Origin: Candidatus Saccharimonadota bacterium
Lineage (GTDB): Bacteria > Patescibacteriota > Saccharimonadia > Saccharimonadales > Saccharimonadaceae
Assembly (NCBI GenBank): GCA_020160975.1
Contig: JAIUPJ010000001.1
Location: 360,001-392,000, forward strand
Length of the DNA stretch: 32,000 nt
Direction: 5' to 3'
Part shown: in pieces, positions 1-32,000 of the stretch
Layout: each line of letters begins with the position of its first letter
Numbering within the stretch: position 1 is the stretch's first letter
The notes under the pieces: generated by a model
Databases searched by the model: none
What the model was told of the DNA's origin: nothing
The model's input: the letters and a program-made list of their open reading frames with translations, nothing else
Made by a program: the position numbers and the translations under genes

Positions 1-1158
1 ATAGCCCCACCGTCGCAACTGCTTGAACTGCGCGATCAGGGTTTGTTTGAGGGTATTTGCCATCACCGCGTCTTGGTAAATCGGTACGTGAATCGGGATG
101 ACTGAGTAGTTGCCGCCAAAGTAGAAGTAGCTGCGCCAGTACTGATGGCCGTCCTCGACGATGCTACGCTTGCTCCAGTACCCCATTTCGCTTAGTGCAT
201 CCATTGGCTGGCTATGGGCCGCAAAGTTACGCAGTGTGTGCGGACGCATACTGCTAATAATTGTCCAAAATGAGTTACCGGTAGCGATTACCCTCATCGG
301 GGCCGGCGCATCCCAAATATTACCGAAGTAGAGTGCAATCGGCTGATACGACAGATGTTTGCGGTCAGGCTGCACAATGTATTCATATGCCACGTAATCA
401 AAATAGGTTGGATGCGGACGGTTATCAGAGTCGAGTGTCGTGATCATGACGTTTTTGTACTCGATTTCCTGCTGATCGCACCATGTTTCCATCACCTGGG
501 CGGCGTAGGTGATGTTGGGGCCCTTGCCGACGAGCTCATCAGGAAGATCAGCCGGATGTTTGATGATCTGAAATGTCTTAAATGTATCGTTATACTCCTC
601 TTTCAGGCGCTGAGCAGTTTTCTCAATCTGCTTGCCCCCGCGCTCTTCGTACGCCAGGCAAAGAATAATCTGCTTGTTATTGTAGGTTGTGTCTCTAACT
701 GACTCGATGGTCGGCTGGATGACATCATAGTCCTCGTTGTAGGCGGCAATGAACACCATCTGGTACAGCTGCGATGGTTTTGGGTAATTGTCTGCATCCG
801 CTGCAATCAGGCGCAAATTCTCCTGGTGCGCCTTGTAGCCAAAGCCAGACGACTGCTGGTGGCTTAGTTTTTCATAGCTATCAATCGGATCCTCGAGGTC
901 CTCTAGCCGCCGATGCCAATCAACACGCTGAGCCTTCACCAGATAACCATGACCACGGATGGTGTGAAATGCGATCCCAATTGATTTGATAAATAGCGTT
1001 AGGATAAGGAGCAAGAGATAAATTGCCGCAACAAATGGACTTACTATTGAAAGAATAATTAATACCGCGATCATGCCATAGCTGAGCGCACCAGGAACAA
1101 TTTCAAAAAAACGGTAGAGCCTGGAGCGTTTCTTGAGCGGCAGCTCAAGATCAATCAT
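1..1158 (-). CDS. Family-2 glycosyltransferase, membrane-bound processive type (partial; C-terminus lies beyond the left edge)
   Basis: My own minus-strand translation starts at ATG 1158..1156, in an ATGA overlap with the stop of 1155..1535. It reads MIDLELPLKKRSRLYRFFEIVPGALSYGMIAVLIILS.., giving two N-terminal TM helices. Further on are ..VFIAAYNEDYDV.., ..ITTLDSDNRPH.. (DxD-type) and ..QFKQLRRWGY (QxxRW motif) at position 1. The ORF track omits it because there is no stop codon in the window. Confidence 0.6.
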   Translation of the reverse strand, partial: MIDLELPLKKRSRLYRFFEIVPGALSYGMIAVLIILSIVSPFVAAIYLLLLILTLFIKSIGIAFHTIRGHGYLVKAQRVDWHRRLEDLEDPIDSYEKLSHQQSSGFGYKAHQENLRLIAADADNYPKPSQLYQMVFIAAYNEDYDVIQPTIESVRDTTYNNKQIILCLAYEERGGKQIEKTAQRLKEEYNDTFKTFQIIKHPADLPDELVGKGPNITYAAQVMETWCDQQEIEYKNVMITTLDSDNRPHPTYFDYVAYEYIVQPDRKHLSYQPIALYFGNIWDAPAPMRVIATGNSFWTIISSMRPHTLRNFAAHSQPMDALSEMGYWSKRSIVEDGHQYWRSYFYFGGNYSVIPIHVPIYQDAVMANTLKQTLIAQFKQLRRWGY

Positions 1159-1535
1159 ACACTTCGCCCGAGCTGCATCACCGCAAGCGCATACGATATC
1201 GCAATCATCAGCATAGTTAGCCCCATCCAACCGATGATAACAGCTGTTTGGCGCCGCTCAAGATTGTGAAACTTCACCATGAGCGAAAGGTGTGTCGCAA
1301 CGACAATAACACCAAAGAGCACGAATGTTAGAAGATACTGCCAGTGCGCTTTATAGAAATGCGCTTCGCCAAACGCCGTGTACCGGTTATATACCGTTAC
1401 ATCGCTGGTGTGAATATTGAGACCAACCACAATCAAGTAAATAACTCCCATCATGACAAGCCCTGCCATCAAAAACAAAAAAGGTCGGTCGGTAAACACA
1501 CGTTTCATAGATAACTGAATTGCTTCTTTGTTCAT
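1155..1535 (-). CDS. Hypothetical small integral membrane protein (about 4 TM helices)
   Basis: A 126-aa ORF with four long hydrophobic stretches. The RBS is GGAG, 4 nt upstream of the ATG. Its stop overlaps the start of the downstream GT2 gene. I recognise no family. Confidence 0.55.
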   Translation of the reverse strand: MNKEAIQLSMKRVFTDRPFLFLMAGLVMMGVIYLIVVGLNIHTSDVTVYNRYTAFGEAHFYKAHWQYLLTFVLFGVIVVATHLSLMVKFHNLERRQTAVIIGWMGLTMLMIAISYALAVMQLGRSV

Positions 1536-1550
1536 AGCGCTCCTTCTTTA

Positions 1551-1626
1551 TGGAGCCGTCTGCCGGGATCGAACCGGCGACCTGCACGTTACGAATGTGC
1601 TGCTCTACCAACTGAGCTAAGACGGC
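1551..1626 (-). tRNA. tRNA-Thr (anticodon CGU), CCA encoded
   Basis: The reverse complement is GCCGTCTTAGCTCAGTTGGTAGAGCAGCACATTCGTAACGTGCAGGTCGCCGGTTCGATCCCGGCAGACGGCTCCA. It has a perfect 7-bp acceptor stem, D and T arms, a TTCGATC T-loop and the anticodon loop TTCGTAA. Positions 31-39 form an A-C mismatch. Confidence 0.9.
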
Positions 1627-1641
1627 ATCATTTATTGATTG

Positions 1642-1650
1642 ATTATAGCA
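1642..1650 (-). promoter_or_regulatory. Candidate extended -10 element (TGCTATAAT) for tRNA-Thr and the downstream genes
   Basis: The minus strand reads ..TTTGCTATAATcaatcaataaatgat, followed directly by the tRNA 5' end. No convincing -35 element was found. Confidence 0.3.
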
Positions 1651-1880
1651 AACTACTAGTGGTGGTGCTAGATGAGAGTAAAATTGACTCAGGTCAATAA
1701 GTATCGACCGGATATCGGCTAAAACTCCACCTCGACGATTTGAGTCCAACTGCGCGCCCGACCGAATGCACTCAAGATGATAGCGCTATACTAGCGCCAT
1801 CATCAACTAAAAGCCGTCAAACCATAGATCATGACAGTATTCGACGCGACAATTTGAATCATCGTGTGCAATATCTCGAA

Positions 1881-1918
1881 AAAGAAATATACCCACCTTC
1901 AGGTGGGTATATTTCTTT
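1881..1918 (-). terminator. Rho-independent terminator after sodA and tRNA-Asp
   Basis: A perfect 17-bp inverted repeat, AAAGAAATATACCCACC-ttca-GGTGGGTATATTTCTTT, lies immediately 3' of tRNA-Asp. On the minus strand the stem is followed by a T-run. Confidence 0.8.
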
Positions 1919-1995
1919 GGCGCGCCCGACCGGATTCGAACCGGCGATCTCCTCCGTGACAGGGAGGCGTGATAGACCAGCTTCACTACGAGCGC
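1918..1995 (-). tRNA. tRNA-Asp (anticodon GUC), CCA encoded
   Basis: The reverse complement is GCGCTCGTAGTGAAGCTGGTCTATCACGCCTCCCTGTCACGGAGGAGATCGCCGGTTCGAATCCGGTCGGGCGCGCCA. It folds as a cloverleaf with the anticodon loop CTGTCAC. Confidence 0.9.
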
Positions 1996-2037
1996 AGACG
2001 CTTTACGTATTTTAACAGATACCAAATTGAGAATCAA

Positions 2038-2631
2038 CTACTGCGTAAAGCGCTGTTCGACAAACTTCCAGTTCACAACGTCCCACCAGTTCTTGATGTA
2101 ATCATCGCGCTTGTTCTTGTAGTCGAGATAGTAAGCATGCTCCCATACGTCGAGACCCATCAGTGGCTCGCCTTTGCCTTCCATCATTGGCGTGTCCTGG
2201 TTTGGCATAGCGAGAATTTCAAGGTCGCGCGTTAGCCATACCCAGCCACTGCCGAATAGGCCGAGTGCTTTGGAATTAAATTCATCTGTAAATGCCTCGA
2301 AACTTCCCCACTTTTCTCTTATTGCGTCACCGAGTTTGCCCTGCGGCTCACCGCCCGCCTGCGGAGCCATGATTTCCCAAAATAGACTGTGGTTGTAATG
2401 TCCACCGCCATGGTTACGGATGGCCATGCGCACAGAATCCGGGAGGTTGCCGATATCACTCAGTAGCTCAACAAGTGTGGCCTGTTTGAGATCTGGCGCC
2501 TCCTCTAGTGCGGCATTAAGCTTGTCTACATAGGTTTGGTGGTGCTTGCTGTGGTGCAGCTTCATGATGTCTTCACTAATAGTAGGTGCAAGTGCGTCGT
2601 AATTGTACGGTAAATCTGGTAGCGTGTACAT
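2038..2631 (-). CDS. sodA: Fe/Mn-family superoxide dismutase
   Basis: 197 aa. The N-terminus is LPDLPYNYDALAPTIS..HHSKHHQTYV, and the signature DVWEHAYYLDY is present near the C-terminus. Confidence 0.95.
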   Translation of the reverse strand: MYTLPDLPYNYDALAPTISEDIMKLHHSKHHQTYVDKLNAALEEAPDLKQATLVELLSDIGNLPDSVRMAIRNHGGGHYNHSLFWEIMAPQAGGEPQGKLGDAIREKWGSFEAFTDEFNSKALGLFGSGWVWLTRDLEILAMPNQDTPMMEGKGEPLMGLDVWEHAYYLDYKNKRDDYIKNWWDVVNWKFVEQRFTQ

Positions 2632-2648
2632 CTAGTCTGTCCTCCTCG

Positions 2649-3698
2649 TTATTGTTTGGCTGCAATCGAAATATATTCGTTGATTTTGCCAGATTTCTTC
2701 AGTTCATCGATCTTTGCACTAAACATGGTCAGTGGCACTTTGAGATAACTAAAATCGACTTGCGTATCGGTTTTGTCGAGAACTTTTACGAAATAGTAGC
2801 CATCGTCAGTCGTTGCTTTAATGGGGCCAGCTACCGCTCCCTTCTCAAGCTTTGCAACCTCGCTAAGTTGCAAGCCACTAAAAGTGCTGGTCTTGTTGAG
2901 CATGCCGGTTTGACCAGTCGCGATCTTGCCCCCCTTTACCACTGCCAATTGTTCAGCTACTTTTGCAAAGTCCCCTCCTGTACTCTTTACCAACGGGTCA
3001 GCCTGCTTCACTTGCTCGCTCGCCTGCGTGTCATAGGCAAAAGCAACTTTGTTGCGCGTAATTGTTCGCCGCAACGACACCTTGAGGTCACTCGATGTCC
3101 AGCCATTCGTCATTTGCAGTGCTGAGTAATACGTATCCTCAGAGATCACGCCATTTGCCGTATTGCGCTGAGACGCGATAAGATCCGCAACCTCTTTGTC
3201 TGAGACGGTGACGTTATATTGCGGCGCAAGCTTCTGCGCATAGGCGTTTTCGATGGCGGTGTCCATCACTTGGCGTTTGACGTAATCTAACTGATTTCGT
3301 CCGTCTTTCGTCTCAAGTTTGACTTCTCCGTACTTATCAAGCCAGTACTCGTTAAATCGATAGCGAGCTAAGTAATCATCGAATGGCACTAGCTGCCCGT
3401 CAATAGTAGCCACTGGTACCGGCAGCACCCGTGTAATACGATACATAAAGGTACTGGAATTCTGTGCAATATATAACTGCTGCCACCCCAGCAAAACAAG
3501 GAGCACAACAGATGTCACCGCTACGATAAGCGCATTAATCACTAATTTGTGACGTGCATACTGGATCGGATACTTGAATTTTCGTCCCCCAGCAAGAATC
3601 TGCTCACGGTGCTCTGCAACCGTCTCGTTCGTAATTCGAGAAGACGGCTCCCCTTGGAGCTTATGTCGACGTAGTTTTTTAGGAAGTAGCTTCTTCAT
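2649..3698 (-). CDS. SurA-N/PpiD-like membrane-anchored chaperone-type protein
   Basis: I chose the start at MKKLLPKK (ATG 3698) rather than the track start at 3806, which would run far into the upstream gene. The protein has a basic N-terminus and a single TM (LVINALIVAVTSVVLLVLLGW). An extracytoplasmic region follows, with a SurA-N-like pattern (ATIDGQLVPFDDYLARYRFNEYW..). I saw no clear rotamase motif. Confidence 0.45.
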   Translation of the reverse strand: MKKLLPKKLRRHKLQGEPSSRITNETVAEHREQILAGGRKFKYPIQYARHKLVINALIVAVTSVVLLVLLGWQQLYIAQNSSTFMYRITRVLPVPVATIDGQLVPFDDYLARYRFNEYWLDKYGEVKLETKDGRNQLDYVKRQVMDTAIENAYAQKLAPQYNVTVSDKEVADLIASQRNTANGVISEDTYYSALQMTNGWTSSDLKVSLRRTITRNKVAFAYDTQASEQVKQADPLVKSTGGDFAKVAEQLAVVKGGKIATGQTGMLNKTSTFSGLQLSEVAKLEKGAVAGPIKATTDDGYYFVKVLDKTDTQVDFSYLKVPLTMFSAKIDELKKSGKINEYISIAAKQ

Positions 3699-4218
3699 AG
3701 TCTTCTTGGGCCTTGGATTCTTTCGTTGCCTTATGCACTGCATCTTGCAGCTTGTTATAAATATCATTTGGGTGTTCAACCATATGAATAACCAGGTCGC
3801 CCACAAACGTCTGTATCACAATGGTTCCGAACTTGAAGACTTCACCACTGAATCCAGGGATATTATAGCTAATGTTTTGGATCTTGGCCAGGCGCAGCTC
3901 CACGACATCCTTACCAAACAGCCCAATTTGTGTTACCTGGCGAATTCGTTCTGTCGTCACAATGTACACCGTGAAATACCACATGATAAAGTGATACGCA
4001 AAGATAATGAGACCGAGGATTAGTCCAGCAATTGGCAGGAGAAATAGTTCGAGATTTGTTTGCCAAATCAGCGGCGGGATCGCACTCACTGCAAATGGGA
4101 TGAGCAGGCCATAAAAGCCTTTGCGCATGGCGATGATATGGCGACGAAACACAAGCAGAAGCTCTTCGCCCTCATGTTGCCCTTCAAAGTCTTCTCGCTT
4201 TACTTCTTTTGTTGCCAT
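3679..4218 (-). CDS. Membrane protein with a bacterial PH (bPH_2/YdbS-like) domain
   Basis: 179 aa. Two adjacent TM helices are followed by a ..VTTERIRQVTQIGLFGKDVVELRLAKIQNISY.. topology, typical of DUF304/bPH proteins. The acidic and Lys-rich tail is also consistent. Confidence 0.45.
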   Translation of the reverse strand: MATKEVKREDFEGQHEGEELLLVFRRHIIAMRKGFYGLLIPFAVSAIPPLIWQTNLELFLLPIAGLILGLIIFAYHFIMWYFTVYIVTTERIRQVTQIGLFGKDVVELRLAKIQNISYNIPGFSGEVFKFGTIVIQTFVGDLVIHMVEHPNDIYNKLQDAVHKATKESKAQEDYEEATS

Positions 4219-4229
4219 TGATATTCCCC

Positions 4230-4306
4230 TGGTGTCCCGGGAGGGATTCGAACCCCCGACGCCCGCCTTAGGACGGCGGCGCTCTATCCAGCTGAGCTAC
4301 CGAGAC
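4230..4306 (-). tRNA. tRNA-Arg (anticodon CCU), CCA encoded
   Basis: The reverse complement is GTCTCGGTAGCTCAGCTGGATAGAGCGCCGCCGTCCTAAGGCGGGCGTCGGGGGTTCGAATCCCTCCCGGGACACCA. The anticodon stem is CCGCC/GGCGG and the loop is GTCCTAA. Confidence 0.85.
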
Positions 4307-4336
4307 GCACTTATCTCAGTATAGCACCCCTGTTCT

Positions 4337-4843
4337 TTAGCGAGTAAATTTTTCGTTGATGACTTTGTAGTCGTAGAGTTCTTCTGGCGTAAACCAGTGC
4401 GCAATCTCTTTGGTCGCCTCGTCGACATCACCACTAGCGTGAATCAAGTTTGGGATACCTTTGCCTTTTGTATCTGCATATCCGAAACTCATATGGGAAA
4501 AATCACCACGGATCGTTCCAGGTAGCGCGCTCTTTGGCTCGGTCGTCCCGACCAGCTTGCGAACCAGCTCTACTGATTCGACGCCGCGCAACACCATTGC
4601 AATCACAGGCCCTTCGACCATCATTGCAAGTGTGACATCGAATGCCGTTTGGCCGCGACGGGTAATCATCTGACCAATCCCTTCGTAATGATTGTGGTAG
4701 TGTTGCTTGTCTGGCGTCAGCATCTTGGTTGCAATAATTTTGAGGCCTACCCGCTCAAACCGAGTCAGAATTTCACCAACAATGCCTCGTTGAACCGCAT
4801 CTGGCTTAAAAAGAATTAACGTATTTTGTACATCTGTGCTCAT
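4337..4843 (-). CDS. ndk: Nucleoside-diphosphate kinase (long form)
   Basis: I chose the start at MSTDVQNTLILFKPDAVQRG (ATG 4843, with AAAGGGA upstream). The active-site region NLIHASGD is present. The 32-aa N-terminal extension in the track has no support. Confidence 0.9.
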   Translation of the reverse strand: MSTDVQNTLILFKPDAVQRGIVGEILTRFERVGLKIIATKMLTPDKQHYHNHYEGIGQMITRRGQTAFDVTLAMMVEGPVIAMVLRGVESVELVRKLVGTTEPKSALPGTIRGDFSHMSFGYADTKGKGIPNLIHASGDVDEATKEIAHWFTPEELYDYKVINEKFTR

Positions 4844-4974
4844 AACATCCCTTTCGTTTACTATATTGTACCAGACCGCCTCAACAGATACTACTGAGCA
4901 CATTTTTTGTTCATCTGGTCTTTCTCCTACCTCTGTCATTTTTTTGCTATTTCCGTTATGCTGAGGTTATGTTT

Positions 4975-5883
4975 ATGTCAGAATTATTGCTTGATTTTAT
5001 CGAGCATCTCGAAGTTGAGCGAGGCCGCTCTAGTAAAACCAGCGAGAACTATCGCCGCTATCTCGAGCGATTTATCGAATTTGCTGGTGATGTCGAGGTG
5101 CAAAACATCACAAATGAACTAGTTCGTAAATACCGTCTCTGGCTCAACCGTTACGAAGGTGACCGTGGCGATGAGCTTGCAACAATCACTCAGGCGTATC
5201 ACCTCATTGCCCTGCGCGGATTTTTGCACTATCTAAGCAAACGAGATATAGTCAGTTTGACACCAAACAAAATTGAGCTTCCCAAAATTCATCGCAAGCA
5301 AGTTACCTTTCTGCACTATGAAGAGATTGAACGACTTCGCGATGCGGTGCCAGAAGATGACACATTAGCACACCTGCGTGATCGTGCGCTAATCGAACTA
5401 CTCTTCTCGAGTGGCTTGCGTGTCTCCGAGCTCGTCAATCTCGATCGAGACCATATCAACACCAAGCGACGCGAATTTATGGTGCGAGGAAAAGGTCAAA
5501 AAGACCGGCCCGTATTTATTAGCCAAGCGGCGGCCGGGTACATCGAAAGCTACCTCGCTAAGCGCGACGACACGCTGGCGCCTCTCTTCCTCAACTATAG
5601 CCGCAACAATCAGACCGACACCAGTGGGTCATTCCGCCGCCTTACTGCGCGAAGTATCCAACGAATGATAGCAAACTATGCCAAGCTTGCTGGTATCACC
5701 AAGCACGTCAGTCCCCATACGATGCGACATAGTTTTGCCACCGATTTACTAATGAACGGGGCCGATATCCGCAGCGTGCAGAGCATGCTTGGGCATAGTA
5801 GTATCGCAACCACACAGGTGTATACCCATGTGACTGACGCCCATCTCAAAGAAATCTACGAAAAATTCCACTCAGGAGAGTGA
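4975..5883 (+). CDS. xerC: Tyrosine site-specific recombinase XerC/XerD family
   Basis: An N-terminal SAM-like domain (LEVERGRSSKTSENYRRYLERF) precedes the catalytic region ..HTMRHSFATDLL..GADIRSVQSMLGHSSIATTQVYTHV. A GAGG RBS lies 8 nt before ATG 4975. ATG 4969 is an alternative start. Confidence 0.9.
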   Translation: MSELLLDFIEHLEVERGRSSKTSENYRRYLERFIEFAGDVEVQNITNELVRKYRLWLNRYEGDRGDELATITQAYHLIALRGFLHYLSKRDIVSLTPNKIELPKIHRKQVTFLHYEEIERLRDAVPEDDTLAHLRDRALIELLFSSGLRVSELVNLDRDHINTKRREFMVRGKGQKDRPVFISQAAAGYIESYLAKRDDTLAPLFLNYSRNNQTDTSGSFRRLTARSIQRMIANYAKLAGITKHVSPHTMRHSFATDLLMNGADIRSVQSMLGHSSIATTQVYTHVTDAHLKEIYEKFHSGE

Positions 5884-5902
5884 TCGGCAACTTACTGCAC
5901 AA

Positions 5903-7015
5903 TTATGGGGTACAGCCGTTTGCACTATGGTCTTGGAAATACACTGGCAGCGTGCTGACCGTCATTGTCTTGCATAGATTATTGGTTACATCTACCGTTG
6001 CACGCGGATAAAGAGAGTCAGCGGCGGGGTCAATCTTCTCCACGCGCGCTGAAACACGCCGAAAGACATCACTGGCTCGCCCAGTAGAATCGATTATCGG
6101 CTGGATATTGCTAAATTGGGTACCCGACGGCACGATCTGAAATGCCGAGGAATTGTAAAGGCTCGTCAAACGAAGATAGGCTTTACTACCACCTGCACCC
6201 CCTACTTGGCGAGGCAGTGTCAAACGAGCTTCGCAGTTGTAGCCATTATAGATAGGCAAGGTTCCACAAGCCACCGTCTTCGGAGCGAGCGTTCCACTCC
6301 GGCGCCCATCACTCGCAAATGCGTAGGCGTTTAACCCCCCACTCTTCGGCATAAGGTAAAGGGTGTGACCGTACCCATTGTTGTCGAAAACTGTCGGGTC
6401 GATTGGCGCAGTATCAAACTGAATTAGCTGGGTACGAAGCACTGCGGGTGTCGCATAGTTCCACCCCGCTAACGTCGGTAGCTTCACGTCTGTCAGGTTG
6501 CTCCCTAGCGCACTGCTCGATGCCTGTGGCACTCGCCAGCGTACAATGAGGTCTGTAAATCCACCCGTTGTCGTCAATGCTATCACTGTTGAGCTACCTG
6601 CAGCTAGCGAGGCTCCCTCATACGTAGGTGTGTTGCGGATGATCTTGAGGCAGGTATAGGCTTGTTCAAATGCCTGTCCAGTTACATCAGACGTACTCGT
6701 CTTGAGATAGACTTCACCATTTGTGGCAGCGACGAGCCCTGCAGCACTCGTCGTATCGCAGCGCATCGCATCGATCTTGTCACAGGCTGTTGTGTCACCA
6801 TTGTCACAGGCTGCCAGAAGGCGCTTACCATCTTCGACTCCCGCGAGCGCAGAATCGTATGCCCCTTGAGAGAGCTCGTTGTCATTCGTACGCGATACCT
6901 CGTTGATCATCAACTTCATAAAGCCAAGCGTTACCGTTACAAACAGCAAGACCGAGAACATCACCACGACAAGCGCCGTCACCCCTTGTTCATATTTTCT
7001 TATACGCTGGCTCAT
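5903..7015 (-). CDS. PilX-N-like pilus-associated protein (last gene of the pilus locus)
   Basis: 370 aa. The N-terminus (QGVTALVVVMFSVLLFVTVTLGF..EVSRTNDNELSQGAYDSALAGVEDG) resembles the PilX N-terminal domain pattern but has no G/FTxxE cleavage motif. The extracellular part is Cys-rich. Its start overlaps the stop of the upstream minor pilin. Confidence 0.5.
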   Translation of the reverse strand: MSQRIRKYEQGVTALVVVMFSVLLFVTVTLGFMKLMINEVSRTNDNELSQGAYDSALAGVEDGKRLLAACDNGDTTACDKIDAMRCDTTSAAGLVAATNGEVYLKTSTSDVTGQAFEQAYTCLKIIRNTPTYEGASLAAGSSTVIALTTTGGFTDLIVRWRVPQASSSALGSNLTDVKLPTLAGWNYATPAVLRTQLIQFDTAPIDPTVFDNNGYGHTLYLMPKSGGLNAYAFASDGRRSGTLAPKTVACGTLPIYNGYNCEARLTLPRQVGGAGGSKAYLRLTSLYNSSAFQIVPSGTQFSNIQPIIDSTGRASDVFRRVSARVEKIDPAADSLYPRATVDVTNNLCKTMTVSTLPVYFQDHSANGCTP

Positions 7016-7728
7016 AGCCCCCCTCCTGCCCGAACAATCGTATCGAATTCAACAACACTACAGTAATCAAAGTTCGCCGTATTGTCAGTCGGTGGACGGC
7101 ACTGATAGCCACTTGCAGGGTCAAGCGTTGTCGTATCGGGATCATTTGTCCCCATAGTCATATGCAGCGAGTACAGCGCCTTGCCATTACCGCTCGGGTC
7201 TTGCTGGACAAGCTTGACCGCAGCATCATACACAGCCAGCGCTCGTCCATCCGCACCGAGGAGCTCAGTCGACTCCATATCAGCACGGATTGTCATGGGC
7301 AACTTGCCGCTCATATCCGGCGTACAGAGATAGGCGCCGTTATCAATGACACGTCGAAAGACAACAGTCTTGTTATCGATATCGGTAATCTTCTGACTGA
7401 TCGCAACCGTCGAATCATTGATAAGATTCGCTGTATTCCAGACATAGCTCACCGCACCTGTACAAACTCTTCCGGCATATTTCCCTGACGTGCCAAGCTG
7501 ATTTGGCGTCAGAATCTTGTCGCTTGTAGCCGCGCTAAAATCTCTCCGGAGGCCATCAACCAGTTCACGACTGGCTTGATTGACCGTTTTGTACGTCTCG
7601 CCTTTTGCATACAACTTTCCCGCTTGAAGGGTAATGAATATAATAGCAAGCAGCAGAATCGACATAAATGCCATAGCGAGTGTCAATTCAACCAGGGTGA
7701 ACCCTCGTTGTGCACGATTAGCGATCAT
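7012..7728 (-). CDS. Prepilin-type minor pilin (PilW/FimT-like position)
   Basis: The N-terminus MIANRAQRG/FTLVELTLAMAFMSILLLAIIF is a class III signal peptide, with Phe at +1 and Glu at +5. Confidence 0.75.
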   Translation of the reverse strand: MIANRAQRGFTLVELTLAMAFMSILLLAIIFITLQAGKLYAKGETYKTVNQASRELVDGLRRDFSAATSDKILTPNQLGTSGKYAGRVCTGAVSYVWNTANLINDSTVAISQKITDIDNKTVVFRRVIDNGAYLCTPDMSGKLPMTIRADMESTELLGADGRALAVYDAAVKLVQQDPSGNGKALYSLHMTMGTNDPDTTTLDPASGYQCRPPTDNTANFDYCSVVEFDTIVRAGGGL

Positions 7729-8347
7729 AGACCCTCACAATCGTTCCAACTGTCATTGGCACAGCGAGTCCCACACTATCCCAGCAGCCGTGAATATAGA
7801 AATCATAGGCATCAAGCACTGTTCGTAATGCAGGGTTTGGTGTGGCATTTTCTGCTTTGACAACTTGCACCCATATGCCGTAGGCTTTTGGTGTCGCGGC
7901 GCCATACGTCACCTGCGCATAGGTACTGGCAGCTGTATAGTTAGCGGCATCAGCTGGTTTTATATCAAATCCTGCTCCACTTGGTTTTGGTACCACGAAG
8001 AACCCATTTGCTCCACCAGAGGAAAGCTGTCCTACGCTCGGACATGGGCCTGACAATGGCAACGGTCCCCCAGCTGCAGTCACGAGCCTGCCAGTCGATC
8101 CTGCAACACTTTTGTCGCCAACCATTGTCGTCCACGCAGAGTCACCTGACGCCTGAATATAACGAATAATCTCTGCTTGCGAATCAATTTGTTGCCTCAC
8201 GAGGCTTTTTTCGAGACTTCGCTGCGCCATAGCCACTCCTTGGTTCAAGATAGTGAGGCAGCTGACTGCAGCGAGTGAAAAGATAGCAAATGCCAACATC
8301 AGCTCGATCAGTGTATCCCCGCGGTGAAGCCTTGCCATGGTTAGCAT
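7718..8347 (-). CDS. Prepilin-like minor pilin with an atypical +1 residue
   Basis: The N-terminus is M(LTM)ARLHRG/DTLIELMLAFAIFSLAAVS. Gly at -1 and Glu at +5 are conserved, but +1 is Asp rather than Phe or Met. Confidence 0.6.
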   Translation of the reverse strand: MLTMARLHRGDTLIELMLAFAIFSLAAVSCLTILNQGVAMAQRSLEKSLVRQQIDSQAEIIRYIQASGDSAWTTMVGDKSVAGSTGRLVTAAGGPLPLSGPCPSVGQLSSGGANGFFVVPKPSGAGFDIKPADAANYTAASTYAQVTYGAATPKAYGIWVQVVKAENATPNPALRTVLDAYDFYIHGCWDSVGLAVPMTVGTIVRVYDR

Positions 8348-9078
8348 GTCCCTTCAGGTACAAAATTAACACCGCCGCTATTGACCGCATTTGCTTGCAG
8401 GACCACGCCAATCGCCTTTGTGCCTGTCAGCCCAGCCGTATCGACGCACATCAAATAGTCGGTGCTGGTTGTCCCCGAGGCGATTACCTCGCTTGGCTTC
8501 TTGTCCGCTTCACGCAGCACATAGGTGTGAACCAATCCAGAAGTTGGCATGCGAACTATCACGATACTAAATCGAAGTGGCGTATTGTTTTCGCTTCCTG
8601 CGCCAACGAGCCGCGAAGACCACCCCATGTCGTATGTCTCCTTCTTGGGATCTGCCACAAGTCCCGCATCGGAGAGGATCTGCGTATCGGTATCGGAGTC
8701 ATTGCGCGGCAGTGTCAGCGCATCGACAGTGGCATAGAGCTTCTGATAGCCAACGGTCTGACCGTCGGCCGAACTTGTCACGAGCTGTCCGACAACCGTG
8801 CAGCCGTCGCTCGCCCCTGCAATCGGCGAGCTGGTGGTGCCACCGCCGACGATGATACCCGATGCGCCGCAGACGTCTGTCTGTGGACGTGAGTTATTGA
8901 CATTCACCGTATCGTTGTATTGCCCTCTCATAAAATCAGCAAACGAACTCACCGCATCGTGATAACGTTCGCGGTTGAGCCCAACCGAAACACCCGTCAA
9001 AAGTGTTGCCATAATCACGCCAGTGATTGCCAGAAACAGCATCACTTCAATAACCGTGAACCCCCTATGCCTATCCAT
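8341..9078 (-). CDS. Prepilin-type minor pilin
   Basis: The N-terminus is MDRHRG/FTVIEVMLFLAITGVIMATLL (245 aa). Confidence 0.75.
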   Translation of the reverse strand: MDRHRGFTVIEVMLFLAITGVIMATLLTGVSVGLNRERYHDAVSSFADFMRGQYNDTVNVNNSRPQTDVCGASGIIVGGGTTSSPIAGASDGCTVVGQLVTSSADGQTVGYQKLYATVDALTLPRNDSDTDTQILSDAGLVADPKKETYDMGWSSRLVGAGSENNTPLRFSIVIVRMPTSGLVHTYVLREADKKPSEVIASGTTSTDYLMCVDTAGLTGTKAIGVVLQANAVNSGGVNFVPEGTC

Positions 9079-9090
9079 AACTATCTGTGA

Positions 9091-9996
9091 TTATACCATA
9101 AGCATCATGGCCGGGGCACTCATGAGCGCAAAAAACAGCTGAATTAGCGTATCGCCCCACAATAGCGTGACAAGGGTTCCGAGTATCAGAAACGGCCCAA
9201 ACGGGATATGCATGGATCGCTGTAGCTTGCCGGCTACAGCGATCGGAATAAGCATGAGACAGCCAAACAAATTTGCAAGAAACAACGCCAATAGAGCATA
9301 CTGCCACGACCCCATAATAAGGGCGAGCCCGACACAAAGGATACTATCACCCAACCCCACCCAGCCAAAAAGCGAAAAGATGAAATAAATCCCCGCCATA
9401 AACACTACGCCGAGAAGCATCGATCCCAGCACCTCACTCGACCAACCAGTCTCTGCCAGCACCACTCCTGCAATCAGGATAGCAACACCAATCAAGGCAA
9501 GGTTGATACGAAAAGGAAGGAGATACCATTTAGCGTCGTACACAAAGAGGATTGCCATCAGGACGCAAGCGACAAGCCACAGCGCAAAATGACCTAGCTG
9601 CAGGTTCGAAAGCAGCTGGTGTGGCCAAAAGAGAAACGAGAGAGCAAAGACTGCACCAAGCCCCAGCTCGGCGAGCACTTCGGTGCTGCCAATCGGCGCA
9701 TGACAGTATCTACATCGACCGCGCAAGCTGATCCAACTAATGCCCGGCAGTAAGTCATACCATGCAAGCGGATGATGGCAGGAAAGACACTCTGAGCGAT
9801 CATGACGAGGAGAACGGATCAGCCGTTTGAGACGATTCAGTTCTTTTCGCGCCACTTTCTCACCTGCCGCGTGATCTTCGACGAGCTGATGGGCTCGCAG
9901 ACGCCACACTTGAGCGACCGCAAAACTACCTAAGATTGCTCCCAGAATAAATAAGCTTGCTGCTGTTATCATGTCCCCCATACCTCTCCCTATCAT
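9091..9996 (-). CDS. pilD: Prepilin peptidase / N-methyltransferase (A24 family)
   Basis: A polytopic membrane protein with a cytoplasmic Cys pair motif, CLSCHHPLAWYDLLPGISWISLRGRCRYCHAPI. A GGAGGA RBS lies upstream of ATG 9996. Confidence 0.9.
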   Translation of the reverse strand: MIGRGMGDMITAASLFILGAILGSFAVAQVWRLRAHQLVEDHAAGEKVARKELNRLKRLIRSPRHDRSECLSCHHPLAWYDLLPGISWISLRGRCRYCHAPIGSTEVLAELGLGAVFALSFLFWPHQLLSNLQLGHFALWLVACVLMAILFVYDAKWYLLPFRINLALIGVAILIAGVVLAETGWSSEVLGSMLLGVVFMAGIYFIFSLFGWVGLGDSILCVGLALIMGSWQYALLALFLANLFGCLMLIPIAVAGKLQRSMHIPFGPFLILGTLVTLLWGDTLIQLFFALMSAPAMMLMV

Positions 9997-9999
9997 AAC

Positions 10000-10028
10000 A
10001 AAATCCTCCGCAATATACGGAGGATTTT
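10000..10028 (-). terminator. Hairpin between pilA and pilD (attenuating terminator overlapping the pilD RBS)
   Basis: On the minus strand, AAAATCCTCCG-tatattg-CGGAGGATTTT forms an 11-bp perfect stem, followed by GTT and then the pilD ATG. The 3' arm contains the GGAGGA Shine-Dalgarno sequence of pilD. Confidence 0.6.
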
Positions 10029-10053
10029 TAGACGTATCTGCTTGTGAGTAGCC

Positions 10054-10515
10054 TTAGCTGTCGAGGCAGTAGCCGCTACCCGATCCGCCCTCAAGGCGAG
10101 TGACGGTCGCATACTGACGAACAGTACCTTGGACAAAGACCACCTTACCGTCTGCACCCACTTCACCACATTTCGCCCCAAGCACGACAATCACATTTGC
10201 ATCTTCGACCGAAGTCGGCGCATTGGCGTATGGCATAACTTCAAGTGTCGTGGTGTTGTCGGACTTGTTTTGCACGTATTGGTTGAGACTTGAGGTGCTG
10301 AGGAGCGACAAGGCTTTGCCTCGGTTGTTGCCGGCCCATGTGTTGACTGCTGCAGCGACTGTGCTGACATCATTTTTGCGAGCTGTGTCACGCTGGCTGC
10401 TCTGCAATGCTGGCAACGCAATAAATACCATCAAGAAAATCAATGCCGCGATTGCAAGCACCAGCACCACCTCAATGATCGTAAATCCCTTTTGCTTTAG
10501 TTCTGCTTTGCTCAT
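10054..10515 (-). CDS. pilA: Type IV major pilin
   Basis: The N-terminus is MSKAELKQKG/FTIIEVVLVLAIAALIFLMVFIALPAL. Two Cys residues near the C-terminus (..GAKCGE..GYCLDS) fit a D-region disulfide. It is the only pilin gene here with its own promoter-like element and its own terminator. Confidence 0.85.
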   Translation of the reverse strand: MSKAELKQKGFTIIEVVLVLAIAALIFLMVFIALPALQSSQRDTARKNDVSTVAAAVNTWAGNNRGKALSLLSTSSLNQYVQNKSDNTTTLEVMPYANAPTSVEDANVIVVLGAKCGEVGADGKVVFVQGTVRQYATVTRLEGGSGSGYCLDS

Positions 10516-10562
10516 TGTCGAAATTCCACCTTTCCTAATGTCGAGCTTTTTTGCTTACGTTT

Positions 10563-10591
10563 ATCATAGCGCACCCCTAGCCGCTTGTCTA
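10563..10591 (-). promoter_or_regulatory. Candidate sigma70-type promoter for pilA
   Basis: The minus strand has TAGACA, a 17-nt spacer and TATGAT, about 45 nt upstream of the pilA ATG. An AGGAAAGGTGG RBS region lies in between. Confidence 0.45.
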
Positions 10592-10596
10592 GGGTA

Positions 10597-11805
10597 TTAG
10601 TGGATGCCTCCTACTAGACTATAGATTGGGAACAGAATTGCGCCCACCATACCACCGGCGAAAATTGCCATCACGACCATGAGCATTGGCTCGATGGCGG
10701 TCGAAATGGCCTTAATCTCTTCGTCGAGTTCGTCTTCGTAAACCTGGGCGGTCTTACCCATCATTTCATCAATTTTTCCTGACTGCTCACCAATCTTGAT
10801 CATTTGTGGCACCATCGGCAAGATGTAGTCTTCAGGCTGCAGCGCCGTAGAGAGTGCCTTGCCGCCCTTTACTTTCTCGGCAGCACGATCAATGCTCTTG
10901 CTTACCACGACGTTATTGACTCCCTCGCTACTGATGCGCAACATGTCGAGCATCGCTACTCCTGTCGCAAGCAGCGTCTGACCTGTTCGAGTGAATCGCG
11001 CCATATACAGTTTTCTGAACATTCCCTTAAATACAGGGAAATTAAGCTTGAGCGTATCTTTAAACTTGATACCACTATCGGTCTTGAGGTACTGAGCTAC
11101 GAAGTATCCTGCAATACCAAGTACCAACAGCGTCAACCACCAAAAGTTTATCAAGAAGTTCGCAGTCGTAATCATGACTGATGTCAGCAGCGGGAGCTCC
11201 TTGTGCATATCTTTGTAGAGCTTCGCTACTTGTGGCACCACTGCAATGAGCATAAATACCATCACGCCAACGATGACAAACAATACGATACCAGGATACA
11301 CCATTGCACCACGGATCTTGCTCATCATTGCAGCATCTTTTTCTTTTTGGGTCGCGACGCGCTTCAACGCCTCGTCCAGCGTACCAGAAGCCTCACCTGC
11401 CGCCACAAGAGCGAGAACGATCTTATCAAATGCCTCTGGGTGTTTACCAAAGGAGTCAGAAAGAGAATGGCCGCCCTCAACATCGGCGATGATTTCCTCC
11501 ACCACTCGCTGCATTTTCTTGTTCCCCGTCTGCTCCAGCACTGTATGAAGGCTCTGCGACAGCGGCAATCCCGCGCCAATCAATGTCGACAGTTGTCGCA
11601 TGAAGACAATTTTGTCTTTGTTTGTAATTCGGTTAGAAATTCGAGCCAGTAGTGAGCCATCTTCGTTTATCTCGTTGATGTCGAGCGGCATTAGTCCCTG
11701 CTCAATCAAGACCTTGGCTGCGGATGACTCTGACTCAGCTTGAACCATCGACTCAACTACTTCGTTGTTCGACTTGTCCCTTGCTTTATAGGTAAACTTC
11801 CGCAT
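10597..11805 (-). CDS. pilC: Type IV pilus platform protein (GspF/PilC family)
   Basis: 402 aa. The N-terminus is FTYKARDKSNNEVVESMVQAESESSAAKVLIEQGLMPLDI. The sequence shows the duplicated GspF domain pattern and three hydrophobic segments. Confidence 0.9.
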   Translation of the reverse strand: MRKFTYKARDKSNNEVVESMVQAESESSAAKVLIEQGLMPLDINEINEDGSLLARISNRITNKDKIVFMRQLSTLIGAGLPLSQSLHTVLEQTGNKKMQRVVEEIIADVEGGHSLSDSFGKHPEAFDKIVLALVAAGEASGTLDEALKRVATQKEKDAAMMSKIRGAMVYPGIVLFVIVGVMVFMLIAVVPQVAKLYKDMHKELPLLTSVMITTANFLINFWWLTLLVLGIAGYFVAQYLKTDSGIKFKDTLKLNFPVFKGMFRKLYMARFTRTGQTLLATGVAMLDMLRISSEGVNNVVVSKSIDRAAEKVKGGKALSTALQPEDYILPMVPQMIKIGEQSGKIDEMMGKTAQVYEDELDEEIKAISTAIEPMLMVVMAIFAGGMVGAILFPIYSLVGGIH

Positions 11806-11808
11806 GAA

Positions 11809-12879
11809 CTAGCCTCGCATCAGCCTTTCAAATTCCGTTAGGTCGACCGCGAATTCACGTGCACTGTCATAAGTGATTGTGCCGCTCTGAACGAGTCCCA
11901 CTAATGTTCGATCCATGGTTTGCATACCTTGATCAGCACCAGTCTGAATAATGGCGTCGAGCTGGTGGCTCTTACCCTCACGGATGACATTGCGGACGGC
12001 AGGATTTGCAATCAGCACTTCAGCCGCCACCACTCGTCCACCCCCAATCGCCGGTACCAATCGCTGCGAACAAATCGCCATCAAGATATTCGCAAGCTGA
12101 GCACGAATCTGTGGCTGCTGGTGCGGTGGGAACACGTCAATCATACGATCGATACTTTGTGCCGCAGAGTTGGTATGGAGCGTTGCAAAGACCAAGTGAC
12201 CTGTTTCGGCGATGGTGATCGCCGCACTGATAGTCTCGAGGTCGCGCATCTCACCGATCAACACCACATCTGGATCTTGACGGAGGGAGCTACGCAAGGC
12301 TGCCGAGAACGAATAGGTATCATAGTGGACTTCACGCTGCACTACCACAGACTTTTTCGACTTGTGGGTAAACTCGATCGGGTCTTCGATGGTGATGATA
12401 TGCTGGGATTTCTCGGTGTTGATTTTGTCAACAAGTGCCGCAAGGGTCGTCGATTTACCACTTCCCGTTGGGCCTGTCACCAGTACCAAGCCACGAGGAT
12501 AATCAGCAAAGCTCATAACCACTTGCGGCATGCCGAGCTCCATCACCGACTTAATCTCATTAGGGATCAGACGTAGTGCCGCCGCCAGATTGCCCCTTTC
12601 GTGAAACGCATTGACACGGAAACGGCCAAGCGCGCCAAAAGCAAAGCTGAAGTCAAATTCCTTGTCTTTAAGCAAAATCTGCTGTTGGTCTTGGTCGAGA
12701 ATCGCAAATACGAGAGACTCCACTTGCTGCTCATCAAGCGCCTCATAGCCAGCAATTGGCAAGAGCGTCCCATCGACGCGCAACATCGGCGGCAAGCCGA
12801 CTTGAATATGAAGATCGCTCGCGCGTTTTTTCACGACTTCTTCGAGTAGTATTTCGATCCTCAGTTCTTGTGGTTGCAT
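11809..12879 (-). CDS. pilT: Twitching-motility retraction ATPase
   Basis: 356 aa. Motifs present are Walker A GPTGSGKSTT, the His box LVFATLHTNSAAQSIDR and the PilT motif AVRNVIREGK. Confidence 0.9.
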   Translation of the reverse strand: MQPQELRIEILLEEVVKKRASDLHIQVGLPPMLRVDGTLLPIAGYEALDEQQVESLVFAILDQDQQQILLKDKEFDFSFAFGALGRFRVNAFHERGNLAAALRLIPNEIKSVMELGMPQVVMSFADYPRGLVLVTGPTGSGKSTTLAALVDKINTEKSQHIITIEDPIEFTHKSKKSVVVQREVHYDTYSFSAALRSSLRQDPDVVLIGEMRDLETISAAITIAETGHLVFATLHTNSAAQSIDRMIDVFPPHQQPQIRAQLANILMAICSQRLVPAIGGGRVVAAEVLIANPAVRNVIREGKSHQLDAIIQTGADQGMQTMDRTLVGLVQSGTITYDSAREFAVDLTEFERLMRG

Positions 12880-12895
12880 GCCCTCTCCCCTTTTC

Positions 12896-14656
12896 CTATT
12901 GTGTATCTGATGTCACACGGTTAACTTCTTCGAGTGTGGTTACTCCGGTCAAGGCTTTGAGATAGCCGTCCTGACGCATCGTAATCATTCCCTGCTCAAC
13001 GGCTTTGTGCTGAATCTCCGAGCTGGTCGCTCGCGTCACGATGAGCTTTTGTATCTCCTCGGTCACGTCCATCACTTCATACAGCCCCGCGCGTCCGCTA
13101 TAGCCATGCGGCGTTGACGGCGTATCCTGGCCCTTTATTAAAATATAAGCGCTTTGCCCTGCTAATGGCAAGTCTTTGTAGCCAAGATCGGCTGAAACCT
13201 GCGCTACCTCTTCTTTAGTCTTTGGCAATAAATGCCCAACTGTCTCGAGAATACTCTTGGTTTCGAGCGGACTCGACCAATACGATTCGCGTTTTGGCGA
13301 AACGCGACGCACCAAGCGTTGGCCAATGATTGTGTTGACCGTACTGGCGATCAAAAACGGCTCAATATTCATATCGAGCAGGCGCGGCAAGACACCGGCC
13401 GCAGAATTGGTGTGGAGTGTACTAAACACCAGGTGACCTGTTAGCGACGCTTGGACGGCCAAGCTTGCGGTCTCAGCATCACGAATCTCGCCCACCATGA
13501 CGACATTTGGATCCTGGCGCAAAATGCTACGCAAGCCATTTGCGAACGTCAAGCCAACTTCTGAATTTACCTGAATCTGGTTCACTCCGTCCATTTTGTA
13601 TTCCACCGGATCTTCCAGTGTAACAATATTGATCGATTCGTCTTTGATCTCTTTGATCAGCGCGTATAAACTTGTTGACTTACCGCTTCCGGTTGGCCCA
13701 CTCGTGAGTAGCATGCCGTTTGGTTTCTTGATGCCTTTTCGGATGGTGCGCAGAGCGCGGCCTGCATAGCCCATTTGTTCGAGATCAAAGGTATTGCCTG
13801 ATTTATCGAGTAGACGAATCACCACTTGCTCGCCCCATACCACTGGGCTAATCGCAATACGCAGGTCAACTTCTTTATCGTTTACCTTGACTGCAAACTG
13901 ACCGTCCTGCGGTACACGATGTTCGTCAATTTTGAGATTGGACAAAATTTTTATTCGACTCACCAGCGCTGGCTCAATGCTTTTTGGCAGCTGCATAATC
14001 TCGCGCAACACTCCATCGACACGACAGCGAATCTTGAGTGCTTTTTCGAGCGGCTCGATGTGAATATCGCTCGCCCGTGACTTGACGGCATACTCCAATA
14101 TCGTGCTGAGCGCACGACTAATCGGCGAATCTTGCACAATAGTCTTGATGTCACCCGACTCAGACTTTGACTCCTCTTGCGATACCTTTGCAGCCACATC
14201 AACGCTTGACAGGTCAGTCTTGTATTGGTCAAGCACGTGCCTCACCCCGGCTTCAGAAGCCATGAAAACCTTTAGAGGACGCTGAATACGGTTTGCCAGA
14301 TAGTCAACGGCCTGAACATTATTGGCATCGATCATCGCTACCGCCAGGCGATTTTGCACTTCCGCCAGTGGCACCGCCATGAATCGCTCGGCAATATCTG
14401 ACGGCAGTAAGGACAAGATCGACTGATCAATGATACTATTCGTCAAATTTACATAGGGCACCCCCGATACCTGTGCGATTGCATGGGTGAGTAGCTCGTT
14501 ATCAATCACAGACTGTTCGGTCAAGACACTTAGCAATGGCTTGCCAGCTTTTGTCGAGATGTCGGTTGCCTGCTGCAGCGCATCATTACTCACCAGTCCC
14601 TCTTCCTGGAGGAGAGTGATGAGTTTTGCTTGGATATCGTCAGTCATCAATGCCAT
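12896..14656 (-). CDS. pilB: Type IV pilus extension ATPase (GspE/PilB family)
   Basis: 586 aa. An N-terminal T2SSE_N-type domain is followed by Walker A SGPTGSGKST, the Asp boxes, and GHLVFSTLHTNSAAG. Confidence 0.9.
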   Translation of the reverse strand: MALMTDDIQAKLITLLQEEGLVSNDALQQATDISTKAGKPLLSVLTEQSVIDNELLTHAIAQVSGVPYVNLTNSIIDQSILSLLPSDIAERFMAVPLAEVQNRLAVAMIDANNVQAVDYLANRIQRPLKVFMASEAGVRHVLDQYKTDLSSVDVAAKVSQEESKSESGDIKTIVQDSPISRALSTILEYAVKSRASDIHIEPLEKALKIRCRVDGVLREIMQLPKSIEPALVSRIKILSNLKIDEHRVPQDGQFAVKVNDKEVDLRIAISPVVWGEQVVIRLLDKSGNTFDLEQMGYAGRALRTIRKGIKKPNGMLLTSGPTGSGKSTSLYALIKEIKDESINIVTLEDPVEYKMDGVNQIQVNSEVGLTFANGLRSILRQDPNVVMVGEIRDAETASLAVQASLTGHLVFSTLHTNSAAGVLPRLLDMNIEPFLIASTVNTIIGQRLVRRVSPKRESYWSSPLETKSILETVGHLLPKTKEEVAQVSADLGYKDLPLAGQSAYILIKGQDTPSTPHGYSGRAGLYEVMDVTEEIQKLIVTRATSSEIQHKAVEQGMITMRQDGYLKALTGVTTLEEVNRVTSDTQ

Positions 14657-14665
14657 GGGCAGCTC

Positions 14666-14899
14666 CTAGTTGCTCGTGGCACCACCACCGATAACCGTTT
14701 GCACTGTTGGATTGATTGCACCAGAATTAAACACCTTGGCGTTTGGCGTCTCTACAGCCGTCTCTATTGGTGTCGCCACCGGTACTTTTACGCCTTTTGG
14801 ATCAACCTTGAGGAATGACAGTTGGTCGCCGACAAAAAACGCAATCAACGCTGACACGCTAGCGATCAGAATAATCATTGCAATATCATTTTTTTTCAT
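14666..14899 (-). CDS. Small single-pass membrane protein of the pilus locus (function unknown)
   Basis: 77 aa. An N-terminal TM (IAMIILIASVSALIAFFVG) is followed by a Pro/Val/Thr-rich tail. Its start overlaps the pilO-like stop by 14 nt, and it ends 9 nt before pilB. Confidence 0.5.
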   Translation of the reverse strand: MKKNDIAMIILIASVSALIAFFVGDQLSFLKVDPKGVKVPVATPIETAVETPNAKVFNSGAINPTVQTVIGGGATSN

Positions 14900-15581
14900 T
14901 TGGTTTCACTACCTTATCTGTTAACTCTACGCTCGTTGCGGGCATGTAGTAGGCGTGGGCTTTGAGTGTCATGGTGTATTTTGTAGCACCTTTTTCGAGC
15001 ATGAGATCGTCGACATCGATAACGCGAATCGAACGCTCAAGCTTCACAAGAAGTTCCTTAAGCAAATTTGGATCCGTTGCCGATACTGTCGTGGTAAACG
15101 TCATTTTCTGGGGGCCATCGCTTGCTGAAACGGACGAATTGACCACTGTGTAATCGGCTGACACAGGTGGGTCAACCGCTAGCGATTCAATCGTTACACC
15201 GTCGACTGTTCCGATCAATTTTTGTTGCAATGACGAACCGAGGGCGAGCGTATTCTCGTCAGCTGGCATAGCATCGAGTACTACCTGGAGCGCCTGATCA
15301 TCAGGTTGCGCCTTTATCGAGCTAAGGCTGGCATCCGTCCCTCTCAGGCGAACGTTTTCGATCAGCTGATTGGCAACCTTATTGTTCTTTGTTACTACGC
15401 TGAGAGTCTTGTTGAGCTCCACTGTCACTTTGGTCTTAAAGGCCAACTGTTGAACAAGGAAGATCGAGGCCACGGCACAAACGCCGACAATCGCCGACAT
15501 ACCGGCTACCCAAAAGAACATAGTGCGGTTCGAATTAGCGATAATCTGACGCTTCTTCATACCGGGTTGCGGTGCAGCCAT
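14886..15581 (-). CDS. PilO-like pilus alignment protein
   Basis: 231 aa. The single N-terminal TM, the coiled-coil-like segment and the position directly after pilN support this call. The sequence itself is not diagnostic. Confidence 0.45.
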   Translation of the reverse strand: MAAPQPGMKKRQIIANSNRTMFFWVAGMSAIVGVCAVASIFLVQQLAFKTKVTVELNKTLSVVTKNNKVANQLIENVRLRGTDASLSSIKAQPDDQALQVVLDAMPADENTLALGSSLQQKLIGTVDGVTIESLAVDPPVSADYTVVNSSVSASDGPQKMTFTTTVSATDPNLLKELLVKLERSIRVIDVDDLMLEKGATKYTMTLKAHAYYMPATSVELTDKVVKPNEKK

Positions 15582-16306
15582 TAGTTTGCCTCCTTTGCAT
15601 CTTTTGCTTTTTCGCTAAACAGCGAGTCTGGAACACGCGTACGAGAATCAGTCACGTCCACTTTGCTGTTAGGCGTTACGATGCGGACATTACTGAGCGT
15701 ATTGTCAAACAGTCCGTCAGGATATGTGAACGAAATCGTGAAGCGAAGCACGCGCGCACCATCGGAGCCCTCTCCGTAACTAGTCTGACTAATCACTACC
15801 TGATCAGTCAGTGCAACCGACTGCGTTTCGTCATCGGTAGTGCTCTCAACTTTTGTATTGAGTATAAGCTTGCGGAATGTTTCGGTCGCAGCATAGCCGT
15901 TACTCGCCATACCCTCAATCGTCACCGTCTTTGCGGTTGGGTCGAGTTTGACGCTTGAGTATTTCATATCGTTTGGTGCAGTTGGGTTGATCGCCCCGAT
16001 CACATCGAGCAGACGCGAATCGATCGATTTGTTGTCATGAAGCCTCGTAATTTCCTTGAGTTGTCGCTGAATTGTCAAGGCATTGTCAATGTTTTCGGTA
16101 CCTTGCAGCTTGGCGAACTGCTGTTTGATTTGGTCGCGAGAATAGCCCTCATGCACCGACTGTGCAACCACCAAAAGTGCCAGCAACACAACAATTGCTC
16201 CCGCGGCAATCGCGGCAAAGATCGACAGCGAAATTGCTGTATTGCGCATTTTCTGCGCTTTGATCATTTCTTGCTTGACGTCAGGTATCAGGTTAATTTC
16301 AATCAT
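15581..16306 (-). CDS. pilN: PilN (fimbrial assembly) protein
   Basis: The N-terminus MIEINLIPDVKQE matches the INLLP-type motif and is followed by a single TM. The gene overlaps pilM by 4 nt. Confidence 0.75.
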   Translation of the reverse strand: MIEINLIPDVKQEMIKAQKMRNTAISLSIFAAIAAGAIVVLLALLVVAQSVHEGYSRDQIKQQFAKLQGTENIDNALTIQRQLKEITRLHDNKSIDSRLLDVIGAINPTAPNDMKYSSVKLDPTAKTVTIEGMASNGYAATETFRKLILNTKVESTTDDETQSVALTDQVVISQTSYGEGSDGARVLRFTISFTYPDGLFDNTLSNVRIVTPNSKVDVTDSRTRVPDSLFSEKAKDAKEAN

Positions 16307-17358
16307 ACCGTTCCGCCTCTTTTTGCGAGCCCGATGGCTGTCGCAAACTCAGTTGCGACTGGACCGAGCTGACGCTGATCTTCCTGCGACAATTGAATAC
16401 CTTGCCAAGGATTGGCAACATGCGCCGGCTTGCCAGTCTTGCTGGCTAGATATGCGTCCAGCTGTGGCACCGCAGAAGCAAACCCAGCGATCAGTACCGC
16501 TTGAATCGCCACGCTCGGATAGCGTGTCTCAAAGAACTTAATCGATTTTGAAATCTCCGCTGCAAAACTATCCAGCGACACTTCGAGTGCACGCAATACT
16601 TGCCCCTCGAGCCGATCGGGTGCGAGCCCAAATTTCAAGATAAATTGTCGGGCTTGATCCTCTTGGACATTGAGATTGGCTACTGTTGCTTTGACAAACG
16701 ATGCGAGGCCAGTCGGAATGGTTCGCACCAGTCGCGGAGTATCGCCATACGTGATGGCGATATCGGTCGAATGCTCTCCCATATCAAGCTGCACGACCGC
16801 CCCCGACTGACCAGGAGTAGTCAAGGCGCGCACCATGGCGATTGGGTCTGGTTCGGCTGCAATTACATTGAGACCAAGTGATTCAACTAGCTCTAAGCGC
16901 GCTTCACTGTATTCCCTCGCTACACTCGATAGCAGGACTTCTTGCTGGTTCTGCGCCCGCAGTGATGGGCCGAGAAGCGCCCAATCAACCTTCGCTTCAT
17001 CAACTGCCATCGGAATATACTGATCAATCTGATATTTCATGGTTGCCTTGAGCTCAGACTCGTTGGTATTTGGCACATCAACCACGGTGGTAAAAGTCTT
17101 GCTCGATGGCAAACCGATCACAACATTTTTGCTGCGAATACCGCTCTGACCAACCGCTGTCATGATCACTTCGGCAACCTTGCGGCGCGACTCTTCTGAG
17201 TCGCTACTGGTTAATCTGCTATCTATTGGCGCATAGCCATAATGATCAAGACTCCAGCCCGACCCTGATTTGCGCAGCTGCACCACTCGAATCGCATTCG
17301 TCCCAATATCTAGCGCGAAAAAGTCGCCCATCCCTTTTAGCATACTCATCTTATCCAT
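16303..17358 (-). CDS. pilM: PilM actin-like ATPase of the pilus alignment complex
   Basis: 351 aa. It carries the ..FALDIGTNAIRVVQL.. phosphate-1 motif, ..LDMGEHSTDIAI.. and the overall FtsA/PilM pattern. Confidence 0.85.
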   Translation of the reverse strand: MDKMSMLKGMGDFFALDIGTNAIRVVQLRKSGSGWSLDHYGYAPIDSRLTSSDSEESRRKVAEVIMTAVGQSGIRSKNVVIGLPSSKTFTTVVDVPNTNESELKATMKYQIDQYIPMAVDEAKVDWALLGPSLRAQNQQEVLLSSVAREYSEARLELVESLGLNVIAAEPDPIAMVRALTTPGQSGAVVQLDMGEHSTDIAITYGDTPRLVRTIPTGLASFVKATVANLNVQEDQARQFILKFGLAPDRLEGQVLRALEVSLDSFAAEISKSIKFFETRYPSVAIQAVLIAGFASAVPQLDAYLASKTGKPAHVANPWQGIQLSQEDQRQLGPVATEFATAIGLAKRGGTV

Positions 17359-17403
17359 TAGTATACATAACTGTTACCGATTAGCGCAAGCGTTTTCAAA
17401 TGA

Positions 17404-20400
17404 TTAATATCGTGGAGGCAGCTCAGTGATCGCCCGCGTCGTCCATGTTCCGTTAAGCTCAGACAAGCGCCGCGACCAGATATAGGCATCTCCGCGCAAA
17501 TTCAAGGTCTCTGCCGCCCCTCCAGGAGTCGTTTTGTCGGCGCCGGCGGTACGACGCAGGAGAACATGACTAGCGGTCAACGCTCCGTTCACCTGTAGCG
17601 GCTGGTTGCAATCATTGATAGTTAGTTGTCCTGGGCCATTTGAACAGGTGTTAATTGTGCCATTTGGCGCAATCAACCACGCATCGACACGCCCAACTCC
17701 CGCTTGAATATTGATATCTGGCGCCACAATCACTAATTGGTTCATGTTTTTGTCATCAGACGAGGTGTCGTACGTCATATTGGTTGCCGTAATTGTCACT
17801 GTGCCTGTAGCTTGAATTACCGTACTTCTCTTCATAAGTTGATTTGCATTCACAAATGCATTGTCGATTGTCACGGCTCCACTTGGTATTATGTTGACAC
17901 CCTTGAGACCTGGACGAGACAAATACCCTCCAATGTTCGGAATCACACCCATCTGGCTGGCTGGGGCAAAGCTACCATAAGGCATCGTTACATTGGCGTG
18001 GGTCAGCTGGCTCCAGGATTGCTGCTGATCGCTTGCACTCCCCGCAGCGAGTCCGGAGGCCGAAGCAATGCTACGTATCGCATCTGGTGCATACATGCTG
18101 TACTCTCCCCATGAACCATAGGTCAGCTGCTTGGATGTATTCATCGATCCAGACAGACTAATATCTTCGATCATGAGCCCGGTGTGCGTGACTGTTGATT
18201 GCACCCACAACTCAAGCACGTTATCGGCACCTGGCTTAAAACTCTGACATCCTGTGTTGGCATTTTCAAAAGAGAATGGTAGCGTGCCAGCCCAGTAACC
18301 AGACCGCAACCATTGATCCGACCGTACGACCGGTACCCAATCGACATAGTTTCCGGCTGTCGGAAAATTGCGACCTGTCGCGAGCAACTGACATCCGTTT
18401 ACAAATGCTTTTACCCTATTGTCAATCGCACCCGCAATGGTTAGCTTAACGGTTGATAAGTCTGCATCTGCCGGCACAGTAAATTTATCTTTTAGTTTAA
18501 ATTTATAGATGTTGGCATTGTCATAACCACCACCAAGCGCCGAGGGGTCGCGGCACCGACTATCATTGTAGTTCTGACCGAAGACGTTTTGCCCAATCCA
18601 GCTCGCTGAAGTAGAGGTTCGACCCCACACATACGTTCCCACATCGCCAGGGCTAGCATTGCCCACGATCGCTCTTCGCGTAATTTTGATCCCGGCCTTG
18701 TTGCTGCTCTCAACCACGACGTACGCCGGTGTTTCACGGTCCATCGGCACTCTGGATGCACCGTCAAAGGAATATTGGCAGGTTTGCCCGATCGCACTAG
18801 AGCCATTTGGCCGAACTACCCCACTGATAGTCCAGTGTTGGTCGTTGTATTCGGGTTTGTAGAGATCTTTGTCAGATGCACCTCCATCATATGTAGCTGC
18901 TATTTTGCTTCCGCCGGCACCTACCCCAGTGCGCCATAACCCATAGGCTGAACTACCACTGAAGCTCCCTGTTGTCGAACCACCTTCGCGTGTACTAATC
19001 TTCCCTGTTATCCCAGAAGCAGCTGCGAGACCAGAGGTGATCGCCGAACCAACTCGCCCATCGTTCCCCCATATCTGAACTGTTGGCGACCTGCCAACCA
19101 GCACACAACTTGTCAGCCAGTCCGTCACCATCACCCTCACCCCAAGAGTAGGGGTCGAGATACGCCAGGCTGCACACACTCTACCGCCTTTTTGCATATC
19201 AAGCACACTAGTATTCATCGTAATTTCCTGGACACTGCCATCGGCCCTCACTGTGGCTACAGATGCACCCCCCGAGCCAAAAGGGCTACCCGTTGAAGAC
19301 GTATCAAAGTAACGACTGTCTCCCGTTGCTGGGTCATACGTTCTATCGGTTGCAGATTTTTCATACCAAATCCAGGCACTGTACTCTACCCTTGTGTCAA
19401 TCGCCGGCTGTGTATCATTTTTCACCTTAAACCGCGCCGTAAAACTTGACTCGTCAGTCGCGGTTGATCCGTCGGTCGGAGTGGTTTCAAGAATTGGCGT
19501 AATACCCCCGCGAGCCATTACCCGCACACACGACCAGGGGCTGGCACCACTGCCACCAGTTTGGTCTTTTGGCGCATATTCCAGCCGATGACAGAACGTA
19601 CTGCCGACATCCTCATTGCGAATCGTATAAGGGCCATAACATTCACCGGAGCCAGGAGGGTTAACTGTCGTCGTACCGCTACTCGAAAATGTGTACGCCG
19701 AGCCAGCAGGATTATTCTGTCGATCGCTGCCTGCAACACCAGCAATTTGGCAAGCATAGGTATAATCAATTGACCGCGACGAAAATAAGCCCGCTGTTTG
19801 GGTTGTTGTTAGATTATGTCTCCACAGAACGGTATCTCCCGGATAAACCACTGCATCGGCGGCGGCAACACTGCTCGAACCGTTGACATACGCATTCGAT
19901 ACAGCGCTATTGGTATATTTCGGTGCTGGTGGCGTACGTATCACCGTCACCTCGACTGGTTGTGCGTAGCACGATCCGCTCACTGATGTCCCATTACTAC
20001 TCATACAGCGGTACAAGTCGATAGTTATTGTCTCCTGTGCTGGAGAAGTAGCGTTATTCGTTGCGAGGCCAGTAACGTTAAGAGTCGCGGCTAAAGTGTT
20101 TCCCTGACTTGAGTAATAATATGGTGCAGGGCTAGGCAATCTACCTCGATACAATGAGGTTGATGAGAGTCCTGTCAACCTCCAGCCATTGCTTCCCCGC
20201 GGTGCGATATTAATTGCGTATGTTGGTCCGGGAAAGCCGTACATGCACGCATATACCGACCCTGCAATCTGTACCGGCACAGAATTTTGACCATCAGCCA
20301 CGACCACATTCTGTGTATAATAACTTGCTCCGCTGTTCGCAAACCAGATCGCTCCGCGTGCCCCATACGACGTCCCGGCAGCATAATTGCACATCCACCA

Positions 20401-20574
20401 TGCAGAGTTTTCTGCATTATTGAACCCGTAGTTGTTGTGATTTCTTGCAGGATCGCCCACTGCAGCAGAGGCAACGTCGCCGTGCAATAGCGATGCCGTC
20501 CCAACAGCAAGAGACAGCGCCATGACAGTGATGAGTTTTGAGAGAGCCGTCAATCGCATGCTAGCCCTGTACAT
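17404..20574 (-). CDS. Large secreted protein, function unknown; candidate pilus-associated adhesin
   Basis: 1056 aa. The signal peptide is MRLTALSKLITVMALSLAVGTASLLHGDVASA. A segment around residues 690-800 (..LTIAGAIDNRVKAFVNGCQLL..VLELWVQS..) looks like a PA14/lectin-type jelly-roll. The protein contains many Cys residues. The gene ends 45 nt upstream of pilM on the same strand. Confidence 0.6.
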   Translation of the reverse strand: MYRASMRLTALSKLITVMALSLAVGTASLLHGDVASAAVGDPARNHNNYGFNNAENSAWWMCNYAAGTSYGARGAIWFANSGASYYTQNVVVADGQNSVPVQIAGSVYACMYGFPGPTYAINIAPRGSNGWRLTGLSSTSLYRGRLPSPAPYYYSSQGNTLAATLNVTGLATNNATSPAQETITIDLYRCMSSNGTSVSGSCYAQPVEVTVIRTPPAPKYTNSAVSNAYVNGSSSVAAADAVVYPGDTVLWRHNLTTTQTAGLFSSRSIDYTYACQIAGVAGSDRQNNPAGSAYTFSSSGTTTVNPPGSGECYGPYTIRNEDVGSTFCHRLEYAPKDQTGGSGASPWSCVRVMARGGITPILETTPTDGSTATDESSFTARFKVKNDTQPAIDTRVEYSAWIWYEKSATDRTYDPATGDSRYFDTSSTGSPFGSGGASVATVRADGSVQEITMNTSVLDMQKGGRVCAAWRISTPTLGVRVMVTDWLTSCVLVGRSPTVQIWGNDGRVGSAITSGLAAASGITGKISTREGGSTTGSFSGSSAYGLWRTGVGAGGSKIAATYDGGASDKDLYKPEYNDQHWTISGVVRPNGSSAIGQTCQYSFDGASRVPMDRETPAYVVVESSNKAGIKITRRAIVGNASPGDVGTYVWGRTSTSASWIGQNVFGQNYNDSRCRDPSALGGGYDNANIYKFKLKDKFTVPADADLSTVKLTIAGAIDNRVKAFVNGCQLLATGRNFPTAGNYVDWVPVVRSDQWLRSGYWAGTLPFSFENANTGCQSFKPGADNVLELWVQSTVTHTGLMIEDISLSGSMNTSKQLTYGSWGEYSMYAPDAIRSIASASGLAAGSASDQQQSWSQLTHANVTMPYGSFAPASQMGVIPNIGGYLSRPGLKGVNIIPSGAVTIDNAFVNANQLMKRSTVIQATGTVTITATNMTYDTSSDDKNMNQLVIVAPDINIQAGVGRVDAWLIAPNGTINTCSNGPGQLTINDCNQPLQVNGALTASHVLLRRTAGADKTTPGGAAETLNLRGDAYIWSRRLSELNGTWTTRAITELPPRY

Positions 20575-21052
20575 CTCCAGACTTCGCTGAATCAGCCGGT
20601 GTAGACTGGATCATCTTCATCTCATTCTCAATACGCACAACACTGGACAGATCGGCCAATTCACCATGAGGGTAGTTGCCCTTACTGAGTAGATCCTTGT
20701 AGGTTCCAAAAGCATTGGCAAATTCATCGCTTTTGCCGGTGCGCATCGTATCTCGCACCACGATATACATACAGGTAGCATTCTGGGTATAGTCTTTGCG
20801 GCTTTTGATCTGAGTCGCCAGCTCAGAGACCTTTGCGGTGTTTGAGAGACCGGCGTTGTACTGCGCCACGTCAGCCGTTGTGCAAACTGGTTGCGTGGAG
20901 CTTGCGAGCACATAGGATTCGCTCGGCTTTTTTATCCCTGCGTACACCCATCCCGTTGCATACAACATTGCTCCAACCGCAATCAGTATGAGGGGAAATC
21001 CTATCACAATTTTCGCCGCAGCAGAGCCATGTCGCCTATCATCTATACCCAC
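20561..21052 (-). CDS. N-terminally anchored hypothetical protein (first gene of the pilus transcription unit)
   Basis: 163 aa, with a GTG start preceded by a GGAGA RBS and a single TM (IVIGFPLILIAVGAMLYATGWVYAG). Its stop overlaps the start of the 1056-aa gene by 14 nt. Confidence 0.5.
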   Translation of the reverse strand: MGIDDRRHGSAAAKIVIGFPLILIAVGAMLYATGWVYAGIKKPSESYVLASSTQPVCTTADVAQYNAGLSNTAKVSELATQIKSRKDYTQNATCMYIVVRDTMRTGKSDEFANAFGTYKDLLSKGNYPHGELADLSSVVRIENEMKMIQSTPADSAKSGDVQG

Positions 21053-21176
21053 TACTTATATCTCCTATTCTACTTATGGTTAGTATAACAGGATTGCGCT
21101 CCCAAAGAAAAGAACTATTCCCTACTCACCCATCGCTCGTACAACGAGCTCGGTATCTGCTATACTACTAACAATT

Positions 21177-21337
21177 ATGAGTTTAAGTATAGGCATATTA
21201 AAGTTCCAGCACAATTGCCTTTCGAACTAAAATTGCGTATCCCGAAGACTGACCACGGTGGTCGAGGCTATTCTAACGAGTACATTGCGAATATCGAAGA
21301 AAATCTATATCTCACCCGCACCGAATAACCAGCTCCC
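21177..21337 (+). pseudogene. Decayed copy of the ychF 5' end (codons 1 to about 60)
   Basis: ATG AGT TTA AGT ATA GGC ATA encodes MSLSIGI, identical to the first 7 residues of the intact YchF at 27603 but using different synonymous codons. Later blocks also align: attgcgaatatcgaagaaaat versus tttgcgacaatcgagccaaat (15/20), and ..ccagctcc versus ..acagctcc. The copy carries indels, frameshifts and an early stop. Similarity ends exactly at the left 18-bp repeat. Confidence 0.6.
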
Positions 21338-21355
21338 TGCTTCTCTCCTGCTATT
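21338..21355 (+). repeat. Left copy of the 18-bp direct repeat TGCTTCTCTCCTGCTATT
   Basis: An exact match to 27308..27325. It overlaps the stop codon of the cytochrome-b5-like gene. Confidence 0.9.
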
Positions 21356-21752
21356 CTTTAGCAAGTATTCCGATTTTGAGCTTAGCAAGTTGTTCGCTTG
21401 CCGCCTCGCTATGAGGGGTGCCTGAACCAACTGGCTGCCCCTCTTGAGTCTGACGTTTTGTAAATAAGGTTGTTGCATCCGTGCCACACGCCCGAAGTAT
21501 TTCATCACCCCCCGGATGACGATTAATAAACTTGGTCAAATCATATACGTCTCCAGATATAATTGCCCAGCAGTCTTCTTTTGAATCATGCTGTGCGACC
21601 TCGTTCATGGTGAATGTTTTTGCTTGTTCGGGTGCGTCTTGAGATGGTGTGTGGGGTTGGCGATTGACTACAAGCACCCAGATACCTGCTCCGATAGCGA
21701 CAACTAGGAATACGGCGATTACAGGTAATATGACGTCGCTCTTCTTACGCAT
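21351..21752 (-). CDS. Membrane-anchored cytochrome b5-like heme-binding domain protein
   Basis: 133 aa. An N-terminal TM is followed by ..FTMNEVAQHDSKEDCWAIISGDVYDLTKFINRHPGGDEIL.., which contains the HPGG motif. A later ..TPHSEA.. offers a candidate second His ligand. Confidence 0.7.
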   Translation of the reverse strand: MRKKSDVILPVIAVFLVVAIGAGIWVLVVNRQPHTPSQDAPEQAKTFTMNEVAQHDSKEDCWAIISGDVYDLTKFINRHPGGDEILRACGTDATTLFTKRQTQEGQPVGSGTPHSEAASEQLAKLKIGILAKE

Positions 21753-21788
21753 GAGTAACTCCTTTGTTCAGTATTGATGTCACTACTC

Positions 21789-22451
21789 CTAGTATCCCCA
21801 TTCTTGCTGCCATTGCTTCATCTGTTCGATTTCTTTTGTTTGAGCGGCTATAACCTCTCTCGCCAAGTCTTTGAGTTCTTGGTGATTGGCATTTGTTTCA
21901 GCGTAGCGAGACATCTCAATAGCTTGTTCATGATGAAGAATCATTTGTTTAAGAAACTCCTTATCGTATTCCTCGCCCTTGAGGTCTTTTAGTTTGTTCA
22001 TCATCTCGACCATATCACCGCCCATATCCATGCCAGCTCCACTATGACTCATGTGACCGCCACTCATCGTCTCTTTATACCCCCACTCTTTTTGCCACTC
22101 TCGCATTTTCATCACTTCTTGTCCTTGCGTCTGTATGATGTTGGTGGAAAGAGTGCGGATTTCTTCGTGGGCTGTAACGGCTCCAGCCTGCTCCGCCATA
22201 TTGAGAGCGCCGTCATGATGAGCTAGCATGTCAGCAATAAAGGCTTCGTCAAACTCGTCGCCGTAGAGAGTGGCGTATTTACTATCTGTGGTTTTCTCGT
22301 CATTAATAGTTTGCTGGGTCGTCTTCATGTCTTGAGCATCAGAAGTCTTTTCGGGTTTAATCGAAAAGACCCCAAAGTACCAAATGGCGGCCGCAAAAGC
22401 CACCAACACGATGATGATAACGGCAAACAGCTTGTTCTTCGTTATTTTCAT
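21789..22451 (-). CDS. DUF305 family protein (paralog a), membrane-anchored, with a Met/His-rich linker
   Basis: There are two DUF305 half-repeats (FIADMLAHHDGALNMAE and FLKQMILHHEQAIEMSR). They are separated by the linker MSGGHMSHSGAGMDMGGDMVEMM. Confidence 0.8.
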   Translation of the reverse strand: MKITKNKLFAVIIIVLVAFAAAIWYFGVFSIKPEKTSDAQDMKTTQQTINDEKTTDSKYATLYGDEFDEAFIADMLAHHDGALNMAEQAGAVTAHEEIRTLSTNIIQTQGQEVMKMREWQKEWGYKETMSGGHMSHSGAGMDMGGDMVEMMNKLKDLKGEEYDKEFLKQMILHHEQAIEMSRYAETNANHQELKDLAREVIAAQTKEIEQMKQWQQEWGY

Positions 22452-23077
22452 TACTCTCCCTTTTGTAAGTCTTCTAATCTTTTAATATCGTTCTTGTAGC
22501 TGGTGAGGCTTTTATTTTTGAATTCAATCAGCTTGCCATATTGAAGATCGCTAACCACACCGCTGTCCTGAATTGCGCCCTCGTGGTGTGCAATCATAAG
22601 ACTAATGAAAAGCCTGTCTGCGTCACTACCGGTTGCAGCTTTAAGCGTTGCCATGTTTGTTGCTGACGCGAGGCCAAGAAAAGTAGGGTACATGTCATGA
22701 CCGTCCATTTCAGGAAAATCAGACAGATTCGTGTATGTTTCGTTCCACTCGCCCAGCCAGCTCTTATATTGATCTTCGGCGCTTTTTTGCTCCTGTTGTA
22801 TCTTTGTAGCTATTTCACGGACAACTTGGTTGGTTGATACCGCTAAGACGGCCTCTGTCATCTCTATAGCTTGTTGGTTGTGGACAATCATCTTTCGAGA
22901 GAAGTCTACATCAGAAAAATCATGTTTGTTTGGATCGGGTTGATTTTGATTGTTACTTACAGGAGGCGTTGTTTTTGGTGGAGCTGAAACTGACCGGTTT
23001 TGAAAAACCAACCAGCCTAGCACGACCGCACCAACTACCGATGCTGCAATCAGTGTTACTAACGTCTTTTTCATCAC
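22451..23077 (-). CDS. DUF305 family protein (paralog b), divergent
   Basis: The half-repeats are FSRKMIVHNQQAIEMTE (HH replaced by HN) and LFISLMIAHHEGAIQDS. It has no Met-rich linker. An N-terminal TM is present. Confidence 0.7.
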   Translation of the reverse strand: MMKKTLVTLIAASVVGAVVLGWLVFQNRSVSAPPKTTPPVSNNQNQPDPNKHDFSDVDFSRKMIVHNQQAIEMTEAVLAVSTNQVVREIATKIQQEQKSAEDQYKSWLGEWNETYTNLSDFPEMDGHDMYPTFLGLASATNMATLKAATGSDADRLFISLMIAHHEGAIQDSGVVSDLQYGKLIEFKNKSLTSYKNDIKRLEDLQKGE

Positions 23078-23088
23078 TAGACCTCGCT

Positions 23089-23607
23089 CTACCTTGCAAG
23101 AGGCTCTGGGCTTTTCCCCAGATTCCTCATCACATACTCTTCTATTTTCTTTTGATCATAGCTTGCTAATGACTCACTTCTGCGCCACGAACTCAGCTCG
23201 ATAGGCGATGTATTAGCCTGACGGGGTGCAAGTACAATCTTCGTTGGCTTAAACTCTGAATTCGAGAATGGAGCGGACAGAAGACCCTTAAGCTTCTCAA
23301 TTTGATCTTGTGGCAAATCAGGTTGGTACGAGACATAGATTCCGCCATGCTCCATATTGTGTATCACTTGGTCGTCACGAACTTCAGTATCGTAAACGCC
23401 CCATGCAACGGGATTAGCATGCGAGCCAGAAGTAGGCGGTTGGTCACCGCCATACTCCTTGCTGCTCACGTGTTCACGGCCATGATCGGCTTGTTCAATG
23501 CCTGGACGTGGTGGTTCTGGTGGCCTATTTATCTTTCCGATTACCAAAGCCCCGCCAAACGCAATGACGATTGCCCCTATAACAATGGGGAATGGCTTAA
23601 CTTTCAT
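23089..23607 (-). CDS. DUF3105 domain protein, membrane-anchored
   Basis: The segment ..YGGDQPPTSGSHANPVAWGVYDTEVRDDQVIHNMEHGGIYVSYQPDLP.. matches the DUF3105 pattern as I remember it (PP.SG.H...WG.Y...H.LEHG). Confidence 0.75.
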   Translation of the reverse strand: MKVKPFPIVIGAIVIAFGGALVIGKINRPPEPPRPGIEQADHGREHVSSKEYGGDQPPTSGSHANPVAWGVYDTEVRDDQVIHNMEHGGIYVSYQPDLPQDQIEKLKGLLSAPFSNSEFKPTKIVLAPRQANTSPIELSSWRRSESLASYDQKKIEEYVMRNLGKSPEPLAR

Positions 23608-24250
23608 AACCCCAGTCTTTTTGCCATTGTTTCATCTGCTTGATTTCTTTTGTCTGTGCGGTGACGATTGCTTTTGTCAGGTCTTTCACTTCCTGATGTT
23701 CGGCGTTCTTTTCACCTGGTGCAGCCATATCAAGCGCTCCTTGGTGGTGCATGATCATTTGCTCGATAAAAGCTTTGTCAAACTCATCACCCGTCTTTCC
23801 CTCCAGGGCGCTGTTCATACCAGCCATCTCATCCATCATACCCATAGCACTGTGATCCATCATGTTGTCGGCACTTGTCGATGGATAACCCCATTCTTTT
23901 TGCCAAGCCGTCATCTGACTAATCTCACCCTCTTGAGCCGAGATGATGTCGTTCGCCATATCTTTCAGCTCTTGGTGCTTGGCATTTTTCTGTGCTAGCT
24001 TCGCCATATCAACAGCACCTTGGTGGTGGGCTATCATATTGGCGATGAAATTACGGTCATAGGTTTCGCCAGTCATGGCAGCATATTGCTTGTATGTATC
24101 TGACGTTGTATCGACTTGTGCCATTTCTGATAGTGGCTGGACTGAAACGCTTCGGAATAGTTGGTCACGGAACACAAAAGTCGCAACACCCACTACAACT
24201 ACAAAAGCGACAAGACCTACAATTAGCATTTGTTTATTCTTTTTATTCAT
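23597..24250 (-). CDS. DUF305 family protein (paralog c), membrane-anchored, with a Met-rich linker
   Basis: The half-repeats are FIANMIAHHQGAVDMAK and FIEQMIMHHQGALDMAA, joined by the linker NMMDHSAMGMMDEMAGMN. An AGGAG RBS is present. Confidence 0.8.
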   Translation of the reverse strand: MNKKNKQMLIVGLVAFVVVVGVATFVFRDQLFRSVSVQPLSEMAQVDTTSDTYKQYAAMTGETYDRNFIANMIAHHQGAVDMAKLAQKNAKHQELKDMANDIISAQEGEISQMTAWQKEWGYPSTSADNMMDHSAMGMMDEMAGMNSALEGKTGDEFDKAFIEQMIMHHQGALDMAAPGEKNAEHQEVKDLTKAIVTAQTKEIKQMKQWQKDWGYES

Positions 24251-24297
24251 AAAGTACTCCTAATTTAGCTATTTAGTAAAACGTAAACAGCTAAATC

Positions 24298-24672
24298 TCA
24301 AGCACGAAAGACGGTCAAACCAATGTAGGCGGGTACGCCACCAGGGGGTGGTTCTCTATCCCCGGCAGCTCTTGTCTCTTGACTATGCTTTTCTTCAAGG
24401 GCCAAAAGGCGTGATGTCTGGAACTGAACATAAAATGGAGGCTGCGGCTTGTCATCCTCGTCTTTCTCGGTACCTTTGATGAACTCGTCTTTGTGAAGAG
24501 TTGCCGTCGTACAAGCAGTAAAACAATTCGATGAACTTACTTGATGAGATGCACCCCCCATTGAGTGCCCCATATTCATCGTCTGCACAGCAGCCGCATG
24601 TATACCTAACGACAGCACACTGAGTACTGAAAGCATGAATACGGAAACAACTCCTTGGAACACTCGTTTCAT
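24298..24672 (-). CDS. Secreted hypothetical protein with an N-terminal Met/His motif
   Basis: 124 aa. The signal peptide (VVSVFMLSVLSVLSLGIHAAA) is followed by VQTMNMGHSMGGASH, a CxxxC-like stretch (CFTAC), and an acidic and Pro-rich tail. Confidence 0.5.
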   Translation of the reverse strand: MKRVFQGVVSVFMLSVLSVLSLGIHAAAVQTMNMGHSMGGASHQVSSSNCFTACTTATLHKDEFIKGTEKDEDDKPQPPFYVQFQTSRLLALEEKHSQETRAAGDREPPPGGVPAYIGLTVFRA

Positions 24673-24711
24673 ATCTCTATTTTACCGTAATTTACCCCAA
24701 CCGTCATATTT

Positions 24712-24771
24712 CTAGTAGTTTGCTTCGCTGTAATGATGATGGTGATGTTCGTGTTCGTCGTGGTTGTGCAT
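24712..24771 (-). CDS. 19-aa His-rich micro-ORF (MHNHDEHEHHHHHYSEANY)
   Basis: The sequence is not in the ORF track. On the minus strand, the TAA stop of the ATPase is followed directly by GGAGGTAGT and then ATG CAC AAC CAC GAC GAA CAC GAA CAT CAC CAT CAT CAT TAC AGC GAA GCA AAC TAC TAG. Nine of its 19 residues are His. Confidence 0.4.
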   Translation of the reverse strand: MHNHDEHEHHHHHYSEANY

Positions 24772-24780
24772 ACTACCTCC

Positions 24781-26919
24781 TTATAATTTTACCCGTCGTA
24801 AGAACTGTGCGTTGATAGCAACGATAATGGTCGAGAGCGACATTAGAACAGCTCCTAGTGCTGGCGAGAGGACAAAACCAAGTACCGAGGTAACACCAGC
24901 AGCTAGTGGAATCGCCAGAGCATTATAACCAGTCGCCCAAGCAAGGTTTTGAAGCATCTTGCTGTAGGTACGTTTTGAAAGCGTCACGATTTTCGCCACA
25001 CCTCGTGGGTCGCTGCTTGCGAGCACGATTCCAGCCGACTCAATCGCCACATCCGTACCCGCACCAATCGCAATGCCGATATTAGCTTGTGTCAGTGCCG
25101 GTGCATCATTTACTCCATCACCGACCATCGCTACCCGGCTGCCGTCGGCCTGTAACTTCTTGACCGTCTCGGCTTTGTTTTCGGGCAAGACTTCGGCGAA
25201 GTACTCTTTTATACCAAGTTCTTTTGCTACCCATGCCGCCACACCCTTGCTATCACCCGTCAGCATAGCAACTCGCTTACCCATACTGTGAAGTGTTGCC
25301 ACAGCTTCCTTTGATTCCTCACGAATAACATCGGCAAGTAGAATAGCTCCGAGTACCGTCTTATTTTCGATAACATACACGACAGTTTTTCCATCAGTTG
25401 AGGCTTCGCCTGTGGCTGTTTGCAGTTCATCGTCTAGTTCAATATCCAATTCTTCGAGTAATCTCGGCCCACCGACGTAGACGCTTTTTCCGTCAGCCTT
25501 GGCTCGTACACCACGACCAGAAAGTGCCGAAAAGTCAGTGGTGTGAGTTTCCGGCACATTTTGACCGTGTGCATACTGGAAAATCGCTTTCGCAATTGGG
25601 TGTTCTGATTCACGCTCAAGAGCAGCAGCAAGGCCAAGAACATGGTTCTTGTCTTTAGCAATGACATCAACCACACCCTGCTCACCCTTTGTCAGCGTAC
25701 CTGTCTTATCAAACAATACGACGTCGATATTGCGTGCCGCTTCGAGTGCCATTCGTTCACGCACCAGCAGCCCATTCTTTGCCGCTAGCGTCGTAGAGAT
25801 AGCCGTGACAAGTGGGATAGCCAAACCAAGAGCATGTGGACAAGCAATCACTAACACCGTTACGACTCGCTCAAAAATAAACCCAGCCGACTCACCAGCC
25901 AGCCACCAACCAATAAGCGTCAGTAAGGCTGCACCGATAGCAATAAATGTAAGATAAAAAGCCGCTTTGTCTGCGAGTACTTGTGTTTTTGACTTGCTAG
26001 TCTGAGCGTCTTCAACCAGCTTCATGATGCCAGCAAGTGCCGTATCGCTGCCGACTTTCGTGACTTCAATTGTCAGTGCTCCATTAGCGTTAATTGTACC
26101 CCCAATTACCTCGGCTCCAATCGCTTTCTTTACCGGCTTTGATTCACCCGTAAGCATTGACTCGTTTATCTCGGATTCACCTTTGATGACAGTCCCGTCT
26201 ACAGGTACTTGAGTACCCGGGCGAACAAGTATCATATCACCGACTTTGAGCTGGCTGACAGAGACAGTGCGGCTTTTCCCATGTTCGAGTAACTCCGCCT
26301 CATCGGGTAGTAACTTGGCAAGTTCGTTTAACGCACCTTGTGCACTTTCCACCGACGCCATTTCTAGCCAGTGACCAAGCAACATAATCGTCACTAATGT
26401 GGCCAGTTCCCACCAGAAGTCCATACCACTAACGAGCTTGAGCGTGACGAGGCTGCTATAAATAAACGCAACGGTAATCGCCATTGAAATAAGCGTCATC
26501 ATGCCAGGCTGCTTAGCTGCAAGCTCGGCCTTGGCACTCTTTAGGAATACTAAGCCGCCATAGAAAAAGATAATCGCACCAAAAATAGCTGGAATATATT
26601 CGCTGCCAGGAAACATCAGCTCAAAGCCTAGCCAGCCCTGAACGGTGTGCGAAAACAACAGCGTCGGGATAGTCAGCAGAAGACCCAGCCAAAACTTTTG
26701 CTTGAACATATTAGGGCTATGTCCAGCGTGCTTGTCATGGTCGTGTTCATGGGACGGCTGTACCTTTGTCTTTTCTAAAGCCATATGGCACTTCGGACAC
26801 ATGCCTGGCTTGTCTGATGTTACATCAGGGTGCATTGGGCAAGCATACTGCATATCTGACTGTGTGAGCATGGCGTCGTGGCTCATACCTTGGTGATGGT
26901 GATGTTCGTGATGATTCAT
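24781..26919 (-). CDS. copB: Heavy-metal (copper-type) P1B ATPase with a CPH transmembrane motif and a His-rich N-terminus
   Basis: 712 aa. Motifs present are TGES, DKTGTLT, SEHPIAKAI, GDGVNDAPAL and the TM motif VIACPHALGL. The N-terminus is MNHHEHHHHQGMSHD, followed by CPMHPDVTSDKPGMCPKCHM and SHEHDHDKHAGH. Confidence 0.9.
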   Translation of the reverse strand: MNHHEHHHHQGMSHDAMLTQSDMQYACPMHPDVTSDKPGMCPKCHMALEKTKVQPSHEHDHDKHAGHSPNMFKQKFWLGLLLTIPTLLFSHTVQGWLGFELMFPGSEYIPAIFGAIIFFYGGLVFLKSAKAELAAKQPGMMTLISMAITVAFIYSSLVTLKLVSGMDFWWELATLVTIMLLGHWLEMASVESAQGALNELAKLLPDEAELLEHGKSRTVSVSQLKVGDMILVRPGTQVPVDGTVIKGESEINESMLTGESKPVKKAIGAEVIGGTINANGALTIEVTKVGSDTALAGIMKLVEDAQTSKSKTQVLADKAAFYLTFIAIGAALLTLIGWWLAGESAGFIFERVVTVLVIACPHALGLAIPLVTAISTTLAAKNGLLVRERMALEAARNIDVVLFDKTGTLTKGEQGVVDVIAKDKNHVLGLAAALERESEHPIAKAIFQYAHGQNVPETHTTDFSALSGRGVRAKADGKSVYVGGPRLLEELDIELDDELQTATGEASTDGKTVVYVIENKTVLGAILLADVIREESKEAVATLHSMGKRVAMLTGDSKGVAAWVAKELGIKEYFAEVLPENKAETVKKLQADGSRVAMVGDGVNDAPALTQANIGIAIGAGTDVAIESAGIVLASSDPRGVAKIVTLSKRTYSKMLQNLAWATGYNALAIPLAAGVTSVLGFVLSPALGAVLMSLSTIIVAINAQFLRRVKL

Positions 26920-27200
26920 TATTTACCCCTCACATTGTGTAGCTCGTATAGTTGTGATAGCTCGCTTAGTGCCTTCTCTTGTTGTTTTTCATCGCCAGAT
27001 GCCATCATTGCCTTAATATGTGTAGCGATATGGTTTTCAAGCACCAGCTTGTTGAGCGACGCCAGAGACTTCTGAATAGCAAGACTTTGCGTCAAAATAT
27101 CCATGCAATACACATCTCCATCAATCATTTTTTGCAAACCCTTGAACTGGCCTTCGATTATCTTGGACCTGTGTGTCGTTCTCTCTTTTACTGTCTTCAT
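26919..27200 (-). CDS. csoR: CsoR/RcnR-family metal-sensing transcriptional repressor
   Basis: 93 aa. The segment ..IIEGQFKGLQKMIDGDVYCMDILTQSLAIQKSL..LENHIATHI.. carries the family ligand positions Cys, His and then His where CsoR has Cys. The stop overlaps the ATPase ATG by 1 nt. Confidence 0.85.
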   Translation of the reverse strand: MKTVKERTTHRSKIIEGQFKGLQKMIDGDVYCMDILTQSLAIQKSLASLNKLVLENHIATHIKAMMASGDEKQQEKALSELSQLYELHNVRGK

Positions 27201-27203
27201 AGA

Positions 27204-27237
27204 TTCTATGATATACCCCCCTGGGGTATATTGTCAA
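27204..27237 (-). promoter_or_regulatory. Promoter with an embedded CsoR-type operator; probably produces a leaderless csoR transcript
   Basis: On the minus strand, TTGACA (27237..27232) is followed by an 18-nt spacer and TATCAT (27213..27208), then 7 nt and the ATG. The spacer is the palindrome ATATACCCC-nnn-GGGGTATAT (27211..27231). That is the G/C-tract-in-AT-arms architecture known for CsoR operators. There is no Shine-Dalgarno sequence before the ATG. Confidence 0.65.
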
Positions 27238-27307
27238 CAACGTAAACCATTCATGATTAGCCCATCAATAAACAGACTGGAGTACTATGTTTATGTTAGA
27301 ATTACCG

Positions 27308-27325
27308 TGCTTCTCTCCTGCTATT
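27308..27325 (+). repeat. Right copy of the 18-bp direct repeat TGCTTCTCTCCTGCTATT
   Basis: An exact match to 21338..21355. It lies 108 bp upstream of the csoR ATG. Confidence 0.9.
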
Positions 27326-27424
27326 TATTGTTCAAACATCCTACAAAGCCACGCTTTTGGGTCGTCGTTTAGCATTAATCGTTCGACTAGCCCCTCTTCC
27401 TCAACAAACAGAAGTATAAGTGGT

Positions 27425-27571
27425 AAAATAGATGTCGATGTACTCGTTGCTAAAGCTACTCAAAAGCTTGGCGAAGTCACCTTTCAGCAAAAGAAACATA
27501 TTGTTGAGCGAGTTATTAATAAAGTTATTGCAAGTCCGCAGGAGGTCACCATATGGGGTCAAATACCCTTA
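27425..27571 (+). pseudogene. Remnant resembling the C-terminal end of a large serine recombinase
   Basis: The frame translates to KIDVDVLVAKATQKLGEVTFQQKKHIVERVINKVIASPQEVTIWGQIPL. This resembles the conserved tail of recombinase-family proteins (..FEEKR.ii..lv.kV.v....v.I.g.iP). No catalytic domain lies upstream. The track ORF 27287..27679 begins with low-complexity sequence and runs into ychF. This is a recognition-based call only. Confidence 0.35.
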
Positions 27572-27602
27572 ACAGCTGTTTTAGCCACAAGAAAGGTCAA
27601 GA

Positions 27603-28685
27603 ATGAGCCTGTCCATCGGCATAGTCGGACTGCCAAATGTTGGCAAGTCTACCCTCTTCAATGCGTTAACGCACAATGATATTCTTGCGGCTAACTATCC
27701 ATTTGCGACAATCGAGCCAAATACAGGTGTCGTACCTGTCCCTGATGAGCGCCTGGAAGCACTCGCAAAGCTCTACAGCTCCGAAAAGATCGTCCCAGCG
27801 ACGGTGTCGTTCGTCGACATCGCCGGTCTCGTAGCAGGCGCCAGTAAGGGCGAAGGGCTTGGCAACAAGTTTTTGGCCAACATCCGCGAGTGTGATGCCA
27901 TTGTGCACATTGTTCGTGCGTTTGAAAATGATGATATCATCCATGTCAGCCACGGCATCAACCCCCAACGCGACATTGAGACGATCGAAACCGAGCTCAT
28001 GCTCGCGGATATCGAGACCATCGACCGCGTACTCCCACGCCTACAAAAAGAATCAAAGGCACAGCCAAAGGCAAAGGGTTCGGTACAACTGCTCGAATCG
28101 CTCCGTACCTCACTCGAGCAAGCCGACCCACTTCCTGCTCGTGCCCACACTGCAGAGCTCAAAGAACTTGGGCTACAGCTCCTATCTGCAAAGCCCGTCA
28201 TCTATGTGTTCAATGTCAACGAAGAAACACTCGTCAATGCCGAGGCAAAAGCTGCGCTCACCGCCCTGGCGCGCGAATCAAAAGCGCTGTTCATCTGCGC
28301 CAAGCTCGAGGACGAGCTCAAAGGGCTAAATCCTAGCGACGCCGCCGAGCTACTCGATAGTTACGATATTCCCGAGGCCGGTCTCGTACAAATGATTCAC
28401 GCGGCCTATGATATCCTCGGCCTGCAGAGTTACTTGACTGCTGGGCCAAAAGAAGTCCGCGCGTGGACCATCAAAAAAGGTGCCACGGCACCGCAAGCTG
28501 CTGGTGTGATTCACGGCGACTTTGAGCGCGGATTTATCGCGGCGCAGATCATTGATTATCATGACCTCGTCGCCGCAGGCAGCGAAACAGCCGCAAAAGC
28601 CGCTGGCAAAGTCCGCACCGAGGGAAAAGACTATATCATGCAGCCCGATGACGTGGTAGAGTTTCGATTCAACGTCAGCAAATAA
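27603..28685 (+). CDS. ychF: Redox-regulated ATPase YchF (Obg-like GTPase family)
   Basis: 360 aa. The N-terminus MSLSIGIVGLPNVGKSTLFNALT is followed by ..ATIEPNTGVVPVPDERL.. and ..DIAGLVAGASKGEGLGNKFL... The C-terminal TGS-like end reads VRTEGKDYIMQPDDVVEFRFNV. Confidence 0.95.
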   Translation: MSLSIGIVGLPNVGKSTLFNALTHNDILAANYPFATIEPNTGVVPVPDERLEALAKLYSSEKIVPATVSFVDIAGLVAGASKGEGLGNKFLANIRECDAIVHIVRAFENDDIIHVSHGINPQRDIETIETELMLADIETIDRVLPRLQKESKAQPKAKGSVQLLESLRTSLEQADPLPARAHTAELKELGLQLLSAKPVIYVFNVNEETLVNAEAKAALTALARESKALFICAKLEDELKGLNPSDAAELLDSYDIPEAGLVQMIHAAYDILGLQSYLTAGPKEVRAWTIKKGATAPQAAGVIHGDFERGFIAAQIIDYHDLVAAGSETAAKAAGKVRTEGKDYIMQPDDVVEFRFNVSK

Positions 28686-28863
28686 CGAAGTCTACCCGTG
28701 CTCTTATTGTGTATTGATACCGAGCAGGATTTATTTCTGTAAAATCTATACACCTACGTTTCAAAACCTCCCACTCCGCACCCCGCTACGCGCCTAGTAT
28801 CTTTTACAGAGATACTAGGGCTGCAGTCGCTGTACAATGCGTCGCAGAGGTTTTGAGACTCAG

Positions 28864-28892
28864 GTCTGTACATCTTCCGGAAAAGAACAGAC
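28864..28892 (+). terminator. Candidate ychF terminator hairpin
   Basis: GTCTGT-aca-TCTT-ccggaa-AAGA-ACAGAC is followed by a T-rich stretch, tattaattttctactttg. It sits about 180 nt after the ychF stop, so the assignment is uncertain. Confidence 0.3.
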
Positions 28893-28978
28893 TATTAATT
28901 TTCTACTTTGAATCATCCGTATGATAGGAAAACCTATTTGGTTTTACCTATAATTATACAAATGAGAAGAGGCCGCAC

Positions 28979-29015
28979 CGGGCCCTGCCAACGCTTGATT
29001 GCGTCGCAGGGCCCG
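28979..29015 (-). terminator. GC-rich hairpin just 3' of the high-GC surface-protein gene
   Basis: The arms CGGGCCCTGC and GCAGGGCCCG form a 10-bp stem with a 17-nt loop, 20 nt downstream of the stop at 29036. There is no clear T-run. Confidence 0.35.
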
Positions 29016-29035
29016 ATAACGGCCTCAGAAATCAG

Positions 29036-30014
29036 TCATCTTCTCTCTTGGCGGCGCCGCCGCCACGCCACCAGCAGAACCAAGATCCCGAGAGCCAGGG
29101 CAATGCCCAGACCGATCGGCAGGACGAACGACTCGCCTGGCAACTTGGGCGTCGCGGTCAGGGTTGACCCGTCCGCGCTCTCATTCAAGCTGTTCTGGTC
29201 GGTGTCCGCTGGCAGCGGACCCTCCGAGTTCGGCGGGATGACCTGGTTCGTCTGGTTCGGCTGGTCGACATACCCTGGTGTTGAGGGGGTGCCGACGACG
29301 AGAGTCGCGGTGCGGGTTGACCCGTCCGCGCTCTTGATCCAGCTGTTCTGGTCGGTGTCCGCTGGCAGCGGATCCTTCCAGGTCGGCGGGATGACCTGGT
29401 TCGGCTTGTTCGGCGGGTCGACAGACCCTGGTGTCGAGGGAATGTCGACGACGATGACGGGTGGGATGACCACCACGCCGTCGTCCGACGGAAGCCCGAA
29501 GACCTTGGGGGCCGTCGTCTCGTCCGTCCAGGTGCTCCCCTCGACAACGAGAGTCGCGGTGCGGGTTGACCCGTCCGCGCTCTCACTCCAGTCGATCTTG
29601 TCGGTGTCCGCTGACAGCGGATCCTTCCAGGTCGGCGGGATGACCTGGTTCGGCTGGTTCGGCGGGTCGACAAACCCTGGTGTTGAGGGAATGTCGACGA
29701 CGCACGAGAACGGGCGAACGGTGCCGCCGTACGTGCTGTAGTACGGCAAGCCGGTTGGGTCACCGTCCCTGAGCCACATGATCGTGGGCCGGAGCAGGCG
29801 CCTCCTCCTCGGTGACTGTCGGAGCGACGGTCTCCTCTGCTGGCTCGGGAGCCGGCGGGGTGTCGACGACGTCGGAGGCAGCCGGAACGACCGCCTCCGA
29901 GGTCGCGACGACCTCGGTCTGGCTGGGAACGTCATCGGCCGAAGCCGAAGACGCTCCCATGAAGGTCAGGCCGGCGGCAAGGATGCCACAGGCCAGCTTA
30001 CGCGAAATCTTCAC
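29036..30014 (-). pseudogene. High-GC, repeat-containing, C-terminally anchored surface protein gene, interrupted by a frameshift
   Basis: GTG start at 30014 with a GAGGAA RBS. The signal peptide is MKISRKLACGILAAGLTFMGASSASA, followed by an Ala/Pro/Glu/Thr-rich spacer (frame a, stop at 29760). The sensible continuation is in another frame: ..WLRDGDPTGLPYYSTYGG, then three copies of a roughly 51-aa repeat. The C-terminus is ..KLPGESFVLPIGLGIALALGILVLLVAWRRRRQERR, a sorting-signal-like motif plus TM plus basic tail. The N-terminal part of the track ORF 29036..29935 is Arg/Pro/Ser noise from the wrong frame. Confidence 0.6.
29151..29705. repeat. Three intragenic copies of a roughly 153-nt repeat (starts 29151, 29304, 29553)
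   Basis: Each copy begins GTCGCGGT(C/G)(A/C)GGGTTGACCCGTCCGCGCTC.. and continues ..GGTGTCCGCTG(G/A)CAGCGGA(T/C)CC..GGCGGGATGACCTGGTTCG... Copies 1 and 2 are adjacent, with a period of 153 nt. Copies 2 and 3 are separated by an extra 96 nt. Confidence 0.85.
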
Positions 30015-30027
30015 AGTATTCCTCGTT

Positions 30028-30061
30028 TCTGTTCGGATGGATAGTCTGTTCGGATGGATAG
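30028..30061. repeat. Perfect tandem duplication of 17 bp (TCTGTTCGGATGGATAG x2) just upstream of the surface-protein RBS
   Basis: 30028..30044 is identical to 30045..30061. The repeat lies 14-47 nt upstream of the GTG start at 30014, at the boundary where GC content changes. Confidence 0.85.
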
Positions 30062-30080
30062 AAATGGATGACTTGATTGT

Positions 30081-30107
30081 TAATCGCTCGCATCTAGCGA
30101 GCGATTA
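30081..30107. promoter_or_regulatory. Perfect 11-bp palindrome TAATCGCTCGC-atcta-GCGAGCGATTA (operator or terminator candidate)
   Basis: Read directly from the sequence. It lies between the tlyA stop (30264) and the surface-protein start (30014), and has no adjacent T-run. Confidence 0.3.
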
Positions 30108-30263
30108 TCGCTCAAGCCAGCCACGAACACTGCACCCCACCTCACGTGTTGGCAAGGTGCTATGCTACCACTATATTATCACATTTACCTGAAAAAGTAA
30201 ATGGTAACCGTATTCAAGCTATACACCACTTCCATACCGGACAGCGGCTGCATCCTGGACATA

Positions 30264-31028
30264 CTACTTCGCTACCTTTTTCAGCACATAGAACCGCTCT
30301 TGGTTACCCCGTGCACCTTTGATATCGCTATCCGCCTTGTCGACAATTACAAAATACTGCTTGGCCCACTGCTCAAACCCTCTTAGAATACTGCGGCGCA
30401 CGCTATCGTTCTTAATCACCCCACTGCTACCAATTTGCCCATGAGTGGCCTCGAACTGTGGCTTCACCATGGCTAAAATCACCGCCGCAGGACCACAAAG
30501 CGCTGCGACCGATGGCAAGATTTGCTGAAGGCTCACAAAAGACACATCGATCACCACGATGTCTGGCTGGGTGGCAATCTCGATGCGAGCGTTACGTTCA
30601 CCTTTTTCCTTATTTGCTACTATGACATCGCGAATATCAGTTTTTTCGTGCAACTCAATCCGCTCATCGCCCCGTAAGCTCGGGTGCAGTTGATCCGTCC
30701 CAATATCCACAGCAATGACTTTTTTGGCTCCATGTTGCAGTGCGTAATCAGTAAAGCCGCCGGTACTGCTGCCGACATCGAGCACAGTAGTACCAGCAAA
30801 CTGAACTCCGAATTTATTCACAACACTCGCCAGCTTCAATCCCGCTCGGCTGACATACTGCTCGGGAGCGGATAATTCAATACGCGCCGACTCATCCACA
30901 AAATACCCCGGCTTTGTCACCTCCCTGCCATCGACTGTCACGCGACCAAGCTTAATCCAACTCTCCGCCTGTGAGCGCGTGGGAGTCAAGCCTCGTATCG
31001 TTACTGCGTGGTCAAGCCGCTGTTTCAT
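30264..31028 (-). CDS. tlyA: TlyA-family rRNA 2'-O-methyltransferase (S4 domain plus FtsJ-like methyltransferase)
   Basis: 254 aa. The motifs present are ..RLDHAVTIRGLTPTRSQAESWIKLGRVTVDGREVTKPGYFV.., YVSRAGLKL and VLDVGSSTGGFTDYALQHGAKKVIAVDIG. Confidence 0.9.
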   Translation of the reverse strand: MKQRLDHAVTIRGLTPTRSQAESWIKLGRVTVDGREVTKPGYFVDESARIELSAPEQYVSRAGLKLASVVNKFGVQFAGTTVLDVGSSTGGFTDYALQHGAKKVIAVDIGTDQLHPSLRGDERIELHEKTDIRDVIVANKEKGERNARIEIATQPDIVVIDVSFVSLQQILPSVAALCGPAAVILAMVKPQFEATHGQIGSSGVIKNDSVRRSILRGFEQWAKQYFVIVDKADSDIKGARGNQERFYVLKKVAK

Positions 31029-31042
31029 AGGTCTATTATAGA

Positions 31043-32000
31043 CTACGGGTAGAGAATGGTATCGATCTGCTTGGCGACATTAGCGATGTAGCCGTACGAG
31101 TAGCCCTTTGTCATGATTACCAGAACATACGTGCCTTTCGGATTGTGCACAATCGCAGCGTCGTGAATATAGTCCCATAAAAAACCGACTTTGTCCTGCG
31201 TCCAGCCTTTTGTACCCGTCGGGATACCATAACGGTACAGTTGCCGACTCATTTTCTCCAGCAGCATGTCGCGGTTATTTCCGCCCACCAGTGTACCATT
31301 ATTGAGCCCGATCAAATACCGAGCCAAATCCCCCGCCGTAGTATGCGTGGCATCGCTAAAAGTAAAGCCCGTACCGCTACTAAATCCTTTGTCGTGGACG
31401 TACTGGTTCAGCGCGTCTCGCCCATACTGTCGAATCCACTGCTCAGCGCAAGGATTTGTCGACGGCACAATCGTGCGCTCGAAACAACCTCCAGCTGTCG
31501 TATCGAGCATGGGTGTATCCCAGGTTAGCCGACCGGCGTTGATATCGTCAAATACCCGCATCATCACATAGAGTTTATACGTACTAGCGCTCGGGATACT
31601 TTCGTCAGCGCGGCCACTCGCCGTCCAGCCAGGTCCATCGAGTTGCTGCACCACGATCCGTACGTTTTGTGTACTGGTGGCATAAGCAACATAAGCGCGT
31701 AACCCTGCCTGAGATGAGCTATAAGAGCGTTCGTAGATTATCGGCGGGGCATCTGGGCGAAGTGCCACCTCTACCGTAGCCGCTCGTAACCCCATGAGCG
31801 CACTATCGAGCTCGGCAACCACAGCAGGAATATCGAGCGAGCTCCCGGGTGCACCCTCTGTCCGTCCCTGCTCGTTACCATCGACCACGGTCACTGCTAT
31901 TGCCGTCGGAGCTGTTTTCACTTTTTCATTTATAGCCGTCACAAACGCAGTCACTGCTTCTTGGTTCACACTGAGCGCCGCTGGCTTGACAGTGACATCG
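31043..32000 (-). CDS. Serine hydrolase, class-A beta-lactamase-related fold (partial; N-terminus lies beyond the right edge)
   Basis: The reading frame stays open to position 32000 (..DVTVKPAALSVNQEAV..), so the GTG start at 31969 in the track is probably internal. An SxxK motif is present in ..IPSASTYKLYVMMRVF... The later ..PSTNP.. and ..GTKGW.. segments are only weakly reminiscent of the SDN and KTG motifs. Confidence 0.45.
   Translation of the reverse strand, partial: DVTVKPAALSVNQEAVTAFVTAINEKVKTAPTAIAVTVVDGNEQGRTEGAPGSSLDIPAVVAELDSALMGLRAATVEVALRPDAPPIIYERSYSSSQAGLRAYVAYATSTQNVRIVVQQLDGPGWTASGRADESIPSASTYKLYVMMRVFDDINAGRLTWDTPMLDTTAGGCFERTIVPSTNPCAEQWIRQYGRDALNQYVHDKGFSSGTGFTFSDATHTTAGDLARYLIGLNNGTLVGGNNRDMLLEKMSRQLYRYGIPTGTKGWTQDKVGFLWDYIHDAAIVHNPKGTYVLVIMTKGYSYGYIANVAKQIDTILYP

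Follow-up and report, generated by a model that had tools for sequence, protein, structure and literature searches.

The window, by which we mean the whole 32,000-nt stretch of Saccharibacteria DNA analysed here, carries directly upstream of pilM two genes that encode a large protein with a Sec-type signal and a small membrane-anchored partner, and with a probability of about one in two this pair constitutes a self-contained Saccharibacteria surface-protein module with a functional tie to the type IV pilus. Probably, the large protein is modular, linked to the pilus and used for contact with the host, and is served by a dedicated anchor or chaperone; we infer that it is located at the surface, that it binds the host and that it is physically linked to the pilus. 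Host binding by Saccharibacteria is driven by type IV pili, and cell-wall glycans (rhamnose) matter (PMC11623550). The features on which this reading draws are collected in Table 1.

Table 1. Features of the gene pair and of the adjoining pilM gene, in coordinates of the window
Feature	Position	Strand	Basis
Promoter-like element of the pair (putative): extended -10 TGtTATACT (21090-21082), then CATAAG (21078-21073)	21073-21090	-	Sequence
Shine-Dalgarno AGGAG, 9 nt 5' of the partner GTG	21062-21066	-	Read from sequence
Partner gene, 163 aa	20561-21052	-	Open reading frame, GTG start
Large secreted protein gene, 1056 aa	17404-20574	-	Open reading frame; 1051 aa if ATG 20559 is used
Sec-type signal peptide, about aa 1-37	20464-20574	-	ASA/A cleavage site judged by eye
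Two N-terminal β-sandwich domains, about aa 47-355	19510-20436	-	AlphaFold2; 100% aa identity to P0002 (sister strain)
Strain-variable cassette, about aa 356-830	18085-19509	-	Window compared with near-identical strain L119
Third Ig-like β-sandwich, aa 356-496	19087-19509	-	pLDDT 80-94; conserved columns
Family motif VQIWGNDGRVGS, aa 499-510, first element of the conserved rear module	19045-19080	-	Alignment
Inserted module of about 300 aa, aa 516-815	18130-19029	-	Alignment of 90 family members
Conserved C-terminal module, aa 816-1056	17407-18129	-	Conserved columns, AlphaFold2
ELPPRY-COOH terminus	17407-17424	-	Sequence
Putative σ70-type pilM promoter: -35 TTGCGC (17389-17384), 18-nt spacer, -10 TATACT (17365-17360)	17360-17389	-	Conservation
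pilM	16303-17358	-	PF11104 at 6e-42; true start probably 17349 (aligned with relatives)

Both open reading frames of the original prediction, of 1056 and 163 aa on the minus strand, are real. For the large gene, ATG 20574 has a GGAG lying directly against the start codon, and ATG 20559 is the start used by gene callers for the cluster of this strain (P0001, 1051 aa) and for the sister contig L119; we consider the latter start more likely. The predicted overlap of 14 nt between the two genes holds only from the first ATG, and with ATG 20559 it becomes a 1-nt gap past the partner stop, although translational coupling, judged by this spacing, would be compatible with either start. Similarly, pilM does lie on the same strand as the pair, but the predicted gap of 45 nt had been measured to an ATG (17358) inside the conserved spacer of the predicted promoter, and the aligned pilM start is 17349. 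The pilus machinery block begins with pilM, which is followed on this strand by pilN, pilO, a 77-aa open reading frame, pilB, pilT, pilC, a pilin gene, pilD and minor pilin genes (7012-9078, about 8 kb from the large gene); a 370-aa pilin-like protein is also encoded in the pilus operon, and a Pfam search of the locus genes returned neither a secretin nor PilP.

An AlphaFold2 model of the large protein (pLDDT 79.5), together with the family alignment, supports a build like that of a modular adhesin, with a variable front and a conserved rear. The N-terminal segment is hydrophobic and signal-like, as predicted, and is modelled as a helix (aa 4-28) that runs into a low-confidence linker; the abundance of cysteine is likewise borne out (16 residues), and 41% of the protein consists of G, A, S and T. 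Front parts are unrelated between family members, and a Pfam VWA domain occurs there in 8 of 77 relatives. The third β-sandwich, with nearly invariant G463, C467 and C490, opens the strain-variable stretch, and P497, G503 and D505, around the family motif, are nearly invariant among 90 sequences. Conserved columns are confined to aa 463-510 and 820-1055, and those that are invariant or nearly so cluster in the C-terminal module, the only part with matches in other orders of the class. The conserved rear module, which in the window protein includes the motifs VQVWGxD..., SWxEYG and VDAWL(I/V)A...TC, is split in two by the insert, a feature of 279-431 aa found in only 13 of the 90 members, the other 77 having a linker of about 24 aa instead. 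The C-terminal module is predicted to consist of short, regularly spaced, solenoid-like β-strands and a terminal helix (pLDDT 80-96), and confidence falls below 50 over the last 11 residues. In Foldseek searches only generic Ig-array stalks of adhesins and fibres were matched, the viral models among them leading to tail and fibre proteins via Ig/FN3 arrays alone.

All 90 family sequences terminate in [ED]LPP[RY][YFL]. In its Ig-like domains arranged in series, its variable binding regions and its conserved motif at the C-terminal end, the protein recalls the sortase-anchored LPXTG adhesins of the MSCRAMM type in Gram-positive bacteria; however, nothing follows ELPPRY-COOH here, and since the motif is followed by neither a hydrophobic segment nor a charged tail, this end does not have the form of a known sortase signal. 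An LPXTG sortase substrate was rejected on the same grounds, the sequence stopping at ...TELPPRY and 90 of 90 relatives ending alike.

Comparison with the near-identical strain L119 reveals that the middle of the gene has been replaced. The flanks are 95-99% identical at the nucleotide level and both gene ends are about 99-100% identical, whereas residues 356-830 are replaced and positions 18124-19060 could not be aligned by blastn; in windows of 50 aa, identity along the large protein passes from 1.00 to 0.25-0.76 and back to 0.98-1.00. The third β-sandwich shares 65% aa and about 65% nt identity with the sister strain, and the insert is closest to P0004 (61%) and P0005 (58%), two proteins with unrelated N-termini. 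Such a wholesale swap of the middle between near-identical strains makes the protein a good candidate for a putative role in host recognition. The situation resembles that of phage tail fibres and their chaperones, in which a constant attachment part carries mosaic binding modules swapped by recombination between close relatives and a small helper gene adjoins. Unlike tail fibres, the gene studied here is chromosomal, at a fixed locus of a cellular organism, its conserved part is C-terminal, and the large protein has no PHROG family.

That the large protein belongs to no characterised family, as originally noted, agrees with empty searches of Pfam (no match at E<=1 over the whole length), NCBIfam and PDB. 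Its lectin- or PA14-like segment, which lies in the rear half of the insert (aa ~689-815, a β-sandwich), fared less well: six insert sequences gave no PA14 (PF07691) match even at E<=10, and the insert has no match to PDB sequences. Sub-threshold Pfam matches were obtained instead to galactose-binding-type β-domains at E of about 0.02-0.04, namely BetaGal_ABD2 (3 of 6 members, E 0.02) and Glyco_hydro_2_N2 (E 0.04), and the insert may possibly bind carbohydrate.

The description of the large protein as an orphan does not hold, as a family profile recovered 4,726 cluster representatives (2,088 at 1e-30) and matched 93 of the 101 genomes and 88 of the 95 genera of the window's own family, with up to ten copies per genome. 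Among 20 loci drawn from different genera, 19 have a homologue that ends just 5' of pilM and shares its strand. The same linkage is seen in most of 78 genome-collection loci and, by cross-reading of two surveys, in at least 46 genomes that belong to other families of the class; the gap between the end of the large gene and pilM is 31-100 nt in most loci. The linkage to pilM is strong and old. A family member went undetected in 43 of 150 class genomes with PilM, and some copies lie away from any pilM. In the cultivated oral strain S. epibionticum, pilM directly follows ychF, a second pilM follows pilC, and the pair is absent there. For S. epibionticum, both adhesins and type IV pili are essential (PMC10633639). 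Given that this essential type IV pilus locus lacks the pair, pili work without it, and the pair is an accessory rather than a part of the core machinery.

A sharper version of the preferred reading, in which the large protein is an accessory adhesin of the pilus tip or shaft and a functional analogue of PilY1/PilC, would have the rear module dock on the minor-pilin complex, whose genes lie at the opposite end of the operon, and the heads stand at the tip. PilY1 has a VWA-like N-terminal region, and some relatives of the large protein have VWA heads; these heads, the linkage to pilM across the class, the minor pilins and the 370-aa pilin-like protein in the operon would suit this proposal. In addition, PilY1 and PilC1-PilC2 of Pseudomonas, Neisseria and Myxococcus are, like the protein described here, large Sec-exported non-pilins encoded in a type IV pilus locus, in which the front varies and binds ligands and the conserved rear is regarded as the docking part. 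They differ from it in that its rear is predicted to be solenoid-like and Ig-like, that it is accompanied by a membrane-anchored partner and that whole modules are swapped between strains. The original prediction saw no sequence resemblance to PilY1/PilC, which agrees with the lack of any PF05567 match, but the likeness in position that it proposed is not found, as the large gene adjoins pilM and is not within the minor-pilin operon. Membership in PilY1/PilC was rejected for the missing PF05567 β-propeller and the distance from the minor pilin genes. Paralogues with their partners away from pilus loci and the essential pili of S. epibionticum, formed without the pair, also speak against a tip adhesin, which we hold to be unlikely. 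Adhesive modules can also be borne by pilins themselves, as in Streptococcus sanguinis, in which the modular pilin PilB has a VWA module and PilC a lectin module. This too is a monoderm type IV pilus system that displays VWA and lectin-like modules, but those proteins carry a class III signal peptide and are pilins proper, whereas the large protein has a Sec-type signal. It was rejected as a pilin or modular pilin, given that it lacks the N_methyl motif (PF07963), which four other genes of the locus encode.

The pair had been predicted to head the pilus operon, and this is right insofar as it lies directly upstream on the same strand, but pilM has a predicted, conserved promoter of its own. 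The pattern TTGNNN-N16-19-TANNNT-N6-14-ATG occurs in 66 of 81 unique related loci, with a spacer of 18 nt in 55 of the 66, a -10 of TATAAT in 52 and TATACT in 14, and a distance of 10 nt to the ATG in 56; in the window the -10 also ends 10 nt 5' of ATG 17349. Column conservation over GCTTATGTATAAT is 50-99%, with most columns at 70-99%, and this pattern points to a promoter. Upstream of the partner gene, TATACT or TATAAT plus CATAAG recurs in many relatives, and the element of the pair is the sole TATAMT-N0-16-CATAAG match in the window. We picture the pair as driven by its own promoter, with transcripts that probably read into pilM, since the 14-30 nt or so between stop codon and pilM promoter are too short for a terminator, and pilM as served by its own promoter as well. 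Given the predicted promoter at pilM, conserved in these 66 loci, transcription of the pilus genes would be independent of the pair, and linkage need not mean co-expression.

The separate predicted promoters would also suit an adhesin or envelope protein of general function, independent of pili and tethered by the partner, for which adjacency to pilM would be an inherited ychF-pilM gene order devoid of mechanistic meaning. Copies of the pair elsewhere in some genomes and its absence from the pilus loci of cultivated oral strains are consistent with this explanation. Same-strand adjacency, however, has been kept across orders of the class despite an otherwise fluid gene order, and the likely read-through into pilM argues in the same direction, so that we find a pilus-independent role doubtful.

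The partner has a short basic N-terminus and one membrane helix (about aa 14-38, nt 20939-21013), in keeping with the anchored protein originally proposed, and beyond the helix about 120 aa that are predicted to form an extracytoplasmic domain and include 2 Cys. It has no Pfam, NCBIfam or PHROG family and gives no TPR match in Pfam; profile comparison with the TPR-like partner class yielded nothing significant, and its sequence has no lipobox Cys. Among the small open reading frames directly upstream of large-gene homologues it has 14 BLAST neighbours (1e-17 to 1e-4), and weak matches occur in 9 of 100 genomes of the window's family, mostly adjoining a large gene. In 15 of 19 loci and in 55 of 74 copies, an open reading frame for a membrane-anchored protein of 160-230 aa adjoins the large gene directly or overlaps it. 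The partners of most relatives are TPR-like, with TPR matches that stay sub-threshold (the best, to TPR_16 at 1e-6, scores 29 bits where the cut-off is 32.7). Because tandem duplicates and copies away from pilM keep both genes, partner and large gene form a module, in which the partner would probably act as dedicated anchor or chaperone of the large protein, its soluble domain outside the cell.

TPR pilotins include PilF and PilW, and the small TPR-like partners of most relatives recall them. The pair could accordingly be pictured as an analogue of pilotin and secretin, a factor for envelope passage or assembly of a pilus that lacks a secretin, in which the anchored TPR-like protein helps the β-rich one to form a collar through the wall. 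The absence of secretin and PilP from the locus would suit this, as would a conserved C-terminal and a variable N-terminal part, as in secretins, and in PilF/PilW/Tgl with PilQ, too, a small membrane-associated protein of TPR type has a large, β-rich, exported protein as its counterpart beside pilMNO. Here, however, the large protein contains no secretin domain (PF00263 is absent in Pfam searches, which led us to reject PilQ/GspD), and the partner has a membrane helix and neither a lipobox nor a detectable TPR, on which grounds PilF/PilW/Tgl was rejected for it. Unlike PilQ, the large protein is hypervariable and often multi-copy, and the swapping of cassettes, the VWA heads and a copy number of up to ten per genome suit an exposed ligand-binder and not a conduit. 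With the pili of S. epibionticum working without the pair, such a passage factor is highly improbable. Equally far-fetched is an enzymatic rear module, for instance a polysaccharide lyase or hydrolase of β-helix fold that would attack the wall of the host or of the cell itself with the heads as targeting modules, which could draw on invariant or nearly invariant charged residues (D505, E824, D964, R1008, E1022) and on sporadic sub-threshold matches to pectate-lyase-like (2 of 59 members) and right-handed β-helix models (1 of 59), but these matches vary by member, and the rear modules yielded nothing significant in Pfam, NCBIfam or PDB sequence searches and no recurrent Pfam family among 59.

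Under the preferred reading of a surface module tied to the pilus, the large protein would leave the cell by Sec without being a pilin. The rear module, with its Ig-like and solenoid-like domains and the ELPPRY-COOH end, would serve as a constant base on the cell envelope or the pilus apparatus, and the front domains and the insert of about 300 aa within that base would be exchangeable heads that touch the host bacterium. Homologous recombination between strains and lineages would trade these heads and thereby alter the targets of adhesion.

On the question of how ultrasmall CPR epibionts select their bacterial hosts and hold on to them, published genetics have so far dealt with pilins in two oral strains, both without the pair at their pilus loci. 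The family described here, unnamed and modular, with thousands of representatives, is kept beside pilM throughout the class and recombines between near-identical strains, and it offers a concrete locus at which host recognition could be tested among the environmental Saccharibacteria, which are much the larger part of the group. The predicted pilM promoter corrects the picture of the operon and provides a defined element for expression work in Saccharibacteria. It can be speculated, as a tentative extension that we regard as rather improbable, that the large protein is a host-range determinant of environmental Saccharibacteria, in which a docking domain of a new, solenoid type that ends in a free ELPPRY tail would be mounted on the pilus or envelope via the partner and glycan-binding cassettes would be traded like phage receptor-binding modules. 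If this were true, the host specificity of these epibionts would become readable and testable from one locus.

The large protein had been taken for an orphan, a description that is not borne out. A word-indexed search with its sequence returned 14 clusters only and a second search of this kind, with an alignment as query, added almost nothing, but a profile built from the 14 clusters and run against the exhaustive library matches 4,726 representatives at 50% identity (2,088 at 1e-30). Within the taxonomic family to which the window belongs, the profile matches 93 of 101 genomes and 88 of 95 genera, and class-wide it matches 107 of 151 genomes; outside the family the matches are limited to the rear part of the protein, some 130 profile positions. 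Neither the large protein nor its 163-aa partner matches Pfam, NCBIfam or PHROGs. No PDB sequence matched a profile of the family as a whole, of the insert or of the rear module, and Pfam and NCBIfam applied to 59 rear modules gave scattered, inconsistent sub-threshold matches only. The large protein does not belong to the PilY1/PilC, secretin, pilin, PA14 or LPXTG families. The genome containing the window, a single contig of 971,550 bp, has one copy of the large gene. Three genomes of the same taxonomic family (G015, G014 and G092) carry 6-10 profile matches each, and judging from these counts a single genome of about 1 Mb can apparently come to carry a repertoire of family members.

Both predicted genes are present upstream of pilM, on the same strand as the pilus genes. 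The predicted 14-nt overlap between them holds if the large gene starts at its first ATG (20574), which GGAG immediately abuts, and is lost with the second ATG (20559), which leaves a 1-nt gap after the partner stop and is where both the 1051-aa cluster representative and the gene called in the sister contig begin; translational coupling would be compatible with either start. Downstream, on the same strand, follow pilM (PF11104, 6e-42 in Pfam), a PilN-like and a PilO-like gene, a 77-aa ORF, pilB, pilT, pilC, a pilin gene, pilD, three minor pilin genes and a 370-aa gene. The equivalent of the 77-aa ORF in S. epibionticum, SEML1_0107 (228 nt), was scored as essential by Tn-seq (PMC10633639, Table S1), and a gene of equal size is called at this position in the sister-strain metagenome contig (L119). 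SEML1_0116, the counterpart of the 370-aa gene, is likewise essential and is annotated from structure as having a pilin-like N-terminus and a galactose-binding-like domain (PMC10633639, Table S2). The product of the 370-aa gene is a second candidate adhesive component of the pilus locus.

Features of the gene pair, its protein products and the neighbouring pilus genes (nucleotide positions in the window; residues of the large protein)
Feature	Position	Strand	Basis or remark
Partner ORF, 163 aa	20561-21052	(-)	GTG start, AGGAG 9 nt upstream
Large ORF, 1056 aa	17404-20574	(-)	Directly after partner ORF
77-aa ORF, N-terminal membrane helix	14666-14899	(-)	Between PilO-like gene and pilB; overlaps end of PilO-like gene
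370-aa gene	5903-7015	(-)	Last in pilus block; no Pfam match in the window
Predicted pilM promoter, -35	17389-17384	(-)	Conserved motif
Predicted pilM promoter, -10	17365-17360	(-)	Conserved motif
Predicted extended -10 of the pair, TGtTATACT, then CATAAG	21090-21082	(-)	Sequence; arrangement common to many relatives
Signal helix	N-terminal, first element		AlphaFold2
Three β-sandwich domains	aa ~73-213, 219-335, 348-494		AlphaFold2
Family motif VQIWGNDGRVGS	aa 499-510
β-rich region	aa 526-823		AlphaFold2
Rear region, short strands at regular spacing and one helix	aa 832-1040		AlphaFold2
Disordered tail	C-terminal, after rear region		AlphaFold2
Large gene, L119 versus window	Residues 1-355		DNA identity 99-100%
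Large gene, L119 versus window	Residues 356-505		DNA identity ~65%
Large gene, L119 versus window	Residues 506-805		DNA identity 40-57%, with gaps
Large gene, L119 versus window	Residues 806-855		DNA identity ~77% (transition)
Large gene, L119 versus window	Residues 856-1056		DNA identity 97-100%

The position of the large gene is widely conserved. Of 20 loci drawn from different genera, 19 have a homologue that stops directly upstream of pilM and shares its strand; the arrangement recurs, with gaps of 31-100 nt, in most of another 78 loci of the genome collection. For the other families of the class, a comparison of coordinates gave at least 46 genomes with a rear-module match that precedes a pilM by a few hundred bases. 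PilM was found in 150 of the 151 class genomes, so pili are universal here, and the large-protein family is very common but not universal. In S. epibionticum, a cultivated oral strain, pilM is the first gene of the essential T4P1 locus and comes straight after a divergent ychF; the strain's second pilM follows pilC (PMC10633639, supplementary tables). The pair is therefore accessory rather than core machinery and falls outside the published genetic models. Tandem copies of the large gene occur in several genomes, and copies distant from pilM in a few.

The partner follows the large gene more closely than the pilus genes do. At 15 of 19 loci, and for 55 of 74 gene copies, the large gene is abutted or overlapped (mostly by 4, 1 or 0 nt) by an ORF for a membrane-anchored protein of 160-230 aa. 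This ORF is also retained where the large gene is duplicated in tandem or lies away from pilM, so the two genes are more closely tied to each other than to the pilus genes. Judging from sequence, basic N-termini ahead of the helix put the soluble domain on the outer side of the membrane. Most partners have weak TPR matches below the curated cut-offs, and the window's 163-aa partner has none. A homologue search with the latter recovered its own cluster only; it is part of a subgroup whose 14 BLAST neighbours are, without exception, partners of large-gene homologues. The two partner classes are connected by a chain of BLAST hits that may run through the membrane helix, and hhalign gave no significant match to the TPR-like partners for either the window's partner or its subfamily; homology of the two classes is not claimed.

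Transcription signals point to a separate promoter for the pilus genes. A σ70-type pattern (TTGNNN-N16-19-TANNNT-N6-14-ATG) precedes pilM in 66 of 81 unique loci; of these 66, 55 have an 18-nt spacer, 52 have TATAAT and 14 have TATACT as the -10 box, and 56 have exactly 10 nt between the -10 box and the ATG. Aligned with about 80 relatives, the pilM start is ATG 17349, 10 nt past the -10 box, which puts the ORF-listed ATG 17358 inside the conserved promoter. Transcripts from this promoter would have a very short leader or none. A purine-rich stretch within these 10 nt could be a ribosome-binding site on read-through transcripts. Such read-through from the pair into pilM is likely, since only about 14 nt separate the large-gene stop from the -35 box and no terminator-like site was found between the two genes. 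Upstream of partner genes of many genera (loci L041-L118; window 21073-21078 (-)), CATAAG(C/G) follows the -10 box at a distance of a few to about 12 nt, except in three loci where it lies just upstream of the box; the motif may be a regulatory site or may indicate where transcription starts. Both promoters escaped a simple scan, their -35 boxes being weak in the window's genome.

The large protein was modelled with AlphaFold2 from a 90-sequence alignment (mean pLDDT 79.5, pTM 0.56). Conserved columns are confined to aa 463-510 and 820-1055, two stretches joined by about 24 residues in 77 of the 90 relatives and separated at the joining point by an insert of 279-431 aa in only 13, the window's protein among them. 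All 90 sequences end in [ED]LPP[RY][YFL]. Front parts are unrelated between family members, with a Pfam VWA domain in 8 of 77. The segment originally predicted to be lectin/PA14-like lies in the insert and has no PA14 match, only sub-threshold matches to galactose-binding-type β-domains. Since whole-chain Foldseek returned only generic Ig/FN3 arrays, it is from the secondary-structure pattern that we read the rear module as solenoid-like.

Comparison with the sister strain shows how the internal module varies. L119 carries the same locus, including a copper-resistance island, with flanks at 95-99% DNA identity to the window, and within the large gene identity falls in the middle part (see table). 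The window's insert is only 39% identical to that of the otherwise identical sister strain and is closest to those of two relatives with unrelated N-termini (P0004 and P0005; 61% and 58% aa identity). The pattern is that of recombination having replaced the internal module, and not that of gradual divergence. The window's genome has no second copy to act as a silent donor cassette. A diversity-generating retroelement was dropped as the source of variation, since the divergence of 45-60% over 1.4 kb affects all bases and is not adenine-specific. The copper-resistance island, upstream of the pair (window 21053-27325; L119 1-8138), is about 95-97% identical between the two contigs; being common to both strains, it is older than the cassette exchange.

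We give a pilus-linked host-contact function a probability of 0.5. Its sharper version, in which the large protein is a true tip adhesin of the pilus, is doubtful, and an adhesin acting independently of the pilus is equally so; an envelope passage factor or an enzyme would each be a very improbable reading. What the data fit is a modular surface protein whose base is constant and whose heads are exchangeable; it is found beside the pilus genes class-wide and would be served by a dedicated membrane-anchored helper.

Follow-up and report, generated by a model that had tools for sequence, protein, structure and literature searches.

A stranded ychF start beside a type IV pilus operon in Saccharibacteria as the probable attL scar of a large serine recombinase element

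The locus analyzed here raises the question of why the first codons of ychF occur twice in one Saccharibacteria (TM7) genome, once at the head of an intact gene and once beside a type IV pilus operon. Both copies lie within a stretch of 32,000 nt (JAIUPJ010000001.1:360001-392000), hereafter the window, to which all coordinates refer; loci compared with it are given as L numbers and their ORFs as P numbers. The pilus operon lies to the left of 21052 on the minus strand and encodes PilM, two T2SSE ATPases, T2SSF, a 1056-aa protein and, as its first gene, a 163-aa protein. To its right, positions 21177-21197 (ATGAGTTTAAGTATAGGCATA) encode MSLSIGI, and the start of the intact ychF at 27603-27623 (ATGAGCCTGTCCATCGGCATA) encodes the same seven residues. 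Only 14 of the 21 nucleotides are identical, which confirms the duplicated start with different codons that the initial annotation had described. Rfam and tRNA scans of the window gave no match at the locus. We conclude that 21177-21328 is very probably the attL scar of a Saccharibacteria large serine recombinase (LSR) element that targets codon 6 of ychF, carries its attP in the 3′ end of its own LSR gene and is represented here by two elements collapsed into one. This reading draws on homologies, an in-frame join, a recurring architecture, empty sites in other species and tandem insertions that end at 27619.

Conservation of gene order indicates where ychF should begin. In L001, L004, L005 and L012 the pilus-side genes are directly divergent from ychF, as had been predicted for relatives without an island, and L002 keeps this order with a longer intervening stretch. 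A distance of about 125 nt (124) separates the stranded ATG at 21177 from the start of the divergent 163-aa pilus gene; in L001, which has no island and belongs to the nearest species representative, the ychF ATG is 95 nt from the start of the neighboring 186-aa gene. Judged by synteny, 21177 is thus the position expected for the native ychF start, and the earlier proposal that the original start had been left beside the pilus-operon promoter region holds. A −10-like box, TATACT (21161-21166, plus strand), is found 10 nt upstream of the stranded ATG, and all empty-site relatives as well as the other attL copies have such a box 7-12 nt before the ychF ATG (TAAAAT, TATAAT, TAGAAT or TATACT). It would represent the orphaned promoter of native ychF, and its spacing suggests a leaderless transcript or one with a very short leader.

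Native ychF sequence at this position is confined to the first 15-17 nt (21177-21193). Direct alignment of 21177-21337 to the ychF 5′ end gave a match for the first 21 nt only, a tblastn search with the YchF N-terminus matched only residues 1-8 near 21177, and blastn of the relic region against L001, the closest empty-site relative, recovered 22 nt around the ATG and nothing more. Such a short match could be taken for coincidence or for a local duplication in which no mobile element was involved, and taken alone it reaches a tblastn E of 0.03 even within a search space of 401 nt. However, the copy sits exactly at the ychF start predicted from synteny, and the same structure of relic plus tail, with host-specific codons, recurs in at least five other loci, which makes this explanation scarcely credible.

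A different view was taken in the initial annotation, which read the 160 nt following 21177 as decayed ychF codons 1-60 with a stop and frameshifts, abutting the left copy of an 18-bp att repeat, and which assumed that codons 1-60 of the intact gene came with the island. Both observations on which this model builds, the duplicated MSLSIGI and the exact repeat, are real. Past codon 7, however, the similarity that was thought to continue with indels to about codon 60 is at chance level. In shuffle tests that excluded the first 21 nt (1000 shuffles each for global and local alignment), 246 of 1000 global and 159 of 1000 local scores equaled or exceeded the observed one, and decayed ychF corresponding to codons 8-60 was accordingly rejected for 21198-21336. 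The gene itself also argues against the model, as ychF shows no break in identity near codon 60 when compared to L001, L002 and L004. The full ORF (27603-28685) is intact, encodes 360 aa and is 84% identical in protein to that of L001 over its full length.

What follows the first codons at 21177 is an open frame, in place of the supposed stop and frameshifts. The stretch 21194-21328 (plus strand; HIKVPAQLPFELKLRIPKTDHGGRGYSNEYIANIEENLYLTRTE) comprises 44 codons and a TAA stop at 21326-21328, and its homologies identify it as the displaced 3′ tail of an LSR gene, joined to the P′ arm of attL. The translation of 21197-21325 (IKVPAQLPFELKLRIPKTDHGGRGYSNEYIANIEENLYLTRTE) matched the LSR tail of L095 in tblastn with an E of about 1e-8, with further matches in L015 and L010. 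At the nucleotide level, the match to the tail of the conspecific L102 has a local score of 50, which was reached by 0 of 1000 shuffles. Joining 27287-27619 to 21194-21328 yields one uninterrupted ORF that ends at the TAA at 21326-21328. In L095, where two elements are arranged in tandem, the upstream LSR ORF (P0005) reads through the P-GG-P′ junction and continues for about 40 more codons, ending in ..GKVNYDPQYWYSEVLIQLPFELNLAMPPTDKGKRGYSDEYVARTKNELKSVL and a stop.

An alignment of tails revealed the motif QLPFELKLxMPxTDxGxRGYSDxY, which is conserved in 7 sequences. The integrated-state LSRs P0001, P0002 and P0135 are without this motif and end in an out-of-frame read of ychF. Synonymous differences between tails equal or outnumber non-synonymous ones (for example, 11 vs 6 over 27 codons between L102 and L095), indicating purifying selection on a real coding sequence. 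The C-termini of the tails vary (..LTRTE, ..KSVL, ..ELTL, ..ELTT and ..EKIS) and none of them is ssrA-like; an ssrA-type tag ends in ..AA. The selected coding tail extends well past a plausible recombinase-binding half-site.

The remainder of the recombinase sequence is found in front of the intact ychF. Window positions 27395-27631 match the C-terminus of the LSR of L007, which runs into the ychF start (tblastn, 52% identity, E 5e-20), and homologues of this LSR (P0001-P0010) are located directly upstream of the ychF start, and overlap it, in several independent contigs of metagenomic origin (L091, L092-L094 and L095). The P arm of attR (27411-27617, plus strand), identified by tblastn, consists of about 70 codons from the 3′ end of an LSR gene of a group that we call clade A. 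Its second frame holds the element-supplied ychF codons 1-5 at 27603-27617, which are preceded by GAAAGG at 27591-27596, a putative ribosome-binding sequence. The native remainder of ychF, with the Pfam domains MMR_HSR1 and YchF-GTPase_C, extends from the third base of codon 6 to the stop (27620-28685, plus strand). As the window retains only these last ~70 LSR codons and the tail, its copy is a remnant rather than a functional member of the family.

Comparison of the two junctions points to the dinucleotide at which strands were exchanged. The B arm of attL (21177-21191, plus strand), which synteny assigns to native ychF codons 1-5 (ATGAGTTTAAGTATA), has a codon usage like that of the native starts of L002, L004, L106 and L107, and its differences from the attR copy extend as far as GG, the last one (A at 21191 vs C at 27617) being directly adjacent. 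Common to attL and attR are GG and four mimicked bases (CATA) and no more, so there is no long identical core. No attB or empty site departs from GG at the first two positions of the Gly-6 codon. In the conspecific L102, L114 and L116 and the ORFs P0131-P0134, the sequence is colinear with the window to 27619 and continues with four different tails after CATCGG, and contig L103 ends exactly at 27619. From these secondary junctions, the attL/attR difference, the invariance of GG and the dyad symmetry described below, we infer that the crossover took place at GG (21192-21193 in attL and 27618-27619, the first two bases of codon 6, in attR), a position that is set by few bases and assumes no later mutation. 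The true ends of the island, as far as the junctions reveal them, are 21192/21193 and 27618/27619. Thus, the idea that an element entered the 5′ end of ychF, brought a diverged start and left the gene intact is borne out, and the junction is moved from about codon 60 to the GG of codon 6.

Further support for this layout comes from the arms at other loci. The L095 junction contains an inner dyad, GACCCTCAGTATT-GG-TATAGTGAGGTTC, that is centered on GG and by inspection symmetric at 10/13 positions, and also has outer AAAGGT/ACCTTT motifs. The dyad formed by the window's own P and P′ arms is weak (about 6/13 by eye), as expected if the two arms derive from different elements. In every P arm, GGAAAGGTCAA is separated from the ATG by three variable bases. 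Other attL copies likewise combine a host-specific ychF start with a homologous P′ arm, as seen in L011 (ATGAATTTATCTATCGG followed by CATAACC..), L010, L106, L107 and L109. The copper elements of the last three have the P′ arm CATATTAAAGTTCCAACACAATTGCCTTTCGAGC, which is near-identical to that of the window. The B′ half-site would correspond to codons 7-13, which encode the conserved GxPNVGKS P-loop, and such a placement would explain how one family can target many species.

The DNA between the two junctions is mostly occupied by a copper-resistance operon (21351-27200, minus strand), which according to Pfam encodes CsoR, a P-type ATPase, a 124-aa ORF, DUF305, DUF3105, two further DUF305 proteins and a cyt-b5 protein. 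A promoter-like site of csoR, TTGACA-18-TATCAT (27208-27237, minus strand), was assigned a putative function from its match to the consensus and overlaps a CsoR-type palindrome (ATACCCCCCTGGGGTAT) at 27213-27229. In other species (L106-L111 and L119), related elements found at this locus carry the same operon as cargo. In L119 the element additionally contains DUF5067, DnaD_N and an intact 561-aa LSR. Colinearity with the copper element of L106 ends at 27410, inside a 54-aa ORF. Within the colinear part, 24733-27410 is 99.3% identical to L106 and the rest of the operon (21350-24736) 78%, indicating a recent exchange between elements of different hosts.

The operon is bracketed by the two copies of the 18-bp repeat TGCTTCTCTCCTGCTATT. 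The left copy (21338-21355) overlaps the cyt-b5 stop codon and the exactly matching right copy (27308-27325) lies upstream of the csoR promoter. They are 145 nt inside the attL crossover and 294 nt inside the attR crossover, so that the repeat noticed in the initial annotation is real without marking the ends of the element. The right copy is moreover 278 nt upstream of the ychF ATG and not at codon 60, the motif is internal in related elements as well, and secondary insertions break at codon 6. Together with the chance-level similarity past codon 7 and the homology of 21194-21328 to LSR tails, this renders the model of a decayed ychF fragment abutting an att repeat highly improbable. Instead, the 18-bp repeats are, by their position, features inside the element and not att sites.

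Among all fetched loci, the 18-mer was found exactly or near-exactly only in this species and in L106/L108, and L109-L111 have a variant with 2-3 of the 18 bases changed. A SNP is present in the right copy of L099 and L102. In L109, the equivalent motif TGCTATTCTCCTGCTATY occurs in two copies, at the stop codons of cyt-b5 and DUF5067; L106 has one clear copy only, on the csoR side. A role of the 18-mer as ribosome-binding site for a downstream ORF was discarded, as inspection showed no start codon at a suitable distance.

A repeat that brackets the operon so precisely might instead mark a second, site-specific event that brought the copper operon into a pre-existing scar by independent insertion or by exchange of cassettes, in which case the operon would be a module bounded by recombination sites and not ordinary cargo. 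By our estimate only about 5e-4 exact matches of this kind are expected in 8 kb, the copies co-vary within an element (TGCTTCTC.. in the window and TGCTATTC.. in L109), and the recent segmental exchange with L106 would fit. However, the second copy in L109 follows DUF5067 and not csoR, L106 lacks a clear second copy, and the limits of the segment with 99.3% identity differ from those of the interval between the repeats (21338-27325). The putative module has no recombinase associated with it, and the motif, being placed at stop codons or shortly behind them, may function at the RNA level or in the manner of a terminator. We therefore regard the cassette explanation as quite unlikely and treat the operon as cargo of a ychF-targeting element.

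Pairwise identities of the LSR sequences suggest that more than one such element contributed to the island. The LSR of the copper element in L119 belongs to a second group, clade B, with 64-67% identity to the second-element LSRs of L095 and L114 and to the LSR of L118, and 41% to clade A. The window remnant belongs to clade A, being 58% identical to P0002 and 33-36% to clade-B LSRs. In our view, a deletion has probably reduced two elements in tandem to the present island, with the following presumed order of events. The first arrival would have been a clade-B copper element, which integrated at the native attB and gave rise to attL, the tail and the cargo. It would have been followed by a clade-A element that integrated in tandem at the attR of the copper element and of which the last ~70 LSR codons remain. 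Finally, a deletion with its junction near 27410/27411 would have eliminated everything between the 54-aa ORF and roughly codon 400 of the clade-A LSR. Such a deletion would have taken out the catalytic domains of both recombinases, leaving a dead element in the window. The same history predicts a clade-B LSR C-terminus that runs into a ychF start, with ..AATATAGG followed by CAT.. at the junction.

One event fewer is needed if the island is a single copper element with an internal deletion, its attL tail and attR remnant stemming from the same LSR gene. The in-frame join works under this assumption too, and tail and remnant are both open frames. Yet the copper element of L119 has a clade-B LSR and the window remnant is clade A, and the P′ arm in the window is near-identical to that of the copper elements in L106, L107 and L109. 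The poor P/P′ dyad also speaks against a common origin of the two arms, and tandem arrays with LSR 3′ remnants are common in the family of ychF-targeting LSRs. On this evidence a single element appears unlikely, and we favor the collapse of two.

No fewer than eight further loci of Saccharibacteria show the same layout, in every case at ychF and next to the type IV pilus operon, and some of them have intact LSRs and different cargo. Intact LSRs that overlap the ychF start from upstream were found in L091, L092-94, L095, L114 and L118. The Pfam domains Resolvase, Recombinase and Zn_ribbon_recom are all present in the intact LSRs of L095 (536 aa), L114 (567 aa) and L119 (561 aa); L119 shows the same element layout, with the far end and ychF located outside the stretch compared. 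The elements measure 6-12 kb, and their cargo includes copper resistance, restriction-modification, a D-Ala-D-Ala ligase (Ddl) with a VanX/Y-like peptidase, and SMC/AAA-type genes. Neither a tyrosine integrase (Phage_integrase) nor a conjugative-transfer domain is listed for the genes of the elements examined. In L092, L114 and L118, the LSR gene is directly preceded by one for a 61-aa HTH_17 protein, a candidate recombination directionality factor. The small cargo ORFs of L010 (183 aa) and of L091/L092 (183/184 aa) showed no homology to each other. L010 also departs from the simple model, which does not cover it: here an attL scar is present, yet the promoter in front of ychF looks native and no remnant of an LSR precedes the gene.

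Within the species, every conspecific contig read (40-odd) contains the island, and exact look-ups of YchF and the 163-aa pilus-side protein retrieved no empty site. Consequently, the primary insertion is deduced from other species, whose YchF proteins are at most 84% identical to that of the window. Some conspecific strains harbor an extra, apparently intact tandem element of 6.6 kb with Ddl, a Peptidase_M15/VanY-like gene, HTH_17 and a 567-aa LSR. The ychF at the right flank of L114 is 65% identical to that of the window, and this contig may be chimeric past its second element. L114 was also considered as a same-species pair of occupied and empty site, and its right junction was dropped in view of the 65% identity of ychF.

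Taken together, the two junctions suggest a mechanism in which the P arm of the element would serve three purposes. It would encode LSR residues, provide GGAAAGG, an ATG and five ychF codons in a second frame, and act as a recombinase half-site. Recombination at the GG shared with attB would put the P arm before the native ychF body (attR, 27411-27619), so that ychF would stay intact with a start supplied by the element. At attL, the native promoter and codons 1-5 would remain stranded beside the pilus operon, with the P′ arm and the final 44 codons of the LSR joined to them. On the side of the recombinase, integration would exchange its conserved 44-residue tail for a short out-of-frame read of ychF. 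The P arm presumably contributes translation signals and perhaps a promoter, and the exchange of tails may have a functional effect. A candidate promoter, TCAACA-17-TAAAAT, is located at 27401-27429 in the LSR 3′ region, with TGGTAAAAT at 27421-27429; the hits of our promoter and terminator scans are consensus-level matches, no more numerous than shuffled sequences give, and carry correspondingly weak inference. No free circular attP form was seen, and every P-GG-P′ junction found could be part of a tandem array.

Placement of attP inside the LSR gene might also allow the recombinase to register its own state. The circle would encode a full-length LSR with the 44-residue tail, and the integrated form a protein in which out-of-frame ychF codons replace the tail. 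By its presence, the tail would shift the activity, stability or directionality of the LSR in favor of integration or excision. Separately, with the P arm in threefold use, expression of ychF would rely on DNA of the element, an addiction through capture of promoter and ribosome-binding site. Such reliance would account for the retention, in all the independent decayed copies, of the final ~200 nt of the LSR gene. We put forward only tentatively, as possible but on balance doubtful, that attP acts as a state sensor and ychF is addicted to the element, in an unreported family of small elements with a hotspot for cargo.

Characterization of the mobile elements of Saccharibacteria and other CPR bacteria is poor, and the locus defines a family of small LSR elements that share one target of high conservation, codon 6 of ychF, situated shortly before the P-loop codons. 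The locus offers attB and attP sites that can be reconstructed, as well as a hotspot for tandem cargo. The overlap of recombinase coding sequence, a mimic of the host start in a second frame and the recombination site is unusually compact, and the family may be of interest in searches for new serine integrases with defined sites. Annotators should treat short ORFs of the kind seen at 21177-21230 and 27287-27679 as att scars and not as genes. Our literature searches turned up no account of such a family, of elements that target ychF codon 6, or of an LSR gene extending across its own attP.

Several known systems share individual properties with the ychF element. SXT is a conjugative element of roughly 100 kb with a tyrosine recombinase and a 17-bp core. 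As Hochhut and Waldor reportedly described in 1999, SXT/R391 ICEs at the 5′ end of prfC supply expression signals and the first codons, so that the gene stays functional. The ychF element resembles them in that it occupies the 5′ end of a conserved translation-associated GTPase gene, supplies the start and leaves the gene intact. It differs by having an LSR with a 2-bp crossover, a size of 6-12 kb, no conjugation genes and a start that is contained out of frame in the recombinase gene. As its recombinase is of the serine and not of the tyrosine type, SXT, to which the initial annotation had compared the island, is a functional analogue with the same replacement of a 5′ end and not a relative in the sense of membership.

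LSR elements that insert into ORFs are exemplified by Bxb1 in groEL1, A118 in comK, SPbeta in spsM and SCCmec at rlmH, some of which PMC8092301 names. Most of these disrupt their target or sit at its 3′ end, and have attP beside the recombinase gene. The ychF element shares with them the Resolvase, Recombinase and Zn ribbon domains, short and imperfectly symmetric att sites with a central dinucleotide, and an intragenic target, and the small HTH_17 gene beside its recombinase could encode a directionality factor as in Bxb1-type elements. Based on recombinase architecture and the properties of the att sites, with cleavage predicted, it is an LSR integrative element. In contrast to Bxb1-type elements, its attP lies within the LSR 3′ coding region, and integration restores the 5′ end of the target and changes the LSR C-terminus. 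A circular joint that alters the recombinase gene is said to occur also in Tn4451/Tn4453, where, according to Lyras and Rood in 2000, the joint changes the gene for TnpX and in Tn4451 creates its promoter. The joint of the ychF element would likewise alter the LSR gene, completing the 3′ end of the ORF rather than providing a promoter.

The pneumococcal prophage group PPH005 integrates next to ychF, and a defective prophage at this site has been reported to affect ychF expression (PMC8637289). Its attB is intergenic, between a DUF951 gene and ychF, and it uses a tyrosine integrase in a Firmicute host (PMC8637289); thus, ychF is at the integration site in both cases, but here attB is within ychF and the recombinase is a serine type. 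In the integration-dependent immunity of mycobacteriophages such as BPs and Brujita, attP lies in the 3′ end of the repressor gene, the tail removed is an ssrA-like degradation tag and the integrase is a tyrosine recombinase (Broussard et al. 2013, cited in PMC8092301; PMC3694055). They share with the ychF element an attP in the 3′ end of an element gene and a C-terminus that differs between free and integrated forms. In our case, in contrast, the gene is that of the recombinase itself, the tail endings are not ssrA-like and a regulatory role of the tail is hypothetical. Archaeal integrases of the SSV type, which are viral tyrosine recombinases with tRNA targets, have attP inside the integrase gene, which is split upon integration (PMC8371274). 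Like these, the ychF element has a recombinase gene that spans attP, so that free and integrated forms encode different proteins; unlike them, it has a bacterial serine recombinase that loses only a 44-residue tail, and its target is the start of a protein-coding gene.

Comparison of the copper-resistance operon with its counterpart in GCA_034286115.1 (loci L106/L108), which belongs to a different Saccharibacteria species, revealed a sharp mosaic boundary within the operon. The ATPase-csoR end (window 24733-27410) is 99.3% identical between the two, whereas the remainder (21350-24736) reaches only ~78%. This step in identity implies that part of the operon was swapped between species very recently. 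The two copies of the 18-bp direct repeat inside the element co-vary, reading TGCTTCTCTCCTGCTATT in the window (21338-21355 and 27308-27325) and TGCTATTCTCCTGCTATY in the comparison locus L109 (9395 and 2256). In both loci, copies of the repeat overlap or directly trail stop codons of cargo genes, and a role as cassette boundary or as transcript 3′-end signal is possible.

Sister elements carry other cargo, including a 1003-aa SMC_N/AAA_21 protein (L091, 4330-7341), a complete restriction-modification cluster with DNA methylase, RE_NgoFVII, Z1 and Vsr (L095, 1517-5988), and a LexA-like S24 peptidase (L092, 3953-4582). The ychF site in Saccharibacteria is therefore a hotspot for resistance and defence islands.

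All independent decayed copies of the large serine recombinase (LSR) gene keep its last ~70-130 codons (protein P0138; L011, 9725-10023; L117, 1576-2019; L118, 4806-5201). In P0138, the N-terminal part fused to the LSR remnant is unrelated, and the two meet at ..F|KIDID... Retention of the LSR 3′ end fits either selection to preserve expression signals close to ychF or a hotspot of deletion. On the other side of the island, the orphaned native ychF start now begins a 17-codon ORF (window 21177-21230; MSLSIGILKFQHNCLSN*), and its promoter, if still active, would drive antisense transcription that enters the copper operon from its 3′ end.

Between ychF and the FtsJ/S4 gene, which directly follows ychF in many related species, the window harbors ~153-nt tandem repeats with a G+C content of up to 66% (28908-29935); the tandem repeat proper lies at 29151-29454, with more copies as far as 29702. 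The gene called in this stretch varies in length among conspecific contigs (267, 350, 443 and 453 aa), and no Pfam match was found for the stretch on either strand. On the pilus-operon side, ~1 kb in the middle of a 1056-aa ORF of this operon (18123-19157 within 17404-20574) cannot be aligned to the conspecific contigs L096, L098 and L101, with 97-99% identity on either side, and the length of this large protein differs among conspecific strains (1068 aa versus 1051/1056 aa). Judged from these alignments, the segment looks like a hypervariable region of the protein, which is probably surface or pilus-associated.

Locus L010 carries an attL-type scar composed of a ychF start relic and an LSR tail (8491-8610). 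No LSR remnant was found in front of its ychF (9880-10000); this region holds a second, ~75% similar copy of the native-looking promoter/start region. This layout is unaccounted for by a simple integration model.

In the conspecific contig L114, the ychF gene (16942-18015) to the right of a second tandem element shares only 65% identity with that of the window, compared to 97.6% for the left flank, which points to either a chimeric assembly or a recombinant flank. This second element (10328-16982) encodes a D-Ala-D-Ala ligase and a Peptidase_M15/VanY-like protein, a pair reminiscent of Van-type genes.

Follow-up and report, generated by a model that had tools for sequence, protein, structure and literature searches.

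The window analysed here, a 32,000-nucleotide stretch of a Candidatus Saccharimonadota genome (contig JAIUPJ010000001.1 of assembly GCA_020160975.1, positions 360,001 to 392,000), carries on its minus strand a group of genes for a CsoR-type repressor, a P1B-type ATPase and several small proteins, enclosed by two copies of the 18-mer TGCTTCTCTCCTGCTATT and followed on the csoR side by ychF (Table 1). The combination of a repressor, a P1B ATPase with a metal-binding domain and a palindrome over the promoter identifies it as a predicted copper resistance operon of the CsoR/CopA type. The Pfam assignments (Cyt-b5, three DUF305, DUF3105, P1B ATPase and CsoR) agree with the gene content that a sequence-only reading of this DNA had listed between the two 18-mers.

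Table 1. Features of the ychF locus, in window coordinates
Feature	Position	Strand	Basis or content
Host intergenic DNA	21053-21176	.	between p163 (pilus-associated; 20561-21052, minus) and displaced ychF start
attL host arm	21177-21197	+	displaced ychF start and codons 2-7, ATGAGTTTAAGTATAGGCATA = MSLSIGI
Element left end	21197-21328	+	orphaned coding segment, last 43 recombinase residues, IKVPAQLPFELKLRIPKTDHGGRGYSNEYIANIEENLYLTRTE, then stop
Left 18-mer copy	21338-21355	+	operon sense AATAGCAGGAGAGAAGCA
Cytochrome b5-like	21351-21752	-	Pfam
DUF305	21789-22451	-	Pfam
DUF305	22451-23077	-	Pfam
DUF3105	23089-23607	-	Pfam
DUF305	23597-24250	-	Pfam
124-aa protein (p124)	24298-24672	-	no family
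His-rich micro-ORF	24712-24771	-	MHNHDEHEHHHHHYSEANY, then stop, from translation
Predicted P1B-type copper ATPase	24781-26919	-	Pfam E1-E2_ATPase (PF00122), Hydrolase (PF00702), HMBD (PF19335)
CsoR repressor	26919-27200	-	Pfam Trns_repr_metal, PF02583 at 1e-19
csoR promoter, sigma-70-like	27208-27237	-	TTGACA-18-TATCAT, 11/12 match
Candidate CsoR operator	27211-27231	-	palindrome ATATACCCCCCTGGGGTATAT, inside promoter match
Right 18-mer copy	27308-27325	+	exact match
Small-gene relic	27328-27408	-	3' half of 53/54-aa element gene, ...EEGLVERLMLNDDPKAWLCRMFEQ, then stop
Recombinase stump	27395-27622	+	3' end, about the last 76 codons before the junction, large serine recombinase
Candidate ychF promoter	27401-27429	+	TCAACA-17-TG-TAAAAT, inside recombinase stump
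attR	27603-27623	+	element-supplied ychF start and codons 2-7, ATGAGCCTGTCCATCGGCATA

The two 18-mers are the only exact matches in the window, both on the plus strand at the positions previously reported, and no third copy was found there at up to two mismatches. The repeat lengthens to 20 of 21 matching positions (21335-21355 and 27305-27325). A count of two matches was obtained in 0 of 100 shuffles, and of 300 sequences of 32 kb simulated with a first-order Markov model, one contained an exact same-strand repeat of at least 18 nucleotides (p of about 0.003), in agreement with the earlier chance estimate of about 10^-2. A coincidence devoid of history or function would fit the shortness of the repeat and the 19 unrelated occurrences of the 18-mer across metagenomes; given the simulations, the longer match and the related pairs found again in other elements, it is nonetheless very improbable.

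The positions of the copies relative to the genes were also as had been described. The left copy overlaps the cytochrome b5 stop codon (TAG, 21351-21353) and lies within the 22-nt spacer that separates this stop from the converging stop of a recombinase tail (21326-21328). With respect to csoR (start at 27200), the right copy begins 107-108 nt upstream, and, read in the operon sense, its first base is the last base of the TAA of the small-gene relic (27327-27325). The GC content of the block from repeat to repeat is 46.7%, compared with 46.4% for the whole element defined below and 50.9% for the rest of the window; a lower GC had been claimed, correctly in direction, with a size that was overstated (about 42% versus 45-58%).

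Comparison with relatives of ychF, which are Saccharibacteria MAGs, places the operon in a wider context. The gene order pilM-(pilus protein)-ychF-ftsJ is kept without the operon in L021-L025, L029-L032 and others, and in L021 (84% in YchF) only 95 bp lie between the pilus gene and ychF. The site next to ychF is empty in L021-L025, L029, L030 and L032, occupied in L027, L101-L104 and L110, and degenerate in the window and L031. At this same site, four relatives have an intact element that encodes a large serine recombinase and a replication protein besides the same operon, whose ATPase is 93% identical in L101/L102 and 91% in L103/L104, while the element of L110 carries different cargo. From the ychF side, the intact elements read recombinase, small gene, replication protein (DnaD_N/HTH_36 or AAA_25), unknown gene, DUF5067/DUF4352 and a small 53-aa gene, and then csoR, ATPase, reductase-like gene, p124, DUF305, DUF3105, DUF305, DUF305, cytochrome b5, recombinase tail and ychF relic. 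The order of the distal cargo genes is the same in L101-L104, L108 and L133. The same operon is present in L106/L107 within an element that has type IV secretion genes. Since related species lack the operon, intact elements occupy the same site and the csoR-ATPase DNA is more similar between species (81-87%) than their ychF (71-74%), the operon has been acquired horizontally, and the lower GC given above is a further sign of this.

Against these intact elements, the window copy is reduced. The histidine-rich micro-ORF is what a deletion has left of a reductase-like gene (313 aa, YHS/FAD/NAD-binding); this gene comes after the ATPase in relatives, and the homology blocks 24739-27238 and 23089-24736, which abut in the window, are separated in L101 by about 890 bp that include it. 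On the csoR side, homology to related elements stops at 27238. Beyond this point lies the small-gene relic, which matches small53 of L101-L103 and small54 of L131 in Smith-Waterman and tblastn comparisons. It was the only match in a tblastn search of the window for relics of the recombinase N-terminal part, the DnaD-like protein, p213, DUF5067, the reductase-like protein and SMODS, none of which were found.

The sequence-only reading had taken the operon for an integrated cassette with att-like ends, the 18-mers being its boundaries. Foreign DNA does occupy an integration site here, and its ends lie elsewhere. Placed by comparison with empty sites and intact elements, the true junctions are an imperfect duplication of ychF codons 1-7 and fall at codon 7/8 (21196/21197 and 27622/27623), with the predicted crossover within GGCATA (21192-21197), which is common to attL and attR. 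The element-supplied copy is identical to the displaced native one (21177-21197) at 14 of 21 positions, and host ychF resumes at about 27623 and runs to 28685 (Pfam-confirmed). When 21177-21196 is joined to the sequence from 27623 on, the product, ATGAGTTTAAGTATAGGCAT+AGTCGGACTGCC, encodes MSLSIGIVGLP and matches ychF of L021, L022, L024 and L032; the reconstructed recombination of attL with attR thus yields an uninterrupted ychF target, as in genomes without the element. An attL-type ychF relic stands at the distal element end in L101, L102, L103, L108, L110 and L111 and matches the ychF start at the empty sites of L021, L022, L024 and L032, and a ychF start relic together with the conserved element terminus is present in 7 elements. 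Upstream of the displaced start, the host intergenic DNA retains the native extended -10 of ychF (TGCTATACT, 21158-21166), for which empty sites have TGTTATACT/TGTTAAAAT-type -10 boxes at the matching place; this intergenic segment (21053-21176) diverges among hosts, with 21 of 26 gap-free columns variable.

A reading of the 18-mers as att ends is not supported, because homology passes the left copy and empty sites have no copy. Homology to L101/L102 extends from 22262 across the left 18-mer to 21177-21189, 140-160 bp past it, and element relics also lie beyond the right 18-mer (27328-27622). An empty site carrying one copy had been anticipated; near ychF, however, no match at up to four mismatches was found in L021, L027 and L031, and L022 has one 4-mismatch match away from ychF (8237-8254). 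Serine recombinases do not make long direct repeats. As a more general observation, direct repeats on either side of an operon may be statistically real and yet lie within an element without serving as its attachment site.

Both ends of the element carry parts of one recombinase gene. In L027 a recombinase gene lies upstream of ychF, and the stump in the window matches the C-terminus of its product at 52% identity. In intact elements, this enzyme has the Pfam domains Resolvase (5e-26), Recombinase (2e-15) and Zn_ribbon_recom (9e-8), as seen in L102, and precomputed domains agree in L101-L104 and L110. Similarity to the L027 protein was also considered for the left flank and gave no match, because that protein is the integrated form and lacks the tail. 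Only in the attP form, with the two ends of the element joined, does the segment at the left end (21197-21328) continue the reading frame of the recombinase. Across the reconstructed attP, the recombinase ORF is continuous in 5 of 5 elements, with a conserved 39-43-residue tail restored, so attP is predicted to lie inside the recombinase gene. Variable columns in the tail segment are distributed as 7/5/26 over the three codon positions (38 in total), a third-position bias, and the first 76 or so nucleotides of the element left end are 88-89% identical in elements with other cargo. Natural proteins in which the recombinase C-terminus and the tail are contiguous were found (P0121, P0122 and P0128), on linear contigs with unrelated neighbour genes; a search of viral contigs for the attP junction (CATCGGCAT-ATTAAAGTTCC) and the element terminus returned 0 matches.

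Taken together, the segment from about 21197 to 27622 (6.4 kb) is probably a decayed large-serine-recombinase element at ychF codon 7/8, with the operon as cargo and the 18-mers as internal features. It would be an immobile remnant, because its recombinase is reduced to the last 76 or so codons. The comparisons show that integration gives ychF a new promoter, start and first seven codons at the recombinase end (attR) and strands the native promoter, ATG and seven codons at the far end (attL, 21177-21197). In this lineage, deletions have taken the replication module and DUF5067 entirely, half of the small gene and all of the recombinase upstream of its C-terminal codons, and a second deletion the reductase-like gene, leaving the predicted CsoR-regulated copper-export operon and the stretch needed for ychF expression. 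The cargo may thus have been domesticated in an element that is presumably unable to move by itself. The 18-mer would be a purine-rich motif inside the cargo region, its ancestral copy lying between the stops of cytochrome b5 and the recombinase tail, and the 11-nt stretch CAGGAGAGAAG of the second copy may derive from the copy at the cytochrome b5 end, through a short templated or gene-conversion event that produced the perfect match. The pair of 18-mers would have no present role in site-specific recombination.

The distribution of the motif in relatives bears on this history. The cytochrome-b5-end copy was found again in eight relatives' loci representing five distinct sequence contexts, and the motif stands at the cytochrome b5 stop in L101-L104, L108, L133 and L137, with the variants AAT, GGA or AAA at positions 12-14. 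In L101-L103 and L133 the upstream copy comes after DUF5067, whereas L131, L123 and the window have it after the small gene; L131 has a right-copy arrangement identical to that of the window with the small gene intact, and in L123 the right copy is as in the window and adjoins an IS3-family insertion. Relative to related elements (TAAATAG-TACGG...), the second window copy shows an 11-nt difference, CAGGAGAGAAG, which is either a gain here or a loss elsewhere, in a poorly alignable spacer. A matching pair is also held by L101/L102 (TAGCAGGAGAATAGCA after both DUF5067 and cytochrome b5), so that the pair variants are AAT/AAT there and AGA/AGA in the window, at different upstream positions. This co-variation within lineages hints at recurrent exchange between copies rather than one accident. 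The match within the pair is, as such, too good for chance.

Could the 18-mers then be recombination sites of a nested cassette, serving the excision, amplification or exchange of the operon independently of the surrounding element? Chance being excluded by shuffles and simulations, the bracketing of the operon by direct repeats in two lineages, with different upstream positions and co-varying copies, speaks for it, as does a two-gene SMODS cassette inserted exactly at the motif in L103, L108 and L133, with GAGAAGC found again at its far side. We nevertheless regard such a cassette as unlikely. The upstream copy is absent in L108, L134 and L135, although the same operon is present, the two copies in L103 and L133 differ at 3 of 16 positions, and the motif has no dyad symmetry and no associated recombinase. 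Next to the recombinase tail of L110, an element with other cargo, the motif is missing; this case, together with its absence from the cytochrome b5 end of L106, led us to reject it as a universal neighbour of the recombinase tail. Besides, all of the roughly 40 same-species contigs retain the operon: whichever side of the block a contig covers, the block is there (19 contigs with ychF, 23 with p163). For RecA-dependent exchange, 18-21 bp is short.

Searches for products of such recombination had low power and yielded none. In the metagenome collection, which held only two contigs of this element, the deletion junction AGCTCCS-18mer-TATTGTTC had 0 matches. A census of the 18-mer in metagenomes gave 21 matches, 19 in unrelated contexts and 2 being right copies of this element; the circle junction (GAATTACCG-18mer-CTTTAGCAAG) was not among them, a comparison of low power with few contigs of the species. 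No transposase ORF lies in 21053-27602, the sole insertion sequence being the IS3-family insertion of variant L123, and a composite or unit transposon was set aside, as the window element has no transposase or IS at its ends. No tyrosine integrase was found in the loci examined. An integron cassette array was likewise dismissed, the motif having no attC-type inverted repeat or significant fold and no IntI being present. A broader proposal, that the 18-mer family (AATAGCAGGAG-NNN-AGCA) is the crossover site of an undescribed cargo exchange in Saccharibacteria serine-recombinase elements, is in our view doubtful. Were it correct, the copper operon and the SMODS cassette would be captured, swapped or amplified at the motif beside the recombinase tail, and such exchange would explain both the co-varying motif pairs and the insertions and breakpoints exactly on the motif.

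The motif might instead be a cis-acting signal under selection, a Shine-Dalgarno-like purine tract (AGCAGGAG twice, about 11 nt apart) that follows stop codons and acts on the mRNA 3' end, or else a binding site for an element protein. Every motif copy overlaps or begins at a stop codon (the cytochrome b5 TAG, the DUF5067 TAG or the small-gene TAA), its two AGGAG/GGGAG units are one helical turn apart, and the cytochrome-b5-end copy has been kept in the eight relatives' loci and five contexts mentioned above. This reading is quite unlikely, however, since RNA folding of the 76-nt contexts of both window copies revealed no significant or common structure (z of -0.8 and +1.4), Rfam detected three tRNAs and nothing else in the whole window at the gathering threshold and nothing in 20900-21500 at E up to 1, and the window shows no enrichment of the core TAGCAGGAG (7 observed versus 5.9 expected). 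Moreover, no start codon stands at coupling distance, and the upstream copy is dispensable in the three loci that lack it.

The decayed ychF element that we favour is of interest in that little has been described of the mobile elements of Saccharibacteria and other ultra-small episymbiotic bacteria, for which genetic tools are few; our literature search yielded nothing relevant on Saccharibacteria serine-recombinase elements or on an attP within a serine integrase gene. The locus would define a family of large-serine-recombinase elements that share one precise and conserved target, ychF codon 7/8, and because both attachment sites can be reconstructed from sequence, the recombinase is a candidate integration tool for Saccharibacteria. 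The tail of the split gene is attached to it only when the element is free, which suggests that a difference between the integrated and the excised state is built in. Predicted copper resistance (CsoR, P1B ATPase and DUF305/DUF3105) travels among Saccharibacteria as cargo, and the sampled population has retained this cargo through the decay of the mobility genes.

Large-serine-recombinase elements and prophages in specific genes include Listeria A118 in comK, Bacillus SPbeta and skin, and Tn4451 with TnpX. Like these, the ychF elements have intact relatives with an enzyme of Resolvase, Recombinase and Zn-ribbon domains at one end, a single gene target, a short common core at the junctions and presence/absence polymorphism. 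Unlike these, they target the 5' end of ychF and would give it a substitute promoter and its first seven codons, their attP appears to lie within the recombinase ORF, so that integration would replace its last 39-43 residues, and their hosts are Saccharibacteria, the window copy having no full recombinase or replication genes. Mycobacteriophages BPs and Brujita show integration-dependent immunity, with attP inside the repressor gene (PMC4557955). The ychF element resembles them in that its attachment site falls in the coding sequence of its own control machinery and that integrated and free forms would encode different C-termini; in BPs and Brujita, the repressor is split and the integrase is a tyrosine recombinase, whereas in the ychF element it is the serine recombinase itself that is split.

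Islands of tyrosine integrases have direct repeats and lie at tRNA or gene 3' ends. The window element shares with them foreign cargo between same-orientation repeats, a lower GC and an adjoining recombinase remnant, but its 18-mers lie off the insertion boundaries and are absent from empty sites, and its recombinase is of the serine type. With integron attC cassettes it shares a short motif at gene ends and cargo junctions, including the SMODS cassette at the motif in relatives; unlike integron cassettes, it lacks IntI, attI and any attC-type imperfect inverted repeat, and the motif is missing from related elements with other cargo. Finally, CsoR-regulated copper export operons with DUF305/DUF3105 accessory genes occur in Actinobacteria. 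The operon described here is like them in its CsoR and G/C-tract palindrome over the promoter, its P1B ATPase with a metal-binding domain and its secreted DUF305 proteins, and differs from them in being the cargo of Saccharibacteria mobile elements, both the ychF elements and those of L106/L107.

In other species scanned among species-representative genomes, where the relatives of YchF all belong to Candidatus Saccharimonas/Saccharibacteria, the order pilM-(pilus protein)-ychF-ftsJ is kept, and none of these species carries the copper-resistance operon between the pilus genes and ychF. In the closest (L021, 84% YchF identity), 95 bp separate a divergent pilus-associated gene from ychF, and the block is thus an insertion. 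With YchF and the 163-aa protein on the block's left as queries, exact look-up retrieved about 40 same-species contigs, each with the block portion on its covered side and the 18-mer copies within its span. Several long ones (L002/L003, 426 kb, and L004) terminate within the operon (DUF305 or ATPase), which probably reflects either strain differences or assemblies broken at the DUF305 paralogues. Downstream of ychF, a segment of 56-66% GC at 28900-29950 holds 153-nt tandem repeats (29151-29454, period 153); since the gene called there measures 267, 350, 443 or 453 aa among same-species contigs, it encodes a strain-variable repeat protein.

The boundaries of the insertion lie in ychF itself. 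At 21177, ATGAGTTTAAGTATAGGCATA encodes MSLSIGI, the first seven YchF codons. Upstream of it is a host-specific region containing an extended -10 box; downstream comes TTAAAGTTCCAGCACAATTGCC..., which is conserved in all elements examined (L101, L102, L103, L108, L110, L111). The functional ychF at 27603 starts with ATGAGCCTGTCCATCGGCATA, then GTCGGACTGCC, and empty sites read ATGAG..ATCGG.ATCGTCGG.CTGCC. Relic, functional start and empty-site sequence together place the insertion at ychF codon 7/8. The crossover lies inside GGCATA (21192-21197 and 27618-27623), and the element, at about 21197-27622, provided ychF with a replacement start and promoter and left the native pair cut off at its distal end. 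The repeat flanking the element is an imperfect 21-mer (14/21 identical), distinct from the 18-mer. The native ychF -10 box (window 21158-21179; empty sites L021, L024 and L032) stops only about 8-10 nt short of the ATG, a spacing that suggests leaderless transcription of ychF in these Saccharibacteria; once the element has integrated, this promoter faces its interior and runs antisense to the copper operon.

Intact relatives of the element were recovered from other Saccharibacteria. The segment 27395-27631 codes for the C-terminal 79 residues of a large serine recombinase, which in L027 is a long ORF directly upstream of ychF, cut by the contig edge, and in L031 is another stump. Searching proteins with the ATPase as query brought up matches of 77-93% identity across Saccharibacteria, and in the elements L101/L102 (93% ATPase identity) and L103/L104 (91%) a 556-579-aa recombinase with Resolvase, Recombinase and Zn_ribbon_recom domains (Pfam) precedes ychF, its 3' end overlapping the ychF start. 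Past it come a small gene, a DnaD_N/HTH_36 or AAA_25 replication protein, an unknown gene, DUF5067/DUF4352, a 53-aa gene, and the operon (csoR, ATPase, YHS/FAD/NAD-binding gene, the 124-aa protein p124, DUF305, DUF3105, DUF305, DUF305, cytochrome b5), after which host DNA resumes. In L110 this backbone, likewise at ychF, bears other cargo. The same copper operon (ATPase 88% identical) also lies in an element of L106/L107 that has a serine recombinase of 529 aa together with TrbC/TrbL/TraC-like type IV secretion genes, so it travels on a conjugative-type element as well. At the DNA level the window matches L101-L103 with 81-87% identity across csoR-ATPase and only 71-74% across ychF, a gap that fits horizontal spread of the element. 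In a more distant member of the Saccharimonadales (L035), an intergenic sequence 1.5 kb upstream of ychF encodes a recombinase-tail-like peptide, LPFEPEPTMPPTDRGGQGYSDNYITKIQR*, and probably remains from an earlier element at this site.

When the element ends are joined, the recombinase ORF is continuous in the window, L101, L102, L103 and L110, and it gains a conserved 39-43-residue tail, IKVPxQLPFELKLRxPxxDHGGRGYSxEYIAxIExxLY..., in place of which the integrated form has a short, unconserved read-through into ychF. By this comparison, attP appears to lie inside the recombinase gene: integration places the code for the last 39-43 residues at the other end of the element, and these would join the ORF only on excision. 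Among seven elements, variable sites in the tail segment number 7, 5 and 26 of 38 at codon positions one, two and three, indicating purifying selection. Recombinase C-terminus and tail are contiguous in the public proteins P0121, P0122 and P0128, one of which adjoins a cytochrome b5 gene ending in the 18-mer motif. The tail segment of the window is still intact, and the rest of the recombinase is gone except for the stump.

What, then, is the 18-mer? The perfect direct repeat TGCTTCTCTCCTGCTATT reported from the sequence-only reading is real and non-random: the window holds exactly 2 copies, both on the + strand, with no third at up to 2 mismatches, and the match lengthens to 20/21. The chance estimate of about 10^-2 was fair, an exact same-strand repeat of at least 18 being the longest in 1/300 first-order Markov simulations. 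Pfam returned the gene content listed between the copies (Cyt-b5, three DUF305, DUF3105, P1B ATPase with HMBD, CsoR), and the left copy overlaps the cytochrome b5 TAG and the right one lies 107-108 nt upstream of csoR, both as described; a strong promoter match between csoR and the right copy overlaps the palindrome ATATACCCCCCTGGGGTATAT. The lower GC of the block held in direction (46.7% between the repeats vs 50.9% in the rest of the window), though the difference is smaller than thought.

In operon sense the motif reads AATAGCAGGAGAGAAGCA. All close relatives of the operon have its downstream copy where cytochrome b5 stops, occupying the 22 nt that separate this stop from the converging one of the recombinase tail, with AGA at positions 12-14 in the window, AAT in L101/L102, GGA in L103, L104, L108 and L133, and AAA in L137. 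The position of the upstream copy differs: it lies after the DUF5067 stop in L101-L103 and L133 and after that of the small gene in the window, L131 and L123, and L108, L134 and L135 lack it. At the small-gene end, relatives read TAAATAG-TACGGCAAAT and this lineage TAAATAG-CAGGAGAGAAG-CACGGTAAT; the perfect identity is owed to this 11-nt difference, whose direction we infer, plus pre-existing flanks. Homology between the window and L101/L102 continues through the left copy as far as 21177-21189, the empty sites hold no copy, and the 18-mer has no dyad symmetry, significant fold, Rfam match or, in the window, core enrichment. These observations exclude the 18-mers as attachment sites of the insertion, whose junctions are at ychF codon 7/8; the earlier proposal of an integrated cassette with att-like ends thus stands for the operon as acquired cargo and falls for its ends.

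Two observations suggest that the motif is recombination-prone or repeatedly copied. Its copies co-vary within lineages (AGA/AGA in the window, AAT/AAT in L101/L102) at different upstream positions, and in L103, L108 and L133 the downstream copy is the exact insertion point of a CBASS-like SMODS cassette, where homology to the window ends at 21336 and restarts at 21287, with GAGAAGC again at the cassette's far side. Co-variation and cassette also keep a nested-cassette reading alive at low probability, but the operon is kept in all same-species contigs, and low-power searches found neither deletion nor circle junctions between the 18-mers. We favor an internal junction motif of only partly understood origin.

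The locus is a fixed, decayed member of a ychF-targeting serine-recombinase element family. No relics of the recombinase N-terminal part, the replication gene or DUF5067 were detected in the window, and the recombinase stump meets a relic of the small gene's 3' half at 27395-27408. The undeleted state is seen in L131, a contig of 1.6 kb with about 95% identity to the window that carries DUF5067, a terminator, the intact 54-aa gene, the 18-mer and the csoR promoter. In the strain variant L123, an IS3-family insertion falls where the window has its large deletion; IS-mediated adjacent deletion may be the source of the window's state. A promoter-like site at 27401-27429 adjoins the left deletion endpoint, and the stump would have been retained because ychF is now expressed from it, with this site as candidate promoter. 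A second deletion took out about 890 bp with the reductase-like gene, of which the His-rich micro-ORF is what remains. The element's second exact direct repeat (17 nt, TGATGGTGATGTTCGTG) lies where the ATPase and the deleted reductase-like gene encode their His-rich N-termini, and so brackets the ATPase gene.

Features of the ychF-associated element and its relatives
Feature	Location	Strand	Remark
18-mer, left (downstream) copy	21338-21355	+	cytochrome b5 end
18-mer, right (upstream) copy	27308-27325	+	csoR end
Recombinase tail segment	21197-21328	+	intact
Recombinase stump	27395-27622	+	
His micro-ORF (MHNHDEHEHHHHHYSEANY*)	24712-24771	-	relic of 313-aa YHS/FAD/NAD-binding reductase-like gene following ATPase in relatives
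17-nt repeat	24737-24753; 26894-26910		
Two-gene cassette (SMODS nucleotidyltransferase, 165-aa protein)	L103 16486-17930; L108 8298-9740; L133 12128-13574		CBASS-like; between operon and recombinase tail
IS3-family insertion (98-aa and 340-aa ORFs)	L123 620-1900		in small 54-aa gene
Element with type IV secretion genes	L106/L107 1674-22160		
Recombinase-tail-like peptide	L035 8405-8488		

No description was found in the literature of an attP-in-gene arrangement for a serine recombinase, or of these Saccharibacteria elements. The nearest known concept is the integration-dependent immunity of mycobacteriophage BPs, in which attP lies inside the repressor gene (PMC4557955); there the split gene is a repressor, whereas here it is a serine recombinase.

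Follow-up and report, generated by a model that had tools for sequence, protein, structure and literature searches.

The window, the whole 32,000-bp stretch of DNA that we analyzed, belongs to a genome whose source names it as Candidatus Saccharibacteria, Patescibacteria, in agreement with the initial annotation, which had considered a Saccharibacteria-type genome. Between tlyA and ychF, on the minus strand, lies a gene that begins with GTG at 30014 and ends in a stop codon at 29036-29038. Its frame is split into an 84-aa ORF (29760-30014) and an ORF in the +1 frame that reaches 29036. The upstream neighbor encodes a TlyA-like rRNA methyltransferase with S4 and FtsJ domains (30264-31028, minus strand; GC3 0.545), and the downstream neighbor, which is convergent, encodes the GTPase YchF (27603-28685, plus strand; GC3 0.587). 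Both have native composition. Public records either divide the gene or annotate a spurious ORF on the other strand.

Promoter, reading frame and protein architecture

A putative sigma-70-like promoter (30175-30201, minus strand), recognized by its match to consensus, directly follows the tlyA stop codon and has a -35 element TTTACT and an extended -10 element, TGTGATAAT. The promoter is conserved in aligned tlyA-to-gene intergenic regions from eight lineages; in all of them it is low in GC, and GC climbs at or just past the start codon. The low-GC 5' leader (30015-30168, minus strand) includes a long hairpin with its core at 30066-30122, a 17-bp sequence duplicated perfectly in tandem (30028-30061; TRF) and a ribosome binding site, AGGA (30012-30026 region). 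Its minimum free energy is -56.2 kcal/mol (z = -4.4 against shuffles), and the leaders of other lineages have comparable rod-like hairpins. RNAalifold found no consensus structure on MAFFT alignments of the leader, and Rfam gave no significant match to it.

The N-terminus begins with a predicted Sec-type signal peptide that includes the GTG start (29937-30014, minus strand), as the initial annotation had claimed. By inspection of the translation, MKISRKLACGILAAGLTFMGASSASA has n-, h- and c-regions, with predicted cleavage before DD, between ASA and DD. The same signal-peptide sequence is present in the intact alleles P0001, P0002 and P0004. A lipoprotein signal was ruled out by the Lys at residue -3 before the Cys. 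The ORF list and alignment to intact alleles place the remnant of an acidic, Pro/Ala/Glu-rich linker next (29760-29936, minus strand); it enters a deletion junction and ends at a premature TGA (29760-29762).

DNA alignment with L009, L010, L011 and L012 locates the deletion scar at 29788-29795 (minus strand), where one copy of an 8-bp direct repeat, GCTCCGGC, is left over. The 383 bp between the two copies of the repeat in intact alleles, encoding linker and a ~100-aa N-terminal domain, are missing, and the frame is thereby shifted by +1 (383 mod 3 = 2). Relative to intact orthologues, the gene thus has a frame-disrupting lesion made up of the deletion, its 8-bp microhomology and the premature TGA. 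Because the deletion shifted the frame, the signal peptide is separated from the repeats. The downstream ORF of 247 aa (29036-29779, minus strand; ATG 29777-29779, stop 29036-29038) is P0003, annotated as LCH21_02110. It has no signal peptide and, by inspection, no Shine-Dalgarno-like sequence upstream.

The downstream ORF encodes three copies of a ~153-bp (51-aa) core that are 88-92% identical in nucleotide sequence. The three ~51-aa repeats that had been noticed earlier are therefore real, but only the first belongs to a complete domain. Unit 1 (29459-29698, minus strand) is an ~80-aa domain, VDIPSTPGFVDPPNQPNQVIPPTWKDPLSADTDKIDWSESADGSTRTATLVVEGSTWTDETTAPKVFGLPSDDGVVVIPP, delimited by HMM domain coordinates and modeled with AlphaFold2. 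Unit 2 (29294-29449, minus strand) has only the first 52 residues of the domain, and unit 3 (29144-29293, minus strand) is a degenerate first half.

The protein ends in a C-terminal anchor (29039-29143, minus strand) that consists of LPGES (29129-29143), a 22-residue hydrophobic helix, FVLPIGLGIALALGILVLLVAW (29063-29128), and the tail RRRRQERR (29039-29062). The initial annotation read this as the tripartite C-terminus of a cell-wall-anchored protein. The helix and the tail fit that description, but LPGES does not fit LPXTG: no LPXTG or LAXTG pentapeptide precedes the hydrophobic segment, and LPGES stands there instead. An NCBIfam scan of an intact allele (E<=1) matched MYXO-CTERM and CcmD alone, each sub-threshold, and no LPXTG-anchor model. 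No sortase was found among the scanned ORFs of the window. Downstream of the gene, a long, GC-rich hairpin and then a T-rich tract (28959-29026, minus strand), read from the sequence, form a likely terminator and mark the 3' end of the GC-rich region. There is a partial terminator-like match at 28985-28970, and the terminator hairpin is kept in conspecific strains.

Intact alleles of the gene are present between the same flanks in L009-L013 (four further sample records). The conspecific intact alleles are 392, 453 and 534 aa long and differ in the copy number of the ~80-aa domain; strains with 98-99% identical flanks have a 243-bp unit in 2, 3 or 4 copies. Within the species, dS of the gene (0.03-0.06) is like that of the flanks (0.03-0.07), and dN/dS is 0.5-0.8 in the gene versus 0.03-0.26 in the flanks. 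When substitutions were polarized with three alleles, most changes fell on the unrooted L012 branch, and hence their direction cannot be read. A 40-mer across the deletion junction is found in L001-L003, and a marker of the intact allele in L009-L011. The initial annotation had raised the possibility of an assembly chimera. This was ruled out, as 1,700 bp that include both junctions of the GC-rich region are 100% identical in three assembly records (ENA ERZ27233584, JGI 3300026288 and JGI 3300003765), which may share reads.

Composition, repeat domain and syntenic homologues

The GC-rich island (28959-30014, minus strand) is 65.7% GC, compared to 49.5% for the rest of the window, and is flanked by intergenic sequence of 41.4% GC on the left and by sequence of 46.2% GC on the right. 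The jump to about 65% GC and the sharp boundary at the start codon, with a low-GC leader and promoter upstream, are as the initial annotation described, and so is the foreign-looking codon choice. The two ORF pieces of the broken gene have GC3 of 0.836 and 0.729 (z = 6.2 and 4.1), outside the genome's own distribution as represented by the 28 other ORFs of the window (mean 0.516, sd 0.052, range 0.41-0.59). GC1 and GC2 of the gene are raised in addition to GC3. The shift in GC3 is not explained by amino-acid composition, because a control ORF rich in Pro, Thr, Ala and Gly (17404-20574; 1056 aa) has a GC2 of 0.55 and a GC3 of only 0.49. Codon usage of the gene correlates with that of genes on an Ilumatobacteraceae contig (r = 0.83, range 0.75-0.90) better than with that of its own genome (r = 0.24).

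No mobility signature (integrase, tRNA target, flanking direct repeats or duplicated attachment site) adjoins the island in the window. The nearest recombinase-like ORF is at 4969-5883, the tRNAs of the window are at 1551-4306, and the 17-bp repeat at 30028-30061 is in tandem and does not flank the island.

The ~80-aa domain is, judged from sequence and structure searches, an undescribed family. It has no match in Pfam or NCBIfam, and Foldseek found none in the PDB (best E = 2). The AlphaFold2 model of unit 1 predicts a small, beta-rich fold (pLDDT 96.4); the model of the full-length protein has a pLDDT of 33. Word-indexed profile searches with domain alignments gave almost no matches and an exhaustive HMM search was required, in which only 72 of 1.84 billion clusters match at E<=1e-3. 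With a profile of the ~80-aa WKDPLPADT...TRTATL family, whose seed alignment included the window sequence, unit 1 reaches 145 bits across all 80 positions, and units 2 and 3 align with the first 52-56. Two conserved Cys of the domain are replaced in the window lineage.

Relatives of the domain are found in proteins with canonical LPATG, LPNTG or LPHTG motifs. These include other LPXTG proteins of Saccharibacteria, among them a paralogue with LPHTG, KC967_03970/03975, in the conspecific genome KC967. The domain is also present in LPXTG proteins of native composition (GC3 0.74-0.78) on an Ilumatobacteraceae (Actinomycetota) contig. The contig L022 is 61% GC. The Actinomycetota homologues are more distant, scoring 55 bits versus 100-250 bits, and a neighbor-joining tree of the domain is star-like and does not separate Saccharibacteria from Actinomycetota copies. 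All top matches to the gene that have a known source are from Saccharibacteria. A search for the motif WKDPLPAD found two Saccharibacteria MAGs and one doubtful Erysipelotrichaceae match among GTDB genomes, and two loci, both already known, in a metagenome collection; the motif is narrow, and Actinomycetota copies with variant motifs would escape it.

At least seven other lineages of Saccharibacteria have homologues in the same tlyA-ychF slot, and their YchF is 68-79% identical where measured. They share the gene order S6-SSB-S18-EFP-(bla-like)-tlyA-gene-(sortase)-ychF, in this or a closely similar form. These lineages were located via the gene itself, and the counts are of carriers and not of frequency among Saccharibacteria. 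All of the syntenic homologues are GC-rich at third positions (0.70-0.94, versus 0.40-0.64 in flanking genes), with GC3 of 0.70 in L014/L027, 0.785 in L028, 0.84 in L023, 0.86 in L019 (UBA6223), 0.88 in L015 and in L018/L026 (UBA2951), and 0.935 in L029. Raised GC3 is also found in other secreted-protein genes of related genomes. In several lineages a sortase or sortase-like gene follows the homologue, as in L015, L026 and L019. The sortase genes have intermediate GC3 (0.63-0.79), and identity among the sortase-like genes of different lineages is no higher than 30-36%.

Between lineages, the housekeeping flanks are 65-87% identical in amino-acid sequence, and local identity of the gene is 35-55%. 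The closest pair of species, L015 and L026, also has the closest copies of the gene (84%). At four-fold sites, the gene and sortase of this pair differ at 30-31% of positions, whereas the flanks differ at 58% (Fisher p = 5e-7 for the sortase). The block of high identity begins past the signal-peptide region and stops at the end of the sortase. In L021, the cassette is at a different locus. The L015/L026 comparison suggests that a cassette may be of more recent date than the flanks around it, which leaves room for readings other than vertical inheritance.

Origin and state of the locus

Based on these comparisons, we consider it likely (probability of about 0.75) that the region represents an allele, particular to this strain and inactivated by a deletion, of a surface-protein gene resident in Saccharibacteria. 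The intact protein would be exported by the Sec pathway and would contain an acidic Pro/Ala/Glu linker, a ~100-aa N-terminal domain and two to four tandem ~80-aa domains, held at the cell surface by the C-terminal hydrophobic helix and the Arg-rich tail. The sortase appears to have been lost from the locus in this species and the motif to have decayed to LPGES, and the protein would therefore probably be anchored in the membrane rather than linked to the wall. The LPHTG paralogue of KC967 suggests that the window strain has a sortase elsewhere in its genome. Drawn from the architecture alone, the most likely role is that of a variable adhesin or host-contact protein. Its variation would come from unequal recombination between repeats and from elevated amino-acid substitution. 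In the window strain, deletion between the GCTCCGGC repeats shifted the frame and cut the signal peptide off from the domain repeats, leaving what is most likely a non-functional deletion pseudogene.

We also interpret the GC-rich, Actinomycetota-like codon usage as an old, locus-wide property and not as a mark of recent transfer. This composition is common to syntenic homologues in genera whose synonymous sites are apparently saturated, and it must therefore have been maintained or refreshed. Either a force that acts on this gene in particular, perhaps biased conversion or weak selection, keeps it in place, or exchange of coding cassettes renews it. It is plausible that the gene arose long ago in high-GC Gram-positive bacteria, and an old link to Actinomycetota is possible because the domain is also in an Ilumatobacteraceae LPXTG protein.

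The initial annotation suggested that the epibiont had recently acquired the gene, still unameliorated, for a cell-wall-anchored surface protein from its Actinomycetota host, a high-GC bacterium. The contrast between a GC3 of 0.84 and a genomic value of 0.52, the sharp boundaries, the codon usage closer to Ilumatobacteraceae genes than to the gene's own genome, and the presence of the domain in Actinomycetota LPXTG proteins would all fit such an event, and transfer of other genes from Actinomycetota to Saccharimonadia is reported from wastewater plants (bioRxiv 10.64898/2026.09.16.751625). However, we dismiss a fresh transfer, because many Saccharibacteria carry the gene at the same spot and with the same odd composition. 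The closest relatives are high-GC Saccharibacteria genes in the tlyA-ychF slot, which by the terms of the transfer proposal itself speaks against it. Moreover, the gene is not patchy but is present in conspecific strains and in sister genera (lineages located via the gene), its promoter and leader are native and conserved across lineages, the flanks show the same within-species dS, the island has no integrase, tRNA or flanking repeat beside it, and the Actinomycetota homologues are the more distant ones. We regard recent transfer as very unlikely. Recurrent replacement or gene conversion of a cassette of surface protein and sortase at a fixed locus, with DNA from other Saccharibacteria or from high-GC donors, is less improbable but still an unlikely reading. 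It would account for a cassette that is GC-rich in every lineage, with a sortase of intermediate GC3, and whose proteins diverge far more between lineages than the flanks do. The roughly halved four-fold differences and the bounded block in L015/L026, and the displaced cassette of L021, point the same way, and the window contains type IV pilus genes, which can serve DNA uptake in other bacteria. Yet no close donor was found among 1.84 billion cluster representatives, gene dS equals flank dS in the window species, and each new landing at this slot, behind an unchanged native promoter, would call for breakpoints within the gene. Compositional constraint also lowers apparent synonymous divergence and accounts for part of the L015/L026 signal.

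Alternatively, the family could be native to Saccharibacteria, with its high GC3 made in place either by selection on codons or mRNA or, at a hot spot of recombination, by GC-biased gene conversion, and with the Actinomycetota copies explained by reverse transfer or common ancestry. We hold this as a tentative possibility, somewhat ahead of cassette replacement. Most members with a known source are from Saccharibacteria, whose GC3 of up to 0.935 exceeds that of the Ilumatobacteraceae copies, and other secreted-protein genes of related genomes have raised GC3 as well. The composition persists despite apparently saturated synonymous sites in the flanks (dS from L015/L026 only, other pairs inferred from 65-87% identity), a back-of-the-envelope bias of ~4Ns = 1.7-2.7 is enough for a GC3 of 0.84-0.93, and the changes in copy number indicate active recombination within the gene. 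Against an origin in place, GC1 and GC2 are elevated together with GC3, and the boundaries track the coding sequence more closely than biased conversion alone would produce. The ribosomal and EF-P genes of the same locus have ordinary GC3, so translational preference does not favor the GC-rich codons, and we know of no mechanism for a gene-specific shift this large. A bolder and quite improbable extension is that host-like codon usage of the cassette is actively kept across Saccharibacteria, making the locus both a record of and a tool for contact with the host. Repeated gene conversion from host DNA that is taken up might keep a host-matching domain current, or host-like codons might tie translation of the attachment protein to the host-associated state. 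As for the window allele itself, programmed +1 ribosomal frameshifting could join the two ORFs, or the 247-aa ORF could be translated alone, and a functional short isoform would result. The deletion allele was found in three assemblies and an annotated genome and so persists in nature, and a +1 shift near the junction would yield signal peptide, linker and repeats in one product. Still, we think a functional isoform very unlikely: the break in the frame falls exactly on the 383-bp deletion relative to intact alleles, inspection found neither a Shine-Dalgarno-like sequence before the internal ATG nor a recognizable slippery site, and the 247-aa product has no export signal.

How Saccharibacteria recognize and hold on to Actinomycetota hosts is poorly understood. 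A resident surface-protein gene of the kind favored here would provide a candidate for a conserved, hypervariable surface protein, whose undescribed domain is shared by wall proteins of Actinomycetota. The locus also urges caution in calling transfer from composition, as an island of raised GC3 that is sharp and confined to one gene may be old, kept in synteny and maintained. The contrast between GC3 of 0.70-0.94 in the gene and 0.40-0.64 in the genomes persists even where synonymous sites in the flanks are apparently saturated.

Comparison with known systems

Transfers from Actinomycetota to Saccharimonadia reported in activated sludge involve regions of >99% nucleotide identity with recombinases, a regulator and genes of unknown function, and the codon preferences of host and epibiont differ in a complementary manner (bioRxiv 10.64898/2026.09.16.751625). 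The ecological pairing and the proposed direction are the same for the locus described here. Unlike in those transfers, no near-identical donor was found among the 1.84 billion cluster representatives. McLean et al. (2020) reported no strong signal of transfer between TM7x and its Actinomyces host (PMC7427843). Like genomic islands of atypical composition, the gene has a sharp break in GC and GC3 and codon usage that resembles that of another phylum. Unlike recently acquired islands, it is syntenic across genera, with a conserved native promoter, no mobility genes and dS equal to that of the flanks.

The protein resembles LPXTG sortase-anchored proteins (MSCRAMM-type adhesins of Gram positives, including Actinomycetota) in its Sec signal, its tandem beta-rich domains, its helix and positive tail, and the sortase gene that neighbors several of the homologous loci. 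It differs in that the window protein has LPGES, its locus lacks a sortase, its repeat domain is outside Pfam, NCBIfam and the PDB, and its low-complexity linker is N-terminal and not beside the wall anchor. The streptococcal surface proteins Alpha C and Rib have nearly identical tandem repeats that vary in number. They have no sequence or fold relationship to this gene, and the likeness is in the mode of variation: in-frame changes in the copy number of tandem repeats, here accompanied by elevated amino-acid change.

Structure and decay of the window gene

The GC-rich gene lies on the minus strand. Its island (28959-30014) has a GC content of 65.7%, versus 41.4% and 46.2% in the adjoining intergenic stretches and a window mean of 50.0%, bearing out the initial annotation, which had described such an island and attributed it to codon choice. 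The gene's two ORF pieces, one of 84 aa (29760-30014, minus strand) and one in the +1 frame of the same strand ending at 29036, have GC3 values of 0.729 and 0.836, compared with a mean of 0.516 (sd 0.052, maximum 0.589) for the remaining 28 ORFs of the window. The shift reflects codon choice, because a 1056-aa ORF with an equally high GC2 (0.55) keeps an ordinary GC3 (0.49). The signal peptide, the three repeats of about 51 aa, and the C-terminal helix with RRRRQERR, all previously described, were each found in the window sequence. An assembly chimera was ruled out: 1,700 bp spanning both junctions recur with 100% identity in three separate assembly records, which may share underlying reads. 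Several further contigs stop within the repeats.

Based on sequence comparison, we conclude that the window copy is most likely a pseudogene created by deletion, derived from a surface-protein gene that is conserved and hypervariable in Saccharibacteria. A protein search returned intact versions of 453 aa (P0002), 534 aa (P0001) and 392 aa (P0004), together with an annotated fragment of 247 aa (P0003); all four genes lie between tlyA and ychF, in flanks 98-99% identical to the window. Alignment with the intact alleles shows that the window lacks the 383 bp between two copies of GCTCCGGC, leaving one copy as a scar at 29788-29795. The missing DNA coded for most of a Pro/Ala/Glu-rich linker and an N-terminal domain of about 100 aa. 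A loss of 383 bp is not divisible by three and shifts the frame, so that the signal peptide reads into a TGA and the repeats are in a different frame, with neither an export signal nor a visible ribosome-binding site. Among alleles, whole 243-bp units vary, giving two, three or four copies of a domain of about 80 aa. Within the species, dS is 0.03-0.06 for the gene and 0.03-0.07 for ychF, tlyA and the bla-like gene, whereas dN/dS is 0.5-0.8 for the gene and 0.03-0.26 for the other three. Thus, the gene appears to be a resident that evolves rapidly at the protein level.

Public gene calls split the real gene, reducing it to the 84-aa fragment, and place a spurious ORF opposite it (28908-29741, plus strand; 267 aa in the calls, 277 aa in the ORF list). 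A matching opposite-strand call occurs in the deletion-type loci L001 (4957-5760), L002 (4943-5746) and L003 (2552-3355), and the NCBI annotation retains only a 247-aa piece. Some conspecific strains also carry a 122-aa bAvd/23S-rRNA-IVP-like gene between S18 and EF-P (2291-2659 in both L011 and L012) that is missing from the window-type strain L001. Elsewhere in the window are a type IV pilus cluster (7012-17358; pilin-like genes, prepilin peptidase, PilC, PilT-like and PilB-like ATPases, and PilM), the adjoining 1056-aa protein (17404-20574; no Pfam match), and a likely copper-handling cluster (21351-27200) with a cytochrome b5-like protein, three DUF305/DUF4142 proteins, DUF3105, a P-type ATPase with a heavy-metal-binding domain, and a CsoR-type repressor.

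The repeat domain and its anchoring

By architecture, the product is probably a surface-displayed repeat protein. Its domain of about 80 aa is modeled as small and beta-rich (pLDDT 96.4) and has no match in Pfam, NCBIfam or PDB; two conserved cysteines are replaced in the window lineage. The family is small: an exhaustive HMM search of 1.84 billion representatives recovered 72 clusters at E<=1e-3. Members of known source are mostly Saccharibacteria, including an LPXTG protein (QQS21675.1) from a 1.01-Mb genome. A paralogue in the conspecific GCA_020428275.1, there broken into two ORFs (KC967_03970/03975; P0123, P0122), carries a single domain copy, which retains both cysteines and immediately precedes a canonical LPHTG anchor; the paralogue's full form is P0020 (714 aa). 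We suspect a role in host contact, given the surface location, hypervariability, copy-number change and a domain shared with Actinomycetota wall proteins. In the open-access literature we found no publication on this locus or its domain, nor on a surface-gene island in Saccharibacteria that is GC-rich and conserved.

LPGES had been described as part of a C-terminus typical of cell-wall-anchored proteins. It fails the LPXTG test and the window locus has no sortase, which points to membrane anchoring through the C-terminal helix in this species. Homologues in relatives that retain the enzyme are probably processed by sortase. A sortase directly follows the gene in L015 and L026 (Pfam 73-82 bits; class-F-like, under the NCBIfam cut-off), and L019 has a weak sortase match in this position. 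L023 and L029 have a relative of these there, at 30-36% identity, assigned in L029 by position and motifs rather than alignment. These genes have intermediate GC3 (0.63-0.79). Many homologues without LPXTG share a short motif, [DEHN]-[AT]-G-[aliphatic], 15-30 residues ahead of the hydrophobic helix (P0005, P0009, P0010, P0015-P0018, P0024, P0040, P0058, P0064, P0073, P0075), which may be a recognition site of the adjoining divergent sortase-like genes.

Conservation of the locus and its composition

Two distant matches from the first protein search (P0005, P0006) occupy the same chromosomal slot in other genomes, in the order S6-SSB-S18-EF-P-(beta-lactamase-like)-tlyA-gene-(sortase)-ychF. Further lineages came from a GTDB scan, which yielded Candidatus Saccharibacteria UBA2951 and UBA6223, from the exhaustive HMM search and from contig look-ups; in five of them (L028 and L029 left out), ychF is 68-79% identical to that of the window. 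The gene is a GC3 island in every syntenic lineage examined: 0.70 against flanks of about 0.47-0.63 in L014/L027, 0.88 against 0.54-0.64 in L015, 0.88 against 0.58-0.64 in L018/L026, 0.86 against 0.47-0.60 in L019, 0.84 against 0.46-0.63 in L023, 0.785 against 0.40-0.62 in L028, and 0.935 against 0.40-0.51 in L029. L021 has a GC-rich gene pair (GC3 0.82 and 0.74; background 0.40-0.51) at another locus. Both the gene and its composition thus appear to be old at the tlyA-ychF locus. GC3 is also raised in other genes of related loci, at L014 12963-14726 (minus strand, 0.71), L028 9007-10032 (plus strand, 0.74) and L021 5416-5688 (minus strand, 0.67). The first two products have signal-like N-terminal sequences, and the effect may reach other secreted-protein genes.

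All syntenic lineages conserve a predicted promoter right after tlyA (TTTACn and an extended -10, TRTGRTATAAT). A low-GC leader of 150-230 nt comes next, and GC climbs at or just past the start codon. This region spans 30015-30201 (minus strand) in the window and, in relatives, L014 7795-8010, L015 1781-2014, L026 4806-5053, L019 5433-5617, L023 5764-6010, L028 5779-6010 and L029 5724-6010. Each leader is predicted to form a long, rod-like hairpin whose apical stem precedes TTAACAATTCGG (z = -4.4 versus shuffles for the window). A comparison with Rfam gave no match, and alignments yielded no consensus structure; the leader may be an undescribed cis-regulatory element. Just upstream of the ribosome-binding site is a perfect 17-bp tandem duplication (TCTGTTCGGATGGATAG x2, 30028-30061), also present in conspecific strains with one mismatch.

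The lasting GC-rich composition is the unexplained part of these results and merits follow-up. Synonymous sites in the flanks appear saturated between lineages, with dS above 1 even in the closest pair (L015/L026), and an unconstrained gene should drift to genomic GC3. Broadly, two explanations are available. A modest gene-specific bias could hold GC3 high, and our own calculation suggests that a 4Ns of about 1.7-2.7 would suffice. Alternatively, the coding cassette could be renewed. Between L015 and L026, 30-31% of four-fold sites in the gene and sortase are different, compared with 58% for the flanks (sortase, p = 5e-7), and the high-identity block starts past the signal-peptide region and stops at the sortase end. 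However, the conserved native promoter and leader, the equal dS of gene and flanks within the window species, and the failure to find a close donor count against renewal from outside. The domain tree gave no resolution.

Relationship to Actinomycetota hosts

The initial annotation had proposed that a host-derived surface-protein gene was transferred to the epibiont. The foreign-looking codons and the surface protein stand, but recent acquisition from a host is not supported by the sequence comparisons: the best matches of known source all come from the same CPR lineage and have similar composition, the outcome named beforehand as refuting transfer. The one clear case outside the CPR is a contig of 64% GC that encodes two tandem LPATG proteins; its PstC shares at least 90% identity with the one from an Ilumatobacteraceae bacterium. 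The genes for the LPATG proteins match the composition of their own genome, and their products are less similar to the window protein (about 55 bits). A closer copy lies on L022, a contig with 61% GC and of unknown taxon. Codon usage of the Saccharibacteria GC-rich genes correlates at 0.75-0.90 with Ilumatobacteraceae genes versus 0.22-0.37 with the window's own genes, as expected of any GC3-rich gene. An old link to high-GC Gram-positive bacteria is possible. Comparison of TM7x with its Actinomyces host gave no strong sign of transfer (McLean et al. 2020; PMC7427843). A 2026 preprint on wastewater plants describes transferred regions that are nearly identical in Actinomycetota and Saccharimonadia, and also mentions that the codon preferences of host and epibiont are complementary (10.64898/2026.09.16.751625).
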